This document shows positions 1-64,000 of a stretch of 64,000 bases of DNA, in pieces (within the stretch, counting starts at the first letter, position 1; every line of letters starts with the position of its first letter). The DNA comes from an uncultured Pseudomonadota bacterium (GTDB lineage: Bacteria; Myxococcota_A; Polyangia; Fen-1088). The translations under genes were made by a program, and so were the position numbers. Location: NCBI GenBank assembly GCA_963725905.1, contig CAVSAG010000002.1, forward strand, positions 804,962 to 868,961, read 5' to 3'. The notes beneath the pieces are model-generated. The model ran no database searches, was not told where the DNA came from, and was given only the letters and a program-made list of their open reading frames with translations.

Positions 1-148
1 CCGGCTCGCGCCCGAGCCGCGCGACGAACGCGCGCGAGCTGGGGGCGAACGCCGCCGCCAGCAGGCGCAGCCGCTCGGCGGCCAGATCGCCGTCGCCGAA
101 GGTGTAGGTTTGAACCGGGGGAACAGGGACGAGTTGGGGTTGGGACAT
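1..148 (-). CDS. hypothetical protein, N-terminal 49 codons only (gene continues beyond window start)
   Basis: Minus-strand ATG at 146-148 gives MSQPQLVPVPPVQTYTFGDGDLAAERLRLLAAAF...; mostly GC3 codons; no stop before the window edge. Confidence 0.35.
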   Translation of the reverse strand, partial: MSQPQLVPVPPVQTYTFGDGDLAAERLRLLAAAFAPSSRAFVARLGREP

Positions 149-190
149 CGGCGGCTCGGCTCGCCACGGCGTTCCCCCAATCGATCCGCG

Positions 191-230
191 TTGCCCAAAA
201 CGCGAAGAGGCGACCACCGCGGGTCGCCTC
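191..230 (-). terminator. putative rho-independent terminator (GC hairpin GAGGCGACC/GGTCGCCTC followed on the minus strand by TTTTGGG)
   Basis: 9-bp perfect stem, 6-nt loop and a T-run on the minus strand, downstream of the minus-strand lipoprotein gene. Confidence 0.3.
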
Positions 231-468
231 TCCTCTCTATCCACGTTGCGTTCTAAGTGGCGGGCGCCCGGCGTTCGTTCGCGCGCCACCACCAGCGGGT
301 AGCGCGTCCCCCAAAGGGATAATACGAACGAGACGCGGCGGGCTTCATCGGACCTATATCCATTGTGCCCACCGTCCGCCGGGCCGTCAACGCCCCTCCG
401 CCCCGGCCGGGGAACCTGGTCCCCGGCCGAACGCGGTCGCGCCGTTACTGCTGGCGCTGCTTCGGGCG

Positions 469-1419
469 CTACTTCTTTTTGCGGCCGCCACCCATGGCGG
501 GCGCCGGGGCGCGAGCCGCAGGCGGCGCGGCATGCATCGCCGGGGCAGGGTGAGGCGCTGCCGCCGGAGCCGGTCCGCCGTGGGGCGGGGGCGGTCCGCC
601 CGCGCCGTGCGCTTCGGGCCCGCCAGCCGGGTGCATTCCACCCGGTCCGCCGTGGGCCTCGGGTCCGCCCGCGGGGTGCATGCCGCCAGCCGGTCCGCCC
701 GGGTGCCCCATCTCGCGGTGCTCGGCTTCCCGGTTCTGCATCTCCCGGTGCTCGCCTTCCCGGTGCTCCATCTCCCGGTGCTCCTCGCGGCGCTCGGCCT
801 GACGGCGCGGCGCTTCACCACGCCAGCCACCCGCCGGCGCGCCGGGCGCCCGCCGCCATCCGGCGTTGTGCTCCGGGGCGCCCCGCCAGGCGCGCGGCTC
901 ATACTGAGGACGCGCGCGCCAGCCGATGGGACCGCGGTCGCCGTAGTAGGCGTAGTCGCGCGCGCCGCCTGGCCCCATCCAGTAGCCACGGTAGAAGACC
1001 ATCTGGTCGCCTTCCCAGATGAAGCGCGGACCGTAGTAGGCGAAGCCGGCACGGTTCGGCGTCCAGTAGCCGCTCTGCCAGTTCCAGTCGTAGCCGGTCC
1101 AGTCCCAGTACCCGGCGACCCAGGTGTAGCCGTAGCCGGGCGACGGCGGAACGAACTCGGGGACCGGATCCGGAATCGGCGAGGTCGGGTAGGCGGAGGC
1201 CTCCAACATCACCGGCTGCGGGGGCGGGGGCGCCTGCTCGACGTACACCGGCTGCGGGGGCGGCGGCGGCGCCGGCTCGACGTAGACGGGCGCGGGCGCG
1301 GGCGCGACGTAGACGGGCGCGGGAGGCCCGATGTAGATCGGTGCCGGACGCACCCAGCAGCCCGCGACGGGGGCCAACACCAACACCAGCGAACCAGGCA
1401 ACCAGGGGCGCAGCTTCAT
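469..1419 (-). CDS. proline-rich lipoprotein with Tyr/Trp-rich core and C-terminal His/Glu-rich (EHREM) repeats
   Basis: MKLRPWLPGSLVLVLAPVAGC signal peptide plus lipobox. GGGAG RBS upstream of the ATG at 1417-1419. Repeats EHREMEHREGEHREMQNREAEHREMGH. The upstream part of the 469..1731 track ORF is out-of-frame filler. Confidence 0.7.
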   Translation of the reverse strand: MKLRPWLPGSLVLVLAPVAGCWVRPAPIYIGPPAPVYVAPAPAPVYVEPAPPPPPQPVYVEQAPPPPQPVMLEASAYPTSPIPDPVPEFVPPSPGYGYTWVAGYWDWTGYDWNWQSGYWTPNRAGFAYYGPRFIWEGDQMVFYRGYWMGPGGARDYAYYGDRGPIGWRARPQYEPRAWRGAPEHNAGWRRAPGAPAGGWRGEAPRRQAERREEHREMEHREGEHREMQNREAEHREMGHPGGPAGGMHPAGGPEAHGGPGGMHPAGGPEAHGAGGPPPPHGGPAPAAAPHPAPAMHAAPPAARAPAPAMGGGRKKK

Positions 1420-1495
1420 GGGGGCACTCTCCCTCGACTTAGCGAGTCGTGGGACGCTAACACGGGCCTCGCGCCAGGTTCTATGAAAAAGGAGA

Positions 1496-1744
1496 ATGGC
1501 GAAAGTTGTTACCGGCGAGATCTGCGGCATTTTCCGCCGAATATCGGAGAATGGGGGCGAGGGTGCCGGCCGTTCAGGCGAGCAGAACTGTGAGGTGAAG
1601 CCGCGAAGAAGGAGACGTTCCGATATCGAATCTTGGTGGAATGGAGTGACGAGGATCTGGCGTTCATCGCCCGCGTCCCGGCGCTCCCCGGCTGCCTCGC
1701 GCACGGACCGACCGCGGAGAAGGCAACCCACGAGGCGGAGGTAG
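1496..1744 (+). pseudogene. possible degraded hicA-like toxin remnant upstream of and overlapping hicB
   Basis: N-terminus MAKVVTGEICGIFRRISENGGE resembles the HicA N-terminal motif (E-F-R-R-W-L-E-S-Q-G) but the conserved catalytic His region is absent. Strong AAGGAG-like RBS. Position is typical for hicA. Confidence 0.2.
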
Positions 1745-1827
1745 CAGCCGAGATGCTGCTCGAGGTGATGAAAGAAGACGGCCAGGCGCCGCCCCCGTTT
1801 GTCGCCGTCGCGGAGGCGGTCGCGTGA
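1633..1827 (+). CDS. hicB: HicB-family antitoxin (UPF0150)
   Basis: VEWSDEDLAFIARVPALPGCLAHGPTAEKATHEAEVAAEMLLEVMKEDGQAPP matches the HicB N-terminal domain consensus. TTG/GTG start preceded by a GAAGGAG RBS. Confidence 0.7.
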   Translation: MVEWSDEDLAFIARVPALPGCLAHGPTAEKATHEAEVAAEMLLEVMKEDGQAPPPFVAVAEAVA

Positions 1828-1845
1828 GTCTGCTGCCCGCGGCGA

Positions 1846-2466
1846 TCACCACCACGGCCCGCGCGTGAGCGCGCTCGCTTCGAGGCTGACGCGACGCTCG
1901 AGCGCGGGAAGAAAGCTGCGCAGGGCGGAGGCGTCGGCGGGCGCGAGGGCGAGGCGCGGGCGGCTGGCCAGCGCGCCGACGAGGCGCGCGGCGACGAAGT
2001 CGAGATCGCGGTACCCGTCGGGTATCGCGCCCGTCCGGAGCCGCACCACCATCGTCCGCCAGCGCTCGCGTGAGGCCGGGTCCCCGAAGGCGAACGGCGC
2101 GCGCCCACCCTCCGCGTCCACGAGGCTGCGGGCGTAGGCGGCGCGAGCCGGCGCATCGCCAGCGAGGAGGCCGTCGAGCAGCAGCTCGATGCCGACGTGA
2201 GCCGCGCCGCGGGCTGGTCCGCGCGGAAGCCCCGCCTCGCCGAGCGCCGCCGCCGCCCAGATTGCGAGCCCGGTGAACGCCAGGCTGCCGTGGAACCAAG
2301 CATCCACCTCGAAGTGGTGCGCCTGCCCGGCCGCGACCTTCACCGAGGCCGGCGCGCCGGCGACCGCGCCGCACATCTTCAACAGATCGGGCGCCATCGC
2401 CCCGAGCAGGAAAGCCGGGTCGTCATCGACCCGTCGCGCGACGGCGGCGTGCCCGAAGAAGTTCAC
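1846..2466 (-). CDS. hypothetical protein (N-terminus MNFFGHAAVA resembles the DUF479/ACP-phosphodiesterase-like family)
   Basis: 206-aa ORF with GC3 codon bias. Weak similarity to the AcpH-like N-terminus MNFLAHL. Confidence 0.45.
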   Translation of the reverse strand: MNFFGHAAVARRVDDDPAFLLGAMAPDLLKMCGAVAGAPASVKVAAGQAHHFEVDAWFHGSLAFTGLAIWAAAALGEAGLPRGPARGAAHVGIELLLDGLLAGDAPARAAYARSLVDAEGGRAPFAFGDPASRERWRTMVVRLRTGAIPDGYRDLDFVAARLVGALASRPRLALAPADASALRSFLPALERRVSLEASALTRGPWW

Positions 2467-2506
2467 GAGACAAGCTTACGATCGCCGCGGCGGAATCGGC
2501 AGCCTG

Positions 2507-2535
2507 TTGCCCCCCAGGGGGCGTCGAAGTAAGTA
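2507..2535 (+). promoter_or_regulatory. candidate sigma70-type promoter for tRNA-Leu (TTGCCC - 17 bp - TAAGTA)
   Basis: -35/-10-like hexamers with a 17-bp spacer ending 14 nt before the mature tRNA 5' end; the spacer contains the palindrome CCCCCAGGGGG. Confidence 0.3.
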
Positions 2536-2549
2536 TTTGAAAACCCCTC

Positions 2550-2631
2550 GCGAGGATGGCGGAACTGGTAGACGCGCCAGACTTAGGATCTGGTTCCGAA
2601 AGGAGTGGAGGTTCAAGTCCTCTTCCTCGCA
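2550..2631 (+). tRNA. tRNA-Leu (anticodon TAG)
   Basis: Cloverleaf with 7-bp acceptor stem GCGAGGA/TCCTCGC, anticodon stem CCAGA/TCTGG, loop CTTAGGA, long variable arm and T-loop GGTTCAAGTCC; no encoded CCA. Confidence 0.9.
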
Positions 2632-2726
2632 ACTGACTTCGTCCGGCGAGCTTGCGCGATTCGCGACTAGGGATCGCCCTAGCCGAACAGCTTTCGAAGG
2701 TTCGCAACGGACCGAACGCCGCGTGC

Positions 2727-2817
2727 CCACAACGCCGGTGTTCGCCGCGTACACGAGGAGATCGCGAAGCGGGGCAGGGTAGAGCACGCAGGCGTCGTAG
2801 AGGACGACGAACGCCAT
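2727..2817 (-). pseudogene. truncated PIN_3-family toxin N-terminus (only about 30 intact codons)
   Basis: MAFVVLYDACVLYPAPLRDLLVYAANTGV matches the conserved PIN_3 start (VLDANVLYPAxLRDLLL), then the frame degenerates. Start lies 4 nt after the antitoxin stop in classic toxin-antitoxin spacing. Confidence 0.4.
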
Positions 2818-2821
2818 CGCG

Positions 2822-3127
2822 CTAATACCCGAGGCCGTGCTTCTCTGCTTCGGCGGTGAGCTCGTCGAGCACCTTCTTGCGCTCGGCTTCGTCGCGCTGC
2901 TGGTAGGCGATCAGATCGGCCGCCTTCACGCGGCGGTGCGCGCCGACCATACGGAAGGGAATCTTTCCCTCGTCGAGAAGACCGATCAGGAACGGCCGGG
3001 ACACGTTCAGAAGATCGGCGGCCTGCTGAGTCGTCAGCTCGGCGTGCACGGGGACGATCGTGACCGCGTTTCCGTTGGCCATTTGGCCGAGGATCTCGAG
3101 GAACAGCTCGAAGGCCTCGCGGGGCAC
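2822..3127 (-). CDS. HTH_17 (excisionase-family) DNA-binding protein; antitoxin partner of the PIN_3 toxin
   Basis: TTQQAADLLNVSRPFLIGLLDEGKIPFRMVGAHRRVKAADLIAY is a typical MerR/excisionase-type HTH_17 domain. Confidence 0.65.
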   Translation of the reverse strand: MPREAFELFLEILGQMANGNAVTIVPVHAELTTQQAADLLNVSRPFLIGLLDEGKIPFRMVGAHRRVKAADLIAYQQRDEAERKKVLDELTAEAEKHGLGY

Positions 3128-3149
3128 GGTGGCGGAAATCGGACGGGCT

Positions 3150-5612
3150 TCACCGTCGGAGCAAACCTGAACCGTTCGAGATGATGCCCTCCGCCGAGAA
3201 GACGCCCGAGCTCGATTGCCCCCGTCGACGGCGACGGAGCAAGGCGGCGGCCAAGAGAACCGCGAGGGGCGTGAACGCAGGGTGGGATGCCGCCTGGGTG
3301 CCGAGATCGCAGGAGCATCCTGACGAGCCGGTATTCGGGCCTGCGCCTCCGTGGCCGCCCGCGCCCGCGCTGCCGCTCGTTCCAGCGTGGCCCGCCGTTC
3401 CCGCGTTGCCGGTCATTCCCGCGCTGCCGCCCGCGCCGCCTGCCCCAGTGTTGCCGTCCGTTCCGGCGTGACCGCCGGCCCCAGCGTTGCCGTCCGCTCC
3501 GGCGTTACCGCCGGCCCCAGCATTGCCGCCTGTTCCAGCGCGGCCGCTCGCGCCGGCGATGCCGCTCGTCCCGGCGCTTCCGTCCGCGCCGCCGCTGCCG
3601 CTCGTTCCCGCGCCGCCGCCCGCGCCCGCGTGGCCGGCCACCCCGGCGTGGCCGCCCGTCCCGGTGTTACCGCCCGCCCCGGCGTTACCGCCCGCCCCGG
3701 CGTGGCCGCCCGCGCCGGCGTTACCTCCCACGCCCGAGCCCGCGCTTCCGCTCGCGCCGCCGCTGCCGCCCGCGCCACCGTCGGTGGCGACGTTGGTGAG
3801 CGTCAGGATCCAGGTCTCGACGCCGTTGAACATGACGGCGCCGTCGCCCAGGGTCGTCATCACGGGGATCCCGGCTTGAGGGCTGCCGAAAGCGGGGGGC
3901 GTGATGTCGGTCCACTGCACGCCATCCCAGGTCCAGGTGTCCCGCTGTGGAATGCCGTTCTTGTTTTCCCCTCCGAACAGAGCGAGCACGCCGCCCAGGG
4001 ACACCATCGCGGCTTCACTGCGGCCGGACGGGGCCGTGTAGGCCGGCGCCAGCCCCATGAGCTGTGTCCAGGCCGCGCCATCCCAGCTCCACAGCTCGGA
4101 CCTGCCTTGTCCACCGAACATCGCGACGTGATCGCCGCTGGTGGCCACGGCCGCCCCCCAATCCGAGAAGGGGGGATTGGCCGGCGTCACCTGCGTCCAG
4201 GTCGTCCCGTCCCAAGTCCAGGTGTCTCCGACGCTCGCGACAGTCGACGTCAGGCCGCCGAACAGCACCGCCTGACTCCCCAGCGTTCCGAGGGCTGGAT
4301 TCGAGCGCGCGCCCGGGCTGGCGGCGGGCACGAGCTGGGTCCAGGTCGTCCCGTCCCAGCGCCAGGTGTCGGCGAGATACGCGCTCGGCACGTTCGGCGT
4401 CAGGCCACCGAACAGCAGCCCCTGGCCGCCGATGGCGGTCAGCCCGAAACCGCCGCGCGCGGGTGGGCTCCTGGTCGGCAGAAGGCGCGTCCAGGCGGCG
4501 CCGTCGAATTGCCAGGTCTCGAGCGTCTGATCGGCTCCCTCGTCCGAGGTGGCCAGCAGCGCCCGGCCGCCGAGCGTGATCATCTGGCCGGTGGTGCCGT
4601 CGAAATCGCCGGGCGGCGTGGCCGCAACGGCCCGCTCGCTCCAGGTCGTGCTGTCCCAGGTCCAGGTGTCGCCCAACATGCCGCTGCCAGGGGAGACGCC
4701 GTCGTAGCCGCCGAAGACCACCACCTGCGTGCCGAGCGTCGCCATCATGTGCGCGGCGCGCGGCGGCGGGCTGGTGGCCGGCGTGCGCATCGTCCAGGTG
4801 TTGCCATCCCACTCCCAGCTGTCGGCCGCGTAGGCGTACAGCATCAGAGAGCCGCCGAAGAGCACCAGCTTGTCGGCCAGCGGTTGCATCTGGGCCCAGA
4901 AGCGCCCGGACGGTCCGGTGCTGGTCCGGAACGTCCAGTTGCTGCCGTCCCACTCCCAGGTCTCGGCGAGCCCGTAGTAGTTGGCGCCGGCGCCCCCGAA
5001 CATGACGACCTTGTTTCCGAGAGGAGCCATGGCCGGCGACGTGCGCGCCGCCGGTTGCACGGTCGGGGTGCGCTGGGTCCAGATGGTGCCGTCCCACTCC
5101 CAGGTCTCGGCGAGCGGTGTCCCGTTGGGCTTGTCGCCGCCGAACATGACCAGCTTGTTTCCGAGCGGCGCGATGGCGGCGTCCGACCGGGGCGACGGGC
5201 TGATCACCGGCGTGCGTTGCGTCCAGTTGATGCCGTCCCACTCCCAGGTGTCGTTGTACGGGTTGTTGGTCGCCGGCGTGCCGCCGAACAGGACCAGCTT
5301 GTTTCCAAGCGCCGCCATCATCGCGTGCGAGCGGGGCGGCGGGCTCGTGGCCGGTGTCTGGCGCGTCCAGGTCGCGCCGTCCCAGGTCCAGGTGTCGGCG
5401 TGGACGTCGTTGCCGAGCCCGCCGAAGAGCACGACCTTGTTTCCGAGCGTGGCCATCGCGCCGCCCTGGCGCCGAATCAAGAGCGGCACCTCCTGCCAGG
5501 TCGCGACCGCCAGCGCGCCGCGCGTGGTGCTGGTGCCGGGTGAATCGGCGCGACACCCGGTCACGACCCCCCACCCGACCACCGCGACGCCCACCCAACG
5601 GGTCAATTTCAT
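3150..5612 (-). CDS. Kelch/galactose-oxidase-type beta-propeller repeat lipoprotein with Gly-rich spacer and MYXO-CTERM sorting domain
   Basis: About 12 repeats of (TWxWDGxxWTxxTP...LGNKxVLFGG). Signal peptide MKLTRWVGVAVVGWGVVTGC. C-terminus GCSCD...LAVLLAAALLRRRRR matches the MYXO-CTERM pattern. Large opposite-strand ORFs here are shadows. Confidence 0.8.
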   Translation of the reverse strand: MKLTRWVGVAVVGWGVVTGCRADSPGTSTTRGALAVATWQEVPLLIRRQGGAMATLGNKVVLFGGLGNDVHADTWTWDGATWTRQTPATSPPPRSHAMMAALGNKLVLFGGTPATNNPYNDTWEWDGINWTQRTPVISPSPRSDAAIAPLGNKLVMFGGDKPNGTPLAETWEWDGTIWTQRTPTVQPAARTSPAMAPLGNKVVMFGGAGANYYGLAETWEWDGSNWTFRTSTGPSGRFWAQMQPLADKLVLFGGSLMLYAYAADSWEWDGNTWTMRTPATSPPPRAAHMMATLGTQVVVFGGYDGVSPGSGMLGDTWTWDSTTWSERAVAATPPGDFDGTTGQMITLGGRALLATSDEGADQTLETWQFDGAAWTRLLPTRSPPARGGFGLTAIGGQGLLFGGLTPNVPSAYLADTWRWDGTTWTQLVPAASPGARSNPALGTLGSQAVLFGGLTSTVASVGDTWTWDGTTWTQVTPANPPFSDWGAAVATSGDHVAMFGGQGRSELWSWDGAAWTQLMGLAPAYTAPSGRSEAAMVSLGGVLALFGGENKNGIPQRDTWTWDGVQWTDITPPAFGSPQAGIPVMTTLGDGAVMFNGVETWILTLTNVATDGGAGGSGGASGSAGSGVGGNAGAGGHAGAGGNAGAGGNTGTGGHAGVAGHAGAGGGAGTSGSGGADGSAGTSGIAGASGRAGTGGNAGAGGNAGADGNAGAGGHAGTDGNTGAGGAGGSAGMTGNAGTAGHAGTSGSAGAGGHGGAGPNTGSSGCSCDLGTQAASHPAFTPLAVLLAAALLRRRRRGQSSSGVFSAEGIISNGSGLLRR

Positions 5613-5678
5613 GCGGGCAGTATAGGGCGGAGCCAAAAACTATGTGCCGGCGCTGCTCCAACGCGCAATCGTGGCGGC

Positions 5679-5870
5679 TTGCCGTCGGAGAGGTGGAGAC
5701 CCACAGTCCCAACTGGTGAGGTGACAGATGGCATCCAGGCCGTGTATGCCGAGTGGAGCGCCCGGGGTGCTCAGTTCCTGACGCCGCCCAAGCAGCACCA
5801 GTACGAGATCCGTTGTTACATCCGCGATCCCGATGGTCATCTGATCGAAGTGGGGCAAACCACTGACCCA
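5679..5870 (+). pseudogene. C-terminal fragment of a VOC (glyoxalase/bleomycin-resistance) family protein
   Basis: GIQAVYAEWSARGAQFLTPPKQHQYEIRCYIRDPDGHLIEVGQ matches VOC C-terminal beta-alpha-beta-beta-beta module; no N-terminal half present. Confidence 0.3.
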
Positions 5871-5972
5871 AAGGGCGACTGGCGCCCCGCCACTGGCCGT
5901 CGACTACACCCGGTGGAAAGTCCGAGTGAACGCCGAGTCGAGGCTGGGCCGCAGCTCAACTGCTCGAGTGTC

Positions 5973-6981
5973 TCAGAGGCAGGGGACGTCCAGACATATC
6001 TCGATTTGGCAGTCGGCGCTGCACCGCTCAGACAAGCCGCCATACGAGCCGCCATTGTCGGCGCCAAAGTCGCATTGTTCTCCGTCGTCGGCGTCCACCA
6101 CGCCGTCACCACAGTAACGAGCTCTCTGGCAGCTTCCCGTGCAACCGTCGAGGCCGTAGTGGGAGGGGCTCTGACCAGGGTCACATACTTCCGGAGGGTC
6201 GACGATTCCGTCGCCGCAATGCGCGCCAAAAGTACAGCTCGTCGTGCAACCGCCGTAGGTGGCGCCGTTCGGGCCGGGACAGTTGGCTGGTACCGGCACA
6301 GTTCCGGCGCCGCAATCGCACTGCTCGCCTGAGCCGACGATTCCGTCGCCGCAGACGTTGGAGCTCCCGACGTTGCCGCATTTGGCCGTCACGGCACACG
6401 ATCCGACGCATGGCGCGCCGGCTGTCGGGCAGCTCCATCCAACTTCGGCCAGGCAATCGAACGAGCAGCCGTCACCGTTGTTCGAGTTCCCGTCGTCGCA
6501 CTCTTCTGGCGGTTCGACGACGCCGTCGCCGCATTTGGCCGAGCGGACACATGGTTGATTGGCCGTTGGGCAGGCGTACCCGACCTCGATTTGGCACAGC
6601 GACGTGCAGCCGTCGCCCCCCATCCTGTTTCCGTCGTCGCACGCCTCTCCTGGGTCGGGCGCGCCGTTTCCACAGGAGGTGGCGTCAGACGGGCTTCCCC
6701 CACCTCCCGCATTCCCGCCGCCCGCCCCGGCCATTCCTTTGCCGGCCTGGCCGCTGGCGCCCGCGGCTGCCGCTGCCGGCTTGACCGTTGCCGCCCGCCC
6801 CGACCGCGCCCGGCAGCTGCACGCAGAGGTTCGACGCGCAGGTCAGCCCGGCGTTGCAGGTCGAGTTGCCGAAGCAGGGACCGCCCTCAGCGCCGGCCGC
6901 CTTCCCGCTGCTCCCACCACAGCCCGCAAGCGCCAGGGCAGCCACGAACGACCAACCCAAGCACGCGCGAGGCGCTCGCAT
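5973..6981 (-). CDS. lipoprotein with Myxococcus cysteine-rich repeats (CGDGxxxxxEECDDGNxxxGDGCSxxC); apparent frameshift near 6700-6760
   Basis: N-terminal signal and lipobox (MRAPRACLGWSFVAALALAGCGG) in one frame. At least five tandem Cys-rich repeats follow in another frame. The two segments overlap at a GGN-rich tract. Confidence 0.6.
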
Positions 6982-7365
6982 TTCGCGACGGTATCACGAC
7001 GGTCGACCTCGTGACTCCCGAGACCATGCGTTGACCACCGAACGCTCGCGCGGCGCGATCACCCGGGCGACAGACAGGACCAGCAGCCGGAGGATCCGTC
7101 GTTGCTGAGGCAGGTGTCGCCGACCGCCGTGCACGCTCCCGAGGGGAGACTGAGGCAGGCGCACCCGGTGCAGGCGCCAGACGCCCGGGGCACGCAGGTC
7201 CCGGCCTCGGCGGTACCGCAGGCGAGCTCGCCGATGTAAGAGACATAGCCCGAGCTGCACCCGGAGTTGCGGGAACAAGAGGCGCCGCCGGCCGTTCCGC
7301 CGCCCCCGTTGCCCGCTTTCCCGGTCGCCACCCCGGTGCCCGACGCGGGCAATCGAGCTGGGCGC

Positions 7366-7405
7366 AAAAAAGGTCCCGGCCGCCGCCCCCGCAGCGACCG
7401 GGACC
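7366..7405 (-). terminator. rho-independent terminator downstream of the GH6 gene
   Basis: Minus strand: GGTCCCGG hairpin (8-bp GC stem) followed by TTTTTT, 24 nt after the GH6 stop codon. Confidence 0.45.
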
Positions 7406-7428
7406 CCCGGTGGTTCAATCTGTCGTGA

Positions 7429-8955
7429 CTAGAGCAGCGGCGGCGTCGCGTCCTGGGCGAGCTGCAGCGCCTGCTGCGCGAACCAGAGGCCCGCGACGGG
7501 GTCGACCATGCCCCAGAGCGGATCCCATGTGCCCTGTGCCGCGCTGGTCACGTTCCAGGGGTTGTACTGGGTGTAGTCCCAGGCGCGCGGCGGCTTCGTG
7601 CCTTCGGTGGAGTCGCAGCGGCCGTCGGACTCGCCGGGCGTCTTCACCCAGAGGTAGGCGTCGACCAGCGCGACGCCGGTGTTGGCGGTCGGACGCAGGC
7701 CGAGGCCGGCGCCTGGCGGGTTGCACCAGTTGCCGTTGGTGAGCACGTTGATTGTGTCGGACGACTGGTTGTACGGCGCGGCGGCGAACTGGGACGCGTG
7801 GAGCGGGCCGTTTCCGTTGCGGCTCGTGTCAATGACGAAATGCACGGTGGGAACGGTCGTGCCCAGCATTTGCGAATACCGGAGGTTGATGCCCGAGGTA
7901 TTGAGGGCGGGGTTGTCGGAGGCGTCGCTCCAGACGCCGGTCGCGTCGAGCGCCGTACCCGTCCACTCGCCCACCAGGTCGGCGATCTTCGCGGGGTGCG
8001 GCCCGCCGTTCCAGTACTCGTTCGGGCAGCCCCCGAAGGCGGCGTTCATCCCCGCCGAGACCGAGGGGAAGCCGAGAGTCAGGCAGTCCGAGATCCAGGT
8101 GCCGAACATGGCGAGGTTGGACGAGAACTGGTAGTTGGAGACGTCGAGGTAGAAGCCCTGCGCTCGCTGGATGCCCCCCTTGTAGAGGCGCGCCGAGTCT
8201 TCGCCGACGTTGAGCCAGGCGCTGTGCGTGCCGTCGAGGTAGACCGAGGCGGCCGGGGCGTGCGACTCCAGCGAATCGACCGCGTAGTTGAGCTGCGCGT
8301 ACCGGGGCGCGTCGGTGATGGTCGGATCGGGGATCTGCCCACCCGGGTTGCTCGGGTCCGGCACCAGAAACTGGCAGCTCTGGTCCGGCGAGCCGTCGAT
8401 GTTGAGCGTGTTGGGGATGAGGCCCAGGCTGTCGGGCTCGAGGATGACGACCGCCTGGCGGTTGCCGATCCCGGCCGCGAAGCCGTCGATCCACGCCTCG
8501 TACGAGGCGGTGTCGAGCGCGCCCCCCGCCGAGAGGCCGCCGCAGTCGCGGTTGGGAATGTCGTAGGCGACCAGGACCGGCACCGTGTTGGTGAGCGCCG
8601 CCTGCTGCATCGTCTTCTTCACGGCTGCCTTCACCTCGGCGGGCGTGCCGCTGGTAAACCAGACTGCCTGCGGCGTCGTCTCCATGAGGCCGAGCCGGAG
8701 CGTGTCGAGCAGATCGCCCGTCTTGAACTCGCCGGCGATCTGCTTGACCGCGTCGTTGTCGGGCGTGCGGATCATGAACCTGGTGTTCGCTGCCAGCGTC
8801 CGTGACGGCGGCGCCTTGGCGGCCGGTGCCGAGACCGCCGCGGGCGCGACCGCCCCGGGCGGCGCCGGGGCCGGTTCCTCCGCGCATCCGAACGTCATTG
8901 CCGCGCCACCCAGAACCGCCGACCAGAGCCATGTCGTCTGTCTCGTCTTGCTCAT
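7429..8955 (-). CDS. glycoside hydrolase family 6 (cellobiohydrolase/endoglucanase) lipoprotein
   Basis: GH6 signatures VAYDIPNRDCGG, VVILEPDSLG, YLDGTHSAW, YLWVKTPGESDG. Signal and lipobox MSKTRQTTWLWSAVLGGAAMTFGC. Earlier in-frame start at 9084 is unlikely. Confidence 0.85.
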   Translation of the reverse strand: MSKTRQTTWLWSAVLGGAAMTFGCAEEPAPAPPGAVAPAAVSAPAAKAPPSRTLAANTRFMIRTPDNDAVKQIAGEFKTGDLLDTLRLGLMETTPQAVWFTSGTPAEVKAAVKKTMQQAALTNTVPVLVAYDIPNRDCGGLSAGGALDTASYEAWIDGFAAGIGNRQAVVILEPDSLGLIPNTLNIDGSPDQSCQFLVPDPSNPGGQIPDPTITDAPRYAQLNYAVDSLESHAPAASVYLDGTHSAWLNVGEDSARLYKGGIQRAQGFYLDVSNYQFSSNLAMFGTWISDCLTLGFPSVSAGMNAAFGGCPNEYWNGGPHPAKIADLVGEWTGTALDATGVWSDASDNPALNTSGINLRYSQMLGTTVPTVHFVIDTSRNGNGPLHASQFAAAPYNQSSDTINVLTNGNWCNPPGAGLGLRPTANTGVALVDAYLWVKTPGESDGRCDSTEGTKPPRAWDYTQYNPWNVTSAAQGTWDPLWGMVDPVAGLWFAQQALQLAQDATPPLL

Positions 8956-9191
8956 TCGTGTCTCCCCAAGGTGTGTTCCTGCGTTTACAACGGATGTTGA
9001 AGACGGCCCGTCCGCCCGCCTGCTCCCCCGAGCACCGCGCCCCACGTTGCGGACGGACGAGCCCTGCGGCGGTCTCGTGAGCAATCGCCGTGCCGCCCAT
9101 CGCGCCGCGGATTGCCGCGCCTTTCGGCCTCCGTCGCGGGCGCGGACAGTGTCCGATCACTGATCGGGTGATCGGCGATCACTCATTCCGA

Positions 9192-9209
9192 GATCCGAAT
9201 ATTCGGATC
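9192..9209. promoter_or_regulatory. perfect 18-bp palindrome GATCCGAATATTCGGATC about 40 bp upstream of the GGDEF gene (candidate operator)
   Basis: Perfect dyad symmetry and AT-rich centre in an otherwise GC-rich intergenic region. Confidence 0.4.
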
Positions 9210-9902
9210 CCGGAACGTTCAAGGGATCGAGATTGGTCAGGGGGAGACCGATGATCGAACGACGAGGGAGTGCCGAGCGCAGGGTGGCGAAGCTGACGGA
9301 AGCCAACGCCCGCCTGCGGCGCCGGCTGGCCGAGCAGGCTTCGTTCTGGCGCATCGCGCACCAGGATCCGCTGACCGAGCTGTGGAACCGCCGTTACGCG
9401 GACGAGCGCCTCGGCGAGGAGATGATCCGCGCGCAGGACGAGGAGGGCTACCGTTTCTCGCTGCTGGTCGCCGACGTGAACGATCTGAAGCGGATCAACG
9501 ACCAGCGCGGCCACGCCGCCGGCGACCAGGCGCTCAAGTGGGTGGCGCGCTTCCTGGCGGGCGCCCTGCGCGCCGACGACGTCTGCTGCCGCATCGGCGG
9601 CGACGAGTTCTTGCTGCTCCTCCCCGGCACCGGCGCCGACGAGTGCCGCGAGTTCGTCAAGCGCCTGCGCACCGAGTGGCGCCACGAGTCCCGCGCCCAC
9701 GACCACGCCGTGGCGGTCAGCCTGGGGAGCGCGTCGTACCCGACCCACGGGGGGACGGTGGAGGGGCTTTGCGCGGTGGCGGACGCGGGGATGTACGAGG
9801 AGAAGCGGCGGCGGATTGCGCCCGAAGCTCGAGCGGGCGCTCAGACAGGTTCAAAAGCGCAGGGATCGACGGGGGCCGCCGAACCGAACGCCGGGGGCCC
9901 CG

Positions 9903-10933
<1,031 letters not shown>

Positions 10934-10954
10934 CGCTGGGCCCGCTGCGGCTTC

Positions 10955-12793
10955 TCAGATCGGCAGGAGATGAATCGGCAACGAATCCGGTGCGGCGGCT
11001 TCGTCGAGTGGAACGCCGGCCCCGGCCGTGGGTTCGATCGTGGTGCTGGAAAGGAGCTCGCCCACCTGCTTGGACCCGATGAGCGCGGTGACGCGATCTC
11101 CGACGATGCTCACGCGACTGTCCCAGGGGAGGCCACGCCGAAATCGTTCGCGATCGTAGAGCCGCAGCGGCGCCAGCGCTTCAGGCTCGTGCAGGTTCCA
11201 AAGGGGGCAGGGATCGGCCGGCGTGGATTCGGCCGCCAAGATTCCGTTCACGGCGCGGCGCGCCGCCTCGTTGGCCGCCTCCATCGTGGCGATGTCCGTG
11301 TACGTCCTCACGTAGTCGGAGGCCAAGAAGAGGTTGGCGATGCCGGTCGTCGCCTCGGGTCGGAGCCGCCAGGTGTCGACGTAGTTCACCAGCAACGGCT
11401 CGGCGTTGGTCAGCCGAGAAGTCGCGCGGTTCGTTCTGATGTCGGGATCGAGGTTCGACCCGTAGAGGATGTCGTCGGAGAGGACCTCCGTTCCGCCCAC
11501 ATTGAGGCTCTTTTTGAGCTGGCGCCACACTTCGTCCGCGATCTCCTCACGGGCGCAGTCCTCCGCCTTCTTCCCATTCAGTCCCTCGACGTCCCAGTCC
11601 GAAACGCAAACCGAGAGAATGCCGCCGATCCGTCCGTTCGCGAAGGTCTGGGGCGGGTAGTCCGGCCAGAACTGGGCCTGCGAAACCGAGGTCAGGGCCC
11701 ACGGCGTGTCCATGTAGATCGAATGGCCGTGAACGAGAGGCCGATCCTCCGTCAAATAGAACTGGACTCCGTTCATCCACTCGAGGTTCTCGCTCAGCTC
11801 CGCCAAGCCGTCGAAGCGCGCGTCGGCAGCAACGATGGCCGGCGTCACGAGGGGCACCAGCCGCTCCACCGGCAACGCCGCCACGAAGTAGTCGCCGGTG
11901 ATACGCGTTGGCCTGCCGTTGCAGGATACCACCGCCGCCTGGATGCTTTGACCGCGGCAGTCCAGCGAGACGACCTCGCTGTCGAAGTGATACCGGACCC
12001 CGCGCGCAATGAGGTGGCGATACCAGGGGCTGAGCCAGACCTCGCTCGTCGGCCCGTTGAGTACGCGATCCGCCGTGTCGAAAGGCGTCAGGGCGGACAG
12101 AATCATCTGAACGAAGATGTCCCCGATCGTCTTGGTGCTGGCGCGTTCGGCCTTGGCGGCGACCAGCGAACGGGTGAATCCGTTCGCGAAGAACTTCTGG
12201 TAGCCGAGCGAGTGGGCATCGGCCTGAACGAATTGCCACCAGTCGATCTTCTCGTATTCCGCCAGCCGGCGCTCCTGGCACGACGACACGATCTGAAAGA
12301 CGCGCTCGGCGAAGAATGCCGTTTCGTTGGGCGGAATGTCCATCTGCCCGGCGAGCAGGCCGACCACGAACGTCACAGCCGTACGGAGCTCGCCCGGAGA
12401 CTCGGGGAACCGCGCGGGGTAGAAGACGGGCGCCTGGCCGAAGCGCGCGATGTGAACTTGAGAGGTCGCGACCAGATTGTCCGCGACTGTGCAGTCCCCG
12501 AATGGGATTCGGCGCATGGTATCGATGACGTGCTTGTAGAAGCCCGGGAAGAACCGAAAACCATGCTCGCCAGGCAACCAGGAGCGTACCGACGATTCCG
12601 TCGCGGGCCGCTTCCGTCCGTCCCAGGGTGAGGGCCGCGGCTGCTGCGCGTCGAGGACCTCGAGGCTTCGTGCCTTCCCGCCGGCCAGTGAGCTGCGGTC
12701 GAATACGTCGACGCTGAACCCCCGGTCGATGAGCTCGTGCGCCGCCGTGAGCCCAGCGATCCCACCCCCGAGAATGACGACGCTCTTTCCCAT
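10955..12793 (-). CDS. FAD-dependent oxidoreductase (amine-oxidase/phytoene-desaturase-like Rossmann family) with about 45-aa C-terminal extension
   Basis: N-terminal dinucleotide-binding motif VVILGGGIAGLTAAHEL...AGGKARS. 612 aa. 21-nt gap to the polyprenyl synthetase gene. Confidence 0.8.
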   Translation of the reverse strand: MGKSVVILGGGIAGLTAAHELIDRGFSVDVFDRSSLAGGKARSLEVLDAQQPRPSPWDGRKRPATESSVRSWLPGEHGFRFFPGFYKHVIDTMRRIPFGDCTVADNLVATSQVHIARFGQAPVFYPARFPESPGELRTAVTFVVGLLAGQMDIPPNETAFFAERVFQIVSSCQERRLAEYEKIDWWQFVQADAHSLGYQKFFANGFTRSLVAAKAERASTKTIGDIFVQMILSALTPFDTADRVLNGPTSEVWLSPWYRHLIARGVRYHFDSEVVSLDCRGQSIQAAVVSCNGRPTRITGDYFVAALPVERLVPLVTPAIVAADARFDGLAELSENLEWMNGVQFYLTEDRPLVHGHSIYMDTPWALTSVSQAQFWPDYPPQTFANGRIGGILSVCVSDWDVEGLNGKKAEDCAREEIADEVWRQLKKSLNVGGTEVLSDDILYGSNLDPDIRTNRATSRLTNAEPLLVNYVDTWRLRPEATTGIANLFLASDYVRTYTDIATMEAANEAARRAVNGILAAESTPADPCPLWNLHEPEALAPLRLYDRERFRRGLPWDSRVSIVGDRVTALIGSKQVGELLSSTTIEPTAGAGVPLDEAAAPDSLPIHLLPI

Positions 12794-12808
12794 GTCCTCG
12801 AATCGACC

Positions 12809-13699
12809 TCAGCTCTTCGGGATCTCGTTATTCACGACATAGAGGTCGTACTCGACCAGATCGTCGACCGTCGAAACCCGCCCGACACCGATGAACTCGT
12901 GGCGATTCATCCAGAGGTAGTTCGCGTGCGCGGTCATGAATTTGGGTGCCACCTGAAGCGCCGCATAGTCTGGAAACTCTCCCCGCAGCGCCCTTTCGTA
13001 TCCTCCTTGGCCCATGTCGAGGAATCCGGTGTTCTCTTCGGTAATCAGCGCGCCGTCGTTGGTCTTCATCGTGGCGCGAACCTGAAGAATGGCCACGCCG
13101 TCTCGGCGGATCGTCAGATAGTCGGTGCCCCGCGGCAGGAAGTGCGCTTGCAGATCGGGTCCGGTGACGCCGCCTCCATCGAGAAAGTAGTTGATGCGTA
13201 GCCCGTCCGGCGTGTCGCCGATGATCTCCGGTGTTTTCGAGACGAACACTTTGACCGAAGCGACGAATTTGAACTCGGGGGTGAACTTGGGGCCGACGTC
13301 CGAGTTCCTGGGCGGCGACCCGGGCTCGGGCACCGCCGGAGCTGGGTCGACCAGACGGAAGCGTGACGTGAACGCCGCCGTCCTGGCCGGCGCCGGCGCT
13401 TGCCGGCCGCTGCAAGTTACGACCGGGACGTACTCGACGAGGTCACCTTCGAGCAGCGGCGGAAAGACCGCGCGAAAGTACTGAACGTCGAGGGAGTAGT
13501 TGCGACCGAGCTCATAGCCCGATATGACGCGCTCCGGCCCGGCCGCGACGCGGTATCGAACGTTCACGACGTTGCCAGCGCTTGCGGGGTTGACCGCGAC
13601 GACGACGGATTGTCCCGTGCGCGCAGCCCCGTCCTCATTGGGACCGGGCGTATCCGGTCCCCCGTACCATATTGTGAGCCCGTCGTTCTCAGCTCGCAA
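12809..13699 (-). CDS. DUF3237-domain protein with about 130-aa N-terminal extension
   Basis: C-terminal half (GLRINYFLDGGGVTGPDL...YLTIRRDGVAILQVRATMKTNDGALITEENTG...YLWMNRHEFIGVGRV...EYDLYVV) fits the DUF3237/UPF0311 beta-barrel consensus. Confidence 0.65.
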   Translation of the reverse strand: MRAENDGLTIWYGGPDTPGPNEDGAARTGQSVVVAVNPASAGNVVNVRYRVAAGPERVISGYELGRNYSLDVQYFRAVFPPLLEGDLVEYVPVVTCSGRQAPAPARTAAFTSRFRLVDPAPAVPEPGSPPRNSDVGPKFTPEFKFVASVKVFVSKTPEIIGDTPDGLRINYFLDGGGVTGPDLQAHFLPRGTDYLTIRRDGVAILQVRATMKTNDGALITEENTGFLDMGQGGYERALRGEFPDYAALQVAPKFMTAHANYLWMNRHEFIGVGRVSTVDDLVEYDLYVVNNEIPKS

Positions 13700-13713
13700 A
13701 AGCCCCTCCGGCT

Positions 13714-14028
13714 CTAGTCTCCGGAGCCGTCAAGACGCATTTCCACGGCTGCCCGCTGTCTGCGCCCCTCAGTCGAATCACCGATCCCCGCTTGCCTCAC
13801 AACAACGATCGTGTCTGGTTCCTTTTCGCTGGGTTTCTCAGCCTTCTTGGCGGCGGCTCTCTTGGCGGCGGCCTTCTTGGCGGCGGCCTTCTTCTCGGCG
13901 GCCTTCTTCTCGGCGGCCTTTTTTTCGGCGGCTTTCTTGATAGCGGCTCTCTTCTTGGCAGCTCTCTTCTTGGCGGACGTCTCGTCGCCGCCTTCGCTCA
14001 GATCTTCATGCCCAACGCTCTCGCCCAT
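13714..14028 (-). CDS. Lys/Ala-rich histone-H1-like low-complexity protein
   Basis: KKAAEKKAAEKKAAEKKAAAKKAAAKRAAAKKAEK repeats; minus-strand codons are AAG/GCC/GAG (good bias) whereas the plus-strand alternative uses rare TTG/TCA; 40 nt downstream of the encapsulin gene. Confidence 0.5.
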   Translation of the reverse strand: MGESVGHEDLSEGGDETSAKKRAAKKRAAIKKAAEKKAAEKKAAEKKAAAKKAAAKRAAAKKAEKPSEKEPDTIVVVRQAGIGDSTEGRRQRAAVEMRLDGSGD

Positions 14029-14068
14029 GATGTGCTCCCTTTTGTGAGTCGAATATCAGAGGAACGAT

Positions 14069-14983
14069 CTACGTATGAAGGACGACGACAGAATCCATTT
14101 CCTTTGCTCGCAAGACGATTCGCTCCGAGACGCGGAAGACGTAGCGCGGTTCGGTGTTGATCTGGAGAAACTTCACCGAGATATCTGCCGCGACGACCAG
14201 CTCTATCGGACTCCCTCCCAGCGAAACCACCACGCCATATCCAGGTGACAGTGCACCGCACCGATAGAGTTGACCGTCCACAAACGGGAGGATGCGGTCG
14301 CGCGGCATGACCAGGCTGCCCGGGACCGGCTCGCAGGCAACCTCGAACAGATCGTTGGAAAGGGCGCACGCATAGGGGCCGAAGTGTCCAGCCGCTTCGA
14401 GCGAGGTTATCGCAGCCACGACGGACCGGACCAGCAGAGGCCCGACGGGCGGCAGCCGAATCTCGCCGCGTAGCCCTATGCGTGCGATGGGTCCCGCGAG
14501 CGGCGCAGCCGGAAGTTGGGGCGGCAGGAGCCCTTCCGTCGCGCCGCCCCCGGTTATTCTTCCGACGGCCCTCAAAGCCGCCGGGGTGTTAGGTGGCCAG
14601 TCGGCCAGCGCAGGCTGTCCGTGAAATATCAGCGCATCCTCTGCGCGGGCAATCAGATTGGCGGCGCGTCTAAACAACCCCAAAGCGGCCGACAAGTCGG
14701 GATCCGAGACTTCGTTCGTTCGCAGATACACCAGCGACGTAATGGTTGTCAGCGCGAGATCTGGATCGCTGTTGATCACGAGCCGTGGAGCCGGGGGGTT
14801 CCCCGCAGCGTCCTGGCCCAACAGAAGGCGGGGCACCGCGACGGTGGTTGGATCCAACGGCCCGTAGATGGGCAGGAACGAAGCGCCCACCCGCGCACGC
14901 TTCGCCTCCTGTGAGACCGTCTGCTGGACTAGGTTCCATTGGTCATCGGACCAGTTCAAATCCGCGGAGTTGCGATCCATCAA
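14069..14983 (-). CDS. encA: Family 1 encapsulin nanocompartment shell protein (EncA/linocin M18-like, HK97 fold)
   Basis: Alignable by eye to M. xanthus EncA and T. maritima encapsulin: LNWSDDQWNLVQQTVSQEAKRARVGASFLPIYGPLD, AEDALIFHG, AGHFGPYACALS, GVVVSLGGSPIELVVAADISVKFL, YVFRVSERIVLRAKEMDSVVVL. Confidence 0.85.
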   Translation of the reverse strand: MMDRNSADLNWSDDQWNLVQQTVSQEAKRARVGASFLPIYGPLDPTTVAVPRLLLGQDAAGNPPAPRLVINSDPDLALTTITSLVYLRTNEVSDPDLSAALGLFRRAANLIARAEDALIFHGQPALADWPPNTPAALRAVGRITGGGATEGLLPPQLPAAPLAGPIARIGLRGEIRLPPVGPLLVRSVVAAITSLEAAGHFGPYACALSNDLFEVACEPVPGSLVMPRDRILPFVDGQLYRCGALSPGYGVVVSLGGSPIELVVAADISVKFLQINTEPRYVFRVSERIVLRAKEMDSVVVLHT

Positions 14984-14999
14984 GTTCCCCCTGGGTCCA

Positions 15000-17900
15000 C
15001 TAACGGTTGATCGGTGGCGATTGTTCCCGCTGTTCCAGTGAATGTACGTCGAGCGATGAAATGCGACCGGAGTCGGCCACGCCGGTCTCGAGCGCGGTCA
15101 GCGTCGCGACCGCGCGCTGTTCGAGCAGGTAGGCGCCCTGACTGCGCGCGATGTCGATGGCCTTGCGCAAGTGGGCCTTGGCCTCCTCGGTCTCCCCGCT
15201 CGCCTGCAGCAGCAGGGCGCTTCGGAGACGGTGGAGCTCGGCGTCGCAGTTGTTCTCGCCGTTGGCTTCGGAGTAGCGGAAGGCGTCTTCGAGGACGCCC
15301 AACGCTTCCAAGGTCAGCCCGGACCTCGCCAGCAGGTCGGCCAGGCCCCAGCGCGCGTGAACGAAGTTCATGTGGGCGCCGCAGCTCTCGTATTCCCGGA
15401 TGCCGATCTCCATTTCGGCGCGGCCCGAGGCGAGCTCGCCCAAGCGAGCGCGGGCCCAACCGCGGTAACACCGGGCGGCGCCGACATAGAGCTGGAACCC
15501 TTCGTCCTGCGCCAGCGCCAGCAGACGGCCCGAGGTTTCGAGCAGGCTGGCGGCGTCTTGGCGCCAGTAGGAGAGCTCGGCCGAGAGACTCAGGTGAACC
15601 GCCGTGCTCGGGGGATGCCCCAACTGTGCGACGAGATCCCGACCCTGCGCGAGGGCGTGAGCGGATTCCTGCGGTCGTCCCTCCAGCGCCAGGCCGATCG
15701 CCTGGATTCCCCACATGACCGTGGTCGACGAGAGCTGAGTGATGCCGACGATGGCCTGCTCCTGCTCCAGCGAGAAGAGACGGCAGCCCTCGTCCGCGTG
15801 GCGAAGCGCCGACGACAGATCGCCCAGATAGAAAAGGGTGAAGACCATGGCGTGCCGGGCCATGACGCCCAGGAGCGGGTTGCCGGACGCGTTGGCCAGC
15901 GCCAACACGCGCTCGGCCACCGAGAGCGCGCGGGTGATTTGCCCGCGGACGAGGTACGTCGACCACAGACCCCAGAGCGCAGGGAGAACGCTCTCGTGAG
16001 CACCGACCTCCTCGGCCAATTGCAGCGCCCGCCGACAGCTGTCCTCGACCTCGTGGGCCGCCCACCCGTTGATGGCCATGAACGCCGGTGCGATCGCGAG
16101 GTTCAATGCGAGCTCCGCGGCTTTGCGCTCGGGCGACGCGGGGGTCAGTTCCGTCAGCCGGAGGGCGCGTTTGAGGTGAGCGATCGCCTCCTGATTGGCG
16201 GAGCGCCCGAGCGCCAGCGCCCCGGCGCGTTGCCATTGCGACGCCGCACCGCCGACATCGCCGCCTTCTTCGAGGTGCGAGGCGAGAAGCTCCGGTCGAG
16301 CAGCCGCCACGTCGGGGAAGCGCTCCCGCAACGTGTCGGCGGTTCGCCGGTGATATTCGCGGCGTTTCGATCGGGCGAGGGACCCATATGCCGCATCCCT
16401 CACCAACGTGTGCTTGAAGGCGTAGTTGACCGGAGAAGACCCCGAGGAGAGCAGGAGGCCCGACGAGAGGAGCCGATCGAGATCGGGCCTCAGCCCCTCG
16501 TCCGAAACCGTCGACACGGCGCTCAGGAGGTCGCCGGAGAATTCGCGCCCAATGACCGATGCGACCTGAGCGATCCCCTTGGCCGTGCCCAGACGGTCGA
16601 GGCGGGCCATCAACCAATCCTGGAGCGTGACCGGCACGGATGCCGTCGCCCCGGCCGGTCGGACAGCCTCCGTGGCGGATCCCGTCTGCTCCCAGTTCGA
16701 GGAGGGCGCGCGTTACCTCCTCGACGAACAGCGGAAGGCCATCGGTCATTTCGTAGATGCGTGAGGCCAGTGCTTCGTCGGCCATCCGACCGGCGACGCC
16801 AGTGACCATTTCAGCCACCTGCTCTCGTCCGAGCGAGGCGACCTTCATCTCCACCACGGTAGCCGGACCGGCCCAGGGTGCTTGGAATTCAGGCCACGCC
16901 GTCAGGCCGACCAGCACGCGAGACAGCGAGCCACGGACAACCATTTCAAGGACTTCGAGTGTCGTCGGATCCGCCCAGTGGAGATCCTCAATCGCCACCA
17001 GCACCGGGCCGTGAGCAGCCAGGCGTCGTAGCCATTCGACGATCGTCTCCAAAAGCAGGCGCCGCTGGCGCTGGGGAGTGATTCCGGCCCACGCCGCGGA
17101 AGCGTCCTGCGGGAGCGAGAGCAGAGCTGCGACAGCCGATATCTGCAAGCGCGACAGCCCGAGATTCGACATCCTCGCGCTCAACTCGGTCGCGACGGTC
17201 GCGACGTTCGCGATGTTCAATTGATCGGTCGTGATGCCGGCCCGCAACCACTGGCGCAGGAGCGAGACGATTGGATGGAGCGGGACGTTCTGATGCAGCG
17301 GAGAGCAATAGCCCTGTAGGACCGGCGCGTCACCCATCGTGACGTGGTTCTTGAAGACCTCGATGAGGCGCGATTTCCCAACGCCGGGCTCTCCGCGGAG
17401 GATGAAGACGGGACTCGCTCCGCTCTGCGCTGCTTGCCAGAAGTCGAGAAGGGTTGCCGTCTCCTCTTCCCGACCGACGAACGGCGTCAACCCAGATTCC
17501 CGGGCTGCCTCCAGCCTGGTCTGGGCGGCGGTCTCCCCGGTCACCAGATGAAGCTGGGTAGGGACCACACCCGAAAGGATCTTGTCGCCGGCGGGGCTGA
17601 AATGGAAGTATCCGGCCGCGAGCCGCCGTGTGCTCTCCGTGATCAACACCTGATTCGGTTGGGCCTCCGTTTGAACGCGCGCCGCGAGGTTCGGGGCCTC
17701 GCCGAACGCCAGCGTTTGTTCTCCTGCGCCGGGGCCAGTCGCTCCAATGACCACCAGCCCGGTGTGAATCCCGACCCGACAGGCGAGCTTGCTATTCCCA
17801 CCAACGAGGTTGGACACGCGACGGACGGTCTCGATGCCCGCGCAAATCGCTCTCCGGGCGTCGTCACCGTGCGCTTCCGGAAAGCCAAAATAGACCAGGA

Positions 17901-18153
17901 TCCCATCACCGAGGTACTGCGCGATATAGCCCCCGAAGGGCCGAATTGCCTCCGCGCAAGCCGTCTGATAGTCGCGGATGACGTCGCTGAATTCCTCGGG
18001 ATCGAGTTGGCGCGATAGCGCCATCGATCCGACGAGGTCGCAAAAGAAAACCGTCAAGTGACGGCGCTCGGACTCGCGTGACAACCGAGCACCACAGGCC
18101 CGGCACACACCACCACCGCCGGGGTTATCGCTGTTGCAGTTAGGGCAGAGCAC
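15000..18153 (-). CDS. zinc-ribbon / class III adenylate-guanylate cyclase / AAA ATPase / TPR signalling protein; frameshifted near 16640-16700 in this sequence
   Basis: N-terminus CPNCNSDNP...CRAC zinc ribbon. Cyclase homology domain HLTVFFCDLVGSMALS. P-loop GEPGVGKSRL. Conserved PVTLQDWLMARLDRLGTAKGIAQVASVIGREF plus TPR region in the other frame (ORF 15000..16637). Confidence 0.75.
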
Positions 18154-18162
18154 CGCTATCCC

Positions 18163-18642
18163 TCATGCGACGTTGACGACCAAAAGGGTGGGAACTGAGT
18201 TCCCCTCACGGGTTCCAAGCAGCCCAGCGTATCGACCGGGGGGAACGCCAGTCGGGACCGAGACTCGCGCTCCCGCGAGACTGCTCCCCATCGCAGGGAT
18301 TGTCAGCGATTGAGGATCGAAAGAGACGCTGTCGGCGTCGATGAGATCGCCCGCTGCGCTTACGAGGTCACTGGAAGCGAGGTGGACAGAGTGGTCTTGC
18401 TGGCCACTGTTGGCCACGCGAAAGGGGACGCTTGCAGTCTCGCCTGGGCGCCGACTGATCGCCGAACAAACGAAGCCCGGGAAACCCCGGCTCGGATCTG
18501 CGTCGGTGATGAGCGCAGCACCAGGCGACGACGGGCCTACAACCGCCTTCGCGCCGTTCATCACGGCAAGAACGCGCTCAGCAATTCCTTTTTCCGCCCC
18601 TGCCTCCCCGATCTCGGTCGGGGCACGATCGGTCGCCGCCAT
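18163..18642 (-). CDS. hypothetical protein (CARDB-like beta-sandwich motif) in a lower-GC patch
   Basis: ASVPFRVANSGQQ...SVSFDPQSLTIPAMGSSLAGARVSVPTGVPPGRYAGLLG. Codon usage is atypical (third-position A/T) and start assignment is uncertain. Confidence 0.3.
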   Translation of the reverse strand: MAATDRAPTEIGEAGAEKGIAERVLAVMNGAKAVVGPSSPGAALITDADPSRGFPGFVCSAISRRPGETASVPFRVANSGQQDHSVHLASSDLVSAAGDLIDADSVSFDPQSLTIPAMGSSLAGARVSVPTGVPPGRYAGLLGTREGNSVPTLLVVNVA

Positions 18643-18803
18643 GCGCTCGCTCGCTATCTTCCTGAGCTGGACGAAGCGGACAGTCGCACAATGGAGCGCG
18701 CAAACGCAAGTGGCGTAGCGGTGCGCTCCGAGAATCGGTTGCTCGCAGACGCCTACCGATCGCAAACGCAGGTTTCATCGTCTGCGGCATTACAAAAACG
18801 AAT

Positions 18804-20213
18804 CTACGGTTCGTTTGCGCCCTTGCCGCCGCCCGAAGCAGCCCCGCCCGACAGCCGCTTGTCGAGCTCCTTGAACCGCTCCGCCAGCGCCACGACGAAC
18901 AGGCCGAAGGAGGTGTGCAGGCCCAGGTTCTCCTCGAGGAGCTGGCGCGGGACGACCTTGACCAGGACCTCGTCGACGGCCTCCACGGTGGCGGTGCGGA
19001 CGCCGCCCGAGAGGACGGCCGTCTCGCCGAAGACCGAGTTGGGGCCGAGCTCGCGCAGCACCACCTTCTGGCCGTCGACGGTCTTGTAGGCGACACAGGT
19101 GCCGCGGACGATGATGTAGGCGCAGTCGCCCGGGTCGCCCTCCGCGACGATGCGGTCGCCGGGCGGGAAGATCTCCGCGCTCAGCGGAAAGCCGCGCATG
19201 GTCGTCTCGATGTCCTTCTTGCATCTCGTCGACCGTCTGGTAGCGGTCGCTTCGGATCGCGCGCCATCGCCCGCTTGACGATCCGGCACAGGCCGATGGG
19301 CAGCGGCGCGGTCGGATCGCCGGGCGGGAAGGTCACCACGCAGGCGGTCGCCTTGTCGAGGCAGGTGGCGAGATCGTCGGAGTCGAACGGCGGGACGGCG
19401 GTCAGGATGTTGAAGAGGACGGCGCCCAGGCCGAACACGTCGGTGCGCTGCGTCGAACTGGTCGCGCGCGCCGATCGCCTGCTCGGGCGACATGAACGAC
19501 GGCGTGCCGCACGGGCCGCCGCCCGCGTCGAGGTTGGCTTCGCCGGCGACCACCAGCAGCGGCAGCTCGTTCGGCAGCGCCCGGGTCGGCCCCACGATCG
19601 CCAGCCCCCAGTCGACCAGATAGACCTGCCCGAACGGCCCGACCAGGATGTTCCCCGGCTTGATGTCGCAGTGGAGGACGCCGCGGCTGTGGGCGAAGGC
19701 GACCGCCTCGCAGACCTTGAGAAAGGCGGCCATCATGTCGCTGAGCGTCTCGGAGAAGCCGGCCTGTCGACCCGCGCGGGCGATCCAGTCGGCCAGCGTG
19801 TCGCCCTCGATCCGCTTCATCGTGAAGTAGCGGTTCCCGGAGCGGTCGGTCCCGATCTCGTAGACGGGCGCGATGTTGGGGTGATCGAGCTGGGCGGTGA
19901 TCTGCGCCTCGCGCACGAACCGCTGCACCTCGCGCGGCCGGCGGGCGAGATCGGGCGCCAGCACCTTCATCGCCGCGATCCGCAGGAGGCCCAGATCGCG
20001 GACGGCGTGGACCGAGCCCATCCCGCCGGCGCTGATCGGCGAGAGGTACTGATACCGATCGGGCACGCTCTGTTGCGCAGAGGCGTCGGCGACGGCTCCG
20101 GGGGACGGGGCGGCGCCCGCCTCTCCGCGAACCCTGGTCACCTGATCGCCGCTGATGGTCTGCCTCCCACGCGAGCCTGTCCGCAGTCGACCACATCTGT
20201 CGGTTGGGCGCAA
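18804..20213 (-). CDS. Ser/Thr protein kinase fused to a C-terminal cyclic-nucleotide-binding domain; two compensating frameshifts (kinase C-lobe lies in ORF 19181..19438)
   Basis: YQYLSPISAGGMGSVHAVRD...HCDIKPGNILV...DWGLA...GTPSFMSPEQ. Then GLGAVLFNILTAVPPFDSDD...RIVKRAMARDPKRPL in the other frame. Then cNMP-binding FGETAVLSGGVRTATVEAVDEVL. Confidence 0.75.
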   Translation of the reverse strand: MRPTDRCGRLRTGSRGRQTISGDQVTRVRGEAGAAPSPGAVADASAQQSVPDRYQYLSPISAGGMGSVHAVRDLGLLRIAAMKVLAPDLARRPREVQRFVREAQITAQLDHPNIAPVYEIGTDRSGNRYFTMKRIEGDTLADWIARAGRQAGFSETLSDMMAAFLKVCEAVAFAHSRGVLHCDIKPGNILVGPFGQVYLVDWGLAIVGPTRALPNELPLLVVAGEANLDAGGGPCGTPSFMSPEQAIGARDQFDAAHRRVRPGRRPLQHPDRRPAVRLRRSRHLPRQGDRLRGDLPARRSDRAAAHRPVPDRQAGDGARSEATATRRSTRCKKDIETTMRGFPLSAEIFPPGDRIVAEGDPGDCAYIIVRGTCVAYKTVDGQKVVLRELGPNSVFGETAVLSGGVRTATVEAVDEVLVKVVPRQLLEENLGLHTSFGLFVVALAERFKELDKRLSGGAASGGGKGANEP

Positions 20214-20267
20214 TTGGGACCAAACCGGTTTGCGCGATCGTCACGGTGGTGATAGTTCGATCTGGCG

Positions 20268-21614
20268 ATGGGGACGCGCGGGCAGGACACCACGACGCCC
20301 AACACCGCGCCGGTGGGGGCCGGCGGCGGCGAGCGGAGCATCGCCATCCGCTGGGTCTTCCCCACCGACGGCAACCTCACCCGTCTCGTTCCGGGGTCGA
20401 CGACGTTCGGGCGCGATCCCGACTGCACGGTTCCGCTCCCCAGCTCCTCCGTATCCCGTCGCCACGCCGAGATTCGCTGGACGCCGGGCGGAACGCCTCT
20501 CCTGCTCGACCTCAACAGCACCAACCACGTCTTCGTCAACGGGCAGGAGGTCAAGCACGCCAACCTCGAGCCCGGGGACGTCCTGCGCCTGGGAGATCGG
20601 GTGGGGATCGTCGTGGCGCTGACGGGGGAGGGCGCCGAGCCGTGGAGCTTTCGCGAGCTGACGGCGGGCTACTGGGGCGGCCCGGCGCTGCAGGCGGCGC
20701 TGGCGCCGGCCAGGCTGGTGGCCGGCACCGACCTGCCGATCATCATCCAGGGGGCGACCGGCTCGGGCAAGGAGGGGGCGGCGCGCGCCATTCACGCCTG
20801 GAGCCGGCGCTCGGGGCCGTTCGTGGCGATCAACTGCGCCGCGCTCCCGGAGACGCTGGCCGAGGCGGAGCTGTTCGGCTACCGCAAGGGGGCCTTCACC
20901 GGCGCCGACCGCGCCAGCCCGGGGTACCTGCGCGCGGCGGAGGGGGGGACGCTGTTCCTCGACGAGATCTCCGAGCTGTCGCTGCCGATCCAGGCCAAGC
21001 TGCTCCGCGCCGTCGAACAGCGCGAGCTCACGCCGCTCGGTGAGTCGACGCCGGTCGGGCTCGACGTGCGCCTGCTGGCGGCGACCCAGGCGCCGTTGCG
21101 CCAGGCGGTGAACGACAAGCGCTTTCGCGGCGATCTGCTGGCGCGGCTCGATGGCCTGACCGTCGCGCTCCCTTCGCTGCGTGATCGCGCCGACGAGATC
21201 CCGGCGCTGTTCCGCAAGATCGTCGAGATTCACGGCGGGCGATCGCTGCCGCCGCGGCTCGATCCGACCTTCGTCGAGGAGCTGTGCGTTCGCGACTGGC
21301 CGTTCAATGTCCGCGAGCTGGCGCTGCTGGCGCGCAAGCTGCTCGCGCTCTACCCGGACGGCGCGCTGCTCGACGGCAGCGCGCTCGGTGAACGGACGAT
21401 CGGCGAGGTCGGCGCCGCGGACCAGACGCGCCAGACGGCGGATATGCCGCCGCCCGACAACGAAGCCTTTGTCGCGGCGCTGCGGGCCCAGAACGGCAAC
21501 GTCAAGCAGACGGCGGAGGCGCTGGGGATCAGCCGTGGCCGCGCCTACCGGATGATGGAGAAGATCGACTCGCTCGATCTGGCGGCGCTCCGCCGGCGCG
21601 ACAATCCGGGCTGA
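20268..21614 (+). CDS. sigma-54-dependent Fis-family transcriptional activator with N-terminal FHA domain
   Basis: FHA (TFGRDPDCTVPLPSSSVSRRHAEIRW), AAA+ sigma54-interaction (IQGATGSGKEGAARAIH...GAFTGA...ESELFGH-like), C-terminal HTH (NGNVKQTAEALGISRGRAYRMMEK). Confidence 0.85.
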   Translation: MGTRGQDTTTPNTAPVGAGGGERSIAIRWVFPTDGNLTRLVPGSTTFGRDPDCTVPLPSSSVSRRHAEIRWTPGGTPLLLDLNSTNHVFVNGQEVKHANLEPGDVLRLGDRVGIVVALTGEGAEPWSFRELTAGYWGGPALQAALAPARLVAGTDLPIIIQGATGSGKEGAARAIHAWSRRSGPFVAINCAALPETLAEAELFGYRKGAFTGADRASPGYLRAAEGGTLFLDEISELSLPIQAKLLRAVEQRELTPLGESTPVGLDVRLLAATQAPLRQAVNDKRFRGDLLARLDGLTVALPSLRDRADEIPALFRKIVEIHGGRSLPPRLDPTFVEELCVRDWPFNVRELALLARKLLALYPDGALLDGSALGERTIGEVGAADQTRQTADMPPPDNEAFVAALRAQNGNVKQTAEALGISRGRAYRMMEKIDSLDLAALRRRDNPG

Positions 21615-21709
21615 CCTTACGCCTCGAGCCGCCGGGATGAGTTAAGCTTACCGGGCGGGCCGAGATGGTTTTTGAGCTCAAGCGGCCGCCGTGCGGCACT
21701 TTCCGATCG

Positions 21710-22306
21710 ATGGGCGAAAGGCGTTCCCGTCGTGCGCTGCGAGGCCTGGCGCTGGCGCTGGCGCTGGCTCTGACGATGGGCGCGGGCGCTGCCGGCTGCG
21801 GGTCCAACGCCGCGCCCACCGGGCCCCCGCCCATCACCGACGCCGACTTCGCGGTCTGCGAGGGGACGCCCGCCATCCACTTCGCGCCCGGCGTCGCCGT
21901 CCTGTCGGCTTCGGGCGCCTACCGCGTCAGCCTGCAGGCCGCATCCACCGCTCAGGCGGGAGCGACGACCCCGGTCCCGACCGCGGCGATCGGCCTCGGC
22001 GCATTCACCGTGGCGGTCACGCTCGCCGCCGGCGACGCGGGCGCCGACGCCGGGATGCCCGCGCCCGACGATCTCTCGATGACGGCGCCGCCCAAGACGC
22101 AGGCCGTCCCGGCGGATCCCTACATGCCGATCCACGGTCACGGGGGTTCGACCGTGCCCACGATCACGGCACAGGGGGCCGGCGTCTACAGCGTCGGGAA
22201 CCTCGACTTCTTCATGGGCGGCTACTGGGACCTCTACGTCGAGCTGACGCCCGCGGGCGGGACGCCCGATCTCGTGACCTTCCCGATTTGCATCCCCGAC
22301 GATTGA
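21710..22306 (+). CDS. hypothetical lipoprotein
   Basis: MGERRSRRALRGLALALALALTMGAGAAGCGS signal peptide plus lipobox; GC3 codon bias. Confidence 0.55.
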   Translation: MGERRSRRALRGLALALALALTMGAGAAGCGSNAAPTGPPPITDADFAVCEGTPAIHFAPGVAVLSASGAYRVSLQAASTAQAGATTPVPTAAIGLGAFTVAVTLAAGDAGADAGMPAPDDLSMTAPPKTQAVPADPYMPIHGHGGSTVPTITAQGAGVYSVGNLDFFMGGYWDLYVELTPAGGTPDLVTFPICIPDD

Positions 22307-22401
22307 TTGACCTCGGGACCCTCAAAGGGTCCCGACCCCCCGCGATGGGCTGCGGCGGCAGAGCCGCCTCCGCCCGACGCGTGTACGCGTCGCCGGTCCC
22401 G

Positions 22402-23928
22402 TCAGGGCGCGGGGGGCGGCGCGGGGCAGTGGGCGTGGCTGGTGGTCATGGTGATGTTGCTCTTGTAGGCCCCGGTCGCCACGCAGGTCATGATCGCGCC
22501 GGTCGCGCTGTCGGTCGCCTGGAAGCTGCCGGCGCCGCTCGGCGTCCAGTCGAGCACCGCGCCGCCCCCCAGCGTGTAGCGCGCGATCTGCGGCGGCACC
22601 GACGGGTCGAGGTCCTGGCTCGCCACCAGGCTGCCGAGCACGTCGTCGCCGATCGCCTGCAGGTGAACGGCCACCGTGACGTGATCGGGCGTGGCCGGCA
22701 GCGCGCCGGCGCTCGGGTAGGCGAGCGTGAAGTGCGTCTGGTAGGTGCTGGGATCCATCGCGTTCTGGATCAGCAGGCCGGGGAGCTGGTTGCTCGGCGC
22801 CAGCGTCACCGCCTGCCAGAACATGTCGACCTGGGCGCCGCCGGCGTCGTAGAGGCAGTCGCGAATGAGCCACAGATCGGGATCGGGAGAGGCGTCCTCG
22901 AGCGGCAGCGCGCTCCCGAAGCTGCCGGCGGCGTCGCTGTTGCCGCTGGCGTAGACGACGGCGCCCTCCTTGAAAGCCGTCAGCTCGACCCAGGCGCGCC
23001 GATCGGGCGTGGCGCCGCTCGGCCAGCTGTGCCCCGAGGCGCCCGTGTTGTCGAGCGTGAGCACCAGCTTGTTCGTGATCGGGTTCAAGCAGAGCGTCTC
23101 CTGGAGCGCCGTGGCCAGGAACGCCGACGCGGCCGCCTGCTGGGCGGCGTTCTGCGGCGCGACGCCGTTGGTGGCGTCGGCCAGCGGGAAATCGCCGACC
23201 GCCAGATCGACCGCCGAGAGCAGGTGACTGTGGACGCGGCGGATCTTGGTCGGCGTCGTGGTCGAGACGGCGCCGTCGCTGGCGACCATGTGGCACTCGG
23301 CGCAGCTCTCGCCCCCCGGCGTCTTCGCCAGCGTGGTCGCCGACCACTCGGCGAACGTTCGCTCGACGTGGGCCCCCTGCAGGTTCTGGATGTCGTGGCA
23401 GCTGCCGCAGGCGTTGGCCGAATCGATCGTCGCTCCGTCGAGCAGCCGCGAGTAGGAGACCGTGTGCGGTGAGCCCGGGACCGGATCGTCGAACGGGCCG
23501 AAGAGGCCGCCGTTCGAGGCGAGCGTGAGCGGGTTGTTGTGCGTGCCGGTGACCTGCTCGATCGAGTGGCAGAAATAGCAGGTGACGCCCTTCATCGGCG
23601 CAGCGAGCGCGTCGAGGTTGGTGCCGTCGGTCTTCCCCTCGCGCACCGCGACCGGCGCGTGGCAGTTGACGCAGAAGGTGCCGAGCGCCTGGCTGGTCTC
23701 GCGCTCCGCCCGCTGGTTCATCGCGCGGAACACGGGATCGTCGGTGGCGTAGGCGTGCATGCTCCCCGACCAGTCCTGGAACTGCTGCGGGTGACAGGTC
23801 TTGCAGGTGAGCGGATCCATCAGCTCCGCTTGGGTGAGCGTCCCCGTTCCGGCGCCCGAGCCGCAACCGCCGAGCGCACCCAGAGCCAACGTGACGCAGA
23901 TAACGGCGCTCCGGGCCCTCGGTTTCAT
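22402..23928 (-). CDS. multiheme c-type cytochrome lipoprotein (5 CxxCH motifs)
   Basis: CKTCH, CVNCH, CYFCH, CGSCH, CAECH; signal peptide plus lipobox LALGALGGCGS. Confidence 0.85.
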   Translation of the reverse strand: MKPRARSAVICVTLALGALGGCGSGAGTGTLTQAELMDPLTCKTCHPQQFQDWSGSMHAYATDDPVFRAMNQRAERETSQALGTFCVNCHAPVAVREGKTDGTNLDALAAPMKGVTCYFCHSIEQVTGTHNNPLTLASNGGLFGPFDDPVPGSPHTVSYSRLLDGATIDSANACGSCHDIQNLQGAHVERTFAEWSATTLAKTPGGESCAECHMVASDGAVSTTTPTKIRRVHSHLLSAVDLAVGDFPLADATNGVAPQNAAQQAAASAFLATALQETLCLNPITNKLVLTLDNTGASGHSWPSGATPDRRAWVELTAFKEGAVVYASGNSDAAGSFGSALPLEDASPDPDLWLIRDCLYDAGGAQVDMFWQAVTLAPSNQLPGLLIQNAMDPSTYQTHFTLAYPSAGALPATPDHVTVAVHLQAIGDDVLGSLVASQDLDPSVPPQIARYTLGGGAVLDWTPSGAGSFQATDSATGAIMTCVATGAYKSNITMTTSHAHCPAPPPAP

Positions 23929-23974
23929 GGCTATGAAGTATGGGCTCGAGGGCTGCGCGTGTCACAATTCGACC

Positions 23975-24382
23975 GTGAGGCCGCGGCGCGTTCGCACGAC
24001 CGTCGTTCTGGCGCTCGCGCTGGCGCCGCTCGGGTGCCACCAGGCCGCCGTCTACTGCCCGCCGCCGCCAGTCGCCAGTCCGGATGCCGGCTGCCCCAGT
24101 TTCGCCAACGACGTCTACCCGAACGTCATCAAACCGGTCTGCGTCGGCTGCCACAGCCGCGACGGCGGAGAGCCGTCGATGCCGTTCCTCACCTATCAGC
24201 AGATCTACGGAAAGAACGCGCAGGAGGTGCTCGCGATCAAAACCCAGGTCTTCTACAACTGCACCATGCCGCCCAGCAACGCGCCTTTGATGTTGACCGA
24301 CGACCAGCGACAGACGCTTTTCGACTGGCTCGCTTGCGGCGCGCCCAACAACCTCGTCACCGACGGTGGCGCCGGCGACTGA
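23975..24382 (+). CDS. c-type cytochrome domain lipoprotein (PSCyt1-like, single CxxCH)
   Basis: Signal VRPRRVRTTVVLALALAPLGC (GTG start; earlier ATGs at 23927/23933 are also possible). VYPNVIKPVCVGCHS...QVFYNCTMPP...LFDWLACGAP resembles the Planctomycete-type cytochrome c domain. Confidence 0.55.
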   Translation: MRPRRVRTTVVLALALAPLGCHQAAVYCPPPPVASPDAGCPSFANDVYPNVIKPVCVGCHSRDGGEPSMPFLTYQQIYGKNAQEVLAIKTQVFYNCTMPPSNAPLMLTDDQRQTLFDWLACGAPNNLVTDGGAGD

Positions 24383-24408
24383 GCGGCGTCCTCTCCGGGA
24401 GACGCTCT

Positions 24409-25066
24409 ACGGCACCTGGACGAAGAACGCGGCGTGGCCGTGGGGCGAGTCGTCCTGGCTGTCGCTGCACTCCTCGAACAGGTGGAAGCGGACCTGCCAG
24501 ATACCCGCTTGGGGAAACGCAAGGGGACCGACCTTGTAGATGCCGGGCGCGATCTCCGTCGACGGATTCCTCGGCGCCGGCACGCCCGCCGCTCAGGTTC
24601 CCGGGGAGCGAGACGTCGGGGCGGATGCCGGCGCAGGTGGCGGGCATCATGTCCGCCAGGCGGATCGCGGTGACGGTGAAGTAGGTGTCCGCTTTCTCTT
24701 TGATCGGCGTCGCCGTCCAGCTGATGTAGTACTTGCAGTCGTCGTCGTTCCCGGCCGCGCCGTACATCGTCGGACCGTAGTCGGTGCTGGCGACTCGCGC
24801 CCCCGTCGGCGCCGGCGCCCTCGTTGAACGTGACGTTGCAGCTCGCCGTGTTCGACGGGAGCGAGAGTGGGATCGAGCACGTCGCAGACGCCGATCGTCT
24901 GGATGGTCAGCCCGCCGTCGCTGGCCTTGCAGTGATCGTCTGGCGGTCCGATGACGACGCCGGCCGGTGAGTCGGCGCCGCCGCTGCTGCTGCTGTTGCT
25001 GCTGCAAGCGGCGGCCGACCAGCGCTGACCGCGATGAAGGCGACGGAGACGATCGACTTGGTCATG
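24409..25066 (-). pseudogene. secreted protein gene broken into 4 reading frames (3 frameshifts)
   Basis: Signal MTKSIVSVAFIAVSAG is followed by a GCA/GCG microsatellite. Later segments (...GVVIGPPDDHCKASDGGLTIQ...; ...DDDCKYYISWTATPIKEKADTYFTVTAIRL...; ...IAPGIYKVGPLAFPQAGIWQVRFHLFEECSD...FFVQVP*) all keep good GC3 codon usage. Confidence 0.4.
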
Positions 25067-25180
25067 TGGCCTCTCCCTGGCCTCGTACCGTAGTGGCGTT
25101 CCAAGGCTGAGGCGCTGTGTAAAATTTTCGCAGCCGGGTGCGAAAATTTTTCGCACGCTCCGTCGGTGACGATCGGCGCG

Positions 25181-25713
25181 TCACGCGCGCGGCGGGTACT
25201 TCTTCAGTTTGAGCTGCAGCGTGCGGCGCGTGATCCCGAGCCGCCGCGCCGCCTCGGAGATGTTCTGGTTGGTGTCGGCGAGGATGCGCTGGATGTGCTC
25301 CCACTCGGCGCGCGCCAGGGTGGGGGAGGGGGCTTCCGCCTCGGCGCGCGGCGCGGCCTCGCCGGTCAGCGCGGCGACCACCTGCTCGGCGTCGACGGGC
25401 TTCGAGAGGTAGTCGTGCGCGCCGGCCCTCAGCGCCTCGACCGCCGAGGTGATGCTGCCGTAGCCGGTGAGGACCACGATGCGCGCGCCCGGCGCGAGCG
25501 CGTGCAACGGGCCGATGAGCGCCAGGCCGGAGAGCCCCGGCATCCGCAGATCGACCACCGCGAAGTCCGGCCTGCGCGCGCCGGCGGCAGCGATCGCGGC
25601 GTCGTGATCGGCGGCGGTCGCCACCTCGTAGCCGCGGCCGCGCAGCGCGCGTGCGAGCCGCTCGCGGAAGACCTCATCGTCGTCGACCAGGAGGATCGCC
25701 CCGCCCGCGGTCA
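25181..25713 (-). CDS. two-component response regulator (receiver + Fis-type HTH; RegA/PrrA/ActR-like)
   Basis: MTAGGAILLVDDDEVFRERLARAL...DLRMPGLSGL...NISEAARRLGITRRTLQLKLKKY; ATG at 25713. Confidence 0.85.
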
Positions 25714-25730
25714 TGGGACAGCCTTCATCT

Positions 25731-26993
25731 TCATGGCCGCCCCGCGACCGGCAGCCAGAGCGTCGCCGTCGTGCCGGCGCCGGGCGCCGAGCGGATCGAC
25801 AGCCCGCCGCCGAGTCGCTCGACGATCGTCCGCGCCAGGAAGATCCCGAGGCCCATCCCCTGTCCGGTCGGCTTGGTGGTGAAGAACGGCTCGCCCACGC
25901 GCGCCACCAGGTCGGCCGGAATGCCGGCGCCGTGATCGGCGATCTCGAAGACCAGCCGGTGGGCTGCGTCGTCGGCCGCCACGTGCAGGGTGACGGGCGC
26001 GCCCGGCGGCGACGCCTGCCGGGCATTGTCGACGAGGCCGCGCAACGCCTGCCCGAAGGCGTGGCGGGGGAGCGCCGTGACCGCGCCCGCGGCGGCGTCG
26101 TCGACGGTGACATCGACCGCGCGATCACCGTCGGCGAGGCAGTCGTTCAAGATCTCGCGCACCGAGACGTTCGCGAACCGCTCGCCGGCCGGATCGCCGG
26201 CATCGACGCGCATGCGGGCCAGGATCCGCCCGCACCGCTCCACCTCCTGGCGCATGAGGCGAACGTCGTCGGCAGCGGCGGGGGCGATCACGGCCGCCAT
26301 TTCGCGCTCGAGGTCCTTGGCCACCACCGCGATCGTCGACAGCGGCGTGGCCAGCTCGTGCGCGGCGCCGGCCGCCAGCGTCGCCAGCGACGCCAGCCGC
26401 TCCTGCCGGGAGGCCAGGCTGCGCGACGCCGACAGCTCCTCCTCGCGCGCTGCCAGCGCCCGCCGCACGCGCAGCAGGAAGTAGACGATGAAGGCCGCCG
26501 CGACGCCGAACGCCACCCACATCCCGCGCAGGTGCAGCGCCATGTGCCCGGCGTGCCCCCCGCCCATCGGCAGCGGCTGGTGATGCGCGAACAGCACCAG
26601 CGACGACGCCAGCGACAGCAGCACCAAGAGCCAGGTCCAGGCCGAGCGCAGCGTGATGGCGGCGATGGCGATCGGGACCAGGTAGAGGAAGCTGAACGGG
26701 TTCTCCGGTCCGCCTGTGAAGTAGAGCAACCCGGAGAAGGCGATCACGTCGAACGCCATCACCGCCAGCAACCACCACTCCTCGGCCGGGCGCTTCCGTG
26801 CGACGACGATGCAGACCAGATTGGAGACGAGCGCCAGCCCGACCAGCGCAAACAGCGGCGCGACGGGTATCTCCAGGTTCATCCCCCAGCGCACCGCGGC
26901 GATCGTCAGCGCTTGACCGGCGACCGTCGCGAACCGCAGCCGGACCAGCCAGCCGAAGTTGATCCGTGCGGGCGAGACCGGCTCCTCCACCAT
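25731..26993 (-). CDS. sensor histidine kinase (RegB/PrrB/ActS-like, polytopic membrane N-terminus)
   Basis: Six predicted TM helices. H-box AAGAAHELATPLSTI. HATPase region ADHGAGIP...GQGMGLGI. Confidence 0.85.
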   Translation of the reverse strand: MVEEPVSPARINFGWLVRLRFATVAGQALTIAAVRWGMNLEIPVAPLFALVGLALVSNLVCIVVARKRPAEEWWLLAVMAFDVIAFSGLLYFTGGPENPFSFLYLVPIAIAAITLRSAWTWLLVLLSLASSLVLFAHHQPLPMGGGHAGHMALHLRGMWVAFGVAAAFIVYFLLRVRRALAAREEELSASRSLASRQERLASLATLAAGAAHELATPLSTIAVVAKDLEREMAAVIAPAAADDVRLMRQEVERCGRILARMRVDAGDPAGERFANVSVREILNDCLADGDRAVDVTVDDAAAGAVTALPRHAFGQALRGLVDNARQASPPGAPVTLHVAADDAAHRLVFEIADHGAGIPADLVARVGEPFFTTKPTGQGMGLGIFLARTIVERLGGGLSIRSAPGAGTTATLWLPVAGRP

Positions 26994-27000
26994 GCTTGGG

Positions 27001-27435
27001 CTAACTATATGACGTTGGCGGCCCTTTCACCTGCGAGGGCGCTTTCATCCGCGCCAGGCGCGCCAGCGTCTCCAGGAGCACCGCGGGCTGAATCGGCTTG
27101 GGGCAGAGCTCGATCGGGCCGAGCTGGCTGCGCATCGAATCGGGGCTGAACCCGGCCGCCGTCACCAGAACGACAGGGACGGTCGCGAACGCCGGGTCCT
27201 CGAGCTGCTCGCGCCGGAAGTCCCAGCCGTCGCAGTTGGGCATCATGAGGTCGAGCAGGATGACGGCCGGGCGCAGCCCGCCCCGCAGGGTCTGGAGCGC
27301 CTCCCCGCCGTCGGCGGTGGCCGCGACCGCGTACCCCTCGCTGGCCAGGAGCTCGGTCAGCGCCCGCCGGACGTCGGGGTCGTCCTCAACCACGAGGATG
27401 GTCTGGGCCAGCTCCGGCACGGTAACCCACAACAT
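27001..27435 (-). CDS. single-domain response regulator (receiver only)
   Basis: TILVVEDDPDVRRALTELLASEGYAVAATADGGEAL...ILLDLMMPNCDGWDF...KP. Confidence 0.8.
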   Translation of the reverse strand: MLWVTVPELAQTILVVEDDPDVRRALTELLASEGYAVAATADGGEALQTLRGGLRPAVILLDLMMPNCDGWDFRREQLEDPAFATVPVVLVTAAGFSPDSMRSQLGPIELCPKPIQPAVLLETLARLARMKAPSQVKGPPTSYS

Positions 27436-27553
27436 CGTCCGCGTGGCGAGCCCGTCAAGGGCCCAGGGCGCCTAAATCGTACAACATTGACCGGGACGGA
27501 CGGTCCGGGCCGGGGCCCGCCGGAAAATCGGCCGTTACGGGACGGTTCAAGCT

Positions 27554-28174
27554 TTGGCGCGGCCGGTCGATTCTGGAGGTATGAGCAGCATCGCGCTCAG
27601 CCGGCAAGCTCCCTATCCCGTCCGCGTGCAGCAGAGGCGCTGTGGGAAGTGCGGCAAGCTGGTGTCGCGCGCGGCGTACGCCTGTCGGCGTTGCGGGAAG
27701 AGCCAGCGGGTTCGGCCGCGCACCTTGCTCCTCTTTCTGGCGGGCGGGCTCATGGTCGGGATGTTCGCCGTGGCCAGCGCGGGCGCGCTCGTGCCCCAAG
27801 CTCATCCGTCCGAGGCAACGGCCGTCGTGCCGCCGCCCGCCGCCCGCGGTCTCGCGGCGTCGCGCACGCTCGAGATCAGCGCGACCGATCTCGGGATCGC
27901 CTACTCGCGCGACGCGGCCGACGCCGATCGGGCCTACCGCGATCGCTCGCTGACGGTGACCGGGATCGTCCGCTCGGTCGACCGAAACTACGAGGGGGAC
28001 ATGGTCGTGCGGCTCGGGACCGGCGACGCCTTCGACACGGTCAACGCCACGCTCGCCACCCGGAACGACCCCGCGCTCGGGGCCCTGGCCAAGGGGCGGG
28101 TGGCGTCGCTGCTCTGCGTGGGACGGGGCGCGCTGATGGGCGCGCCGCTGCTGGGCAGCTGCTTCCTCAGATAG
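27554..28174 (+). CDS. zinc-ribbon / single-TM / OB-fold (tRNA_anti-like) domain protein
   Basis: CGKCGK...CRRCGK zinc ribbon, one TM helix, C-terminal ATDLGIAYSRDAADADRAYRDRSLTVTGIV...GDMVVRL OB-fold-like module. Confidence 0.55.
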   Translation: MARPVDSGGMSSIALSRQAPYPVRVQQRRCGKCGKLVSRAAYACRRCGKSQRVRPRTLLLFLAGGLMVGMFAVASAGALVPQAHPSEATAVVPPPAARGLAASRTLEISATDLGIAYSRDAADADRAYRDRSLTVTGIVRSVDRNYEGDMVVRLGTGDAFDTVNATLATRNDPALGALAKGRVASLLCVGRGALMGAPLLGSCFLR

Positions 28175-28907
28175 CCGCGCCGGTCGGCCGCCCGCGGCGC
28201 GCGGCGTAGCCGGCCGAGGCGACGAGCAGTCGCGCGTGCAGCGCCTCGGCCGACAGCTGGCCGGGCGCCGTGGCGCCGGCGACGAACCCGTACGCCAGCA
28301 GCGACCCCGCGGCCGCCAGCTCGACCCGCAGCCCGTCGTCGGTCGCCGCCATGCCGATGACCGCGGTCCGCTCCGGGCGGCGCGCGAGCAGCGTGCGCAG
28401 GGCCGCGCGGTCCCCGGGGCCCTTCACCGCGGTCGCGACCTTGGCCACCGCGCCCGGCGCGGCGGCGTGACAGGCGTCGACGCAGGCGAGCAGGGCCTCG
28501 AGCGGCGGCGTGGCGGCGAAGTCGTGGTGCGAGACCACCAGCCGCCCGCCCGCGCGTGCGCGCACCAGCGCCGCCACGTCGCCCAGGATCGCCGCGTCGT
28601 CCTCGACGTCGGCCCAGGAGGCGACGGCCAGCGCCGCGCGAAAACGCTCGAGGCGCTCTCCCTCGCCCGCCGTGAAGCGGCCCCCCTGCGATGCGCTGCG
28701 GATGGTCACCAGGACGGGTGTCCCGCTGGCCTCGAGTCGGGCGCAGGCCTCGGCGCCGCCGTCGATGCGCTGGTCGGCGAAGAGATCGACGCGCGCCTCG
28801 ACCAGGTCGAACGGGCGCGCGCCGCGGTCGAGCGCGGCGCACGCGCCGAGCGCCGCCACGCTGTCGGCGACGCCGACGATCAAGGGACCGCGCGCCAGAT
28901 CCAACAT
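28167..28907 (-). CDS. aroD: 3-dehydroquinate dehydratase, type I
   Basis: Type I DHQase pattern with VVSHHDF and catalytic Lys region AVAKVATAV; 246 aa. Confidence 0.75.
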   Translation of the reverse strand: MLDLARGPLIVGVADSVAALGACAALDRGARPFDLVEARVDLFADQRIDGGAEACARLEASGTPVLVTIRSASQGGRFTAGEGERLERFRAALAVASWADVEDDAAILGDVAALVRARAGGRLVVSHHDFAATPPLEALLACVDACHAAAPGAVAKVATAVKGPGDRAALRTLLARRPERTAVIGMAATDDGLRVELAAAGSLLAYGFVAGATAPGQLSAEALHARLLVASAGYAARRGRPTGAAI

Positions 28908-29032
28908 CCGGCTAGCCTACCAGGATCCCGCCCCTCGCCGCCGGCCGCGGAGTCGCGTCCGCGGCGGCCGCCCCGCTGTTTCCAGGCGCCGCCGGCCGCG
29001 GAGTCGCGTCCCGCGGCGGCGCACCACCGTTT

Positions 29033-29455
29033 CTAGGCGCCGCCCGCGCCGCCGCCGCCGAGAGTCCCGGCCGCGCCACCGCCGCCGAGGGTCCCGGCCG
29101 CGCCACCGCCGCCGAGAGTCCCGGCCGCGCCGCCGCCGCCGAGGGCACCGCCCCCGCCAGCCGCACCACCCGCACCCGCGCCGCCGCCCGCCGCGCCCGC
29201 CGCGCCGCCTGCGCCGCCCGCCGCGCTGGCGCCCGCAGCACCGCCGGCTCCGGCGGCACCGCCCGCGTCACCCGCGTCGACGGCCGCTGCTCCGCCGCCG
29301 CCAGCGTCGTGGGTGGGCTCGACGAACTTGCCGTTCCCGCTGTTGTCGGTGCATCCCCAGACGAACAGCGTGCCCGCGCCGGCCAGGGCCGCGATCAACG
29401 CCAGCGACCCCTTCGACTTGCCGGCCGACTTTGGGACGAAACGGTCATCCGCCAT
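29033..29455 (-). CDS. small lipoprotein with Gly/Ala-rich low-complexity C-terminus
   Basis: MADDRFVPKSAGKSKGSLALIAALAGAGTLFVWGC then (GGAAG/GGGAAGTLGGGG) repeats; upstream part of the track ORF is filler. Confidence 0.5.
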   Translation of the reverse strand: MADDRFVPKSAGKSKGSLALIAALAGAGTLFVWGCTDNSGNGKFVEPTHDAGGGGAAAVDAGDAGGAAGAGGAAGASAAGGAGGAAGAAGGGAGAGGAAGGGGALGGGGAAGTLGGGGAAGTLGGGGAAGTLGGGGAGGA

Positions 29456-29588
29456 CGCGATCTTCTCCTTGGCCGATAAGGGGCCGCCCAGCAGGGTACG
29501 CCAGCTCATGCGTACCCGGCAAGTTCGGCCGGGACGCGCCGCTACTCTAGGCGGCGCCTGCTCGTGGCGGCCCCTGCTCGGACTTTGC

Positions 29589-30101
29589 TCAGCCCGTGCC
29601 GCCGGCGTCGACGTTCGAACCGCCGCTACCAGTTGCGCCGCCGCTGCCGGTCGATCCACCGCTTCCGGTCGTTCCCGCCGCGCCCGTCGTGCCGCCGGTC
29701 CCCGCCTTCCCCGCCGCACCCGTGGCGCCGCCGGTCCCGGTCGTCCCCCCGGCCCCGGTGGTTCCCGCGGCGCCCGTCGTTCCCGCTGCCCCCGTCGCGC
29801 CACCCTTGCCGGTCGCGCCACCCGTGCCGGGCGTGCCGCCCGTGCCTGGGGTGCCACCCGTCGCGGGGGTGCCGCCGGTCCCGGTCGTCCCGCCGGTCGC
29901 GGGAGGGGCGCCGGCCGCCCCCGTCGTGCCCGCGGCGCCGGGCGCGTCGACCGCGGCGTCCATGTTCGCCGGTGCGCCCGCGGCCCCATCGAGCGTGTCG
30001 TTCTGGAAGGTCGACTGCCCCTCCAGATACGCCGAGTCGTCCTCGCAGGAGATCAACGGGGCGGCGCAAACCAGAGCGGCTAGAAGCATGAGCCGTCGCA
30101 T
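29589..30101 (-). CDS. lipoprotein with Gly/Thr-rich (GTTGAAG) repeats
   Basis: [19 protein letters not shown] lipobox followed by more than 20 GT(T/P)G(A/T)xG repeats. Confidence 0.55.
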
Positions 30102-30223
30102 CGGACCATCCTAACCCGCCAGCCAGGAATAGGAGACCTCAATCCTATCGCGATGGTATCGGGCTTTGCGTCAACGATGGTGCACTCGACGCAACCTGAG
30201 TAAGCTCGCGCCGAATATCGGCC

Positions 30224-31483
30224 ATGCAAACGTCTCGCGCCCTTGGGATCCTGGTCGCCAGTTCAACTCTGTTGCTCGGGTGCCCCACCCGACCCATCGA
30301 TAAGCCCGATGGAGGCGGCGGCACCGGGGGCGCGCAAGCTGATGCCTCCGGTTCTGCCGGCGCCGGAGGCGCCATCGGAGGTGCGGGGGGACAAGCGGGA
30401 GCGTCCATAGTGGCGGGAACCACGGGCACGGCAGGCTCGGCAGATGGAGCGGGCGCCGGTGGACTCGCAGGCTCCGCGGGCCTCGCCGGAACCGGCGGCG
30501 GATCTGCCGGAGCGGCGGGCGGCGCCGCGGGTTCATCCGCCTCGTGCTCCACTCCGTGCGATGCGAACGCCTACTGCGACAACGGCACCTGCCGTAGCCG
30601 GTTTACCGAGTTTCCGATCCCGAGCGGTGGCTCGAGCGAGTTCATAACGGCGGGTCCGGACGGGAACATCTGGTTCACGGTGCAGGATTCAAACACCATC
30701 GGTCGGATATCGTCCTCTGGATCGAATCCCACCGAGTTTCTGATACCCACGCCGCAGGCAGATCCTAAGGGGATAGTCGCTGGTCCAGACGGCAATCTCT
30801 GGTTCTGTGAGGAAGGCGGGAACAAGATCGGCGTGATAACGACAACTGGTACATTCGTCGGCGGGTACTCTCTCCCGACCCCGAACGCCTATCCCGACTC
30901 AATCGTAGCCGGCAACGACGGCAGATTGTGGTTCACGGAGTTCTCGGCGAACAAGGTTGGAGCGATCGACGTTCACGGATCGCTTGCGGAATTCGCGCTG
31001 AAGGCGTCGGCCGGGCCCGAGGGTCTCACCAGCGCTTCCGACGGGAGTATCTGGTTCGCGGAGTCCGGTGGGGGCATCGTCGGGGCGATGACGCTCTCCG
31101 GTACGACCACTCAGCAGATCCCGTTGGTGATGGGGCATTTCCCGGATGCAATCGCCAGCGCTCCCGATGGCAGCCTGTGGTTCACGGAATACTCAGGTCA
31201 GAAGGTCGGGCACGTGGTGCCGAACGGTACGCCCATCGAGTACAGCGCGCCTTGGTTCGTCGCGCCCGATCAAATTGTCGCTGGTCCCGATGGGAACATG
31301 TGGTTCACGGACGCTGGAGGCGACAGCGCCGGCGGCAGCCTAGGTCGAATCGAACCGGACGGGACGATCACGCAATATGCCGTTCCGTCACATGATCCCG
31401 AGGGCCTAGCTCTCGGCCCTGATGGAAACCTCTGGTTTACCGAAGGAACTCCCCACAAGATCGGGCGGTTCGTGCTCCCGTAG
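30224..31483 (+). CDS. lipoprotein with Gly-rich linker and Vgb/streptogramin-lyase-like beta-propeller repeats
   Basis: LLLGC lipobox. Six or more repeats of the type ITAGPDGNIWFT...KIGRI / GPDGNLWFTE. Confidence 0.75.
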   Translation: MQTSRALGILVASSTLLLGCPTRPIDKPDGGGGTGGAQADASGSAGAGGAIGGAGGQAGASIVAGTTGTAGSADGAGAGGLAGSAGLAGTGGGSAGAAGGAAGSSASCSTPCDANAYCDNGTCRSRFTEFPIPSGGSSEFITAGPDGNIWFTVQDSNTIGRISSSGSNPTEFLIPTPQADPKGIVAGPDGNLWFCEEGGNKIGVITTTGTFVGGYSLPTPNAYPDSIVAGNDGRLWFTEFSANKVGAIDVHGSLAEFALKASAGPEGLTSASDGSIWFAESGGGIVGAMTLSGTTTQQIPLVMGHFPDAIASAPDGSLWFTEYSGQKVGHVVPNGTPIEYSAPWFVAPDQIVAGPDGNMWFTDAGGDSAGGSLGRIEPDGTITQYAVPSHDPEGLALGPDGNLWFTEGTPHKIGRFVLP

Positions 31484-31499
31484 TGCCTGCACTCCGATC

Positions 31500-31539
31500 A
31501 AAAAAAAGGCGCCCGGCCGACTCGCGGCGGGGCGCCTTT
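31500..31539. terminator. bidirectional rho-independent terminator between convergent genes
   Basis: A8 run, 9-bp GC stem AAGGCGCCC/GGGCGCCTT, TTT; on the minus strand the hairpin is followed by T8. Confidence 0.55.
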
Positions 31540-31560
31540 GAAAGACCGGTCAGCCCAGCG

Positions 31561-32199
31561 TCAGTTACCCACGGAGGCGTCGGTGGCCTGGCACAGGTTA
31601 ATGCCGACGGTGTGTTGGCAGTGCACCATCGGGTTGCCTTTGCCTCCATCCATACTGAGGCCTTCAACCCCCCAGCAGAGGTGGTAGGAGCGGCAGTGCT
31701 CCTGATTGCTACTGGTGTACATGTTCATGCAAGCCGTCTTGTCAGCCGGGAGCGTCAGGCCCGAGATATTCGAGCAATAGGCAAACAGATTGTCGCAGAA
31801 GACCGATGCCGAGAGCTTGTCGGTGCCGGCCGAGTCGGTGACTAGGCAGTCGGCCATCGAGGTGCCGGCGTCGGCCTTCGCGCCGCCCGCGCCGCCGCCG
31901 CTGTGGCCGCCCGCGCTTCCTGCGGTGCCAGTAGTCCCCGCCGCGCCGTTGCCCGCGGTGCCGGTGGTGCCTGCCGCGCTGCTGCCAGCGGCGCCCGTGG
32001 TGCCTGCCGCGCCCGTGGTGCCCGCGGCGCCGGTGGTGCCTGCCGCGCCCGTCGTACCCGCTGCGCCACCGCCCTTTCCGCCGGCCGCGCCGGCTGCACC
32101 GCCGGAACCGCCGGTGCCGGGCGTCGGGGTGGTGCTGCTGGAGCAGCCGAAGGCCGCGATCGTGAGGGTCAGGAACGGAACGGCAAGCTTCTTGAACAT
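31561..32199 (-). CDS. lipoprotein with Gly/Thr-rich linker and Cys-rich C-terminal domain
   Basis: MFKKLAVPFLTLTIAAFGCSSS, (GTTGAAG)n, then 8-Cys domain CLVTD...FCDNLFAYC...CMNMY...CRSYHLCW...CQHT...C. Confidence 0.65.
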   Translation of the reverse strand: MFKKLAVPFLTLTIAAFGCSSSTTPTPGTGGSGGAAGAAGGKGGGAAGTTGAAGTTGAAGTTGAAGTTGAAGSSAAGTTGTAGNGAAGTTGTAGSAGGHSGGGAGGAKADAGTSMADCLVTDSAGTDKLSASVFCDNLFAYCSNISGLTLPADKTACMNMYTSSNQEHCRSYHLCWGVEGLSMDGGKGNPMVHCQHTVGINLCQATDASVGN

Positions 32200-32276
32200 T
32201 GGAGTCTCCCTTGAAAGTGCGGCAGAGCTTAGACGACAACGGCCGCAAGGTCTATTTCGCAATCGTTTGACTCATT

Positions 32277-32912
32277 TCATTTCGCGTCGGTCGCGCCGCG
32301 CAGCCCGAGGTCGAGGCCCCGGACCTTCTCGAAGCGCTGTTCGACGTCCTGCCAGTTCCAGATATTCCAGACCGCCTCGAAGAAGCTCTTCTTGTCGGGT
32401 CCGTACTGCAGGTAGAAGGCGTGCTCCCAGGCGTCGAGCACCAGGAGCGGCACGCCGCCCTGGTTGACGTTCGACTGGTGGTCGTAGATCTGCGTCGTCA
32501 CCAGGCGCTTGGCGACCGGCTCCCAGGCGAGCGCCGCCCAGCCCGAGCCCATGATCGTCATGGCGGCGTTGGTCAGCTGCCCCTTGAAGCCGGCGAAGCC
32601 GCCGAAGTCCTGCTTGATCTGCTCGCCCAGCGCGCCGGTCGGCTCGCCGCCCGCCTTGGGCGCCAGGTTCTGCCAGAAGAGCGAATGCAGGACGTGGCCC
32701 GAGGTGTGGAAGGCCAGCGCCTTTTCGAGCGTGGCGATCTTGGCGAAGTCGTTCTTCTCGCGCGCCTCGGCGAGCCCGTCGGCGGCGGTGTTGGCGCCCG
32801 CGACGTAGGCCGCGTGGTGCTTGTCGTGGTGGAGCTGCATGATCTTGCCCGACACGTGCGGCTCGAGCGCGCCGTAGTCGTAGGCAAGTTCCGGGAGGGT
32901 GTACTTTGGCAT
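32277..32912 (-). CDS. sodA: Fe/Mn superoxide dismutase
   Basis: MPKYTLPELAYDYGALEPHVSGKIMQLHHDKHH...DAWEHAFYLQY classic Fe/Mn-SOD signatures. Confidence 0.9.
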   Translation of the reverse strand: MPKYTLPELAYDYGALEPHVSGKIMQLHHDKHHAAYVAGANTAADGLAEAREKNDFAKIATLEKALAFHTSGHVLHSLFWQNLAPKAGGEPTGALGEQIKQDFGGFAGFKGQLTNAAMTIMGSGWAALAWEPVAKRLVTTQIYDHQSNVNQGGVPLLVLDAWEHAFYLQYGPDKKSFFEAVWNIWNWQDVEQRFEKVRGLDLGLRGATDAK

Positions 32913-33050
32913 GGCGCGAAATATGACAACCGCGCTCAGCCGTGCAAGTGCCGGTTGAGGCAATTCCTCAGCCTCGGGGCGATCCCCGATCCAGGAGGCC
33001 TGCTATCCCAGGCCGGCTATCCCGACCCCACTACCGGAGGCCGGCGACGA

Positions 33051-34077
33051 CTACCCGAGGCTGCGCTTTTCCCGACGGAGGCGCTTGCGGACGACGGCCG
33101 CCGCGCGGCGGGCCATCGTGGCCTGCGTCGGCTTGCGGCCTGTCATCGGCTCCTGCTCGCTGTGGTGCTCGACGAAGTCGCCGGGCGCGCAGCCGAGCTC
33201 GAACATCGTCACCTCGCGCTTGCCGCGATCGCCGAGGCGAAAGGGAACGACCGCCGCGCCGATGCCCGCGCCGACGTAGACCGCGCCGGCCGGCTCACCG
33301 TCGGGGCCCGCGTGATCGCGCGAGCCGTAGAGGCCGTGCACGTAGCGGTGGCCGGCGATCATCCCGACCGCCAGCTCGTGCAGGCGCGCCAGCGTCACCT
33401 GGCCGCCGTGCGTGTGGCCCGAGAGGACCAGCGGGACGCCGTGGCGCCAGAGGCCGTCGGCCTCCTCGGCGATGTGCGACAGCGCGATCGACGGCAGGTC
33501 GCGGCGCAGACCCTTGACCGCCTCGTCGCGCCGCGCGTGCCCGGTGTAGGCGTCGTCGAGGCCGACCACCTGCAGCCGCTCGCCGCGCAGGGTGATCGTC
33601 GTGTTGCGGTTGCGCAGCACCTCGGCGCCGCCCACGCTCGAGCGCGAGGCGGACCTCGTCGGCGCCGGACCAGTAGTCGTGGTTGCCGAGCACCGCGATG
33701 ACCGGCGCCTTGTAGAGCTTGATCACCTCGACGAGCTGTTCGAGGTAGAGCTGGCTGTGGCAGACGAAGTCGCCCGTGAGGAGGATCAGATCCGGGTGCT
33801 GCGCGTTGGTCATCTCGGCGGCGGTCCGCTGGACCTCGAACGGCGTGATGCGGCCGACGTGCAGATCGGTGAGGTGCGCGATCCGCAGGTGGCTCACCTG
33901 CTTGCGGTAGACGGCCGGGCCGGCGAAGCGTCGCAGCTGGATCCCGTAGCGGCGCGCGCCGCTCGACGGACGCCAGGTGGCGTGCGCGCGGCGGGCAGCC
34001 ATGCGCGCGGCCCAGGCGGCGGCGTCGTCGACCGTCGGAGGGACGTCAGCCGTCAGAGTCGGGTGCGAGCCACTCAC
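33051..34077 (-). CDS. metallophosphoesterase (calcineurin-like); frameshifted near 33630-33650 in this sequence
   Basis: HLTDLHVG...LILLTGDF...GNHDYWSG in one frame. LRNRNTTITLRGERLQVVGLDD...GHTHGGQV in the other. Confidence 0.7.
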
Positions 34078-34197
34078 GGAACACCTTCAATATAACTCCC
34101 GCCCGGCTCATCCCGCCGCCGAAATCGTCGCCTGGCGCTGGACGCACCTGGACCTACAATGGTTGAGATTCGACCCAAACGGCGCCATGATCGCCGC

Positions 34198-34848
34198 ATG
34201 ACTTACTTAACTTCGACTATTGGTAGCGTCAGGTTTGCGTTGTTTTTGATGGTCGCGGTCGGCGTGGGGTGCGCCTCGAAAGGCGACTCCCTGGGCGGGA
34301 CCGGCGGGTCGAGTCAGAGCGGGGGCGCGCCCGGGACCGGCGGGCTGTCCCAGAGCGGGGGCGCGCCCGGGACCGGCGGCCAGGGAGTACTCGCCTCGGC
34401 AGAGGCGATCTGGGCGGCCGCGAAGCCGACCTGTCTCATCTACAAGTACCAAAGTCGGGTTTCGTCCGTGTTCAATTCGTGCTCGATCAGTACGTACGAG
34501 ATCGCGAACGACCAGCTGATCAGATTCTCGTACGTCAGTTACGACACGAGCAGTTGCACGGGCAACGTGACCAGCCAGTCGGACGAGGTCGGCGCGCAGC
34601 TGCCGGACGCAGGCGCCGCGCGCACCGTCGAGGAGCTCTTCTCCGAGTGTCAGACAATCGTGAACGAGGTCGCGGCGTCTCCTTCGGCGTACGAGGGGGT
34701 GAGCCTGGTTTTCGACGTCCACGGCGTCCCCGAGACCTGCCTGGCGACCGCGATACAGTGCATAGACGATTGCACCGACGGGATCCGAATCGACGCGTTC
34801 ACCTGCGAGGCATCGCCGTCCTTCGACGCGGGCTCGAACCCGGGTTGA
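34198..34848 (+). CDS. lipoprotein (tandem paralog A)
   Basis: MTYLTSTIGSVRFALFLMVAVGVGCASKGDSLGGTGG..., Cys-containing C-terminal domain. Confidence 0.6.
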   Translation: MTYLTSTIGSVRFALFLMVAVGVGCASKGDSLGGTGGSSQSGGAPGTGGLSQSGGAPGTGGQGVLASAEAIWAAAKPTCLIYKYQSRVSSVFNSCSISTYEIANDQLIRFSYVSYDTSSCTGNVTSQSDEVGAQLPDAGAARTVEELFSECQTIVNEVAASPSAYEGVSLVFDVHGVPETCLATAIQCIDDCTDGIRIDAFTCEASPSFDAGSNPG

Positions 34849-34874
34849 ATTCGATCGAACGGAGGACGCTCATC

Positions 34875-35519
34875 ATGATTTCACCGGCTTCGACTAACCT
34901 CGGCCTCAGGGTTGCGTTGCTCTTGATGGTCGCGGCCGGCGCGGGGTGCGCTTCAAAGGGCGATTCCCTGGGCGGGACTGGAGGTGGCTCGGGTGCGGCC
35001 GGAGCCGGCGGCACGACGGAGGGCGGTGGCGCGCCCGGCACCGACGGCGGCGGTCTGACCGAGCTTCAACTTCTGGGGGCGCTGTCGGTCGCCGGAGAGG
35101 AGTGGGGGATGTTCGAGTCGCGCTGCCCCTCGTACCACTACCAGATTCAGCATTTCGGAAGCTGTGCCGCGACGACGGTCGACGTGGTCAACGGCCAGCC
35201 GACGGAGCGCTCGTTCACCGGCGACGCGGCCGGGTGCACGCCGGCTGCCGACGCTGGCGCGCTCGAGCAGTGGGACGAGGTTGGCGTGGAGCAGCTCGGA
35301 AGTCACGGCGACGGCGACCCGGTCCGGACGGTCCAGGAGCTGCTCAATTACTGCGAAGGGCTCCTTCCCACGGATACATCGAAGTACACACTGTCGTTCA
35401 CCTACGGCGGCTACGGCGAACCCACCACCTGCAGTGCGACGCTCATCAACTGCGCCGCCGCTTGCACGACCGGCTTCGAGATCTCCAACTTCGGCTGCGA
35501 TCAGATCCCGGCCGGCTAG
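34875..35519 (+). CDS. lipoprotein (tandem paralog B)
   Basis: MISPASTNLGLRVALLLMVAAGAGCASKGDSLGGTGG... shares the signal, lipobox and linker with the upstream gene. Confidence 0.6.
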   Translation: MISPASTNLGLRVALLLMVAAGAGCASKGDSLGGTGGGSGAAGAGGTTEGGGAPGTDGGGLTELQLLGALSVAGEEWGMFESRCPSYHYQIQHFGSCAATTVDVVNGQPTERSFTGDAAGCTPAADAGALEQWDEVGVEQLGSHGDGDPVRTVQELLNYCEGLLPTDTSKYTLSFTYGGYGEPTTCSATLINCAAACTTGFEISNFGCDQIPAG

Positions 35520-35527
35520 CCTTCGGC

Positions 35528-36415
35528 TCAAGTCGAGCTCTGAACGAGCTCGAGGAACGCGCGGGCGGCGTGGCTCAGCGTGCGGGCCTTGGCGTAGAGC
35601 AGGCGGACCTTGCGCTCGACGTGCAGCTCCTTGACGGTCACCTCGCGGACCACGCCGCTCTCGACATCCTGGCGGACACACATGCGCGGCAGGAACGCGA
35701 CCCCTTCGCCGTTTTGAACGAGGCGGCGAATCGTTTCGAGCGTTGGCATCTCGACGTCCATCCGCAGCGGCACCTTGTGGCGGCGGAACTCGCGCAGCAC
35801 GACCTCGCGGTACGGCGAGAGGACGTTGTGGGCGATGAAAGTCTCCTCGCCGAGCTCGGTGATCGAGACCGAACGCCGGCGCGCGAGGCGGTGCTTGGGC
35901 GAAACGATGAAGGCCAGCGCGTCGGTGTAGATCACCTTGGCGACCAGGCGATCGTCGCCCGGATCGTAGCTGGCGACGCCGAGCTCGAGGTCGCCTTCCA
36001 GGAGCTCGACGGGGATGCGGCTCGACTGCGCGCGCCGGATCTGGACCTTGATCTTGGGGTAGAGGCCTCGGTAGCGCTGGATGTACGGCAAGAGGTAGAG
36101 CGTCGAGGACTCGTTGGCGCCGACGACCAGTCGCCCTGCCGACTTGTCGCGCAGCTCGGCCAGCGCGTCGTTCAGCTCCTCTTCGAGGTTGCGGAAGCGG
36201 CGGGCGAAGTCGAGCACGGTGCGTCCGGTGTCGGTGGGGACCAGCTCCTTGGCGCCGCGGTCGATCAGCTTCTCGCCGAGCTCGCCCTCGAGGCGCTGCA
36301 CCGCCAGCGAGATCGCGGGCTGCGTGCGGAACAGCTTCTCGGCCGCGCGCGAGAAGCTGCGCTCACCGACGACCGTGGCGAAGACCTGCAGGGCGTGGAG
36401 CTCCATGGCCGGCAT
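35528..36415 (-). CDS. LysR-family transcriptional regulator (divergent from leuA)
   Basis: HTH ELHALQVFATVVGERSFSRAAEKLFRTQPAISLAVQRLE plus LysR substrate-binding domain; 295 aa. Confidence 0.85.
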   Translation of the reverse strand: MPAMELHALQVFATVVGERSFSRAAEKLFRTQPAISLAVQRLEGELGEKLIDRGAKELVPTDTGRTVLDFARRFRNLEEELNDALAELRDKSAGRLVVGANESSTLYLLPYIQRYRGLYPKIKVQIRRAQSSRIPVELLEGDLELGVASYDPGDDRLVAKVIYTDALAFIVSPKHRLARRRSVSITELGEETFIAHNVLSPYREVVLREFRRHKVPLRMDVEMPTLETIRRLVQNGEGVAFLPRMCVRQDVESGVVREVTVKELHVERKVRLLYAKARTLSHAARAFLELVQSST

Positions 36416-36496
36416 GGTAGAGCATAAGGAACGCTTATCTAACCAAGAATAATTATAAATTTGCGATATCGGGTCCCGAGACTCAAGGTTGAGCCC

Positions 36497-37699
36497 ATGC
36501 CCAGTTCGACGACCCCCACGACCACCCCGACCCCCGAGCGCGTTCACATCTTCGACACCACCCTCCGCGACGGCGAGCAGGCCCCCGGTTGCAGCATGAA
36601 CATGGGCGAGAAGCTGCGCATGGCCGCCAAGCTCGCCGAGCTGGGCGTCGACATCATGGAAGCGGGATTCCCCATCGCCTCGGCGGGCGACTTCGAGGCG
36701 GTGCAGAAGGTGAGCCGCGAGGTGGCGGTGAAGGTCGCCGCGCTGGCTCGCGCCACCACGCTGGACGTCGAGCGCGCCGCCAAGGCGCTGGAGGGCGCGA
36801 AGGTGGCGCCGCGGATCCACGTCTTTCTGGCCACCAGCGACGTCCACCTCAAGTACAAGCTGAAGAAGACGCGCGCGCAGGTGCTCGACGAGGCGGCGGC
36901 CGCCGTCGCGCTGGCCCGCAAGCACGTCGCCGACGTCGAGTTCTCGGCCGAGGACGGCGGGCGGACGCCCGTCGAGTACCTGATCGACGTCTCGCGCGCG
37001 GTCGTCGCCGCCGGCGCCACCACGGTCAACATCCCCGACACCGTCGGGTACGGCGTCCCCGAGGAGTACGGCGCGCTCATCGGCCAGGTGGCGCGCGCTC
37101 TCGGCAAGTCGGCCATCGTGAGCGTCCACTGCCACAACGATCTCGGGCTGGCGGTCGCCAATTCGCTCGCCGCCATCCAGAACGGCGCGCGCCAGATCGA
37201 GTGCACCGTCAACGGGATCGGCGAGCGGGCCGGCAACTGCTCGCTCGAGGAGATCGTGATGGTCTTGAAGACCCGCGCCGATCGGCTGCCGTACACGACC
37301 GGCATCGTCAGCGAGCAGCTCTATCCGGCGAGCCAGCTCCTGACCGAGATCATCGGCGTCGGCGTGCAACCGAACAAGGCGATCGTCGGGGCCAATGCCT
37401 TCGCACACGAGGCCGGCATCCACCAGGACGGGTTCCTCAAGGAGCGGACCACGTACGAGATCATCGAGCCCAAGAGCGTCGGCGTGCCGGAGAGTCGGCT
37501 CGTTCTGGGCAAGCACAGCGGCCGGCACGCGCTCGGCGATCGCTGCAAGGCGCTCGGCCTGGCGCTCGACAAGCCCCAGCTCGACGAGCTCTACACGCGC
37601 TTCACGGCGCTGGCCGATCGGCAAAAGGGGATCACGGACGATGAGATCCGGGCCCTCGCCGGCGAGGCCGTCAAAAGTTTGACAAGAAAAATAGCGTAG
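36497..37699 (+). CDS. leuA: 2-isopropylmalate synthase-like (HMGL-like TIM barrel + subdomains) lacking the C-terminal LeuA_dimer regulatory domain
   Basis: [15 protein letters not shown]...[17 protein letters not shown]...[25 protein letters not shown]. Last codons (AAA AGT TTG ACA AGA AAA ATA GCG TAG) are AT-rich and run into an AT-rich island. Confidence 0.8.
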
Positions 37700-37750
37700 T
37701 TTTAATTACTTAAACGAAGTAAGAAAAGTTTGTAAGTCCGCTAAAGCACT
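37672..37750. repeat. AT-rich (about 30% GC) 80-bp island with two direct repeats AAAAGTTTG(A/T)NAAG, at the 3' end of leuA
   Basis: Repeat copies at about 37673-37686 and 37724-37736; composition is atypical for a 70% GC genome. Confidence 0.5.
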
Positions 37751-37776
37751 AGCGGCAGGCCACCGATGCTTCATTC

Positions 37777-38625
37777 ATGGTGGCGGAACGTGTGGCCCGA
37801 AGCCTGGGTGTTCTGTGCCTGGCAACCAGCGCTCTTTCGTGCGCGGGGTCGGGCGAGGCGACGGACGCGCCGATCGGCATCGCGGCCGTCGTCGACAACG
37901 GCCTGTCGGCAAACGGCCTGTCGGCGAACGGTCTGTCGGCCAATGGGCTGTCGGCGAACGGTCTGTCGGCCAACGGGCTGTCGGCGAACGGCCTGTCGGC
38001 CAATGGGCTGTCGGCGAACGGCCTCTCCGCCAACGGGTTGACCGCCAGCGGTCTTCTGGGCGGTGGCTCGACGGCGCTGACCGATCCGATGATGCAGCAG
38101 GTCCTCAAGTACATCGTCTCGTGCGCGCTCGGTCCGGAGCAGAGCCTCACGTTCACCGCGGCCGGTAAGGCCTACAGTTTCCCCGGTCAGCTGGGCCTGG
38201 CGCCGCAGTGGGGCGGCGACCACGGGGTGTGTGACGGCTCGTGCCAGCGGTGGGTCTCGGCCTGCCTGCTCGCCCGCGTCGACGCCGCGGGGATCGACCG
38301 CGAGATCTCCATCCGCGGACCCAACCTCGCGCTGCTGCCGACCTGGAGCGAGCTCGCAGGCTACACGCAGCGCGAGGCGACCTACTTCGGCAACATCTTC
38401 ATTCCCGGACAGCCGCGCTACCTCTGCTTGCCGCCCGGGCAGAGCGGGGACCAACGCGTCTGCGGCGACTCGATGAGCGACTGCCCGATGACGGTCCTCC
38501 CGTCGTGCGCCAAGGCCTGCGCTTTCCAAGGGCTGTTCGGCGACTTCGACCTCTGCAGCGATTCGGGGAAGTTTGGCAAAGGCCAGACCTACTTCGAGAG
38601 CGTCACGGTCTTTCTGCCCAAGTAG
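37777..38625 (+). CDS. lipoprotein with 11 pentapeptide (NGLSA) repeats and Cys-rich C-terminal domain
   Basis: MVAERVARSLGVLCLATSALSCAG lipobox. DNGLSA(NGLSA)x9 NGLTASGLLG. C-terminal domain with about 12 Cys. Confidence 0.7.
   Translation: MVAERVARSLGVLCLATSALSCAGSGEATDAPIGIAAVVDNGLSANGLSANGLSANGLSANGLSANGLSANGLSANGLSANGLSANGLTASGLLGGGSTALTDPMMQQVLKYIVSCALGPEQSLTFTAAGKAYSFPGQLGLAPQWGGDHGVCDGSCQRWVSACLLARVDAAGIDREISIRGPNLALLPTWSELAGYTQREATYFGNIFIPGQPRYLCLPPGQSGDQRVCGDSMSDCPMTVLPSCAKACAFQGLFGDFDLCSDSGKFGKGQTYFESVTVFLPK
37897..38061 (+). repeat. 10-11 near-perfect tandem copies of a 15-bp unit (AACGGNCTGTCGGCN) encoding NGLSA
   Basis: Direct reading of the sequence; variants differ only at wobble positions. 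Confidence 0.85.
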
Positions 38626-38632
38626 GCGCGGC

Positions 38633-41600
38633 GTGATCGAGCGGGTCGTCGCCGGGCGGTTCCACCTTCTCGCCGAGGCCGGCGCGGGAGGGATGGGCGC
38701 CGTCTACCGCGCGCGCGATCTCGCCACCGGCGCGACGGTGGCGGTCAAGATCCTGACCGGCCGCGAGGCGCGCGAGGCGCAGCGGTTCGATCAGGAGGCC
38801 GCGATCCTGGCCGGGCTGGTTCATCCGGCCATCGTCCGTTACATCACCCACGGCGTCGCCGACAGCGGCGCGCGCTACATCGCCATGGAGTGGCTCGACG
38901 GCGAGGACCTGGCGGCGCGGCTCGCGCGCGAGCACCCGACCGTCGCCGAGACGGTGGCCATCGCCCGCCGCACGGCGGAGGCGCTGGCCCACGCGCACCG
39001 GGCGGGGGTCGTTCACCGCGACATCAAGCCGGGAAACCTGTTTCTCCCCGGTGGCGCCATCGAGCGGCTCAAGGTGCTCGACTTCGGCATCGCGCGGCTC
39101 ACCAGCGCCGCGCGAAAATTGACCCGCACCGGCTCGGTGATAGGCACGCCCGGCTACATGGCGCCCGAGCTCGTGCGCGGGGCGCGCGACATCACCCCGC
39201 GCGCCGACGTCTTCTCGCTCGGCTGCGTGATGTTCCAGTGTTTGACCGGCCGCGCGGTGTTCGAGGCCGAGGCGCCGACCGCGCTCTTGGCGAAGATCCT
39301 GCTGGCCGATGCGCCGCGCGTGCGCGATCTGGCGCCGGAGATCCCGGCGGCGGTCGACGACTGCGTGGCGCGCATGCTGGTCAGGGAGCCCGAACGGCGG
39401 CTCGCCGACGCGGCCGCCGTACTGGAGGCGCTGGGCGCGCTCGGTCCCCTCGGCGCCGGGCGCGCGGGCGGCGGCCTGCGCCCGGGCGCGCCGACCGCGG
39501 CGCTCACCGCGAGCGAGCGGCGGATCGCCTGCGTCGTCATCGCCGGACCGTCGGTCACCGGCGAGCGGCGCTGGAGCGGCGAGACACCGCCGGCCCGGCA
39601 GCCTGACGCGTGGATGGAGCCGGGCTCTGCCCGGCGGAGTCCATCGCATACTACAGACGAGGAGGTGGTCATCGCCGGGCAGCTGCGGCGGCTGGTCGCG
39701 ATCGAGGAGGAGCTGGTCCGCCAGCACGGCGCGCAGGTTCATCCGCTGCCCGACGGTTCGCTGGTGGTGTCGCTGCCCGAGCAGGAGCGGGCCACCGACC
39801 AGGCGGCGCGGGCGGCGCGCTGTGCGCTGGCGATGCGCAGCGCGCTGCCGGGCGTGGCGCTGGTCGTCTCGACGGGGCAGGGGCGCTTCGCGGCCTGGTC
39901 GGCGGTCGGTGCGGTGATCGACAACGGGATGCGTCTTCTGCGCGGGACGCCGCCGGGGGCGATCCGCCTCGATGACGTGGCCGCGGGGCTGCTCGACGCG
40001 CGCTTCGACGTCCGGCGCGAGGGGACCGCCCCCTACCTGCGTGCCGAGCGCGACGCGTTCGGCGTGCAGCGCCAGCTGCTCGGCAAGCAGACGCCGTTCG
40101 TCGGGCGCGGCCGCGAGATGTCGATGCTGACCAACCTCTATGCCGGCACCGTCGCCGAGTCGGTCGCCACGCCGGTGCTGGTGATCGGCTCGGCGGGCGC
40201 CGGCAAGTCGCGGCTGCGTCAGGAGCTGTGCGAGTGGGTGCAGCGGCAGCCCGATGGTGCGGAGGTTCTGTTCGGCGGCGTCGACTCGGTGGCGGCGGGG
40301 GCGCCGTTCGCCATGCTCGCCCGCGCCATCCGGCGGGCGGCCGGGATCGTCGACGGCGAGCCGCTCGAGGCGCGGCGCGACAAGCTGGCGGCGCGGGTCG
40401 CGCGTCACGTCGATCGCGAGGCGCGCGAGCGGGTCACCGAGTTCCTGGGGGAGATCGCCGACGTCCGTTTCGCGGACGGCAGCGAGGCGCTGCGGACGGC
40501 GCGCGGCAACCCGCAGCTGATGGGCGACGGCATGCGCCGCGCGTTCGAGGACTGGCTGGCGGCCGAGTGCGCCGCCCACCCGGTGCTGCTGGTGCTGGAG
40601 GATCTGCACTGGGGCGATCTGGGGACGGTGAGCTTCCTCGACGGCGCGCTCCGCAACCTTCACGATCAGCCGCTCCTGGTGCTGGCCCTGGCCCGTCCCG
40701 AGGTGGACGAGCGGTTCCCCGACGTCTGGACGGCGCGCCACCGCCAGACGATCCGGCTCGGCCCGCTCTCGCCGCGCGCCAGCGAGCAACTGGTGCGGCA
40801 GGCGCTGGCGGCGATCGGCGACGAGCTCCTGGCGCGGATCGTCGAGCGCGCGGACGGCAACCCCTTCTACCTCGAGGAGCTGATCCGCGCGGCGGCGGCC
40901 GGGCGCGCCGACGCGCTCCCCGACTCGGTGCTGGCGATGGTGCAAGCGCGGCTCGACGCCGAGGGGGGCGACGGCAAGCGGGTGCTGCGCGCGGCGGCGG
41001 TCTTCGGCGAGCGGTTTTCGCGCGCGGGGTTGGCGGCGCTGCTCGGCGGCGCGACCGGGATCGACGACGTCGCCGATGCGATCGAGCGACTGCTGGCGCG
41101 CGAGCTCTTCGCCCGGGCCCAGGCGCCCGCCCTCGAAGGGGACGTCGAGCTGATGTTCGCGCACGCGCTGGTCCGCGAGGCGGCCTATGCGATGCTCACC
41201 GACGAGGACCGGCTGCTTGGCCACCGGCTGGCGGGCGCCTGGCTGGAGCAGACGGGCGCCGCCGACGCGATGGTCCTGGCCGAGCACTTCCGGCGCGGAG
41301 ACGAGCCGGCGCGCGCGGCGCGCTGGTACGACCGGGCGGCGGCCCAGGCGCTCTCGGCCAACGACTTGTTGGCCGCGATCGACCGGGCCGAGCTGGGGCT
41401 CCGGGCTGGCGCCGACGCCGAGCTGGCGGGGAAGCTGCGGCTCATCGCGGCCGAGGCGCACGTCTGGCGCGGCGAGCTCGCCGAGGCCGAGCGCCTGGCC
41501 CTGGCCGCCGCCGCCGATCTCCCGGCCGGCGGCGCCGCCTGGCTGCGCGCGCTGGCGCAGGCGATCCTCGCGTCGGGCAAGCACGGCCGGCTGGAGAGCG

Positions 41601-42622
41601 TCGAAGAGCAGGTCCGGCTGGTCGAGAATTCGCCGCTCACGGCCGATCCGGCCGTCCGCAGCGCCCGGATCATCTCGCTGGCGTGGGGCGCCCACTTTCT
41701 GGTCTTCGGCGGGCGATACGCCATCGCCGATCCGCTGATCGCGGCCATCGGCGCGCTGGCGGGCGAGCGGGACGCCGCGCTCGATCCGCAGGCGCTGGGG
41801 CTCCTGCATCAGGTGCGGGCGGTACGGGCCTCCGCGGCCGGAGATCTCGGGCGCTGCTTGAGCGGCCTCGAATCGGCGCTGCAGGCGTTCGAGCAGGCGG
41901 GCGACCTGCGCAACGCCTGCGCCGTCCGCAACAACCTCGGCTACATGTACTCGGAGCTCGGTGACTTCCAGCGGGCCGAGGCGGCGCTGCGCCAGGCGCT
42001 CTCCGCCTGCGATCGGATGGGGCTCCACGATCTCTCGGCCGCCGTGCAGCACAACCTCGGGCGCGTCCTCGGCTTCGGGGCCGAGCTGGGGGAGGCGGAG
42101 CGGCTCGAACGGCTGGCCATCGAGGCGCTCCGCCGGCAGGGTGAACCGCGGCTCGAGGGGTTGGCGCGCGTCTACCTGGCCGAGATCCTGATCGCGCGCG
42201 GGGACTTCGCCGGCGCCGCCGGCGAGGCCTCGGCGGCGATCGCGGCGCTGGCGATCGCGCCGGCGATCCGGGTCGCGGCGCTGGGCGCGCTGGCACGCGC
42301 GCGGCTCGGCGGCGGCGATGCCGGCGGGGCGCTGGCGGCCGCGCGCGAGGCCCACGCGGCGCTCGAGCGGCTGGGCGAGATCGAGGAGGGCGAGTCGATC
42401 GTGCGGCTGACCTACGCCGAGGCGCTGGCGGCGGCCGGCGAGCACGCGCAGGCCCACGCCGCGCTGATCGTCGCCCGCGCGCGCCTCCTGGCCCGCGCCG
42501 AGCGGGTCGCCGACCTCGACTGGCGCCACCGCTTCCTGCACGAGGTCCCGGTCAACGCCCGCATCCTCGCCCTGGCCGCCGCGCCGCCGCAGCCTCCGAC
42601 GCGTTCGACCGCCGCCGCCTGA
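38633..42622 (+). CDS. Ser/Thr protein kinase / AAA ATPase / TPR multidomain (STAND-type) signalling protein
   Basis: Kinase motifs GAGGMGAVYRARD, VAVK, HRDIKPGNLFL, DFGIA, GTPGYMAPE. P-loop GSAGAGKSRL. Long TPR-like C-terminus. GTG start at 38633, 8 nt after the upstream stop. Confidence 0.85.
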   Translation: MIERVVAGRFHLLAEAGAGGMGAVYRARDLATGATVAVKILTGREAREAQRFDQEAAILAGLVHPAIVRYITHGVADSGARYIAMEWLDGEDLAARLAREHPTVAETVAIARRTAEALAHAHRAGVVHRDIKPGNLFLPGGAIERLKVLDFGIARLTSAARKLTRTGSVIGTPGYMAPELVRGARDITPRADVFSLGCVMFQCLTGRAVFEAEAPTALLAKILLADAPRVRDLAPEIPAAVDDCVARMLVREPERRLADAAAVLEALGALGPLGAGRAGGGLRPGAPTAALTASERRIACVVIAGPSVTGERRWSGETPPARQPDAWMEPGSARRSPSHTTDEEVVIAGQLRRLVAIEEELVRQHGAQVHPLPDGSLVVSLPEQERATDQAARAARCALAMRSALPGVALVVSTGQGRFAAWSAVGAVIDNGMRLLRGTPPGAIRLDDVAAGLLDARFDVRREGTAPYLRAERDAFGVQRQLLGKQTPFVGRGREMSMLTNLYAGTVAESVATPVLVIGSAGAGKSRLRQELCEWVQRQPDGAEVLFGGVDSVAAGAPFAMLARAIRRAAGIVDGEPLEARRDKLAARVARHVDREARERVTEFLGEIADVRFADGSEALRTARGNPQLMGDGMRRAFEDWLAAECAAHPVLLVLEDLHWGDLGTVSFLDGALRNLHDQPLLVLALARPEVDERFPDVWTARHRQTIRLGPLSPRASEQLVRQALAAIGDELLARIVERADGNPFYLEELIRAAAAGRADALPDSVLAMVQARLDAEGGDGKRVLRAAAVFGERFSRAGLAALLGGATGIDDVADAIERLLARELFARAQAPALEGDVELMFAHALVREAAYAMLTDEDRLLGHRLAGAWLEQTGAADAMVLAEHFRRGDEPARAARWYDRAAAQALSANDLLAAIDRAELGLRAGADAELAGKLRLIAAEAHVWRGELAEAERLALAAAADLPAGGAAWLRALAQAILASGKHGRLESVEEQVRLVENSPLTADPAVRSARIISLAWGAHFLVFGGRYAIADPLIAAIGALAGERDAALDPQALGLLHQVRAVRASAAGDLGRCLSGLESALQAFEQAGDLRNACAVRNNLGYMYSELGDFQRAEAALRQALSACDRMGLHDLSAAVQHNLGRVLGFGAELGEAERLERLAIEALRRQGEPRLEGLARVYLAEILIARGDFAGAAGEASAAIAALAIAPAIRVAALGALARARLGGGDAGGALAAAREAHAALERLGEIEEGESIVRLTYAEALAAAGEHAQAHAALIVARARLLARAERVADLDWRHRFLHEVPVNARILALAAAPPQPPTRSTAAA

Positions 42623-42659
42623 TTCGCCTCTCACGAATCGTCACATCTCCGGCGGCACC

Positions 42660-43770
42660 AACATCCGCGCAATCAAGGTCGAGCCGTCCGCGCGCCGACG
42701 CGCCCAACCCATCGGCGTCCCGGCGCAGACGACCGCACCCCCGCCGAATCAAGTCACGCGAGCGCCGCGGTCCCAGCGGAATCAAGTCGCGCGGTCGCCG
42801 CGGCGATTCGGCCGCCCACCACGCAACCCGCCGCGGTCCGCGCCCGACAACGGGACATGCGCGGAATCAAGACGGTGCGACGGCGTCAGCTCAACTTGCC
42901 CCTCGGGGCGCCACGCACCTGGGGTGGCGCTCGCAAGGGCGCCGGGCGGAAACCCCGCGGCCGTGCCTCGATGCCCCACGACACGCGGCCGAAGGTCGAT
43001 CCGCGATACCCGGTGCAGGTCACCATTCGCGCGACGCCGGGGCTGCCGTCGCTGCGCTCCCCCCGGCTGTTCGGGGCGCTCCGGCGCGCCATCGCGCGTG
43101 CGTCGGTCGACCGGTTCCGGGTGATTCACTTCTCGATCCAGCAGGACCACGGCCACTTCATCGTCGAGGGGGACGAAGCCCGGCGCGCCCGCGGGGGTAT
43201 GCACGGCCTGGCGATCCGCCTGGCGCTGGCAGTCAACCGCGCCCTCGGGCGCAAGGGGCAGGTCGTCGGCGACCGCTACCACGCGCGCCCGCTGACCACG
43301 CCGCGCCAGATGCGGACCAGCATGGTTTACGTGCTGCTCAACTTCCGCAAGCACCTCCGGGCGCCCGCGTGCATCGACCCGCGCAGCTCGGGGCCACAGT
43401 TTTCGGGGTGGCGGCGCGCGCCCGCGAGCGCCGACGCGATCACCCCCGCGATCACCGGCGCGATCACCGGCGCTCCTTCGGCGACGGCGTCGCCTGCCAC
43501 CTGGATGGCGCGCGTCGGATGGAGGCGCGCGGGCGGTCTGTTGCGGGTCGACGAGCACCCCGCCTCGGCGCCGCGCGCGCACCCAACTTGAATCCGCGGA
43601 TGTTGCCCGGCGCGGGCCGCAGCCACTTGAATCGCGGATGGGTCGCGGCGGGTCGCCCGCCTCGAGCGCGCCTGAAGCCGAAGGCGGCTTGAATCCGGAC
43701 GGCAGCGCTGAAGGCAGGGACGGGAGCGCTTGAAGGCGGGAAGGCATTTGAAACTTCTGCGCGGGCGACT
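42660..43770 (+). mobile_element. IS200/IS605-like (Y1 HUH) RAYT-type transposase with flanking REP-like repeat arrays
   Basis: Transposase CDS 42857..43591 flanked by 4 upstream copies of GAATCAAG(T/A)C and 3-5 downstream copies of CTTGAA(T/G)C. Confidence 0.45.
42857..43591 (+). CDS. REP-associated tyrosine transposase (IS200-like, PF01797 Y1_Tnp)
   Basis: PRYPVQVTIRATPGLPSLR...RFRVIHFSIQQDHGHFIVEGDE (HxH of the HUH motif)...YHARPLTTPRQMRTSMVYVLLNFRKH. Confidence 0.8.
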   Translation: MRGIKTVRRRQLNLPLGAPRTWGGARKGAGRKPRGRASMPHDTRPKVDPRYPVQVTIRATPGLPSLRSPRLFGALRRAIARASVDRFRVIHFSIQQDHGHFIVEGDEARRARGGMHGLAIRLALAVNRALGRKGQVVGDRYHARPLTTPRQMRTSMVYVLLNFRKHLRAPACIDPRSSGPQFSGWRRAPASADAITPAITGAITGAPSATASPATWMARVGWRRAGGLLRVDEHPASAPRAHPT

Positions 43771-43791
43771 ATGCTGCGCCACGAACAACTC

Positions 43792-44607
43792 ATGGCCACC
43801 GTCGACGTTCCGCTCAAGAGGGTCCGTTTCGGCCACACCGCCCGCAAAGATGCCTGGTGGGTCATGCCGCTGACGACGTTCGTGGTGTTTTCCGCGTTCA
43901 TCGTCTACGTCACCTGGGCGCTGTTTCAGGGGGAGAACTACAGCTACGGCAACTACCTGTCGCCGCTCTACTCGCCGGAGCTGTTCGGCAACTCGCCGCA
44001 CGCCTGGTTCGGCCCCTGGCGCTGGCCTTTCCTCCTCCCCTTCGTGCCCTTTATTAAATATTCGCCGGCGATGCTGATCCTGATCTTCCCGTTGGCCTTC
44101 CGCATGACCTGCTACTACTACCGCGGCGCCTACTACAAGGCGTTCTGGGCTGACCCGCCCGCCTGCACCGTCGGCGAGCCGCGCGACGAGTACCGCGGCG
44201 AGCAGAAGTGGCCGCTGCTCATCCAGAACGTGCACCGCTACGCGCTCTACTTCGCGCTCGTCTTCATCGTCCTTCTGTCGATCGACGTGGTGAAGGGGTT
44301 CATCTTCAACAACCCCAAGACCGGCCAGGCGACGTTTGGGATGGGCGTCGGGTCGCTGGTGCTGCTCCTCAACGTCGTGCTCATCGCCGGCTACACGCTC
44401 GGCTGCCACTCATTCCGCCACCTGGTGGCCGGGGTGATGGACACTTTTTCGAAGTCACCGTTGCGCAAGAAGGCCTACGACTGCGCGAGTTGCCTCAACC
44501 GGCACCATCCGAAGTGGGCCTGGTGCTCGCTGATCTGGGTCGGGCTCACCGACGTCTACATCCGCCTCTGCGCCAGCGGCGTCATCACCGACCTGAGGAT
44601 CTTCTAG
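43792..44607 (+). CDS. sdhC: succinate dehydrogenase / fumarate reductase cytochrome b subunit (b558 family, 5 TM)
   Basis: Polytopic membrane protein immediately upstream of sdhA with a 2-nt gap; conserved His in TM helices; alternative start at 43771. Confidence 0.7.
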   Translation: MATVDVPLKRVRFGHTARKDAWWVMPLTTFVVFSAFIVYVTWALFQGENYSYGNYLSPLYSPELFGNSPHAWFGPWRWPFLLPFVPFIKYSPAMLILIFPLAFRMTCYYYRGAYYKAFWADPPACTVGEPRDEYRGEQKWPLLIQNVHRYALYFALVFIVLLSIDVVKGFIFNNPKTGQATFGMGVGSLVLLLNVVLIAGYTLGCHSFRHLVAGVMDTFSKSPLRKKAYDCASCLNRHHPKWAWCSLIWVGLTDVYIRLCASGVITDLRIF

Positions 44608-44609
44608 CC

Positions 44610-46433
44610 ATGCCCGTTCACGAGACCCACGAGCACGACGTTCTGGTCATCGGCGCCGGCGGCGCCGGCCTGCGCGCGGCCATCGAGGCCTCGGCCACCG
44701 GTGTGTCGGTCGGCCTGGTCTGCAAGTCGCTGCTCGGCAAGGCCCACACCGTCATGGCGGAGGGCGGGATGGCGGCGGCGATGGCGCACGTCGACGACCG
44801 CGACAGCTGGAAAGTCCACTTCGCGGACACCATTCGCGGCGGCCAGTACCTCAACAACTGGCGGATGGCGGAGCTGCACGCCAAGGAGGCGCCCGATCGC
44901 GTGCGCGAGCTCGAGGCCTGGGGCGCCGTCTTCGATCGCACCAAGGACGGCCGCATCCTGCAGCGCAACTTCGGCGGCCACCGCTACCCGCGCCTGGCGC
45001 ACGTCGGCGATCGCACCGGCCTGGAGATGATCCGCACGCTGCAAGACCACGGCGTCCACCAGGGCTTCAAGGTCTACATGGAGCACACGATCACCAAGCT
45101 GTTCGTCGACGCCGGCCGGATCGCGGGCGCGTTCGGCTATGACCGGGAGCGCGGCAACCTGCGCGTCTTCAAGGCCAAGGCGGTCGTGCTGGCCACCGGC
45201 GGCGTCGGCCGCGCCTTCAAGATCACCAGCAACAGCTGGGAGTACACCGGCGACGGCTACGCGCTGGCCTACGACGCCGGCGCCGACCTGATGGACATGG
45301 AGTTCATCCAGTTCCACCCGACGGGGATGGTCTGGCCGCCGTCGGTCAAGGGCATCCTGGTGACCGAGGGGGTGCGCGGCGAGGGGGGCGTGCTGCGCAA
45401 CAAGGACGGCAAGCGCTTCATGTTCGACGAGATCCCAGACAACTACAAAGCGCAGACGGCCGACAGCGAGGAAGAGGGCTGGAAGTATACGCAGGGGGAC
45501 AAGAACTCGCGCCGGCCGCCCGAGCTGCTCACGCGCGACCACGTGGCGCGCAAGATCATGAAAGAGGTGCGCGAGGGGCGCGGCAGCCCGCACGGCGGCG
45601 TCTTCCTGGACATCGCCTGGATCAAGTCGCGCGTCCCCGGCGGCGCCGAGCACATCAAGAAGAAGCTCCCCAGCATGTATCACCAGTTCAAGGAGCTGGC
45701 GAACGTCGACATCACCGAGGTGCCGATGGAGGTGGGGCCCACCACCCACTACACGATGGGCGGCGTGCGCGTCGACGGCGACACGCAGATGTCGACGGTG
45801 CCGGGGCTGTTCGCGGCCGGCGAGTGCGCGGCTGGCCTCCACGGCGCGAACCGGTTGGGCGGCAACTCACTCTCCGACCTCCTGGTGTTCGGCAAGCGCG
45901 CCGGCGAGCACGCCGCCAAGTTCGCGCGCGAGCGCGGGCCCGTGAGCATCGACGCGACCGCCATCGACGCGGCCGAGCGGGTGGCGCTGGCGCCGTTCGA
46001 GCGGGCGGCGGCCGGCGGCGAGGCCGAGGCGCCCTACAAGATCCAGTACGAGCTGCAGGATCTGATGCAGGAGAACGTCGGCATCGTGCGCAACGACGCC
46101 GACATGCGCAAGGCGGTCGAGGGGATCCAGGCGCTCAAGGCGCGCGCGGCCAAGATCGCCGCCGGCGGCAACCGCGAGTACAACCCCGGCTGGCACACGG
46201 CGCTCGATCTCGCCAATCTGCTGACCTGCGCCGAGGTGATCGCGACGTCGGCGCTCGAGCGCAAGGAGTCGCGCGGCGGCCACTTCCGCGAGGACCACCC
46301 GGACAAGGATCCGAATTTCGCCACCTTCAACCACGTCGTGCGCAAGGGGGCAGGGGGACGGGCCGATCTGCGGCGCGAGACGATCCCGACTCTGCGCGAC
46401 GATCTCAAGCAGGTCGTCGAGGAGAACAAATAA
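44610..46433 (+). CDS. sdhA: succinate dehydrogenase / fumarate reductase flavoprotein subunit
   Basis: DVLVIGAGGAGLRAAIEA...covalent-FAD region...HYTMGGVRVD...RESRGGHFRED; ATG at 44610; the upstream 130 aa of the track ORF is filler. Confidence 0.9.
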   Translation: MPVHETHEHDVLVIGAGGAGLRAAIEASATGVSVGLVCKSLLGKAHTVMAEGGMAAAMAHVDDRDSWKVHFADTIRGGQYLNNWRMAELHAKEAPDRVRELEAWGAVFDRTKDGRILQRNFGGHRYPRLAHVGDRTGLEMIRTLQDHGVHQGFKVYMEHTITKLFVDAGRIAGAFGYDRERGNLRVFKAKAVVLATGGVGRAFKITSNSWEYTGDGYALAYDAGADLMDMEFIQFHPTGMVWPPSVKGILVTEGVRGEGGVLRNKDGKRFMFDEIPDNYKAQTADSEEEGWKYTQGDKNSRRPPELLTRDHVARKIMKEVREGRGSPHGGVFLDIAWIKSRVPGGAEHIKKKLPSMYHQFKELANVDITEVPMEVGPTTHYTMGGVRVDGDTQMSTVPGLFAAGECAAGLHGANRLGGNSLSDLLVFGKRAGEHAAKFARERGPVSIDATAIDAAERVALAPFERAAAGGEAEAPYKIQYELQDLMQENVGIVRNDADMRKAVEGIQALKARAAKIAAGGNREYNPGWHTALDLANLLTCAEVIATSALERKESRGGHFREDHPDKDPNFATFNHVVRKGAGGRADLRRETIPTLRDDLKQVVEENK

Positions 46434-46435
46434 CC

Positions 46436-47191
46436 ATGGCCACCGATTCAGCAGTGTTTCGCGTCTGGCGCGGCGAGAAGGGCCAGGGGGAATTCCGCGA
46501 CTACCGGACGCCGGTCTCGGAAGGGATGGTCGTGCTCGACGCCATTCATCAAATACAGGCCGAGCAAGCCAACGATCTGGCCGTGCGCTGGAACTGCAAG
46601 GCCGGCAAGTGCGGGTCGTGCTCCGCGGAGGTGAACGGCATGCCCAAGCTGATGTGCATGACCCGGCTCGACGACCTGCCGCTCGAAGTGCCGGTCACGG
46701 TGCAACCGCTGCAGGCCTTCCCGTCGATCCGCGATCTGGTCACCGACGTGTCCTGGAACTTCCGCGTGAAGAAGGAGATCAAGCCGTTCAAGCCGCGCGC
46801 GCCCGATGCCCCCGACGGCACCTGGCGCATGCAGCAGGAAGACATCGAGCGCGTGCAGGAGTTCCGCAAGTGCATCGAGTGTTTTCTCTGCCAGGACGTC
46901 TGCCACGTACTGCGCGACCACCACAAGCACGAGGAGTTCATCGGCCCGCGCTTCCTGGTGCACGTCGCGGCGCTGGAGATGCACCCGCTCGACACCGAGG
47001 ACCGCGTCCCCGAGCTCAAGCAGGCCCACGGTATCGGCTACTGCAACATCACCAAGTGCTGCACCAAGGTCTGCCCCGAGCACATCACCATCACCGACAA
47101 CGCGATCATTCCGCTCAAGGAGCGGGTGGTCGACCGCTACTACGATCCGCTCAAGCGCCTGTTCGGGATCGGCAAAAAGCGGGAGCCCTGA
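46436..47191 (+). CDS. sdhB: succinate dehydrogenase / fumarate reductase iron-sulfur subunit
   Basis: 2Fe-2S cluster CKAGKCGSCSAEVNG. 4Fe-4S/3Fe-4S clusters CIECFLCQDVC and CNITKCCTKVCP. ATG 2 nt after the sdhA stop. Confidence 0.9.
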   Translation: MATDSAVFRVWRGEKGQGEFRDYRTPVSEGMVVLDAIHQIQAEQANDLAVRWNCKAGKCGSCSAEVNGMPKLMCMTRLDDLPLEVPVTVQPLQAFPSIRDLVTDVSWNFRVKKEIKPFKPRAPDAPDGTWRMQQEDIERVQEFRKCIECFLCQDVCHVLRDHHKHEEFIGPRFLVHVAALEMHPLDTEDRVPELKQAHGIGYCNITKCCTKVCPEHITITDNAIIPLKERVVDRYYDPLKRLFGIGKKREP

Positions 47192-47273
47192 GAGGGTTCC
47201 CGCACCCTCCCGCGCCGGGATCCGCGGGGCAAAGCCCGTCGGCTCCCACGCGATCGAAGCCCGCGCATCCCGG

Positions 47274-47831
47274 TTAGCCGCCGTCGGATGCGTCCGTGCC
47301 GGCGTCGCGCGCCGCGTCCCCGGCGCCGTCGGCGCTGCCGTCGGTCACGTAGGTGATCGCGTCGTAGAACCGGGTCCCACCGTCGGTGGTGGCGTAGACC
47401 CCGCCCCCGGCCGCGTGATCGGGGATGATGTACGTCGACGGGCCGATCACCGGATAGCCCTCGCAGCAGGTGCCCGGGGCGCTGTAGGTCGGGCCGAACT
47501 CCAGGTGGACGACCTCCCAGGGGCGCCCGTCGGTGTAAGGGTCGAAGGCGACGAGCACGTCGCACCAGCCCGGCGCCTGGCCGGAGATGGTCGTGTGGGT
47601 GCAGCTGGTGTTGGCCCCGTCGCCGATGCAGAGGGCCGACGAGCGCGACGGACAGGCCGGGCCGTAGACGTCGAACGCGACGCTCAGCTGGTAGTCGTCG
47701 CTCGATCCAATGTAGGCGGTCGGGGTCGGGCAGTTCGCGGCGCAGTTGCTGGCGCAGCCCGGTTGCGCCGTGAAGACGGCCAGCAGAAACCCCGCCACCG
47801 CGAGGACGGTCAGCGCCGAGAGCAGCTTCAT
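47274..47831 (-). CDS. secreted Cys-rich hypothetical protein
   Basis: Signal MKLLSALTVLAVAGFLLAVFTAQPGCAS; 10 Cys; GC3 bias. Confidence 0.5.
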   Translation of the reverse strand: MKLLSALTVLAVAGFLLAVFTAQPGCASNCAANCPTPTAYIGSSDDYQLSVAFDVYGPACPSRSSALCIGDGANTSCTHTTISGQAPGWCDVLVAFDPYTDGRPWEVVHLEFGPTYSAPGTCCEGYPVIGPSTYIIPDHAAGGGVYATTDGGTRFYDAITYVTDGSADGAGDAARDAGTDASDGG

Positions 47832-47956
47832 CGGGTGGGGGGTGAGCATATCCGCCGGGCGGGCGGCGCCAACAATAACTCACCGCCGGCGAAAAGCAGG
47901 TGACCGGCCCCACGCGGCTTGGTTTATGCTCGCCGCCCTCGGAGGGAGACAAGAAT

Positions 47957-49159
47957 ATGAGGAAGCTCAGCTCGTTGGTCGGTTCGTCGCTTTTGGGACT
48001 CGCGTTGGGAGCGGCGGCCTGCGCGGGCCCGGCCGCGGTATCGATGAAGCCGGTGGTGGTCGTTCCGGCCACCGGCCCGCATGCACCGGACGTGAACCCG
48101 TTCGCGGGCGCGAAGCTCTACGTGAACCCGAGCTACACGGCGATGGTCGAGGGGCTGGCGGCAAAGCACCCCGAATCGGCTGACAAGCTCAAGAAGCTCG
48201 GCGCCTATTCGACCGCCATCTGGATGAGCAAGATCGCCGACCTCCCGAAGATGTCCCAGTACCTGGCCGACGCCGAGGCGCAGCAGACCGCGGGCGGCAA
48301 GCCGGTGGTCCCGGTGTTCGTCGTCTACAACATGCCCGGCCGCGACTGCGCCGCCGCGGCCTCGGCCGGCGAGCTGCCGCCCAACGAGACCGGCGAGGCG
48401 CGCTACCAGAAGGAATACATCGACGTCGTCGCGGCGGCGCTGGCGGCGCACCCCAAGGTGAACACGGCGCTGATCCTGGAGCCCGACTCGCTGGGCAACC
48501 TGGTGACCAACCTCGAGAAGCCGAACTGCGCCGTCGCCGAGCCGATCTACAAGCGGGCGATCGCCTACGCCATCGCCAAGCTGTCGCTGCCGAACGCCTT
48601 CATCTACGTCGACGCCGCGCACGCCGGCTGGCTCGGCTGGCCGCGCAACATCGTCAAGAGCTACACCCTCTACAAAGAGGTGCTGACGATGGCGGGCGGT
48701 CCCGATCGCATCCGGGGCTTCGCCACCGACGTCTCGAACTACAATCCGTCCAAGGATCCGACTGCGCCCAAGCGCGATCCAGCCGCAGCCCCCAACGACG
48801 AGCTCGGCTACATTCAGGATCTGGCCAAGGGGTTGCCGTCGGTCGGGATCACCGGCAAGGCATTCGTCATCGACACCGCGCGCGACGGCGTCCCCAACAT
48901 CCGGACGGAGCCGGGCAACTGGTGCAACATCAAGGGGGCGGGCCTCGGCGAGCGCCCGCAGGCCTCACCCGAGCCGAACGTCGACGCCTACCTCTGGATC
49001 AAGCCCCCGGGCGAATCGGACGGCACCGCCGACACCAAGGCGGCGCGCTTCGACGCGAACTGCGTCTCCGACGACGCCGCGCCCGGCGCTCCGGAGGCGG
49101 GAGACCTGTTCGAGCCGTATCTGCTCGACCTCGTCAAAAACGCCAAACCACCGCTCTAG
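47957..49159 (+). CDS. glycoside hydrolase family 6 (second copy)
   Basis: VVYNMPGRDCAAAAS, LILEPDSLGNL, YVDAAHAGW, YLWIKPPGESDG; signal MRKLSSLVGSSLLGLALGAAACAG. Confidence 0.85.
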   Translation: MRKLSSLVGSSLLGLALGAAACAGPAAVSMKPVVVVPATGPHAPDVNPFAGAKLYVNPSYTAMVEGLAAKHPESADKLKKLGAYSTAIWMSKIADLPKMSQYLADAEAQQTAGGKPVVPVFVVYNMPGRDCAAAASAGELPPNETGEARYQKEYIDVVAAALAAHPKVNTALILEPDSLGNLVTNLEKPNCAVAEPIYKRAIAYAIAKLSLPNAFIYVDAAHAGWLGWPRNIVKSYTLYKEVLTMAGGPDRIRGFATDVSNYNPSKDPTAPKRDPAAAPNDELGYIQDLAKGLPSVGITGKAFVIDTARDGVPNIRTEPGNWCNIKGAGLGERPQASPEPNVDAYLWIKPPGESDGTADTKAARFDANCVSDDAAPGAPEAGDLFEPYLLDLVKNAKPPL

Positions 49160-49165
49160 TCCCTC

Positions 49166-49633
49166 TCACGAGTAGAGCTTCGGGGGCGCGCCTGGCTCCG
49201 CCGGGTGCCAGGCGCGGGGCTGGATGCCGAAACGGGACAGGCAGGTCTCGAGGTGGCAGGCGTGATCCTCGATGATCCGGCACTTCTCGTCGTGGCAGAG
49301 GCCGGTGCAGGGGCCGTCGACCAGCGCCAGCACGGTCGCCCGGAACAGCAGCAGCTTGCGCCGCTGTTCGATCGGCAGGTCTTGATAGTCGACCTTGAAG
49401 AGGGCGCCGGGCGAGTCGAGGGGGTGCCCGTGCCGGGTCAGGACGTCGTGGAGGCGGGCGCTGGTGCTGGCCGCGCCGCACAGGACGGCCTCGACGCCGA
49501 GGAGAACCTCCTGCCGCAGCTGGGGCGGCGCCTCGTCCCAGTCGGGCAGCACCTGCTCGCCGAGCGCGCGCGCGTAGACCCGGCGCGCCTCGTACGCGAC
49601 GCGCGCGATGGCCGTCGGCTCGACGCCGCTCAT
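49166..49633 (-). CDS. hypothetical protein with C-terminal Cys/His cluster (CTGLCHDEKCRIIEDHACHLETC)
   Basis: 155 aa; ATGA start-stop overlap with the upstream lipoprotein gene (translational coupling). Confidence 0.55.
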   Translation of the reverse strand: MSGVEPTAIARVAYEARRVYARALGEQVLPDWDEAPPQLRQEVLLGVEAVLCGAASTSARLHDVLTRHGHPLDSPGALFKVDYQDLPIEQRRKLLLFRATVLALVDGPCTGLCHDEKCRIIEDHACHLETCLSRFGIQPRAWHPAEPGAPPKLYS

Positions 49634-50004
49634 TGCAACGCCCACAGGTTGCCGCCTTCCCCCGCGAAGGCGTGCCACAGAACGACGGCCGGCCCGCCGC
49701 TGGCCACGGCGCAGAGCTCCTGCTTGGCGCCCACCTCGATGTGCGCGCGGGTCAACACCTCCTGGGCGTACGATGCGTCCTTGCAGTCGCGATCGTCGCC
49801 GTGGACGCGATCGACCAGGAACAGCGAGACCGGACGCGGTCCGTCGACGCTGGCGTGGACCGTCTCCGGCCCCGCTACCAGCATCTGTCCGCTCTCTGCC
49901 ACCCGCGCTGAGCCACGCAGCTCCGTCGCCGCGCTGCGCACCGCGCCGCCATGCGCGCACCCGGCGGCCATCGCCAGCCCCAACGCCATCAACGTCAACT
50001 TCAT
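49630..50004 (-). CDS. small lipoprotein (paralog of 51504..51965)
   Basis: MKLTLMALGLAMAAGCAHGG; shares ELRGS...D-DC...C-VA pattern with the lipoprotein 1.5 kb away. Confidence 0.55.
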   Translation of the reverse strand: MKLTLMALGLAMAAGCAHGGAVRSAATELRGSARVAESGQMLVAGPETVHASVDGPRPVSLFLVDRVHGDDRDCKDASYAQEVLTRAHIEVGAKQELCAVASGGPAVVLWHAFAGEGGNLWALQ

Positions 50005-50159
50005 GACCTCTCCTTTTGTTCCGTGGTGGTTCATCCGTCGCCTTCGCACCCACTACGGCGGGGGCCGCGGAAAATTTCTCGCGAAGAACGTTTTTTTTTT
50101 CGTAGCAGCGGGTGAGATAATTTTTCGCCGGCGGAGAAACTCCGCTCCAGCAGAGCCGT

Positions 50160-50783
50160 ATGACGGACAACATGCTGAGCAAAGCCGGGGAGGCTGGCGG
50201 GGCGGGCGGGATGAACGCCGACCAGGCGATGAGCCAGTACGCCCAGGGGGACGTGGGGGCGTTCGAGATCGTCTATGAAGTGGTCGCCCCGCGCATCGAA
50301 GGCTACGTGCGCCGCAAGGTGCGTGACAGCGCGCGCGTCGAGGACATCGTGCAGCAGACCTTCGAGAACATGCACAGGGCACGCGGCACGTTCGTCCCCG
50401 GCTCGGACGTCCTCAACTGGGCGTTCGCGATCGCGCGCAACCTGGTGATCGACACGGGCAAAAAGGCCGGGCGCGAGACCTCGTCGGACCTGTCCGCCGA
50501 GAACGACGGGATGGGCGCGGTGCTGGCGGCCGCGGTGGCGGGCGGCGAGGAGCTTTTCCTGGCGCGCGAAACCGGCGCGCTGCTGGTCCGCACCTACGAG
50601 GGGCTCACCAAGCTGCAGCAGGAGGTGTTCGAGCTGGTGAAGCTCGAGGGGCTGTCGTACCAGCAGGCGGCGGCCACGCTGGGGATCACCGTTCCCAGCG
50701 TCCGCATGTACGCCCACCGCGCGTACGTGAGCTTGCGCGAGGCGGTCGGCGAAAATTTGCCGGCGGTCGCGGTTCCAGGGTGA
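50160..50783 (+). CDS. ECF-subfamily RNA polymerase sigma-70 factor
   Basis: Sigma region 2 (FEIVYEVVAPRIEGYVRRKV...AEDIVQQTF) and region 4 (LTKLQQEVFELVKLEGLSYQQAAATLGITVPSVRMYAHRA). Confidence 0.85.
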   Translation: MTDNMLSKAGEAGGAGGMNADQAMSQYAQGDVGAFEIVYEVVAPRIEGYVRRKVRDSARVEDIVQQTFENMHRARGTFVPGSDVLNWAFAIARNLVIDTGKKAGRETSSDLSAENDGMGAVLAAAVAGGEELFLARETGALLVRTYEGLTKLQQEVFELVKLEGLSYQQAAATLGITVPSVRMYAHRAYVSLREAVGENLPAVAVPG

Positions 50784-50840
50784 CGACGACGACGACGGCG
50801 ACGACGACCTGCTACGCTAACCCATTCGAAGGGATCCCCC

Positions 50841-51494
50841 GTGCCCCTCTCTCCTGAATTCAAGAGCCGCGTCCTCGCCTCCGTGCGCGAGGTGCCGGCC
50901 CCGACCCGCAAGGAGACGCTGAGGCGGCAGACCTGGCTGTTCGCGGCCGGGCTGGCCGGGGCGCTGGCGCTGTTCTTCATCAAGGGTGGCCTCCGCGCGA
51001 CGAATCGGCCGCCGTCGCTCATCGCGCTGACCAGCCTCGGCACGGCCGTTTGCGTGGGGATCGGGATGTGGTTGCTGTTCACGCGCGCGCCGGGCGGGCT
51101 GCGCCGGCCCTGGACGGTGCTGCTCGGCGCCGCCGTCCTCTCGACGATCGGCTTCGTCACCTGGCGCTGGGGCGTGAGCGCCCTCTACGATCGTGCCGGG
51201 GCCTGGCCGGGGCGGGTGGGGTTCCGCTGTCTGTCGCTCGGCGTCGGGACCGGCGGCCTCATGCTGTTCGCCGCGCTCATGTGCTGGCGGCGGAGCGAGC
51301 CGGTCACGCCGCGCGCGACGGGCGCCGCGTTCGGCGCCGGGGCCGGCCTCGGCAGCGCGTTTCTGGTCGACCTCTGGTGCCCGGTGGCGTACGTGCCGCA
51401 CCTGCTGCTGGGGCACGTCCTCCCCATCGTCATCCTCTCGCTGGCGGGGGCGCTCATCGGCGGGCGCGTGCTCGGCATGTTCCGCCGCCGCTGA
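50841..51494 (+). CDS. anti-sigma factor, NrsF/DUF1109 family (6 TM)
   Basis: Membrane protein directly downstream of the ECF sigma gene; topology and size match DUF1109 anti-sigma factors. Confidence 0.65.
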   Translation: MPLSPEFKSRVLASVREVPAPTRKETLRRQTWLFAAGLAGALALFFIKGGLRATNRPPSLIALTSLGTAVCVGIGMWLLFTRAPGGLRRPWTVLLGAAVLSTIGFVTWRWGVSALYDRAGAWPGRVGFRCLSLGVGTGGLMLFAALMCWRRSEPVTPRATGAAFGAGAGLGSAFLVDLWCPVAYVPHLLLGHVLPIVILSLAGALIGGRVLGMFRRR

Positions 51495-51503
51495 GCGACG
51501 AGC

Positions 51504-51965
51504 TCAGCGCGCGGCGCTGAAGGCCATCGCCGGCGCGAGCGGCAGGGCGCGGTCGCTGGGCGTCGCGTGCCAGGAGACGCTGACGGTGCGGGCGGCGGCC
51601 GCCGGCGCGGCGACCAGGCAGACCACCTCGCCCGGGCCGACGTCGGCATCGATCGGGTTTGGGCGGCGCCCGTGCAGGGAGAGGCGCATCAGCGCCGGCC
51701 CGGCGCAGTCGGCGTCGGTCCCGTCGTGGCGGGCGACGCTGTAGAGCTCGACCGTCCCCCGACTGTCGTAGTCGACGTGAAGCAGGTGCAACGGCCCGGC
51801 GAGCGCGGACCGCGCCTGGGCGCCGCTCACCACGACGCTCCCGCGCAGCTCGCGCTCGCCCGACCGCGCCCCCCTCTGGGTGCCCGCCGTGGCACATCCC
51901 GCCGTCAGGCTGGCCAGCCCGCCCGCCATCCCGATCGCCCTGGTCCAGCTCCCCCGACGCTTCAT
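51504..51965 (-). CDS. small lipoprotein (paralog of 49630..50004)
   Basis: MKRRGSWTRAIGMAGGLASLTAGC lipobox; conserved RELRGSVVV...DADC...VVCLVA. Confidence 0.55.
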   Translation of the reverse strand: MKRRGSWTRAIGMAGGLASLTAGCATAGTQRGARSGERELRGSVVVSGAQARSALAGPLHLLHVDYDSRGTVELYSVARHDGTDADCAGPALMRLSLHGRRPNPIDADVGPGEVVCLVAAPAAAARTVSVSWHATPSDRALPLAPAMAFSAAR

Positions 51966-52063
51966 TTTTCCGTCTCCTCTTGCCCAGGGGATACAGGCGC
52001 GGGGGGCGATCGTTTCTCGCCGTCCGGCATTTTTTTGCCGGGCCGCGGGGCAGGGTGGTTCGG

Positions 52064-53287
52064 ATGGTGCTAAACCGGGAGAAATTGTCGAACGGGAACG
52101 AGCCCAAGCGCAGGATTGGCCCCCGGCGGCGCAGCCGGTTCGTGGTCATGGTTCTGCTCATCGCGGTCGGGATCCAGACGCCGCTCGTGGTGGCGTTGGG
52201 GCATCTGAGCCGCCACCCTGGCGCGGTGCTTGCGCTGGCGGCCGCGATCACCGGCGGTTTCCTGGCCACCTTGTTCGGCGGGCGGAGCGCCTGGGGGGCG
52301 CCGGGGCGGCTGCGTCTCTACCTCTGCCTCTGGCCATTCTTCATCTGGTGGACGCTGGGCCTGCTCTACGCCGCGCTGGCGCCGCTCGGTTACCTGGTGG
52401 CGGCGGTGGCGCACGCGCCCACCAACGACGGCTGGGCCTTCGCGCTGGGCGCCGCTTGCATCGGGACGGTGGCCGCCTTCGTGGGCCGCCCGCGGATCCG
52501 CCACCACGAGATCGCGATCTCCGGCCTGCCGGCGGCGTTCGACGGCTACCGGATCGCGCAGATCTCCGACCTGCACTGCGGCCCGTTCGCCGGCGGCGCG
52601 CGCGTCGATCGCTGGGTCGCCGAGGTCAACCGCCTCGACGCTGATCTGGTGGCGGTCACGGGCGATCTCATCGCCAGCGGCTCGACCTTCGTGCCGGTCG
52701 TGGCGGCGTCGCTCGGCAAGCTGCGCGCGCGCGACGGCGTCTACGCCTGCATGGGGAACCACGACTACTTCGCCGAGGGCGAGGAGATGGCGGTCGCGCT
52801 CGAGCGGTCGGGGCTGACGCTGTTGCGCAACCGCGGCGTCGAGCTCCGGCGTGCGGACGCCTGCCTCTACCTCGCCGGCGTCGACGATACCTGGACCAAG
52901 CGCGACGATCTCGACGCGGCGCTGGCCGAACGCCCCGCCGGCGCGCCGGTCCTGCTCTTGGCGCACGATCCGGCGCTGTTCCCCGACGCCGCCCGGCGCG
53001 GTGTGGCGCTCACGCTCTCCGGGCACACGCACGGTGGCCAGCTGGGCGTGCCGTTCTTCGCCAAGCGCTTCAATCTGGCGCGCTCGATCACCCGCTTCAC
53101 CACGGGCCTCTATCAGATCGACGCGGCCACGCTGTTCGTGACGCGCGGCCTCGGGACGACGGGGCTGCCGATCCGCCTCTCGGTCCCCTCCGAGATCGCG
53201 GTGCTGACGCTCCGGCGTATCGCCACGGAAGCGCCGGCGCGCCAGCCCGCCGACCTCGCGGTGCCGGGCAAGATGGCCCAGGCCTGA
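52064..53287 (+). CDS. membrane-anchored metallophosphoesterase
   Basis: Four TM helices then IAQISDLHCG...VAVTGDLI...GNHDYF...GHTHGGQ; ATG at 52064. Confidence 0.8.
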   Translation: MVLNREKLSNGNEPKRRIGPRRRSRFVVMVLLIAVGIQTPLVVALGHLSRHPGAVLALAAAITGGFLATLFGGRSAWGAPGRLRLYLCLWPFFIWWTLGLLYAALAPLGYLVAAVAHAPTNDGWAFALGAACIGTVAAFVGRPRIRHHEIAISGLPAAFDGYRIAQISDLHCGPFAGGARVDRWVAEVNRLDADLVAVTGDLIASGSTFVPVVAASLGKLRARDGVYACMGNHDYFAEGEEMAVALERSGLTLLRNRGVELRRADACLYLAGVDDTWTKRDDLDAALAERPAGAPVLLLAHDPALFPDAARRGVALTLSGHTHGGQLGVPFFAKRFNLARSITRFTTGLYQIDAATLFVTRGLGTTGLPIRLSVPSEIAVLTLRRIATEAPARQPADLAVPGKMAQA

Positions 53288-53299
53288 CTCGCTCCTCGC

Positions 53300-54124
53300 T
53301 CAGCCCGCCTGAAGCTTGAAGTCGAATCCGATGCGCGGTGGCTCGCGGTCGGGATCGCACCGGTAGCGCGCGAAGTCGGTCACCCCCTCGGCGCGCAGGA
53401 AGTCCTCGTCGATGAGCGCCTGCCCGGTCAGCGCGTCGGGCGGCTTCGCGAACATCGCCACCATCGCGTCGGCCACGATCTCGGGCGTCCGCCACATCGA
53501 CCGATCGCCGAGGCCCCAGCGGATGGTCGCCTGGCTCTCGATCATCGTCGCCGGCCACAGAGCGTTCGCCGCCACCCCGCGCCCGCGCACCTCCTCCGCG
53601 ACCCCCTGCGCGACCAGCGTCATCCCGAACTTGCTGAGCGCATAGGCGACCTTGCCGGCGCCGGCGCGCGCGTCGACCGGCGGCGACAGCATCAGGATGT
53701 GCCCGAACCCGCGCGCCAGCATCGAGGGCAGCAGGTGGCGCGTGCAGGCGAAGGCTCCGCGCGCATTGACCGACATGACCAGATCGAACCGCTTCATCTC
53801 CGTCTCGGCGACCGATCGCCAGTAGAGCGCGCCCGCGTTGTTGACCAGGAAGTCGACCTGCCCGAACTTCTCGAGCGCCAGGCGCGCCGCCCGCTCGACC
53901 GCCGCGTCGTCGCGCACGTCCATCGCCACCGGCAGCGCGCGCCGCCCGAGCGCCTCGATCTCCCGCGCCGTCTCGTCGATCGTCCCCGGCAGCTTCGGAT
54001 CGGGCGCCACGGTCTTCGCCGCCACGACCACGTCGCACCCCTCGGCGGCCAGCCGGAGCGCCAGCGCCTTGCCGACGCCGCGCGACGCCCCGGTGACGAA
54101 CGCGACGCGCTTGGGGAACTTCAT
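53300..54124 (-). CDS. SDR-family short-chain dehydrogenase/reductase
   Basis: VAFVTGASRGVGKALA (TGxxxGxG)...NNAG...YALSKFG (YxxxK). Confidence 0.85.
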   Translation of the reverse strand: MKFPKRVAFVTGASRGVGKALALRLAAEGCDVVVAAKTVAPDPKLPGTIDETAREIEALGRRALPVAMDVRDDAAVERAARLALEKFGQVDFLVNNAGALYWRSVAETEMKRFDLVMSVNARGAFACTRHLLPSMLARGFGHILMLSPPVDARAGAGKVAYALSKFGMTLVAQGVAEEVRGRGVAANALWPATMIESQATIRWGLGDRSMWRTPEIVADAMVAMFAKPPDALTGQALIDEDFLRAEGVTDFARYRCDPDREPPRIGFDFKLQAG

Positions 54125-54159
54125 GCCCGCACTCTATCGCGCTTCGGTACAATCAGCCG

Positions 54160-54783
54160 GTGCGTGTTCGATCTCGGGTGCCGCGACCGCCGGTGGTCGT
54201 GTCGGCGGTCCTGTTCGCGGTCATTTCGGGGGTCATTCCGCTGCTCCTGAGCGGCTGCGCGGAGTACACGCCTGGCCTCCGGGCGACCGACCCGTACTCG
54301 CCCCAGAGCGCCTACGTCTACGGCCGCTTCTTCATCGACGCCGAGTCGAAGACGCTGGCGCTGGATGGACATCAGTCGATGGGATTCTCGGTTCGCTGCC
54401 GCGACGGCAACCGCTACGTCCTGCGCTTCTCCGCCCAGAGCCCGCTGCAGGTCATCCGGGTGGCGCCTTCCGTCTGCCAGATCGATGAGATCATCTACAC
54501 CGCCGCCTCCGGCACCACGCTCGGCCGCAAGCTGCCGCCGTTCCGCCTGCTCGAAAACGAATCCCTCGCTGCGGGCGGCGTCTACTACGTGGGCGACTTC
54601 TTCGCCCGCGGAACCAGCAAGTCGACCTACAACGGCCTCCGCGGCGAGATCAACTGGGACTGGCGCCTCACCGGCACCACCGACAATTACGACACGACGA
54701 CCGACCAGCTGAAACGCCGCTTCCCGAGCTTCGCCTCCGCCGCGACCGAAAACCGTATGACCCACGGCGCGAACGTCTACTGA
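54160..54783 (+). CDS. hypothetical lipoprotein
   Basis: VLFAVISGVIPLLLSGCAEY lipobox. Confidence 0.55.
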   Translation: MRVRSRVPRPPVVVSAVLFAVISGVIPLLLSGCAEYTPGLRATDPYSPQSAYVYGRFFIDAESKTLALDGHQSMGFSVRCRDGNRYVLRFSAQSPLQVIRVAPSVCQIDEIIYTAASGTTLGRKLPPFRLLENESLAAGGVYYVGDFFARGTSKSTYNGLRGEINWDWRLTGTTDNYDTTTDQLKRRFPSFASAATENRMTHGANVY

Positions 54784-54826
54784 GCGGGCGGTGGCAAACA
54801 TACGGGATCCACCGTAGCCTCCAGGC

Positions 54827-55252
54827 GTGACCACGGAAGCCGCCGCACCCGCACCTGCACCCGCCCCGCCGCAGACCTTTTTTCGCCGCCACCGGTGGAA
54901 GATCATCTTGTTTGGATTTCTCGCCGTCGTCGTCGGTGCAGGCGCGCTCTGGACGCTCATCACGCTGACGTTCAGCTACTCGGACGGCGATCGGATCGGC
55001 TACGTCCAGAAGTTTTCTCGCCGCGGGTGGGTGTGTCGGACGTGGGAGGGCGAGCTGGCCATGACGCCGGTCCCGGGCGTGCAGCCGCAGATCTTCAGTT
55101 TCACCATCCGGGACGAGGCCGTCGCCAAGCGGGTCAAGGATGCCGAAGGAAAGCGCGTCGCGATCCACTACAAGGAGAAGCGCGGCGTCCCCAGCTCGTG
55201 CTTCGGCGACACGAGCTACTTCATCTCCGACGTCCGCCTGCTCGGGCAGTAG
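54827..55252 (+). CDS. hypothetical membrane-anchored protein
   Basis: Pro/Ala-rich N-terminus, one TM helix (WKIILFGFLAVVVGAGALWTLITL), soluble beta-rich C-terminal domain. Confidence 0.5.
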   Translation: MTTEAAAPAPAPAPPQTFFRRHRWKIILFGFLAVVVGAGALWTLITLTFSYSDGDRIGYVQKFSRRGWVCRTWEGELAMTPVPGVQPQIFSFTIRDEAVAKRVKDAEGKRVAIHYKEKRGVPSSCFGDTSYFISDVRLLGQ

Positions 55253-55332
55253 CTACTTCTTTCGAGCGGCCGCCCGCGCTGACCTTCTACCTGAGCCGCG
55301 CCGCGCGCTGGCCGTTCCCGTCGGGAGGGGAG

Positions 55333-55362
55333 TTGACGGATGCCGGACCGGTAGCGTAAGAA
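55333..55362 (+). promoter_or_regulatory. candidate promoter for tRNA-Thr (TTGACG - 18 bp - TAAGAA)
   Basis: Consensus-like -35 with an acceptable -10, about 19 nt upstream of the tRNA 5' end. Confidence 0.3.
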
Positions 55363-55381
55363 CCGGTGCCTCGTCGCAGTC

Positions 55382-55453
<72 letters not shown>

Positions 55454-55644
55454 CAAGAGTTTTCATCTCGCGAGCTTGGTGGATCCGTCCCTCGGTTAGT
55501 TCGGCTTCGGTTTCACCGTCGACTTGACCTCGCCCGAGCGCGCCATCGCCACGGTGGCGCGCCGGCGCGCCTCCATGACCCGCCGACGGACCTCTCTCGC
55601 CGAGGCGATCTCCACCGAGCATCGACCGCAGCGCAGGGGGCCGA

Positions 55645-55878
55645 TCACTTCGGCTGAACCACCCGGATGGTCTGGATCGCCGAGCACAGGACCATCACGT
55701 CGTGGGTGTCGACGTCAGATTGCTCGGGTCGCAGGATGACGTACGTGTTGGTCGGAGTTCCGACGACGAAGCCGCGTTCCTTCTGGCCGCCGTGGAGCAG
55801 CAGCTCCGCCATGCGCTTGGAGCCCTTCAGTGCTTCGAACGTCGTCTGAAGGGTTCCGCTCGCTCCCAATAGGGACAT
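55645..55878 (-). CDS. Sm-like (Hfq/LSm-fold) small protein candidate
   Basis: 77 aa. AELLLHGGQKERGFVVGTPTNTYVIL (Sm1-like) and AIQTIRVV (Sm2-like). Strong GC3 bias. Identity by pattern only. Confidence 0.45.
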   Translation of the reverse strand: MSLLGASGTLQTTFEALKGSKRMAELLLHGGQKERGFVVGTPTNTYVILRPEQSDVDTHDVMVLCSAIQTIRVVQPK

Positions 55879-56045
55879 GTGTGGTGTTTCCTCGTTGCAT
55901 GGGTGTCGTTGCTCCCACCGTGGGGTGGCCGATCGTCCCGCCGACCCGTGGCGGTGTCAACGACGCGGAAGGCCGGACGATGCGCAGATCGAGAAAATTA
56001 GCCTTGCGCCGCCGGTGGGCAATCATCGGGGAACAGGAGGCGCAG

Positions 56046-56300
56046 ATGCTCTCAAATGCCGCACTCGAGATGATGAAGCACATCGCCAGTCTCTACCTCT
56101 CGAAGCATCACGCGAGTCACCGGGGGTGGTCGTTCGAGCGGCCCGCGCGCGACAGGGTCTTCCCGGAGTTGGCGCACGGGCACGGGCTCATCGTGCGCGC
56201 GGTGGGCGAGGGGCGCGTGGAGCGCTACCGGTTGACCGACTTCGGCTACCGCTGGGTCATGGCCTACCGGGACGTGGCCGTCGCGGACGCGGCCTACTAG
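56046..56300 (+). CDS. small winged-helix-like hypothetical protein
   Basis: Perfect AGGAGG RBS 9 nt upstream of ATG 56046; LIVRAVGEGRVERYRLTDFG wing-like segment. Confidence 0.5.
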   Translation: MLSNAALEMMKHIASLYLSKHHASHRGWSFERPARDRVFPELAHGHGLIVRAVGEGRVERYRLTDFGYRWVMAYRDVAVADAAY

Positions 56301-56961
56301 CGCGGTTTTGCCCGCGGACTGAAGCTGCCGGCGATCGCCGCCGCGAGCTCGTCTATGTAGCGCGCGAACGGGAGCTTCATCGCGTCTCGGCGCCTTCCAG
56401 CTCACCGGCCATGGTGGCGTAGCCGATGGCGGCCAGGTGGAGGGCGACCGCGAGGGTGCGGGCCTCGAGGTGGCGCGGGAAGCGGGGGTCGGCGCGCAGC
56501 TTGGCTTCCAGGGCGGCGTACATCCGGGCGGTCGCGGGGTAGAGGCGGGCCGGCGCTCCGCCGGGCGCAGGGTCTCCTTGGCGCCAGGGACGACCTGCGC
56601 GCGCACGTAGATCAGGCGGAAGCGCTCGAGGTCGGCCAGGTGAAAGGCGAGGTTGCCGCGCAGGAAGCGTCGGACGGCGTCGGCGGCCGAGCGCGCGGGG
56701 GCGACGGCGGCGATCATCGCGTCTGCCTCCTCGACGACGCCGAGCAGGGCCAGCTCGACGAACAGGCGGTCCTTGGAAGGGAAGTGGTAGAGGACGGCCT
56801 GCTTCGTCAGCCCGAGGCGCCGGCGACGTGATCGAGCGTCAGATCCTGGCCGTGCTGCGCCAGCATGGCGCGGGTGGCGGCCACGATGCGGGTGCGGGTC
56901 TGGCGCCGCGGGCCACGCGGGCGTCGTGGATCGGCAGGCGGAGCTTCAGGCGGCTCTTCAT
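56297..56961 (-). pseudogene. TetR-family regulator broken by at least 4 frameshifts
   Basis: TetR HTH RTRIVAATRAMLAQHGQDLTLDHVAGASG. C-terminal domain pieces (MIAAVAPARSAADAVRRFLRGNLAFHLADLERFRLIYVRAQVVPGAKETLRP; ARLYPATARMYAALEAKLRADPRF...LHLAAIGYATMAGELEG; MKLPFARYIDELAAAIAGSF) in three different frames. Confidence 0.5.
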
Positions 56962-57034
56962 GGTTGACTGCAATATTTACCTGAGGTAAGTAACTTACCG
57001 CAAGTAAGTTTGTTGCCGCACGACGGAGGACCCG

Positions 57035-57741
57035 ATGCCCGAGACGATCGACCCCATCCGGATCTACTCGTTCCCGCCCGGCTACGGGTTGCCGACGACC
57101 GGCCCGCTCTCGCTGAAGCTGATGATGGCGCTGCGCATGGCCGGGATCCCCTACCAGCTTCAGCTCGGCGATCTGCAAGAAGAGCCCCAAGCGGAAGATC
57201 CCCTGGATCGAGGCGGGGACGACGGTCATGGGGGACAGCGCGCTGGTTCTGCGGTGGCTGGCGGAGACCCGCGACGTCGATCTCGAGCGCGGTCTGCCGC
57301 CGCTACGAGCGGGCGCAGGGGCTGGCGCTGCGCGTGCTGCTGGAGGAGCACTGGCACCAGGTGTTCGAGTACGAGCTGATCCTGCACGCCGACGGGCGCT
57401 GGCGCCCGGTTGGGCGCCGGCGATGCAGGAGCATTTCCGCGCGCACCTCTACGAGCGCGGGATGCTCCGCCACACGCCCGAGGAGATCACGGCGTTCGGC
57501 AAGCAGGATCTCGACGCCGTCGCCGCCTGGCTGGACGGTCGGAAGTGGGCGGTCGACGGATCGCCCGACGCTCACCGACTGCACGCTCTGGGGCCTGCTC
57601 GCGCCGGCGATCTTCGCGCCCTTCGAGACGCCCTGCATGTCGCACGCGCGCGCGCTGCCGCCGCTGGTGGCGTTCGTCGAGCGGGCGCGCGCGCGGTTCT
57701 TCCCGGAGATCGCCCCTCCGGCGGTCGTCGCGGCGCGCTGA
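57035..57741 (+). CDS. glutathione S-transferase-like protein; at least 3 frameshifts in this sequence
   Basis: Thioredoxin-like GST N-terminus PIRIYSFPPGYGLPTTGPLSLKLMMALRMAGIPYQLQ. Subsequent conserved segments alternate between the 57010, 57035 and 57228 frames. Confidence 0.5.
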
Positions 57742-57757
57742 GGCGCGGCTCGCGCCG

Positions 57758-58369
57758 TCAGTCGAGCGCGCCGGCGTCGGTCGGCCAGGCGACGTTGATG
57801 GTGCTCGGTCCGGGGAGATCGATCGGAACGTCGAGGCACTGCTGGGGGCCGGTCACGCTGCAGACGGTCCCCCCGGCGTCGGGCGTGTCGACGACGCCCG
57901 GCGTGACGCAGACGTGGGCCAGGTAGTGACCTGCGGGGACGAAGCGAGGCGCAAAGCAGGTGACGTTGCCGCCGCAGGTGGACGCCACGTAGTACGAGCC
58001 GTCCCAGAGCGCGTCCACCCCGGTCAAGCCGTGCCCGTTGCTCGGGTCGCCGAGGCACAGGCCCGTGCAGCCGCTCGACTGACACTGGGCGGAGCAGATG
58101 GGCGCGCACGCGGGAAAGGTTGATTCCAGGACGACCCCCGCGGCGGTGGTGAACGCGACGTGGCTCGGCCTTTCACAGCCGGGACCGTCGCAGAACTGCG
58201 AGGCGGGCAGGCTCACGTGGATCCTGACCTCCCCCGGCGAGACGCCCGCGCCGCCGGTTCCGGTGTCCGGGTTCGCGCCGCCAGATAGGGACAGGGACGC
58301 GGACGAACAGGCGACTGGCGAGAGCGCCAACAAAGCCAACACCCCGAGCTTCAAGACCTCACCCCGCAA
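57758..58369 (-). CDS. Cys-rich lipoprotein
   Basis: MRGEVLKLGVLALLALSPVACSS lipobox; 16 Cys. Confidence 0.6.
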   Translation of the reverse strand: MRGEVLKLGVLALLALSPVACSSASLSLSGGANPDTGTGGAGVSPGEVRIHVSLPASQFCDGPGCERPSHVAFTTAAGVVLESTFPACAPICSAQCQSSGCTGLCLGDPSNGHGLTGVDALWDGSYYVASTCGGNVTCFAPRFVPAGHYLAHVCVTPGVVDTPDAGGTVCSVTGPQQCLDVPIDLPGPSTINVAWPTDAGALD

Positions 58370-58432
58370 TCCATTGTAACCGACGCCTCCGGGAGCGCGA
58401 TGGGGATATGATGATCTGGCGGGAGGTTCCCG

Positions 58433-60097
58433 ATGACAGCTTGCCCTCGCTCTCGGTATCGCCTGCTGGCCGGGTTCACTCTCCTGGTTGCCGCCTGCCA
58501 GGGGAAGGCCGGGAGCAGCGGCGATGGCGGTGAGTCGACCGGCGGCCAGGGCGGGAGCGGCCAGAGCGCTGGCGCGTCGGGCACCGGTGGCACGACGGGC
58601 AGCGGCGGCGCGACCGGCAGCGGCGGCGCGACCGGCAGCGGTGGCACGACGACCGGCAGCGGTGGCACGACCGGCAGCGGCGGCGCGATCGCCAGCGGCG
58701 GCGCGACCGGCAAGGGCGGCTCCGGGGGGACGACGTCCAGCGGTGGCACGACCGGCAGCGGCGGCGCGACGTCCAGCGGTGGCACGACCGGCAGCAGCGG
58801 CGCGGCCGGGAATGGTGCGCGAGGCGGCTCGGGCGGGACGGGATCGGGCGGCACCGGCGCCGCCGGGACTTCAGGCGCCGGCGGGACGTCGGGGGCCGCG
58901 GGTGGCAACGGTTCCTGCATCGGCTCGGCGATGCTGAACAAGCTCGGCAAGAACCGACTGCTCGTGGGGGTCTCGACCTCGGACGTGGCAGCGGCCATGG
59001 CGCCGTTCGACATCCGGTACCTCTACATCTCGGGCGGCCTGTTCGATTCGGCGACGCCCTGCACGGCGTGCGGCAGCGCCTGCGTCGCCGCCGGGAACGC
59101 CTGCACCAGCGGCTGCGCCTGGTGGGGCTGCTACAACACGCCGCCCGGGATGTACGCGACGTACTTCATGCAGGCGGCCGCCAAGAATTCACAGGTGCCG
59201 ATGTTCACGTATTACGAGCTCCTGCAGACGGCGAAGAACACCTTCTCCGGTTTCAGCGAGGGCTCGGCCGAGGCGACGCAGGCGGCGACCAGCACCGCGC
59301 TCATGACCCGCTACTACGCCGACTGGCGCTTCCTGCTGCAGGCGATCGGGCAAAACAAGGCGCTCTTGCACATCGAGCCCGACTTCTGGGGCTACGCGCG
59401 GCAGGCAGGGGCGGCGACGGCGGCGGCCGCGGTGCAGAGCGCGAACGCGACCGACTGCGGCTCGCTCCCCAACACGATCGGCGGGATGGGGCAGTGCCTC
59501 ATCTCGATGGTGCGCAAGTACGCGCCGAACGCGCTGGTCGGCCTGTCGGCGTCGGCGTGGAACGTCGCCGGTAACACGAACACAAAGACCGACGTCACCA
59601 CCGACGCCAAGGCGCTGGCGACCTTCCTCGCCGCCTGCGGGCAGTCGAGCGCCGACTTCATCGTGGTCGAGACGAGCGACAGAGACGCCGGCTACTACCA
59701 GACGGTGCAGAGCCAGAACAACTGGTGGGACGCGACCGACGCCAAGCTACCCGACTACGCGCAGGATCTGACCTGGGTGAAGGCGCTCACCGAGGCGCTG
59801 GGGACGCCGGCGCTCTACTGGCAGACGCCGCTCGGCAACGCCAGCCAGAACAACACGGCCGACCACTACCAGGACAACCGCGTCGACTACTTCTTCGGCG
59901 GCAGCGCCGCCGGCGTCGGCAGCACGGCGCCGATCACGGTCCCGGCGCACTGGAGCGCGCTCGCCTCCGCGCACGTCGTCGGCGTCGCGTTCGGCGCGGG
60001 CGAGGGGACGCAGACCACGCCCGAGACGGACGGCGGCTACCTCATCTCGAAGACCAAGAGCTACGTCTCGGGCGGCGGTCAGGCGCTCTGCCCGTGA
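58433..60097 (+). CDS. lipoprotein with Gly/Ser/Thr-rich linker and probable TIM-barrel glycoside-hydrolase-like domain
   Basis: LLVAACQG lipobox, (GSGGTTGSGGAT)n linker, then RYLYISGG...VPMFTYYEL...LHIEPDFWGYA reminiscent of GH-family catalytic domains (family not assigned). Confidence 0.6.
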   Translation: MTACPRSRYRLLAGFTLLVAACQGKAGSSGDGGESTGGQGGSGQSAGASGTGGTTGSGGATGSGGATGSGGTTTGSGGTTGSGGAIASGGATGKGGSGGTTSSGGTTGSGGATSSGGTTGSSGAAGNGARGGSGGTGSGGTGAAGTSGAGGTSGAAGGNGSCIGSAMLNKLGKNRLLVGVSTSDVAAAMAPFDIRYLYISGGLFDSATPCTACGSACVAAGNACTSGCAWWGCYNTPPGMYATYFMQAAAKNSQVPMFTYYELLQTAKNTFSGFSEGSAEATQAATSTALMTRYYADWRFLLQAIGQNKALLHIEPDFWGYARQAGAATAAAAVQSANATDCGSLPNTIGGMGQCLISMVRKYAPNALVGLSASAWNVAGNTNTKTDVTTDAKALATFLAACGQSSADFIVVETSDRDAGYYQTVQSQNNWWDATDAKLPDYAQDLTWVKALTEALGTPALYWQTPLGNASQNNTADHYQDNRVDYFFGGSAAGVGSTAPITVPAHWSALASAHVVGVAFGAGEGTQTTPETDGGYLISKTKSYVSGGGQALCP

Positions 60098-60108
60098 ACG
60101 CCGCCGGG

Positions 60109-60265
60109 TTAAATCTGCGACTGAATGTTATTAAAAGTGTTCTTGACCTTGCCGCCGAGGACGGTAACCACCACCAGGATCAAACACAGATCGCTGCCAG
60201 GATGAGGCCGTACTCGACCGCCGTAGCGCCCTGTTCGTCGTGGAGTAAGCGGATCAGGTCGGACA
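60109..60265 (-). CDS. flp: Flp/Fap-family type IVb prepilin (orphan; one frameshift)
   Basis: MSDLIRLLHDEQGATAVEYGLILAAIC then ...LILVVVTVLGGKVKNTFNNIQSQI in the +1 frame. Flp signature G/ATAxEYGLI. GGAAGGAAG RBS. Low-GC 3' end. Confidence 0.55.
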
Positions 60266-60417
60266 TCGGCTTCCTTCCTGCGCGGTGTGGCGCCAGGCCT
60301 ACACATCAGAGTACCGAATGGCCCAGCGCGTTTTCCAGTTCGATGTGTCCGCGGTCCCAAAGCCCCGACGCATTCCGGTCGGCGGCCCCTCCCGCGGGCT
60401 GAGGCCGACGGCGCGTG

Positions 60418-63159
60418 TCACGGCCTTGACGCGGGCGGCTCCGGCTGGGGCGCCCGCGGACCGAGCGTTCCGCCGAGGCTGAAGTCCCGCGCCAGGACCA
60501 TCTCGGGCGAGATCCTGGCGAACATCTGCATCAGCGCGGGGATGATGGCGGTCCACCCCGTCTGGTGACTGGCGCCGAGGCCGGCGCCGTTGTCGCCGTG
60601 GAAGTACTCGTAGAAGAGCAGGTGGTCGCGGAAGCGGGGATCGTCGACGAACTTCTTGCTGCCGCCGTACACCGGGCGGCGGCCACTGGCGTCGAGCAGG
60701 AAGATGCTGCCGAGCCGATTGGAGAGCTCCTGCGCGACCTGATAGAGGTTCATGTACTGGCCCGAGCCGGTCGGACACTCCACGCGGAAGTCGTCGCCGT
60801 GGTAGCTGTACATCTGGATCAACGAACGCACGATGAGCGCGTTGATCGGCGCCCAGATCGGCCCACGCCAGTTCGAGTTGCCGCCGAACATGCCGGTGTC
60901 CGACTCCGCGGGGAGGTAGCCGACCCGGTACTCCTGGCTGCCCGCGCGGAAGACGTAAGGATTGTCGAGGTGGTAGCGCGACAGCGAGCGGATCCCGTGG
61001 TCGCCGAAAAATTCGTTGGGATCGAGCATGCGCGCCAGCACCCGGCGCAGCTTGTCGTCGTTCAGCATCGACAGCATGAAGCGCCCGCCCGCGCCCGCGC
61101 GTCGCGGCTGGTGCAGGTTGGTGAACAGCTCGCCTCGGTTCTGGTTGAACCACTTGACCGCCTCGACGAACTTGGGGAGGCGGACCAGGACCTCGGGGTC
61201 GAACACCGTGACCGCGCAGAGCGGCAGCAGGCCGACGATGGAGCGGACCTTGAGCCGCGTCGACCACTGCCCGGGGACCCGCAGCACGTCGTAGAAGAAT
61301 CCATCCTCGTCGTCCCAGAGTGCGTCGCGGTCGCCGACACGGTTGGTGGCGGCCGCGATCCGGATGACCTGCTGGTAGAACTTGATCGCCACCCCTTCGT
61401 AGGTCGGGTCGTGCAGCGCGAGCTCGAGCGACATCTCCAGCATGCACTGCGCGAAGAAGGCCATCCAGGCGGTGCCGTCGGCCTGTTCCAGGTAACCGCC
61501 GGTCGGCAGCGGCGCGCTGCGGTCGAACACACCGATGTTGTCCAGCCCCAGGAATCCCCCCTCGAACAGGTTGTGCCCGTCGCGATCCTTGCGGTTCATC
61601 CACCAGGTGAAGTTGGCCATCAGGGTGTTGAAGGTCCGCTTGAGGAACGGAATCGCGTCGTCGCCCAGCGCGACGCGCTGGAACCGGTAGATGAACATGG
61701 CCGCCCAGGCGTGCACCGGCGGGTTGACGTCGTCGAAGTTCCACTCGTAGGCGGGGAGCTGCCCGTTCGGGTGCTGGTAGCGGTCGAGCGTCATCAGATC
61801 CAGCTGGTCGCGCGCGAAGTCGGGATCGATGTTGGAGAGCGCGATGGTGTGGAACGCCAGATCCCAGGTGGCGAACCAGGGGTACTCCCACTTGTCCGGC
61901 ATGGAAATGACGTCGGCGCTGTACATGTGGAACCAGTGCTGGTTGCGGATCTGGTCGGGCGCGCCCCGCGCCACCCCGTGCTGGGTGAGCCAGGAGTCGA
62001 CGTCGTAGACGTAGGCCTGCTTGGTCCAGAGCAGGCCCGCGTAGCCCTGGCGGACGACGTTCTTTGCGTCGGCGGAGAGCGACGGCGCGATCAGCTCGCC
62101 ATAGAACTCGTCGGTCTCGCGGATGCGATCGGCGAAGGTCCGGTCGAACCCGGCGAAGGGATCGGGAAGCTCGGTCGGTGGATGCGGCGTGAGACGCAGC
62201 CGGATCGACCAGCTCTCGCGCGGGCCGACCGTCCGCAGATAGTGGGCCGCCGATTTGGTGCCGTGCTGGTTGGGGTTCACCGCGTCGTGGCGGCCGTTGA
62301 CCACGTAGTCGTTGATGCCGTCCTTCTGGAACGGCGTCGGGTTGGGCTGCCCCCAGAGGCGGAAGTGGTTGGTCTCGTTTTCGGTGAAGAGCAGCTCACC
62401 GGCGCCGTCGCAGTAGAGAAAGTAAGCCCCCAGCGCGTCGTGGCGCGCGCAGACCGTCGGGCAGCGCGGGTGCGGGCGCGCCTCCAGGAGCGGGCGCCCC
62501 TCGGTCACCGGGCGGGTCGCCCAGGTGTTGCGGAACCAGAGGTGCGGCAGAAGGTGCAGCGTCGCCGGCTCCGGGCCGTTGTTGACGGCCGTGATGCGGA
62601 AGGCGAGGTCCTCCGGCTCGGCCTTGGCGAGCTCGACGAAGACATCCCAGTAGTGGTCGTTGTCGAACACGCCCGTGTCGATGAGCTCGTACTCGAAGTC
62701 AGTGCGCGAGCGGCGCCGGTTCTCGCTCACCAGGCCCTCGTAGGGGAACGGCGCCTGCGGATACTTGTAGAGCATCTTGGCGTAGGCGTGGCTGGGCGCG
62801 CTGTCGAGGTAGAAGTAGCACTCCTTGACGTCCTCGCCGTGGTTCCCCTCGCTGTTGGTGAGCCCGAAGAGGCGCTCCTTGAGGATCGGATCGCGTCCGT
62901 TCCAGAGCGCGAGCGAGAAGCAGAGCAGCATCTGGTCGTCGCAGAAGCCGCAGAGCCCGTCCTCCCCGCTGAGGTAGGCGCGCGAGCGCGACTGGTCGTG
63001 GGTCACCTCGTTCCAGGCCTCGATCCCCCGGGTGGGGTTCTCGCGAACCGTTCCCCATTGCCGTTCGGAGAGATAGGGCCCCCACTTCTTCCACGGGCGC
63101 TCTTTGCGGCCCGCCTCGGCCAGTCGTTCCCGCTCCGCGCTTCGTCGTTTGTCGCCCAT
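60418..63159 (-). CDS. GH63-family glucosidase (MGH1/YgjK-like, (alpha/alpha)6 barrel)
   Basis: 913 aa; conserved WFHMYSADVISMPDKWEYPWFATWDLAFH and GDHGIRSLSRYH...YWRGPIWAPINALIV... typical of processing alpha-glucosidase-like GH63. Confidence 0.8.
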   Translation of the reverse strand: MGDKRRSAERERLAEAGRKERPWKKWGPYLSERQWGTVRENPTRGIEAWNEVTHDQSRSRAYLSGEDGLCGFCDDQMLLCFSLALWNGRDPILKERLFGLTNSEGNHGEDVKECYFYLDSAPSHAYAKMLYKYPQAPFPYEGLVSENRRRSRTDFEYELIDTGVFDNDHYWDVFVELAKAEPEDLAFRITAVNNGPEPATLHLLPHLWFRNTWATRPVTEGRPLLEARPHPRCPTVCARHDALGAYFLYCDGAGELLFTENETNHFRLWGQPNPTPFQKDGINDYVVNGRHDAVNPNQHGTKSAAHYLRTVGPRESWSIRLRLTPHPPTELPDPFAGFDRTFADRIRETDEFYGELIAPSLSADAKNVVRQGYAGLLWTKQAYVYDVDSWLTQHGVARGAPDQIRNQHWFHMYSADVISMPDKWEYPWFATWDLAFHTIALSNIDPDFARDQLDLMTLDRYQHPNGQLPAYEWNFDDVNPPVHAWAAMFIYRFQRVALGDDAIPFLKRTFNTLMANFTWWMNRKDRDGHNLFEGGFLGLDNIGVFDRSAPLPTGGYLEQADGTAWMAFFAQCMLEMSLELALHDPTYEGVAIKFYQQVIRIAAATNRVGDRDALWDDEDGFFYDVLRVPGQWSTRLKVRSIVGLLPLCAVTVFDPEVLVRLPKFVEAVKWFNQNRGELFTNLHQPRRAGAGGRFMLSMLNDDKLRRVLARMLDPNEFFGDHGIRSLSRYHLDNPYVFRAGSQEYRVGYLPAESDTGMFGGNSNWRGPIWAPINALIVRSLIQMYSYHGDDFRVECPTGSGQYMNLYQVAQELSNRLGSIFLLDASGRRPVYGGSKKFVDDPRFRDHLLFYEYFHGDNGAGLGASHQTGWTAIIPALMQMFARISPEMVLARDFSLGGTLGPRAPQPEPPASRP

Positions 63160-63278
63160 CGATCCGAATATGAGATGTGGGTCCCCGCGTCGGACGTAAG
63201 TCCGTTCCTCAATCGGCTGGCGCGGGCCACCGCGGCCGGCGGCAGGGTTACGATGGTCCTGGGGGAGGCGCGGCCGGG

Positions 63279-64000
63279 TTGTTTCTCGAGGTCACTTTCT
63301 TCGCGATACTGGCGGCGCTCTTCGCCGGCATGGTCGGGATGCAGATCGCCGGCCATCACTACGGCCTCCGGCGGGAGCGCAGCGATCCGGTGGCCGGCTC
63401 CCAGGGGACGGCCGCGGTCGAGGCGGCGCTCTACGCGCTGCTCGGCCTCCTGGTCGGGTTCACCTTCGCGGGGGCGCAGGACCGGTTGAGCACCCGGCGC
63501 GTCCTCATCGTCGAGGAGGCCAACGCGGTCGGGACCGCCTACCTGCGCCTCGATCTGCTGCCGCCCGAGGACCAGCCGCCGCTACGCGACGACATGCGGC
63601 GCTACGTCGATTGCCGGCTGACGTTCTACGAAAGGCTGCTGAACCTCAGCTCCGCGAAGATCGAGAAGCAGCGTTGCGACGATCTCCAGAAGGTGATCTG
63701 GCGCCAGGCGGTATCGGCCAGTGGGAAGATGGGCGATTCGCGCGCCGCGCTGCTCGTGCTCCAGAGCCTCAACCAGATGTTCGACGTGGCGAGCGCGCGC
63801 TACGCGGCGTTGCGGAACCACCTGCCGATCGCCATCTTCGTCCAGCTGGTCGTCATCGCGCTCACCTGCGCGTTCTTCGCCGGAATCGGGATGGCCAGGC
63901 GCCGCCGCCCGAGCTTTCTGCACATGGTGATGTTCGCCGGGGTCATCGCGATCACCGCCTACGTCATCCTGAACCTCGAGTTCCCGCGGGTGGGTTTCGT
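63279..64000 (+). CDS. hypothetical membrane protein, C-terminally truncated by window end
   Basis: Frame with strong GC3 bias not reported as an ORF in the track because it lacks a downstream stop. TM helices at both ends (LFLEVTFFAILAALFAGMVGMQIAG; LPIAIFVQLVVIALTCAFFAGIGMA). Possible earlier GTG start at 63177. Confidence 0.5.
   Translation, partial: MFLEVTFFAILAALFAGMVGMQIAGHHYGLRRERSDPVAGSQGTAAVEAALYALLGLLVGFTFAGAQDRLSTRRVLIVEEANAVGTAYLRLDLLPPEDQPPLRDDMRRYVDCRLTFYERLLNLSSAKIEKQRCDDLQKVIWRQAVSASGKMGDSRAALLVLQSLNQMFDVASARYAALRNHLPIAIFVQLVVIALTCAFFAGIGMARRRRPSFLHMVMFAGVIAITAYVILNLEFPRVGF

Follow-up and report, generated by a model that had tools for sequence, protein, structure and literature searches.

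Does the C-terminal tail of an oxidoreductase encoded near an encapsulin gene load the enzyme into the shell? This question is raised by an operon of the window (i.e. the whole stretch of 64,000 nucleotides analysed here), which is made up of genes for a cyclase/AAA regulator, a Family-1-type encapsulin, a DUF3237 protein, a FAD-dependent oxidoreductase (OXR) and a polyprenyl diphosphate synthase (PPS) (Table 1). The shell gene lies on the same strand as the OXR gene, two genes upstream of it, or three if a small Lys/Ala-rich ORF is counted. No published description of this operon was found in our literature searches. We propose that the OXR tail is probably a tether into an isoprenoid-making nanocompartment.

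Genes of the operon

Table 1. Features of the encapsulin operon, in window positions
Feature	Position	Strand	Basis and remarks
Adenylate/guanylate cyclase + AAA_16 regulator	14980..18153	-	Pfam; conserved first cluster gene, in most related loci
Family-1-type encapsulin shell, 303 aa from ATG	14069..14980	-	Pfam, NCBIfam, AF2, Foldseek
Small Lys/Ala-repeat ORF, 104 aa	13714..14028	-	Between shell and DUF3237 genes; system membership uncertain
DUF3237 protein	12809..13699	-	Pfam DUF3237 at residues 141-289
FAD-dependent oxidoreductase (OXR), 612 aa	10955..12793	-	ORF and translation; phytoene-desaturase-like fold
OXR catalytic core, residues 1-558; last motif is the conserved GLPWD	11120..12793	-	AF2 and homologs
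Post-core amphipathic helix, residues 559-581, SRVSIVGDRVTALIGSKQVGELL; holds "LIGSK"	11051..11119	-	AF2
Disordered Ala/Gly/Pro/acidic spacer, residues 582-605	10979..11050	-	pLDDT, composition
Terminal candidate docking motif PIHLLPI, residues 606-612	10958..10978	-	Degenerate copy of G-[VIL]-R-I-[VL]-P-Φ
Polyprenyl diphosphate synthase (PPS)	9906..10933	-	Pfam polyprenyl_synt, E 3e-59; frameshift near 10157-10160

The small ORF has an AAGGGAG upstream of its ATG and gives weak histone-H1-like NCBIfam matches; a small ORF is also present at the equivalent position in the contig of the closest relative and in another related locus (P0007). In the DUF3237 protein, a β-rich N-terminal domain (about 110 aa) that is conserved in every system is accompanied by a Pro-rich linker. 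In systems where OXR and PPS are fused, the "VxVGGR" C-terminus of this protein was considered as a targeting peptide and rejected, since we take it for the final strand and turn of the domain, and it is absent from the separate fusions L081 and L083. The neighbouring genes suggest a cyclic-nucleotide control of the system.

The ORFs encoding the shell, the DUF3237 protein and OXR are intact in the window. In the PPS gene, tblastn homology to intact orthologs changes frame. An assembly error may account for this frameshift; the contig of the closest relative encodes an intact PPS (351 aa) and an OXR of 612 aa. The best NCBIfam match of the window PPS is the "family 2 encapsulin cargo polyprenyl transferase" model (f2_encap_cargo4), with 177 bits for a cutoff of 450. 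Among related loci, overlap of the OXR stop codon with the PPS start codon is frequent, suggesting a pair of fixed stoichiometry.

The shell protein

The shell matches Pfam Linocin_M18 (PF04454) with 78.2 bits for a cutoff of 24.3, and NCBIfam encap_f1 with 92.2 bits, below the cutoff of 100. Sequence searches of the PDB retrieved Myxococcus xanthus EncA (E 6e-15). The AlphaFold2 (AF2) model (mean pLDDT 94.7) shows an N-terminal helix at residues 12-29, which is highly conserved across the clade. All 50 PDB matches listed by Foldseek are Family 1 or engineered Family 1 shells, and EncA is the best among the matches listed (E 2e-21, target-normalised TM about 0.8). The shell matches Family 1 models only, not those of a Family 2 partner, and no cNMP-binding insertion was detected in it by Pfam or in the AF2 model. 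As modelled, the shell therefore has a Family 1 fold, i.e. an HK97 fold with a Family-1-type N-terminal helix. The EncA residues that clamp the arginine of the targeting peptide (D39, D214, Y217) are not conserved in the shell clade: the equivalent of D39 is a proline throughout, and equivalents of D214 and Y217 are found only in the shell of the window. Comparing fused with unfused systems, we found no covariation between the presence of the terminal motif described below and the shell equivalents of these three residues.

Anatomy of the oxidoreductase and its tail

OXR, a 65-kDa protein, matches Amino_oxidase (E 9e-18) and NAD_binding_8 in Pfam. In the PDB, Foldseek matches it best to rice phytoene desaturase (5MOG; target-normalised TM 0.81). 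In the AF2 model (mean pLDDT 88.6), the confident core extends to about residue 557, within GLPWD, with block-mean pLDDT of at least 76 except around residues 51-70, a loop with values of 56-61. The tryptophan W557 is invariant among 117 homologs. Past the core, two tail helices (559-573 and 576-581) have block-mean pLDDT of about 55-66, and residues 583-612 fall below 50 and are predicted to be disordered. The translation closes with VTALIGSKQVGELLSSTTIEPTAGAGVPLDEAAAPDSLPIHLLPI, directly before the stop codon. The earlier note on this DNA had quoted this ending exactly and described a tail of about 45 aa beyond the catalytic domain; translation and AF2 show that the extension is real but that it measures about 54 aa (559-612; window 10958-11119). 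Its Gly/Ala/Pro-rich, linker-like character was confirmed: the last 30 residues contain 40% of Ala, Gly and Pro, against 23% in the core, and their net charge is -4. In homologs the spacer varies in both length and sequence, and whole tails range from 27 to 146 aa (median 86).

The note had also likened "LIGSK" to the LxIGSLK core of known targeting peptides. This likeness did not hold, since the segment is part of the predicted post-core helix and its Gly-Ser pair is not kept among homologs. A folding back of the terminal motif onto its own enzyme was likewise rejected, AF2 leaving residues 583-612 disordered and undocked.

Distribution of the tail

From about 165 related loci, each tailed or PPS-fused homolog was found in the same operon, with one exception (L086); here neither the 7 kb upstream of the tailed gene nor the 0.5 kb downstream contains a shell gene. 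When only homologs with enough flanking DNA are counted, the shell gene accompanies 59 fused homologs out of 59 and 8 unfused long-tailed homologs out of 9, in addition to the window, while it accompanies none of about 26 tail-less homologs. The latter stop 0-38 residues past the GLPW anchor; homologs from Paenibacillus, Bryobacteraceae and Bacteroidota end in this range, in agreement with the claim that relatives of this enzyme usually end soon after the core. The tail is therefore lineage-specific, being confined to OXRs of shell operons apart from L086; the note had named the same tail in homologs outside encapsulin-containing genomes as evidence against its proposal. The arrangement of OXR and shell genes is kept in more than 70 loci, and the tail goes with PPS as strictly as with the shell. 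The groups that carry the system include Polyangia, Bradyrhizobium, Methylocapsa, Pseudonocardiaceae, Geodermatophilaceae, Gemmatimonadota and Acidobacteriota. In the non-encapsulated Bacteroidota homologs, an apparent C-terminal membrane anchor is found where the OXR tail sits.

A conserved terminal motif

The conserved element of the tail is its extreme C-terminus, with the family consensus G-Φ-R-I-[V/L]-P-Φ, canonical homologs ending for example in PPGRVRIVGD; a second form of the motif reads AAxARxSSDxGLRRLRIV. The pattern x-[RH]-Φ-x was found within the last 14 residues of 99 of the 117 unfused homologs; when tails were shuffled, the mean was 10.5 and the maximum 20. The window ends in PIHLLPI, an arginine-less, degenerate copy with a histidine in place of the arginine, which keeps the Φ-x-Φ-Φ-P-Φ pattern. 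This position is also occupied by His, Trp or Tyr in distant homologs with near-identical variants of the motif (GRVHILPL in L002, GVWIVPR in P0020, GIYIVPR in P0037). The codons of the motif (Arg, Ile, Val) vary, which points to selection at the amino-acid level. This variation, together with a distance of 1 to 9 codons between motif and stop, ruled out that the motif is conserved as a ribosome-binding site or another nucleotide-level signal of the PPS gene downstream.

V-R-I-V-P-L and I-H-L-L-P-I share a Φ-x-Φ-x-x-Φ spacing with the targeting peptides LTVGSL and LGIRKL; the Gly-Ser-Leu core (LxxGSL[K/R], LTVGSLR) is absent from the family motif and from PIHLLPI. We did not find the motif on other proteins of the unfused loci, and a motif profile run against 1.84 billion representative proteins retrieved 14 matches, all of them C-terminal fragments of the OXR family. 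The motif thus gives no sign of being a portable signal. With the tail alone as query, the search for close relatives returned no scorable matches.

Some systems depart from the consensus. The most divergent shell (466 aa) belongs to the L167 lineage, and the end of the tail diverges there as well. A few unfused systems are motif-less and yet retain the shell gene, as in P0017, where the locus was checked; P0104 is a further possible case. P0050 was discarded as a motif-less candidate: its nanopore contig has an in-frame stop, after which the sequence continues to SSDAGLRRLRIVRSGP and a stop codon.

Fusions of the oxidoreductase and the synthase

Natural OXR::PPS fusions (about 985 aa) were identified, for example, in Bradyrhizobium (L041, L042) and Pseudonocardiaceae (L014), and in P0007, P0012 and P0014. 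The fused clade branches from within unfused lineages. A large monophyletic clade of fusions lacks the motif or has it in decayed form, as do P0007 and P0012/P0014, which are separate fusions; the motif was thus lost in at least three fused lineages, and the shell gene is retained in all of them. Pairing with a shell therefore does not always go along with retention of the peptide, as these fusions and P0017 show. The equivalent of the post-core helix, about 45 aa long, is strongly conserved in fused proteins and far less in unfused ones, where its consensus is merely A..AL.LA. Fused linkers measure about 60-105 aa, as read from alignments, and the big clade shows a weak mid-linker "E-V-R-T-V-D-P" resembling terminal variants such as NVRFVEP, which directly precedes a stop codon. 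The end of the window tail and the N-terminus of PPS are colinear with the P0012 linker (APDSLPIHLLPI, the OXR stop codon and then TTPFKEQLARYRAMV, compared with APSSLPLQSPIAAPTADFKSRLEGYRALV). Judged from these sequences, the window tail is homologous to, and colinear with, the OXR-PPS interdomain linker.

As the motif lacks the Gly-Ser-Leu core and is lost on fusion, a docking on the synthase has to be weighed. The tail would then be the unfused counterpart of the OXR-PPS linker, its end peptide docking non-covalently on PPS for substrate hand-over, and any loading into the shell would involve another element (the post-core helix, the synthase or the DUF3237 protein). The loss of the motif in fusions that keep the shell gene suits this role no less than binding to the shell. 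We regard the synthase tether as unlikely, though it is the rival to be taken most seriously. It is in line with the colinearity with the P0012 linker, with a motif that is frequent in unfused homologs and gone in every fusion examined (the big clade, P0007 and P0012/P0014), with tail lengths overlapping those of fused linkers, with the frequent overlap of OXR stop and PPS start, and with a co-occurrence of PPS as strict as that of the shell. However, we know of no polyprenyl synthase that recognises a C-terminal peptide, and the greater conservation of the post-core helix once fused looks like a function shifting within the linker rather than a bond replacing a peptide. The weak retention of a motif-like stretch inside the linker of the big fused clade also argues against it, and cargo of Family 1 shells is canonically loaded by means of a C-terminal peptide on a disordered leash (PMC11126975, PMC7925596).

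Function of the tail

Our preferred reading, held tentatively and at slightly less than an even chance, is that the last seven residues are a cargo-loading peptide for the encapsulin and that the tail is a disordered tether. Residues 559-612 would form a clade-specific, mostly disordered leash with PIHLLPI as its working part. During shell assembly, the peptide would bind the luminal face of an encapsulin protomer, by analogy with Family 1 in the groove beside the N-terminal helix. The flavoenzyme would then hang inside the shell, where it may act on long-chain isoprenoids supplied by the co-encoded synthase. We infer both that the shell is the binding partner of the motif and that the arginine-less copy of the window still works.

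This reading is based on the shell gene upstream on the same strand, the co-occurrence of tail and shell across loci, and a layout of folded enzyme, disordered linker and C-terminal peptide like that of Family 1 cargo. It also draws on the enrichment of the motif and its Φ-x-Φ-x-x-Φ spacing, on its undocked state in the AF2 model of the enzyme, on the Family 1 N-terminal helix kept by the shell, and on the divergent L167 shell being paired with a divergent tail end. Against it stand the missing Gly-Ser-Leu core and arginine-clamp residues, the loss of the motif in shell-keeping fusions and in a few unfused systems, its restriction to this one protein, the L086 tail with no shell gene nearby, and the window copy, which lacks the arginine in a negatively charged tail. 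The proposal of an encapsulin targeting peptide made in the earlier note is thus retained for the shell neighbour, the shell-linked disordered tail and the conserved end motif, but not for the likeness to Gly-Ser-Leu peptides; nor do the EncA contacts and the loss in fusions favour it.

Another explanation is that the motif is functional elsewhere in the family and that the window copy has lost its function in a degenerating operon. The change from Arg to His, the net charge of the tail, the frameshift in the adjoining PPS gene and the similarity to P0012, a fusion linker with a decayed motif, would agree with such a relic. We nevertheless consider it improbable: the Φ-x-Φ-Φ-P-Φ pattern is kept, distant homologs also replace the arginine, the other ORFs are intact and the frameshift may be an artefact, the closest relative having both genes intact. 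Finally, it is very doubtful that the end peptide joins the N-domain of the DUF3237 protein, which would then be an adaptor, or drives OXR oligomerisation, since this domain is just as conserved in motif-less fused systems and no covariation was found. In favour of such a partner are the conservation across all systems of a domain to which no role is assigned, the alternating Φ-R-Φ-Φ, which would suit β-augmentation, and the AF2 monomer, which leaves the peptide unbound.

Known Family 1 encapsulin cargo is mostly iron-storage or peroxide-handling, and terpenoid enzymes have, to our knowledge, so far been linked only to Family 2 shells (2-methylisoborneol, geosmin). If the tail is a loading signal, it would define a new class of Family 1 cargo (a desaturase-like flavoenzyme with a polyprenyl synthase) and a new type of targeting motif. 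More broadly, these loci may represent an undescribed encapsulin system spread over many phyla, a long-chain isoprenoid nanocompartment in which a Family-1-type shell loads the flavoenzyme through a non-GSL Φ-R-Φ-Φ-P-Φ motif and PPS through fusion or association; we put this forward as a possibility, with rather less than even confidence. The apparent Bacteroidota anchor in the place of the tail suggests that a lipophilic reaction moved from the membrane to a protein shell.

Comparison with known systems

The OXR::PPS fusions share with the window the oxidoreductase, the post-core helix, the flexible spacer and the neighbouring genes. They differ in lacking the motif and in having a longer, highly conserved helical segment, whereas the window enzymes are separate polypeptides with a free C-terminal motif.

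Family 1 cargo consists of a folded enzyme, an Ala/Pro-rich disordered linker and a short conserved C-terminal peptide (PMC11126975). Like the targeting peptides of Thermotoga maritima Flp (ending in GGDLGIRKL) and of M. xanthus EncB, EncC and EncD (LTVGSLR(R)), the OXR motif is part of an operon that also encodes a Family-1-fold shell, forms the very end of the protein behind a disordered, Ala/Pro-rich linker whose length varies, has the Φ-x-Φ-x-x-Φ spacing with basic residues nearby and is absent from non-encapsulated homologs. Unlike them, it has no Gly-Ser-Leu core, its basic residue stands between the hydrophobic ones (Φ-R-Φ-Φ) and not after them, its linker is unusually long (see the median above), and the acidic EncA contacts D39 and D214 are unconserved in the shell of its operon. 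It is also dispensable upon fusion to the synthase, and its binding to the shell is putative. A Family 1 shell of Bradyrhizobium jicamae has been listed as a "Minor", cargo-unassigned type (PMC8346489).

Isoprenoid enzymes are combined with a protein shell in Family 2B terpene-cyclase encapsulins, for 2-methylisoborneol (PMC11550324) and geosmin (bioRxiv 10.64898/2026.07.21.739788), and a polyprenyl-transferase cargo has been described for Family 2 (PMC8346489). Cargo with long disordered terminal regions is a further point in common. However, the shell of the window is of Family 1 type (N-terminal helix, Linocin_M18, EncA), its PPS scores well under the cutoff of the Family 2 cargo model, and its extension is C-terminal, on a flavoenzyme, and closes with a short motif instead of forming a long N-terminal targeting domain.

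With phytoene desaturase (5MOG), CrtI, CrtD and HpnE, OXR shares the fold, an N-terminal FAD-binding βαβ unit and probably a long-chain isoprenoid substrate. Identity is only about 16%, and OXR scores far under the NCBIfam cutoffs for HpnE, zeta-carotene desaturase, phytoene desaturase and CrtD. The non-encapsulated relatives of OXR that we found have no such tail.

A divergent Family-1-type shell in a conserved operon

The genes around the FAD-dependent oxidoreductase (OXR) form a co-directional cluster on the - strand, made up of a regulator, an encapsulin shell gene, a small ORF, a DUF3237 gene, OXR and a polyprenyl diphosphate synthase (PPS) gene. The shell protein reaches 78 bits with Pfam Linocin_M18 (cutoff 24), and its best matches in a PDB sequence search are to M. 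xanthus EncA, a Family 1 shell protein. Its AlphaFold2 model (mean pLDDT 94.7) includes an N-terminal helix at residues 12-29, and each of the 50 listed Foldseek hits in the PDB is a Family 1 shell or an engineered version of one. With NCBIfam encap_f1, it scores 92 bits, under the cutoff of 100. The window shell is a divergent shell of Family 1 type.

Features of the window around the oxidoreductase gene
Feature	Position	Strand	Remark
Multi-Kelch-repeat protein	3150-5636	-	828 aa
DUF4215 Cys-rich repeat protein	5973-6734	-	
PPS	9906-10933	-	start at 10933; frameshifted near 10157-10160
OXR	10955-12793	-	ORF, 612 aa
OXR C-terminal extension	10958-11119	-	~54 aa past core
DUF3237 protein	12809-13699	-	extra N-terminal domain
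Small Lys/Ala-repeat ORF	13714-14028	-	104 aa; (A/E)KKAA repeats
Encapsulin shell gene	14069-14980	-	Family-1-type
Cyclase/AAA_16 regulator	14980-18153	-	
Ser/Thr kinase with cNMP-binding domain	18804-20213		
FHA-sigma54 activator	20268-21614		

Beyond the PPS frameshift, homology to intact orthologs carries on in another frame, up to ...SYAVERDV*. The frameshift reflects an assembly error or else makes the gene a recent pseudogene; the former may apply because the contig of the closest relative carries an intact PPS (351 aa), together with an OXR of 612 aa.

The ATG of the small ORF is preceded by AAGGGAG, and its product gives weak histone-H1-like matches. A small ORF lies at the same position, between the shell and DUF3237 genes, in the contig of homolog P0123 (80 aa) and the locus of P0007 (67 aa), and several shell orthologs bear Lys/Arg-rich C-terminal extensions instead. 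The DUF3237 protein's N-terminal domain is β-rich (~110 aa, GLxxWYGxxDxPxP ... VxVxYRV) and is accompanied by a Pro-rich linker, both being kept in fused and unfused systems; this domain might be an adaptor or shell-binding domain. The signalling genes at 14980-21614 (regulator, kinase and FHA-sigma54 activator) recur beside the operon in related loci, a hint that cyclic nucleotides control the shell operon. The Kelch-repeat and DUF4215 genes lie just outside the operon.

The C-terminal extension of the oxidoreductase

OXR belongs to the FAD amine-oxidase superfamily (Pfam), and the top structural match of its AlphaFold2 model (mean pLDDT 88.6, 117 homologs used to build) is the plant-type phytoene desaturase 5MOG (target-normalised TM 0.81). 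According to both the homolog alignment and the model, the confident core stops at an invariant GLPWD, around residue 557. Residues 559-581 are then predicted as a helix (block-mean pLDDT ~55-66), and residues 583-612 are disordered (pLDDT < 50). The extension is therefore real and ~54 aa long, rather than the 45 aa of the earlier note, whose quoted C-terminus is reproduced exactly by the translation of the 3' end of the ORF. The final 30 residues contain 40% Ala, Gly and Pro, with a net charge of -4.

The earlier note loosely likened the tail, with ‘LIGSK’ and SLPIHLLPI, to a Family 1 targeting peptide. Of these, ‘LIGSK’ is the wrong element: it sits in the post-core helix, which is weakly conserved, the consensus of unfused homologs there being merely A..AL.LA. 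The conserved element is terminal. A pattern x-[R/H]-Φ-x (Φ, hydrophobic residue) was found within the last 14 residues of 99 out of 117 unfused homologs, compared with 10.5 on average, and at most 20, for shuffled tails. It takes two forms, (G/R)-[VIL]-R-I-[VL]-P-[L/E] (class 1) and AAxARxSSDxGLRRLRIV (class 2). The PIHLLPI of the window is class 1 with His in place of Arg, as also in Armatimonas (L002, GRVHILPL), while P0020 and P0037 have Trp and Tyr at this position. Tails are 27-146 aa long. Since the codons of the motif Arg, Ile and Val vary, as does the distance to the stop (1-9 codons), selection on the motif is at the amino-acid level. Among 1.84 billion representative proteins, a profile search matched nothing but fragments of this oxidoreductase.

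Locus L167 (4876-8933) is a variant with a 466-aa shell, which contains internal insertions and is extended C-terminally by a Lys/Glu-rich coiled coil. An extra ORF of ~210 aa lies upstream of this shell, with a homolog in L166 (3794-4435). The oxidoreductase tail ends ...LPSLEAVDPDDGTARAPAAATPTS and the R-I-V motif is missing.

Association of the tail with the shell gene

Genome and metagenome collections were scanned, which yielded 160 related loci, and single-homolog look-ups gave 7 further loci with DNA and 3 known from gene calls only. The operon proteins of the window were searched against every ORF of these loci; frameshifted entries and anchor artefacts are excluded from the tallies. 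Fused OXR::PPS homologs adjoin a shell gene in all 59 loci with sufficient flanking DNA, and unfused long-tailed homologs in 8 out of 9, as does the gene of the window. Tail-less homologs, which stop 0-38 residues past GLPW, have no shell, DUF3237 or PPS gene beside them (0 out of ~26; Paenibacillus, Bryobacteraceae, Bacteroidota). The split between shell-linked and shell-less homologs is sharp. The only tail-bearing exception found among the related loci is L086 (7001-9001), an unfused homolog with a tail of ~110 aa ending ...RGKVRIVSR*, with no shell, DUF3237 or PPS gene within 7 kb upstream and 0.5 kb downstream. The operon occurs in Polyangia, Alphaproteobacteria (Bradyrhizobium, Methylocapsa, Roseiarcus), Betaproteobacteria, Actinomycetota, Gemmatimonadota, Acidobacteriota, Armatimonadota and Nitrospirales.

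Some shell-less homologs, nearly all from Bacteroidota MAGs, carry at the tail position a hydrophobic or amphipathic terminal helix, ‘PWW[LV]KLI...FKK’, which is probably a membrane anchor (L038, L043, L045, L047, L048, L050, L058, L064, L070, L073, L075, L077, L080).

OXR and PPS are joined into one ~985-aa polypeptide in the majority of loci (L007-L053 and L088-L163, e.g. L041 of Bradyrhizobium sp. STM 3557). In a neighbour-joining tree, the large fused clade is a single group nested within unfused lineages. Its linker retains the ~45-aa post-core helix (DDSLMQVAAHAIRGASPLLEQARPLLEQVAPF...), conserved as strongly as the catalytic domains, and lacks the terminal motif, showing just a weak mid-linker ‘EVRTVDP’. 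Separate fusions near the lineage of the window (P0007; P0012/P0014) belong to this operon too, and they also show no clean motif. The tail end of the window OXR, followed by the PPS N-terminus, is colinear with the linker of P0012 (...APSSLPLQSPIAAPTADFKSRLEGYRALV).

Candidate partners of the terminal peptide

On one point all of the data concur: the tail is probably an operon-specific tether of this encapsulin system, whose terminal peptide docks onto a partner in trans; AlphaFold2 does not place the terminal peptide back on OXR. By analogy with known cargo, this peptide could plausibly bind the shell lumen, which is the leading reading, and OXR would then be loaded as cargo. A C-terminal peptide on a linker is the canonical Family 1 device, the N-terminal helix of the shell is highly conserved throughout the clade, and the most divergent shell lineage also shows a divergent tail end. 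The targeting peptide proposed in the earlier note is partly supported: its context and architecture hold, the motif is another one, and shell binding is a candidate role. A simple targeting-peptide reading is weakened by the loss of the motif on fusion, by a few unfused systems with a shell gene and no motif (P0017 confirmed by locus) and by the absence of the motif from other proteins, both in these loci and in the profile search. In favour of the shell lumen, the stronger conservation of the helical segment in fused proteins suggests that the function moved within the linker.

The disappearance of the motif in every fusion is best accounted for if the peptide is a non-covalent tether onto PPS, which we consider rather unlikely overall. 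It is more doubtful still that the window tail is a non-functional relic in this genome: its motif copy lacks the arginine and the adjacent PPS is frameshifted, but the intact genes of the closest relative leave room for an assembly error. Docking onto the DUF3237 N-terminal domain, or OXR self-association, is improbable.

Comparison with known encapsulin systems

Family 1 cargos consist of a folded enzyme, a disordered Ala/Pro-rich linker and a short terminal peptide (PMC11126975), and OXR has this same layout. V-R-I-V-P-L and I-H-L-L-P-I share the Φ-x-Φ-x-x-Φ spacing of the Family 1 peptides LTVGSL and LGIRKL, but the OXR motif lacks the Gly-Ser-Leu core of canonical targeting peptides. In solved complexes, D39, D214 and Y217 of EncA grip the targeting-peptide arginine, whereas these residues are not conserved in this shell clade (D39 is Pro in every member), nor do the shell residues at these positions covary with motif presence. 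These differences also weaken a simple targeting-peptide reading. A 2021 census counts 90 Family 1 systems that lack an assigned cargo and classes a Bradyrhizobium jicamae shell as ‘Minor’ (PMC8346489), and a 2025 review gives terpene synthases for Family 2 shells only. In the library of papers searched, we found no account of this flavoenzyme, a DUF3237 protein and PPS occurring together with an encapsulin. We class the system as one with a Family-1-type shell, whose putative cargo set is undescribed and whose candidate loading motif is non-canonical.

Follow-up and report, generated by a model that had tools for sequence, protein, structure and literature searches.

The leuA gene studied here stops well short of the usual length for a 2-isopropylmalate synthase (IPMS) gene, and does so at the border of a strikingly AT-rich stretch, which raises the question of whether it is the remainder of a longer gene or a gene that is naturally short. 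The initial annotation of the window, that is, of the whole 64,000-nt stretch of DNA analyzed, favored the first possibility and proposed that an insertion or recombination junction had clipped the 3′ end of leuA. We find that leuA is intact and was not clipped by an insertion: it belongs to a natural and widespread IPMS lineage that has no regulatory domain. Its relatives share the short form and the same terminus, an outcome that the initial annotation had itself named as speaking against clipping, and that model is thus refuted. We think it quite probable that the locus as a whole is explained by a natural short LeuA, control by a LysR-type regulator and an AT-rich island acting as the control region of a lipoprotein-kinase operon (table 1).

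Table 1. Position of the features discussed in the text within the 64-kb window.
Feature	Position	Strand	Basis or remark
LysR-type transcriptional regulator, 292 aa, divergent from leuA	35528..36406	-	HTH_1 and LysR_substrate domains
LTTR box ATAAGGAACGCTTAT, dyad ATAAG-N5-CTTAT, T-N11-A motif	36424..36438	.	Sequence; ATAA-N7-TTAT kept in orthologous spacers
Conserved operator and putative -35 region GAATAATTATAAATTTGCGATATCGG	36447..36472	+	Conservation, weight matrix
Short 2-isopropylmalate synthase, catalytic TIM barrel and accessory domain, without allosteric domain	36497..37699	+	ORF, domains, homologues
A/T-rich last nine codons and stop (V K S L T R K I A *)	37670..37699	+	AAAATAGCGTAG = 5′ block of downstream element
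AAAAGTTTG, first copy, inside coding sequence	37673..37681	+	Unconserved in orthologues
Palindrome-like block GTAGTTTTAATTAC, GTAAT-N4-ATTAC in most relatives	37696..37709	.	Overlaps leuA stop codon
AAAAGTTTG, second copy, in spacer	37724..37732	+	Partly conserved: AAA(G/C)TT(T/C)G, window's own sub-clade
TAAGT block, then CTAAAG (37741-37746), candidate -35, -36 to -31 from lipoprotein ATG	37733..37746	+	T.AAG invariant in 36 loci
ACCGATGC, candidate sigma-28-type -10, -15 to -8 from ATG; A at -11 = 37766	37762..37769	+	CGAT invariant
Lipoprotein gene: signal peptide with lipobox, ANGLS pentapeptide repeats, Cys-rich C-terminal part	37777..38625	+	Directly after island in ~40 loci
Ser/Thr protein kinase, AAA_16 and TPR, ~1340 aa	38573..42622	+	Always after lipoprotein gene

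A Complete but Short IPMS

The leuA open reading frame runs from an ATG at 36497 to a TAG at 37697-37699 and encodes 400 amino acids. Pfam recognized in its product an HMGL-like domain (PF00682, residues 15-280, E = 1.6e-87) followed by HCS_D2 (PF22617, residues 296-377), and no match to LeuA_dimer (PF08502). Positions 4-389 of the 516-position NF002086 IPMS model are covered, full-length LeuA models in general being matched only to positions 379-389 of ~494-523. Both results agree with the earlier statement that the frame is about 100 residues short and lacks LeuA_dimer, the product being ~110-120 residues below canonical LeuA length. Alignments with full-length LeuA extend to about residue 388, past the catalytic domain, showing that the accessory domain is present, and the alignment with Brassica MAM1 (6e1j) also reaches residue 388 of 400. 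The product is 66% identical to the full-length protein P0121 and its nearest solved structure is 3rmj (E = 2e-114). An AlphaFold2 model built from a shallow alignment was poor (mean pLDDT 64.7) and was not used for fold searches.

Like canonical LeuA (the N. meningitidis and M. tuberculosis IPMS; NF002086, TIGR00973), the protein has the TIM barrel, the RDGEQ, HxH and GERAGN motifs and the accessory domain, but canonical LeuA also carries a C-terminal LeuA_dimer allosteric domain of ~120 residues. R24, D25, H211, and H213 are invariant across 25 homologues and align to NmeIPMS, so that the catalytic core is indeed complete and conserved, as first noted. The score against the NF002086 IPMS equivalog lies above the cut-off (598.9 vs. 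532), and that against TIGR00973 lies below it (558.2 vs. 598.7), as expected for a protein without one domain. The product falls far under all the family equivalog cut-offs for homocitrate synthase, NifV, and citramalate synthase (TIGR02660, 292.9 vs. 462.9; TIGR02146, 270.5 vs. 413.6; TIGR00977, 196.7 vs. 450).

The short length is shared by the closest relatives. All of the best 120 homologues (82-99% identity, from Polyangia MAGs) are 389-421 aa long and have the HMGL-like and HCS_D2 domains only; the C terminus reads K-[I/T/S]-A in 118 of the 120, in most cases R-K-[I/T/S]-A. Bryobacterales relatives (66-73% identity) stop at the same position and have leuB directly downstream. Across 31 Acidobacteriota loci, LeuA ends 93-106 residues past the HEAGIHQDG motif, like the window protein, and leuB lies 0-182 nt downstream of leuA in 25 of the 31. 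These Acidobacteriota relatives came from a scan of genome contigs that was saturated by the generic HEAGIHQD pattern and missed Polyangia genomes. Complete two-domain short forms amount to ~26 among the top 150 representatives of 50%-identity clusters. No leuB was found in the window or in the Polyangia loci that we fetched. Three loci (L081, L082, and L083) keep the whole order LysR, leuA, 77-78-nt spacer, lipoprotein, kinase, and sdh/frd genes.

The AT-Rich Island Downstream of leuA

The third codon positions of leuA are 94.6% GC over the first 391 codons but only 3/9 over the last nine (GTC AAA AGT TTG ACA AGA AAA ATA GCG), which include the two AAA codons of leuA and its sole ATA, AGA, and ACA codons. 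The turn to A/T-rich codons described earlier is therefore real. The spacer that follows (37700-37776) is AT-rich as well: it measures 77 bp and has 40% GC as a whole, against 69.5% in the window, and its lowest 60-nt stretch goes down to 31.7%. As for the direct repeats, the 9-mer AAAAGTTTG does occur twice, its only matches in the window being at 37673 and 37724, 51 bp apart (0.04 expected). The degenerate extension attributed to both copies, AAAAGTTTG(A/T)NAAG, fits only the first, the second (AAAAGTTTGTAAGT) being one base shorter. Having no conserved counterpart in other loci, the repeat is probably incidental.

The distribution of the island among relatives follows the lipoprotein gene. 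The spacer is AT-rich (29-53% GC) in 40 of 40 loci with this gene after leuA, with a length of 78 nt in 29 of them, and GC-rich (58-79%) in most loci where another gene comes after leuA. In L093, where leuA and the lipoprotein gene are kept apart by a gene of ~517 aa, the element remains with the lipoprotein gene. The element lies 25-50 nt past a tail of G/C-rich codons in L121, L122, L126, and L116, and the GTAGTTTTAATTAC block falls in noncoding DNA in L121, L122, L126, and L093. Judged from this comparison of loci, the AT-rich island is no scar but a regulatory region, conserved at the 5′ end of the downstream lipoprotein-kinase operon. The earlier suggestion that it marks the edge of the lipoprotein-kinase block thus holds, in the sense of an operon 5′ region that moves with the lipoprotein gene.

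In the clade of the window, the upstream end of this operon element overlaps the last leuA codons and the stop codon. Bases of the tail are therefore doubly constrained, by the protein sequence R-K-I-A and by the DNA element AAAAT(A/T)GCGTAA, which explains the rare A/T-rich codons at the end of the gene. Consistent with this, AAAA..GCGTA does not vary among the 36 island-bearing loci, synonymous sites of AAA and GCG included, and where the stop codon lies apart from the element the tail is written CGC AAG NCN GCS instead.

The GTAAT-N4-ATTAC palindrome, together with a switch in gene orientation, led us to consider a replication origin, terminus or dif site, which we rejected: there is no GC-skew switch in the window, and the element moves with the lipoprotein gene.

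A Candidate Sigma-28-Type Promoter

The alignment of the island from 36 loci contains 25 invariant columns. TAAAG and CCGAT are invariant or nearly so, and CGAT keeps the same distance from the lipoprotein ATG in 46 loci. In 352 kb of sequence from the Polyangia lineage there are 48 occurrences of the bipartite motif, 46 of them being the site before the lipoprotein gene. No Shine-Dalgarno sequence precedes the lipoprotein ATG, and a consensus scan for sigma-70 promoters and intrinsic terminators found nothing. The sigma-28 class includes FliA, WhiG, and SigD. A sigma-28 -35 element TCTAAAG has been reported, and the fliC promoter of Pseudomonas aeruginosa consists of (-36)TCTAAAG(-30) and (-15)GCCGATAA(-8) (PMC12784957). 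If the A of the ATG is taken as +1, the island resembles this promoter in its CTAAAG -35, in an nCCGATnn -10 block at -15 to -8 and in the A at -11. The two differ in that the -10 block of the window ends in GC rather than AA, and in that the spacing from the G of TAAAG to CGAT is 1 nt longer in the clade of the window (17 nt) than in fliC (16 nt), L117 and L121 also having 16 nt. They differ in target too, the operon here encoding a lipoprotein and a kinase and not a flagellar protein; to our knowledge, the host bacteria have no flagella. In the subset of window ORFs that we scanned there was no sigma-28-type gene, and the only sigma gene was an ECF sigma factor (50160-50780) with an NrsF-like partner.

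Because the blocks stand at a fixed distance from the ATG and there is no Shine-Dalgarno sequence, the island is most likely a sigma-28 or group-3-type promoter, from which transcription would start on the A of the ATG or right beside it and give a leaderless mRNA. A literature search on leaderless transcripts in Myxococcus yielded nothing informative.

Alternative Explanations

According to the clipping model, leuA was once full-length and lost its regulatory domain when a mobile or recombined lipoprotein-kinase block was inserted, the AT-rich stretch with its direct repeats being the junction left behind. The composition of the island, foreign to the window, and the repeated 9-mer AAAAGTTTG are in line with such a history, as is the fact that one Polyangia clade is without a block of ~6 kb (island, lipoprotein, kinase, and the ORF at 42857-43591), its leuA abutting the homologue of 43792-44604. 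The block-less clade, however, is nested among block-bearing clades, which makes loss the more parsimonious account, and clades without the block keep the same short length and the R-K-x-A end, with the same LeuA tail written in G/C-rich codons in loci that have no island. Acidobacteriota relatives stop at this very point with leuB downstream. When the missing LeuA_dimer coding sequence was sought elsewhere by tblastn with 15 regulatory domains, no remnant turned up in the 64-kb window or in orthologous loci (the best E was 0.5, whereas positive controls gave 1e-28). The idea of an att junction fares no better: both copies of the repeat lie on one side of the block instead of flanking it, the first copy is unconserved, no recombinase is recorded in the syntenic flanks (L081, L082, and L083) and leuA ends in the same way with and without the block. 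We consider the clipping model extremely improbable. The C-terminal leucine-binding domain was instead lost long before leuA came to lie beside its present neighbor. An observation apart is that a natural short form is compatible with a second view of the enzyme, namely, a specialized paralogue acting on another 2-oxo-acid substrate or in secondary metabolism, with a canonical full-length LeuA elsewhere in the genome. Plants offer a precedent, since the loss of the regulatory domain goes with new functions in MAM, IPMS3, and MdCMS (PMC7826400); in addition, the linkage to leuB was lost in Polyangia and the TIGR00973 score is under its cut-off. We nevertheless regard a specialized paralogue as unlikely, given the 66-73% identity to Acidobacteriota genes directly upstream of leuB, the NF002086 score above cut-off with homocitrate, citramalate, and NifV models far under theirs, and the invariant active-site motifs.

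The island, for its part, could act as RNA, either as a 3′ UTR or terminator of leuA or as a 5′ UTR riboregulator or small RNA acting on the translation of the lipoprotein gene. Compensatory changes are seen in a 7-bp inverted repeat that surrounds CCGAT immediately ahead of the ATG (14 loci have GC and 12 have AU at pair 76/90), and its cells are paired in 73% of cases, compared with 64% in shuffles and 32-51% in slid controls; the window is also able to form CCACCGATG/CATGGTGG across the start codon. With some covariation of this kind, the repeat could be an operator or an RNA hairpin instead of part of a sigma-28 promoter. On the other hand, RNAalifold returned zero consensus pairs for the 36 loci, an Rfam scan of 36300-37900 (E up to 10) gave two chance matches only, the fold of the window itself is not unusual (z = -1.47) and the hairpin of the other clade is not formed by the window sequence. 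A terminator-like hairpin with a T-run behind it is absent as well. What is conserved in the blocks is primary sequence, and the spacers between them are variable and unstructured but fixed in length. Conservation of the island thus lies at the level of sequence and not of RNA structure, and an RNA function appears quite improbable.

A Divergent LysR Regulator and Its Operator

The spacer upstream of leuA (36407-36496), which the initial annotation did not mention, is likewise AT-rich (47% GC) and conserved. It separates leuA from the divergent LysR gene, whose product reaches no NCBIfam equivalog cut-off. An adjacent divergent homologue is present at 75-96% identity in Polyangia loci and at 42-74% in Acidobacteriota loci, and more than 60 loci keep the divergent arrangement. 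leuA has a LysR gene beside it in 27/31 loci with short and 17/24 with medium LeuA (44/55 together), but in only 2/22 with full-length LeuA (Fisher p = 9e-9), an association that is confounded by phylogeny. As the regulator is also found beside full-length LeuA, in L018 and L066, it did not join leuA to take the place of the domain that was lost.

Within the spacer, the operator core ATTATAAATTTGC is near-invariant in Polyangia and Bryobacterales, and a weight matrix built for the operator gives 40 bits at 36447..36472 and negative values everywhere else. The leuA promoter would consist of a putative -35 TTGCGA (36461-36466) and a putative -10 CAAGGT (36484-36489), 7 nt before the ATG, as inferred from the TTGCCA-N17-CATAAT of Bryobacterales; the sigma-70 consensus scan did not call a promoter at 36461-36489. 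The resemblance of AAAATTGCG in the island to AAATTTGCG pointed to a second LysR operator there, a candidate that was discarded with matrix values of -3 to -10, compared with 28-42 bits at the genuine operator.

In enterobacteria, genes for branched-chain amino acids are known to be controlled by divergent LysR-type regulators, in the pairs IlvY-ilvC and LeuO-leuABCD. The window resembles these systems in having a divergent biosynthetic target and a short spacer with a T-N11-A dyad and a second site over the -35, and differs from them in that its regulator reaches no equivalog cut-off. Nothing relevant emerged from our literature search for LysR regulators paired with short leuA genes. Since the short gene almost always travels with the divergent LysR gene and a highly conserved operator, flux is probably controlled through transcription and not through allostery.

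Function and History of the Short Enzyme

The two-domain architecture of the window LeuA is common to MAM synthases, tomato IPMS3, apple citramalate synthase, and homocitrate synthase. Homocitrate synthase has no regulatory domain and can still be inhibited at its active site. The plant enzymes without the regulatory domain are neofunctionalized paralogues, whereas the lineage of the window scores as IPMS and adjoins leuB in its Acidobacteriota members. Loss of the R-region abolishes feedback inhibition in plant enzymes (PMC7826400). Artificially truncated IPMS of M. tuberculosis and N. meningitidis lose their activity (PMC9860122). Insensitivity of the short IPMS to leucine is a plausible prediction.

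The short-form lineage comprises Bryobacterales and other Acidobacteriota, in which leuA is followed by leuB, with the Polyangia clade nested among them. Such a nested position, although taken from a crude neighbor-joining tree, suggests that the cassette was transferred between phyla. A broader joint reading, possible but doubtful as a whole, would be that leucine allostery was abandoned across the lineage and replaced by a LysR regulator sensing a pathway metabolite through the near-invariant operator; that the regulator-leuA cassette moved from Acidobacteriota to Polyangia; and that leuA and the lipoprotein-kinase operon are leaderless there, the latter with a sigma-28-family promoter lying partly inside the leuA coding sequence.

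These results remove a false lead, as the locus is neither a pseudogene nor a fusion scar nor a mobile-element junction, and define a large bacterial clade, as yet unnamed, of LeuA proteins that lack a regulatory domain. Such a clade may be a source of IPMS that are naturally free of feedback inhibition, as predicted above, and the short leuA with its co-inherited LysR gene and operator offers a test case for the exchange of allosteric for transcriptional control. The island, in turn, provides a testable candidate for a sigma-28-like leaderless promoter in Myxococcota. Its overlap with leuA amounts to a natural experiment, in which the same four-residue tail is A/T-rich when it overlaps the candidate promoter of the neighboring gene and G/C-rich when it does not.

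A naturally short LeuA

The leuA gene runs from an ATG at 36497 to a TAG at 37697-37699 and encodes a product of 400 aa. Pfam gives only two domains, HMGL-like (catalytic, residues 15-280) and HCS_D2 (accessory, 296-377), with no match to the allosteric LeuA_dimer domain, as the initial annotation had stated. With NCBIfam, the product aligns to positions 4-389 of NF002086, an IPMS model of 516 positions (score 598.9, cut-off 532), scores just under the cut-off of TIGR00973 and falls far under those of the homocitrate, NifV and citramalate synthase models. Among solved structures, the closest are the catalytic domain of N. meningitidis IPMS, Brassica MAM1 synthase (itself naturally short) and homocitrate synthases. 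AlphaFold2, run on a shallow alignment, gave a low-confidence model (mean pLDDT 64.7).

It had been proposed that an insertion or recombination event clipped the gene. This idea is refuted by the homologues: the best 120 in the database (82-99% identity, several labelled Polyangia bacterium) are all 389-421 aa long with the same two domains, and their terminus is K-[I/T/S]-A in 118 cases, usually with R before it, and R-T-A in the remaining two. Relatives sharing both the short form and its terminus had been named beforehand as evidence against clipping, and exactly these were seen. Moreover, tblastn with 15 regulatory domains as queries found no remnant of the missing coding sequence, whether in the window or at orthologous loci (best E 0.5; two full-length loci used as positive controls gave 1e-28). 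Synteny was found with long contigs bearing leuA homologues at 92%, 85% and 91% identity, in the order LysR, leuA, a 77-78-nt spacer, lipoprotein gene and kinase of ~1340 aa, followed by sdh/frd genes in two loci (L081, L082).

Scanning a single genome for each species retrieved Acidobacteriota relatives, mostly Bryobacterales, with leuA at 66-73% identity. Their short-form ORFs stop 93-106 residues past the HEAGIHQDG motif, like the window protein, and leuB lies 0-182 nt downstream in 25 of 31 short-form loci, which is a normal leucine-pathway context. In an exhaustive search the nearest cluster representative was a full-length LeuA (P0121; 510 aa, 66% identity, weak LeuA_dimer match), and ~26 of the top 150 representatives were complete two-domain short forms. 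Given this distribution, LeuA homologues without the regulatory domain are common and have more than one origin.

The AT-rich island and the lipoprotein operon

The A/T-rich end of leuA and the island after it are both real features. GC3 is 94.6% in the first 391 codons against 3/9 in the last nine, which contain both AAA codons of the gene and its only ATA, AGA and ACA codons. The 77-nt spacer to the next gene has 40% GC (60-nt minimum 31.7%), compared with 69.5% for the whole window. A direct repeat reported here, AAAAGTTTG, does occur twice, only at 37673 and 37724 in the window (0.04 chance matches expected), but it fails as the mark of a junction. The copy at 37673, within the leuA coding sequence, shows no conservation, even among relatives that are 85-92% identical, the spacer copy at 37724 is partially conserved in the window's sub-clade only, and the copies flank nothing; we regard the repeat as incidental.

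With the C-terminal peptide as query, we collected 66 metagenome loci. In all 40 loci with the pentapeptide-repeat lipoprotein gene next after leuA, the intervening spacer is AT-rich (29-53% GC) and almost constant in length (78 nt in 29); where another gene follows, it is usually GC-rich (58-79%). When 36 islands are aligned, 25 columns are invariant, in blocks AAAA..GCGTA at the leuA coding end, AC, TAA, T.AAG, CGAT and ATG, separated by stretches of variable sequence and fixed length.

Three natural experiments assign this element to the lipoprotein operon and not to leuA. L093 has a ~517-aa gene separating leuA from the lipoprotein gene; the complete element remains directly 5' of the latter, while leuA ends in A-R-K-T-A as CGC AAG ACG GCC TGA in GC-rich surroundings. 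The leuA stop precedes the element by 25-50 nt in L121, L122, L126 and L116, where the tail is written in G/C-rich codons. A nested clade (L124, L127, L133, L135-137) lacks the lipoprotein-kinase block; there leuA abuts a homologue of window 43792-44604 (87% identity) and the tail is still R-K-S/T-A. The initial annotation was thus right to place the edge of the downstream block here, and the island appears to be the promoter region of the lipoprotein-kinase operon. The tail is kept whatever the codons or the neighbor, so R-K-x-A is conserved at the protein level, and it is the overlapping DNA element that imposes the AAA, AT(A/T), GCG and TAA choices in leuA.

The R-K-[I/T/S]-A tail (window 37685-37696) is found in nearly all of the Polyangia clade and is missing from Bryobacterales short forms. 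The ~517-aa gene, inserted in the L092 and L093 sub-clade, encodes a membrane protein, and the block missing from the nested clade spans ~6 kb, so that locus structure differs between lineages. The lipoprotein has pentapeptide repeats of the form (A/S)N(G/A)L(S/T), and its C-terminal part is Cys-rich; the ~1340-aa kinase (Ser/Thr kinase, AAA_16, TPR) always directly follows it (35 loci), forming a conserved pair.

How might the island work? Its two best-conserved blocks fit a sigma-28 promoter. With A37777 as +1, ACCGATGC lies at -15 to -8 (A at -11) and CTAAAG at -36 to -31; the P. aeruginosa fliC open complex has (-15)GCCGATAA(-8) and (-36)TCTAAAG(-30) (PMC12784957). The spacer equals that of fliC in L117 and L121 and exceeds it by 1 nt in the window's clade. 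Polyangia-lineage sequence totalling 352 kb contains 48 instances of the bipartite motif; 46 are the lipoprotein site, always 9 nt before the ATG. From these blocks at a fixed distance from an ATG that no Shine-Dalgarno sequence precedes, we infer a group-3 (sigma-28-type) promoter and a leaderless lipoprotein-kinase mRNA. The upstream, AT-rich half of the island includes a GTAAT-N4-ATTAC palindrome over the leuA stop and may act as an UP-like element or operator. A partial scan of the window ORFs found no sigma-28 gene.

That the island acts instead as RNA is little supported, because it has no Rfam match, RNAalifold predicts no consensus pairs for the alignment and the window's own fold is unremarkable (z = -1.47). 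Compensatory changes do occur in one 7-bp inverted repeat around CCGAT, with 73% of cells paired (shuffles 64%, slid controls 32-51%), but the window sequence does not form this hairpin, and a palindromic operator would be an equally good reading of the repeat. A second LysR operator was rejected, as the weight matrix for that operator gives no match in the island.

Features of the window
Feature	Position	Strand	Remark
Glycoside hydrolase family 6 (cellulase-type) gene	7432-9084	minus	
FHA-domain sigma-54 activator gene	20268-21611		
Multihaem cytochrome gene	22405-23928		
LysR-type regulator gene	35528-36406	minus	divergent from leuA
T-N11-A dyad ATAAGGAACGCTTAT	36424-36438		LysR-leuA spacer
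Glycoside hydrolase family 6 (cellulase-type) gene	47900-49156	plus	
ECF sigma gene (Sigma70_r2 + r4_2 domains), then NrsF-like negative regulator of sigma F	50160-51491		only sigma gene found in partial ORF scan

Elsewhere in the window, a stretch at ~10000-18000 has 64-66% GC, against the 69.5% average, and holds polyprenyl synthetase and amine-oxidase-like genes.

The LysR partner and the leuA control region

LysR homologues occupy the equivalent position in Polyangia (75-96% identity) and Acidobacteriota loci (42-74%). Across 80 genome loci, a LysR gene is adjacent to 27/31 short, 17/24 medium and 2/22 full-length forms (Fisher p = 9e-9), a comparison confounded by shared ancestry. The regulator also stands beside two full-length relatives (L018 and L066), and the linkage is therefore older than the loss of the regulatory domain.

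The medium form, found in Acidobacteriaceae and Terriglobales (L027-L033, L037-L040, L043, L045, L047, L049-L052, L055, L057, L062, L071-L073, L080), has a low-complexity extension of ~40-65 aa in place of the regulatory domain, in most cases with the conserved C-terminus QEDYLWGV.

In the LysR-leuA spacers of L001-L136 (window 36407-36496), a near-invariant core, ATTATAAATTTGC(N)(A/T)AAT, is common to Polyangia and Bryobacterales, that is, to two phyla. The Bryobacterales core contains TTGCCA, 17 nt, then CATAAT. The putative equivalent -10 of Polyangia lies 6-7 nt upstream of the leuA ATG, a distance that suggests a leaderless leuA mRNA; a consensus scan made no promoter call at the core. 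In a rough neighbour-joining tree, the Polyangia leuA clade is nested within the Acidobacteriota leuA-leuB clade, suggesting transfer of the regulator-leuA cassette between phyla. We found no paper describing a bacterial short LeuA with a LysR partner.

Leucine sensitivity

Homocitrate synthase has the same two-domain architecture as the window LeuA, yet end-product inhibition takes place at its active site. For plant MAM, IPMS3 and apple CMS, which lack the IPMS regulatory region as the window LeuA does, it is well documented that losing this region abolishes feedback inhibition (PMC7826400). Artificially truncated Mtu and Nme IPMS are inactive (PMC9860122). Weighing the plant losses against homocitrate synthase and the inactive truncations, it is likely, though not certain, that the window LeuA is insensitive to leucine.

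Follow-up and report, generated by a model that had tools for sequence, protein, structure and literature searches.

The gene at 37777-38625 on the forward strand of the 64-kb stretch analyzed here (64,000 nucleotides, referred to as the window) encodes an array of five-residue repeats lying between a lipobox and a cysteine-rich domain. The reading that best accounts for it, to which we give a probability of roughly 0.55, is a length-adjustable periodic stalk that holds a lipid-anchored, disulfide-rich extracytoplasmic domain, specified by a gene that is probably co-transcribed with a kinase gene. What is new is a size-variable lipoprotein stalk of a distinct repeat class, set on an undescribed and widespread domain. 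The features of the locus, all on the forward strand, are as follows:

37670-37776 (+), AT-rich intergenic leader with the conserved blocks AAAATAGCGTAA, TTACTTAAA, GCTAAAGCACTAG and CGATGC, a presumed promoter or leader (A4 alignment of 5 orthologous loci)
37777-38625 (+), whole ORF, lipoprotein precursor with repeat stalk and Cys-rich domain (ORF and codon reading; identical protein P0001 in public data)
37777-37842 (+), signal peptide with lipobox ALS-C, in which Cys22 is codon 37840-37842 (lipobox rule; Cys22 invariant)
37843-37896 (+), Gly/Pro/acidic linker, aa 23-40, ending in the conserved hydrophobic lead-in IAAVVD (sequence; A36 nearly invariant; pLDDT <50)
37897-38031 (+), nine perfect NGLSA units of 15 nt each, in 7 DNA variants (codon reading, Tandem Repeats Finder)
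38032-38061 (+), degenerate terminal units NGLTA (38032-38046) and SGLLG (38047-38061) (codon reading)
38062-38622 (+), C-terminal domain, aa 96-282, predicted as confidently folded from about aa 100, with 10 invariant Cys (alignment, AlphaFold2)
38636-42622 (+), Ser/Thr kinase with AAA_16 and TPR domains, starting 10 nt past the lipoprotein stop (Pfam; conserved neighbor)

The anatomy of the gene was read directly from the window DNA and its translation (282 aa plus stop) and bears out the plan originally claimed for it, a lipobox followed by an NGLSA pentad array and a Cys-rich domain, with Cys22, nine perfect units and ten cysteines in place. Tandem Repeats Finder reported 37896-38036 as a period of 15 (9.4 copies, 82% matches) and, with a better score, as a period of 30 (4.7 copies, 90% matches). 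The string AAYGGNCTGTCGGC was found at no more than 1 mismatch at 8 sites, every one of them within the array, against a chance expectation of 0.30, and none of 100 shuffles gave 8 sites. The original prediction had described near-identical 15-bp units; this is true of the peptide units, which are perfect, but not of their DNA, as the nine NGLSA units comprise 7 distinct variants with 12-15 of 15 nt identical. Five columns vary among the nine units and all are third codon positions, so that the units differ by synonymous changes only. The longest exact homology tracts in the array measure 14 nt at an offset of 15, 26 nt at an offset of 30 and 29 nt at an offset of 60. The NGLTA end unit is fixed in relatives and escapes homogenization.

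Export and lipid anchoring were assessed with a PROSITE PS51257-style lipobox rule ([LIVMFWSTAG](2)-[LIVMFYSTAGCQ]-[AGS]-C, with the preceding 6 positions uncharged, the Cys at residues 15-35 and a K or R near the N-terminus). The N-terminus of the window protein, MVAERVARSLGVLCLATSALSC, matches this rule; in its 90%-identity cluster the relevant residues are SALSC with Cys22, R5 and R8. Among 150 full-length orthologues, 119 match it as well, and no sequence in an alignment of 96 homologues (A1) departs from Cys22, a pattern from which we infer that Cys22 is lipidated. The residue following the Cys (+2) is Ala in the window protein and Gly or Ala across orthologues, never Lys. In Myxococcus xanthus, Lys at +2 is the mark of inner-membrane lipoproteins (PMC3222651), and by analogy with that rule the protein would leave the inner membrane. 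In M. xanthus FibA, Ala at +7 of the mature protein serves as a cue for sorting to the extracellular matrix (PMC3222651). The window protein has this residue too, but just 12 of 120 orthologues share it, and it was rejected as a sorting signal.

The C-terminal domain of about 185 aa was predicted with confidence by AlphaFold2 (pLDDT 81-95 over residues 100-282), and its ten cysteines (C116, C152, C156, C163, C217, C229, C236, C244, C248 and C260) are invariant in A1, which would fit an oxidizing compartment. No Pfam or NCBIfam model matched this domain, Foldseek returned no fold match in the PDB at E<1, and the family profile retrieved only DotG repeats among PDB sequences (E ~0.9). A search with the C-domain alone recovered 399 proteins, all hypothetical, and those with a labeled source came from Polyangia (Myxococcota) metagenome bins. 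All full-length members of this set keep the same plan, with an array that is nearly perfect within each protein and a unit that differs between proteins (NGLSA, NGLTA, NALTA, NALSA, NGLAM, NGLIG, NSLMA, NALTM and others). When a C-domain profile was run against 1.84 billion representatives, 2018 clusters were matched at E<=1e-3 and 1364 at E<=1e-10, the family clusters, more than 2000 in number, being defined at 50% identity. The motif extends across the family: among the 135 distant representatives listed with a length of 200 aa or more, 93 have three or more N-xxxx pentads in a row ahead of the domain, with mostly G, A or S at position 2, L, I, V, F or M at position 3 and unit flavors such as NGITF, NALIS, NSLTT, NGVWD, NRLSL, NGFTQ and NSLTY. 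By genome scan the family is almost entirely confined to Myxococcota, with distant copies in Archangium, Hyalangium, Nannocystineae and Kofleriaceae. Some members reach 500-1460 aa, with HYR, PA14, PPC, PKD-like, SBBP or RCC1-propeller domains following the N-terminal module; these fusions fit an extracytoplasmic or surface location and are the only hint of a surface role.

Copy-number polymorphism was observed directly among close relatives. The comparison of repeat numbers that had been proposed as a check of the original prediction gave a non-uniform result, with proteins whose flanks are 100% identical carrying 3 to 15 units in metagenome assemblies and differing by 1 to 9 units (10/11/15, 3/8/9/12 and 6/7/8 units in three sets). 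Protein lengths within 90%-identity clusters step by 5 aa (272-302, 265-315 and 245-255), whereas the window protein's own 90% cluster has 3 members, all of 282 aa, and shows no length variation. All length variants are multiples of 5 aa and leave the C-domain intact. Across 150 related proteins there are between 3 and 16 units, most often 9, and 9 is also the commonest number among the loci compared. Megabase contigs, presumably from long reads, have 13 (L007), 11 (L017), 11 (L037), 10 (the window) and 9 (L019) units; L037, the nearest genome to the window at 89% nucleotide identity, has one unit more. Many of the variants come from short-read k141 contigs, which can collapse or expand an array of 135-225 nt, and the 3-unit variants are suspect.

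These comparisons support length polymorphism at the population level, as expected of an in-frame VNTR with copy-number polymorphism among near-identical alleles (here in metagenome assemblies). The locus had been put forward as phase- or length-variable, and the second half of that proposal stands, with different unit counts between identical flanks. The first half does not: because a 15-nt unit always keeps the reading frame, ON/OFF switching by unit slippage is excluded, and a phase-variable contingency locus would have a unit that is not a multiple of 3, or repeats in its promoter, while here the 15-nt unit lies inside the ORF.

Comparison of each unit with its array consensus in 41 arrays gave 347 synonymous and 86 non-synonymous differences, where neutrality would lead one to expect about 1 synonymous for every 2 non-synonymous changes, and 27 of the 41 arrays had no non-synonymous change in their interior units. 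On these counts the peptide unit is under purifying selection. The original inference that high DNA identity implies recent expansion is thus only partly right, as the units differ synonymously and selection on the peptide, not youth alone, would keep the array perfect. Over 150 orthologues Asn1 is conserved in 100% and Leu3 in 98% of cases, with A, G or S at position 2. By majority unit these orthologues fall into 27 types, and within an array 82% of units are identical to the majority one; NGLSA and NGLAA arrays both occur in proteins whose flanks are 95-96% identical. This combination indicates that the array is undergoing concerted evolution under constraint on positions 1-3.

The five-residue period had suggested a pentapeptide-repeat protein folding as a right-handed quadrilateral beta-helix, and neither sequence searches nor structure prediction agreed with this. 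The units of the family read N-[GAS]-[LIF]-x-x. All 27 majority types were compared, in each of 5 rotations, with the consensus [STAV][DN][LF][STR]G (A(D/N)LXX; bioRxiv 10.1101/2023.03.22.533729), and none fits it, the best reaching 2 of 5 positions. Pfam pentapeptide models had no match at E<=10 in the window protein, for which only GLTT and Decapeptide were listed, and none in 18 relatives, and a search of PDB sequences at E<=10 matched no solved pentapeptide-repeat protein. Structure prediction, also proposed as a check, left the array unstructured (pLDDT 28-45) and the C-domain folded. In the window protein (96-sequence alignment), residues 9-98, including the whole array, had a pLDDT of 29-45 and no strands, a low confidence that is no proof of disorder; in P0028, an orthologue with 15 NGLTS units (69-sequence alignment), the array had a pLDDT of 28-38 and likewise no strands. 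The unit N-small-L-x-x has a register unlike A-[DN]-L-x-x, and judged on sequence the array is not a member of the pentapeptide-repeat family. With Leu as the central residue, Asn falls on the pentapeptide-repeat Ala and the small residue on its Asp/Asn, so that an Asn-ladder variant of the pentapeptide helix is conceivable. The position of the array and its low pLDDT agree with a disordered linker, whereas variation that is synonymous only and the strong constraint at positions 1-3 disagree with one. Constraint on Asn1 and Leu3 across thousands of clusters exceeds what a purely flexible spacer would need, and the stalk may be structured or serve as a recognition motif. An alpha-helical coiled-coil stalk was rejected by inference, as position 2 is most often Gly and repeats of five residues would spread Leu over three helix faces. 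N-glycosylation sequons were rejected since the motif is N-x-L, not N-x-S/T.

Four other explanations of the array were weighed against a selected, length-variable stalk. That the copy-number variation is short-read metagenome assembly error over a stable array appears extremely improbable. Most variant sequences do sit on k141 MEGAHIT-type contigs, arrays of 45-225 nt are close to read and k-mer length, and the 3 members of the window cluster are equally long, but exact 5-aa multiples with intact flanks recur in dozens of independent assemblies, synonymous differences between units provide anchor points for assemblers, and the megabase contigs, presumably long-read, differ too (9 to 13 units). 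A second possibility accepts the variation and denies it a function: the array would be a neutral, self-propagating in-frame minisatellite, tolerated by a linker indifferent to sequence, with neither sequence nor length of any consequence. The difference in copy number between identically flanked proteins, the free drift of unit positions 4-5 between lineages and the predicted lack of structure are what such a repeat would show. Its expectation of about 1 synonymous to 2 non-synonymous changes is nevertheless far from the observed 347 to 86, and it would leave unexplained the near-fixation of Asn1 and Leu3 over 150 orthologues (100% and 98%), the return of the N-x-hydrophobic motif in 93 of 135 distant representatives and the copy-number peak at 8-9 units; we consider it very unlikely.

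A rigid right-handed quadrilateral beta-helix, its height set by the number of units, is somewhat easier to entertain, although still unlikely. It would draw on the five-residue period with a conserved central Leu and a conserved Asn, on the strong family-wide constraint on positions 1-3, which suggests a defined structure, and on the register, as taking Leu as position i places S/T at i+1 as in the pentapeptide-repeat consensus and Asn at i-2, where it could make an internal Asn ladder; more speculatively, 8 perfect units and an end unit, the modal count, would correspond to two full turns of four units. The consensus mismatch of all 27 unit types (2 of 5 positions at best), the missing Pfam pentapeptide matches at E<=10 in the window protein and the 18 relatives, the missing solved homologue and the AlphaFold2 models (pLDDT 28-45, strands absent even with 15 units) all count against it, and arrays of 3-6 units exist that are too short for a stable helix. 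The remaining proposal, that of a variable antigen or adhesin, would make the locus a contingency locus whose surface-exposed product switches or varies to evade recognition. The in-frame differences in size between close strains are compatible with it, as is the fusion of the N-terminal module in longer relatives to domains characteristic of surface or secreted proteins (HYR, PA14, PPC, PKD-like and beta-propeller); the size-variable repeats of DotG have been suggested to reflect surface exposure (PMC6761968). We found no evidence for such a role in a single-copy syntenic orthologue of soil Polyangia that is co-oriented with a kinase gene, and regard it as highly improbable. A 15-nt unit is incapable of ON/OFF switching, the chromosomal locus is conserved among housekeeping-type genes, and a tblastn search for paralogues, which had also been suggested, found none in the window, where the gene is single-copy. 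The hosts are free-living soil Polyangia, so that immune evasion does not apply, and it is the stalk, next to the membrane, that varies, whereas the distal domain is conserved (mean column identity of 72% in alignment A2). The locus has no evident medical or antigenic-variation relevance.

The periodic stalk was also compared with described repeat systems. Pentapeptide repeat proteins (PF00805 clan; MfpA, Qnr, Rfr32) share its tandem five-residue period with a conserved Leu and Asn per unit. They differ in register from the N-small-L-x-x unit, which gave no HMM or sequence match to them and no beta-helix in AlphaFold2, and they are cytoplasmic proteins with a DNA-mimic type fold, whereas the array seen here has perfect, homogenized units in variable number and would be the tether of an extracytoplasmic lipoprotein. 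The Pfam GLTT repeat (PF01744) matches the window protein in 2 stretches (49.7 bits against a gathering cut-off of 21, E 2.6e-13) and has the xGL[ST]x pentad in common with it, but GLTT is a short motif of low complexity for which neither structure nor function is known, and relatives with NALTA, NSLMA or NRLSL units are mostly unmatched; because the match is at the level of the motif only, membership is silent on mechanism. In the literature library searched, no paper was found on the GLTT repeat or with the repeat strings. The only PDB-sequence match (E 1.9e-8) was to the repeat region of DotG/IcmE from the Legionella Dot/Icm system (Decapeptide, PF25296). DotG belongs to the cell envelope and differs in repeat number from species to species and from strain to strain (PMC6761968), and the authors of the Dot/Icm model hold that its repeat region is not a classical pentapeptide helix (bioRxiv 10.1101/2023.03.22.533729). 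Its unit has 10 residues, [KR]-x-A-G-[FY]-[STND]-x-x-x-[LI], and its flanking domains are unrelated; the window protein scored 25.6 bits with the Decapeptide model, under the gathering cut-off of 45, and 22.6 bits with the NCBIfam DotG/IcmE model, for which the cut-off is 750.

In its place within the protein, between the lipobox Cys and a folded domain, and in being predicted as unstructured, the array resembles the linkers of the outer-membrane lipoproteins RcsF, Pal and NlpD. LpoB is a further outer-membrane lipoprotein with a disordered N-terminal linker. Such linkers are widespread among outer-membrane lipoproteins, and in Escherichia coli sorting depends on them (bioRxiv 10.1101/2021.01.05.425367); in linkers of the RcsF, Pal and NlpD type both length and disorder matter for sorting or reach (bioRxiv 10.1101/2021.01.05.425367; PMC12826056). 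They are aperiodic and poorly conserved, in contrast to the strictly periodic, selected motif and the unit-wise length polymorphism found here. Proteins such as Vlp and Vsa and other in-frame VNTR surface proteins resemble the window protein in being lipoproteins with in-frame repeats that vary in number between close strains. The mycoplasma Vlp and Vsa proteins, size-variable tandem-repeat lipoproteins, belong to multigene, ON/OFF-switching systems of host-associated organisms and have repeats that form their exposed bulk; here a single-copy gene of free-living soil bacteria has repeats that would form a membrane-proximal stalk below a conserved domain. By way of working, the closest analogues are the N-terminal linkers of outer-membrane lipoproteins together with in-frame size-variable repeat proteins such as DotG.

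Synteny of the locus was observed directly. Genes for a SOD, a metallophosphatase and a LysR regulator on one strand, and for an HMGL-like synthase, the lipoprotein and the Ser/Thr-kinase/AAA_16/TPR protein on the other, keep a conserved order in which the lipoprotein gene is a single-copy syntenic orthologue. The kinase gene lies immediately downstream in all orthologous loci with enough DNA, the called lipoprotein and kinase genes overlap by 4 nt in locus L002, and a scan found no terminator-like site in the lipoprotein-kinase gap; the two genes are probably co-transcribed. A scan around the gene for sigma-70 consensus promoters and terminators found none, and an Rfam scan of leader and array gave no family, only a chance mir-341 match far below threshold. 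Among 17 distant loci, at 30-47% identity, a kinase domain is present within 3 kb in 10, an enrichment when kinases occur about once per 32-90 kb (binomial p ~4e-5 for a background of 0.15 per locus). Five of these loci (L044, L046, L049, L051 and L055) have the kinase as the immediate downstream neighbor in the same orientation; immediately upstream of the Archangium gene is an AAA_16/TPR ORF. Kinases are abundant in these genomes, with 2 in the 64-kb window, and gene order that is conserved within a single clade of orthologues is weak evidence that functions are shared. The gene arrangement suggests a functional link between lipoprotein and kinase; as inspection of the kinase sequence revealed no recognizable export or membrane segment, any such link would be indirect. 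A reading as a defense system was rejected, since PADLOC reported nothing for the lipoprotein and the kinase matches only generic Ser/Thr-kinase models such as PD-T4-6.

In the reading we favor, that of a length-adjustable stalk, the protein would be exported and lipid-anchored, and its disulfide-rich globular domain would be kept off the membrane by a stalk of N-small-Leu-x-x pentads. Whole 15-nt units would be gained or lost through slippage or unequal recombination between units, making stalk length dependent on the strain with the reading frame unchanged; the array may in this way set the distance at which the domain is held. Selection would maintain the motif, in which Asn is followed by a small and then by a hydrophobic residue, and an array length that is most often about 9 units, with positions 4 and 5 homogenized within an array and drifting between lineages, as in concerted evolution. 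The probable co-transcription with a cytoplasmic Ser/Thr-kinase/AAA_16/TPR protein suggests that the envelope function may be tied to the kinase. A wider proposal, which we consider a long shot, would make the array an undescribed periodic element, either an Asn-ladder solenoid or one folding on oligomerization or ligand binding, that together with the 10-Cys domain forms a Myxococcota-wide extracytoplasmic module, working with the adjacent kinase as an envelope sensing pathway in which unit number tunes reach or signal strength.

For the study of repeats, the locus is a clean natural case in which stalk length shifts by whole units between strains, the motif is selected and the units diverge only synonymously, and it distinguishes repeats kept perfect by selection from repeats that are perfect because they expanded recently. 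It also illustrates that five-residue periodicity, even with Asn and Leu in the unit, is not enough to define a pentapeptide-repeat protein: the register N-x-Phi-x-x (Phi, hydrophobic) is a distinct repeat class, labeled by current Pfam models only as GLTT. The 10-Cys domain family is a sizeable, uncharacterized and Myxococcota-centered envelope family, found repeatedly beside Ser/Thr kinase genes, and as such offers a testable signaling hypothesis.

The DNA encoding the NGLSA array of the lipoprotein (37896-38037) gave 90% matches with a 30-nt superunit compared to 82% with 15-nt units. Synonymous codons were furthermore observed to alternate between odd and even units of the array, and this alternation in the repeat sequence suggests that duplication proceeded in two-unit steps.

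The leader upstream of the lipoprotein gene (37670-37776) is markedly AT-rich relative to the window (G+C 69%) and overlaps the 3' end of the HMGL-like synthase gene. The leader blocks AAAATAGCGTAA, TTACTTAAA, GCTAAAGCACTAG and CGATGC were kept across orthologous loci, although the proteins encoded there are just 56-79% identical. A sigma-70 consensus site was searched for in the leader and not found, and no Rfam family matched it.

Distant homologues of the lipoprotein were recovered from two further loci:
L046, 2749-4173, Archangium lansingense
L055, 2695-4158, Hyalangium sp.
These proteins (474-487 aa) have a greatly enlarged Cys-rich region, a signal peptide without the lipobox cysteine, and degenerate traces only of the pentads. 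Both are flanked by an AAA_16/TPR ORF on one side and a Ser/Thr kinase domain on the other.

In the kinase adjacent to the lipoprotein, residues 291-480 (39506-40075), between the kinase and AAA_16 domains, had no match in Pfam and were 53-82% identical among orthologues at most loci. The window also encodes a paralogue of this kinase, with no Cys-rich-domain gene nearby:
16714-20075, minus strand, second Ser/Thr-kinase domain with an AAA_16-like region
Identity between the two was 35% in the kinase domain and 28% in the AAA_16-like region.

Downstream of the lipoprotein-adjacent kinase, the gap to the next gene is approximately 1.1 kb (42623-43770), compared to merely 35-160 nt at orthologous loci. 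The features of this gap and of the DNA that follows it are:
42857-43591, plus strand, 244-aa ORF weakly matching the REP-associated tyrosine transposase model (E 0.002, 18 bits, below the cut-off of 80)
43771-44607, plus strand, 278-aa hydrophobic protein (no Pfam or NCBIfam match), preceding the flavoprotein position of orthologous loci
44208-46433, plus strand, position of the FAD_binding_2/Succ_DH_flav_C flavoprotein gene, by comparison with orthologous loci
Imperfect inverted repeats (42659-42692 and 43572-43605) lie on either side of the 244-aa ORF, and 42623-43770 may represent a mobile element that inserted in this genome alone. The arrangement of these last two features resembles an operon of the succinate dehydrogenase or fumarate reductase type, unconnected with the lipoprotein finding.

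Among database representatives matching the C-domain profile, five (P0199, P0223, P0232, P0248 and P0271) carried GERAD, HERPG or KGQSY-type repeats, which look like wrong-frame translations of the DNA arrays that encode the pentads. If so, public metagenome data would include frameshifted assemblies or mis-called genes.
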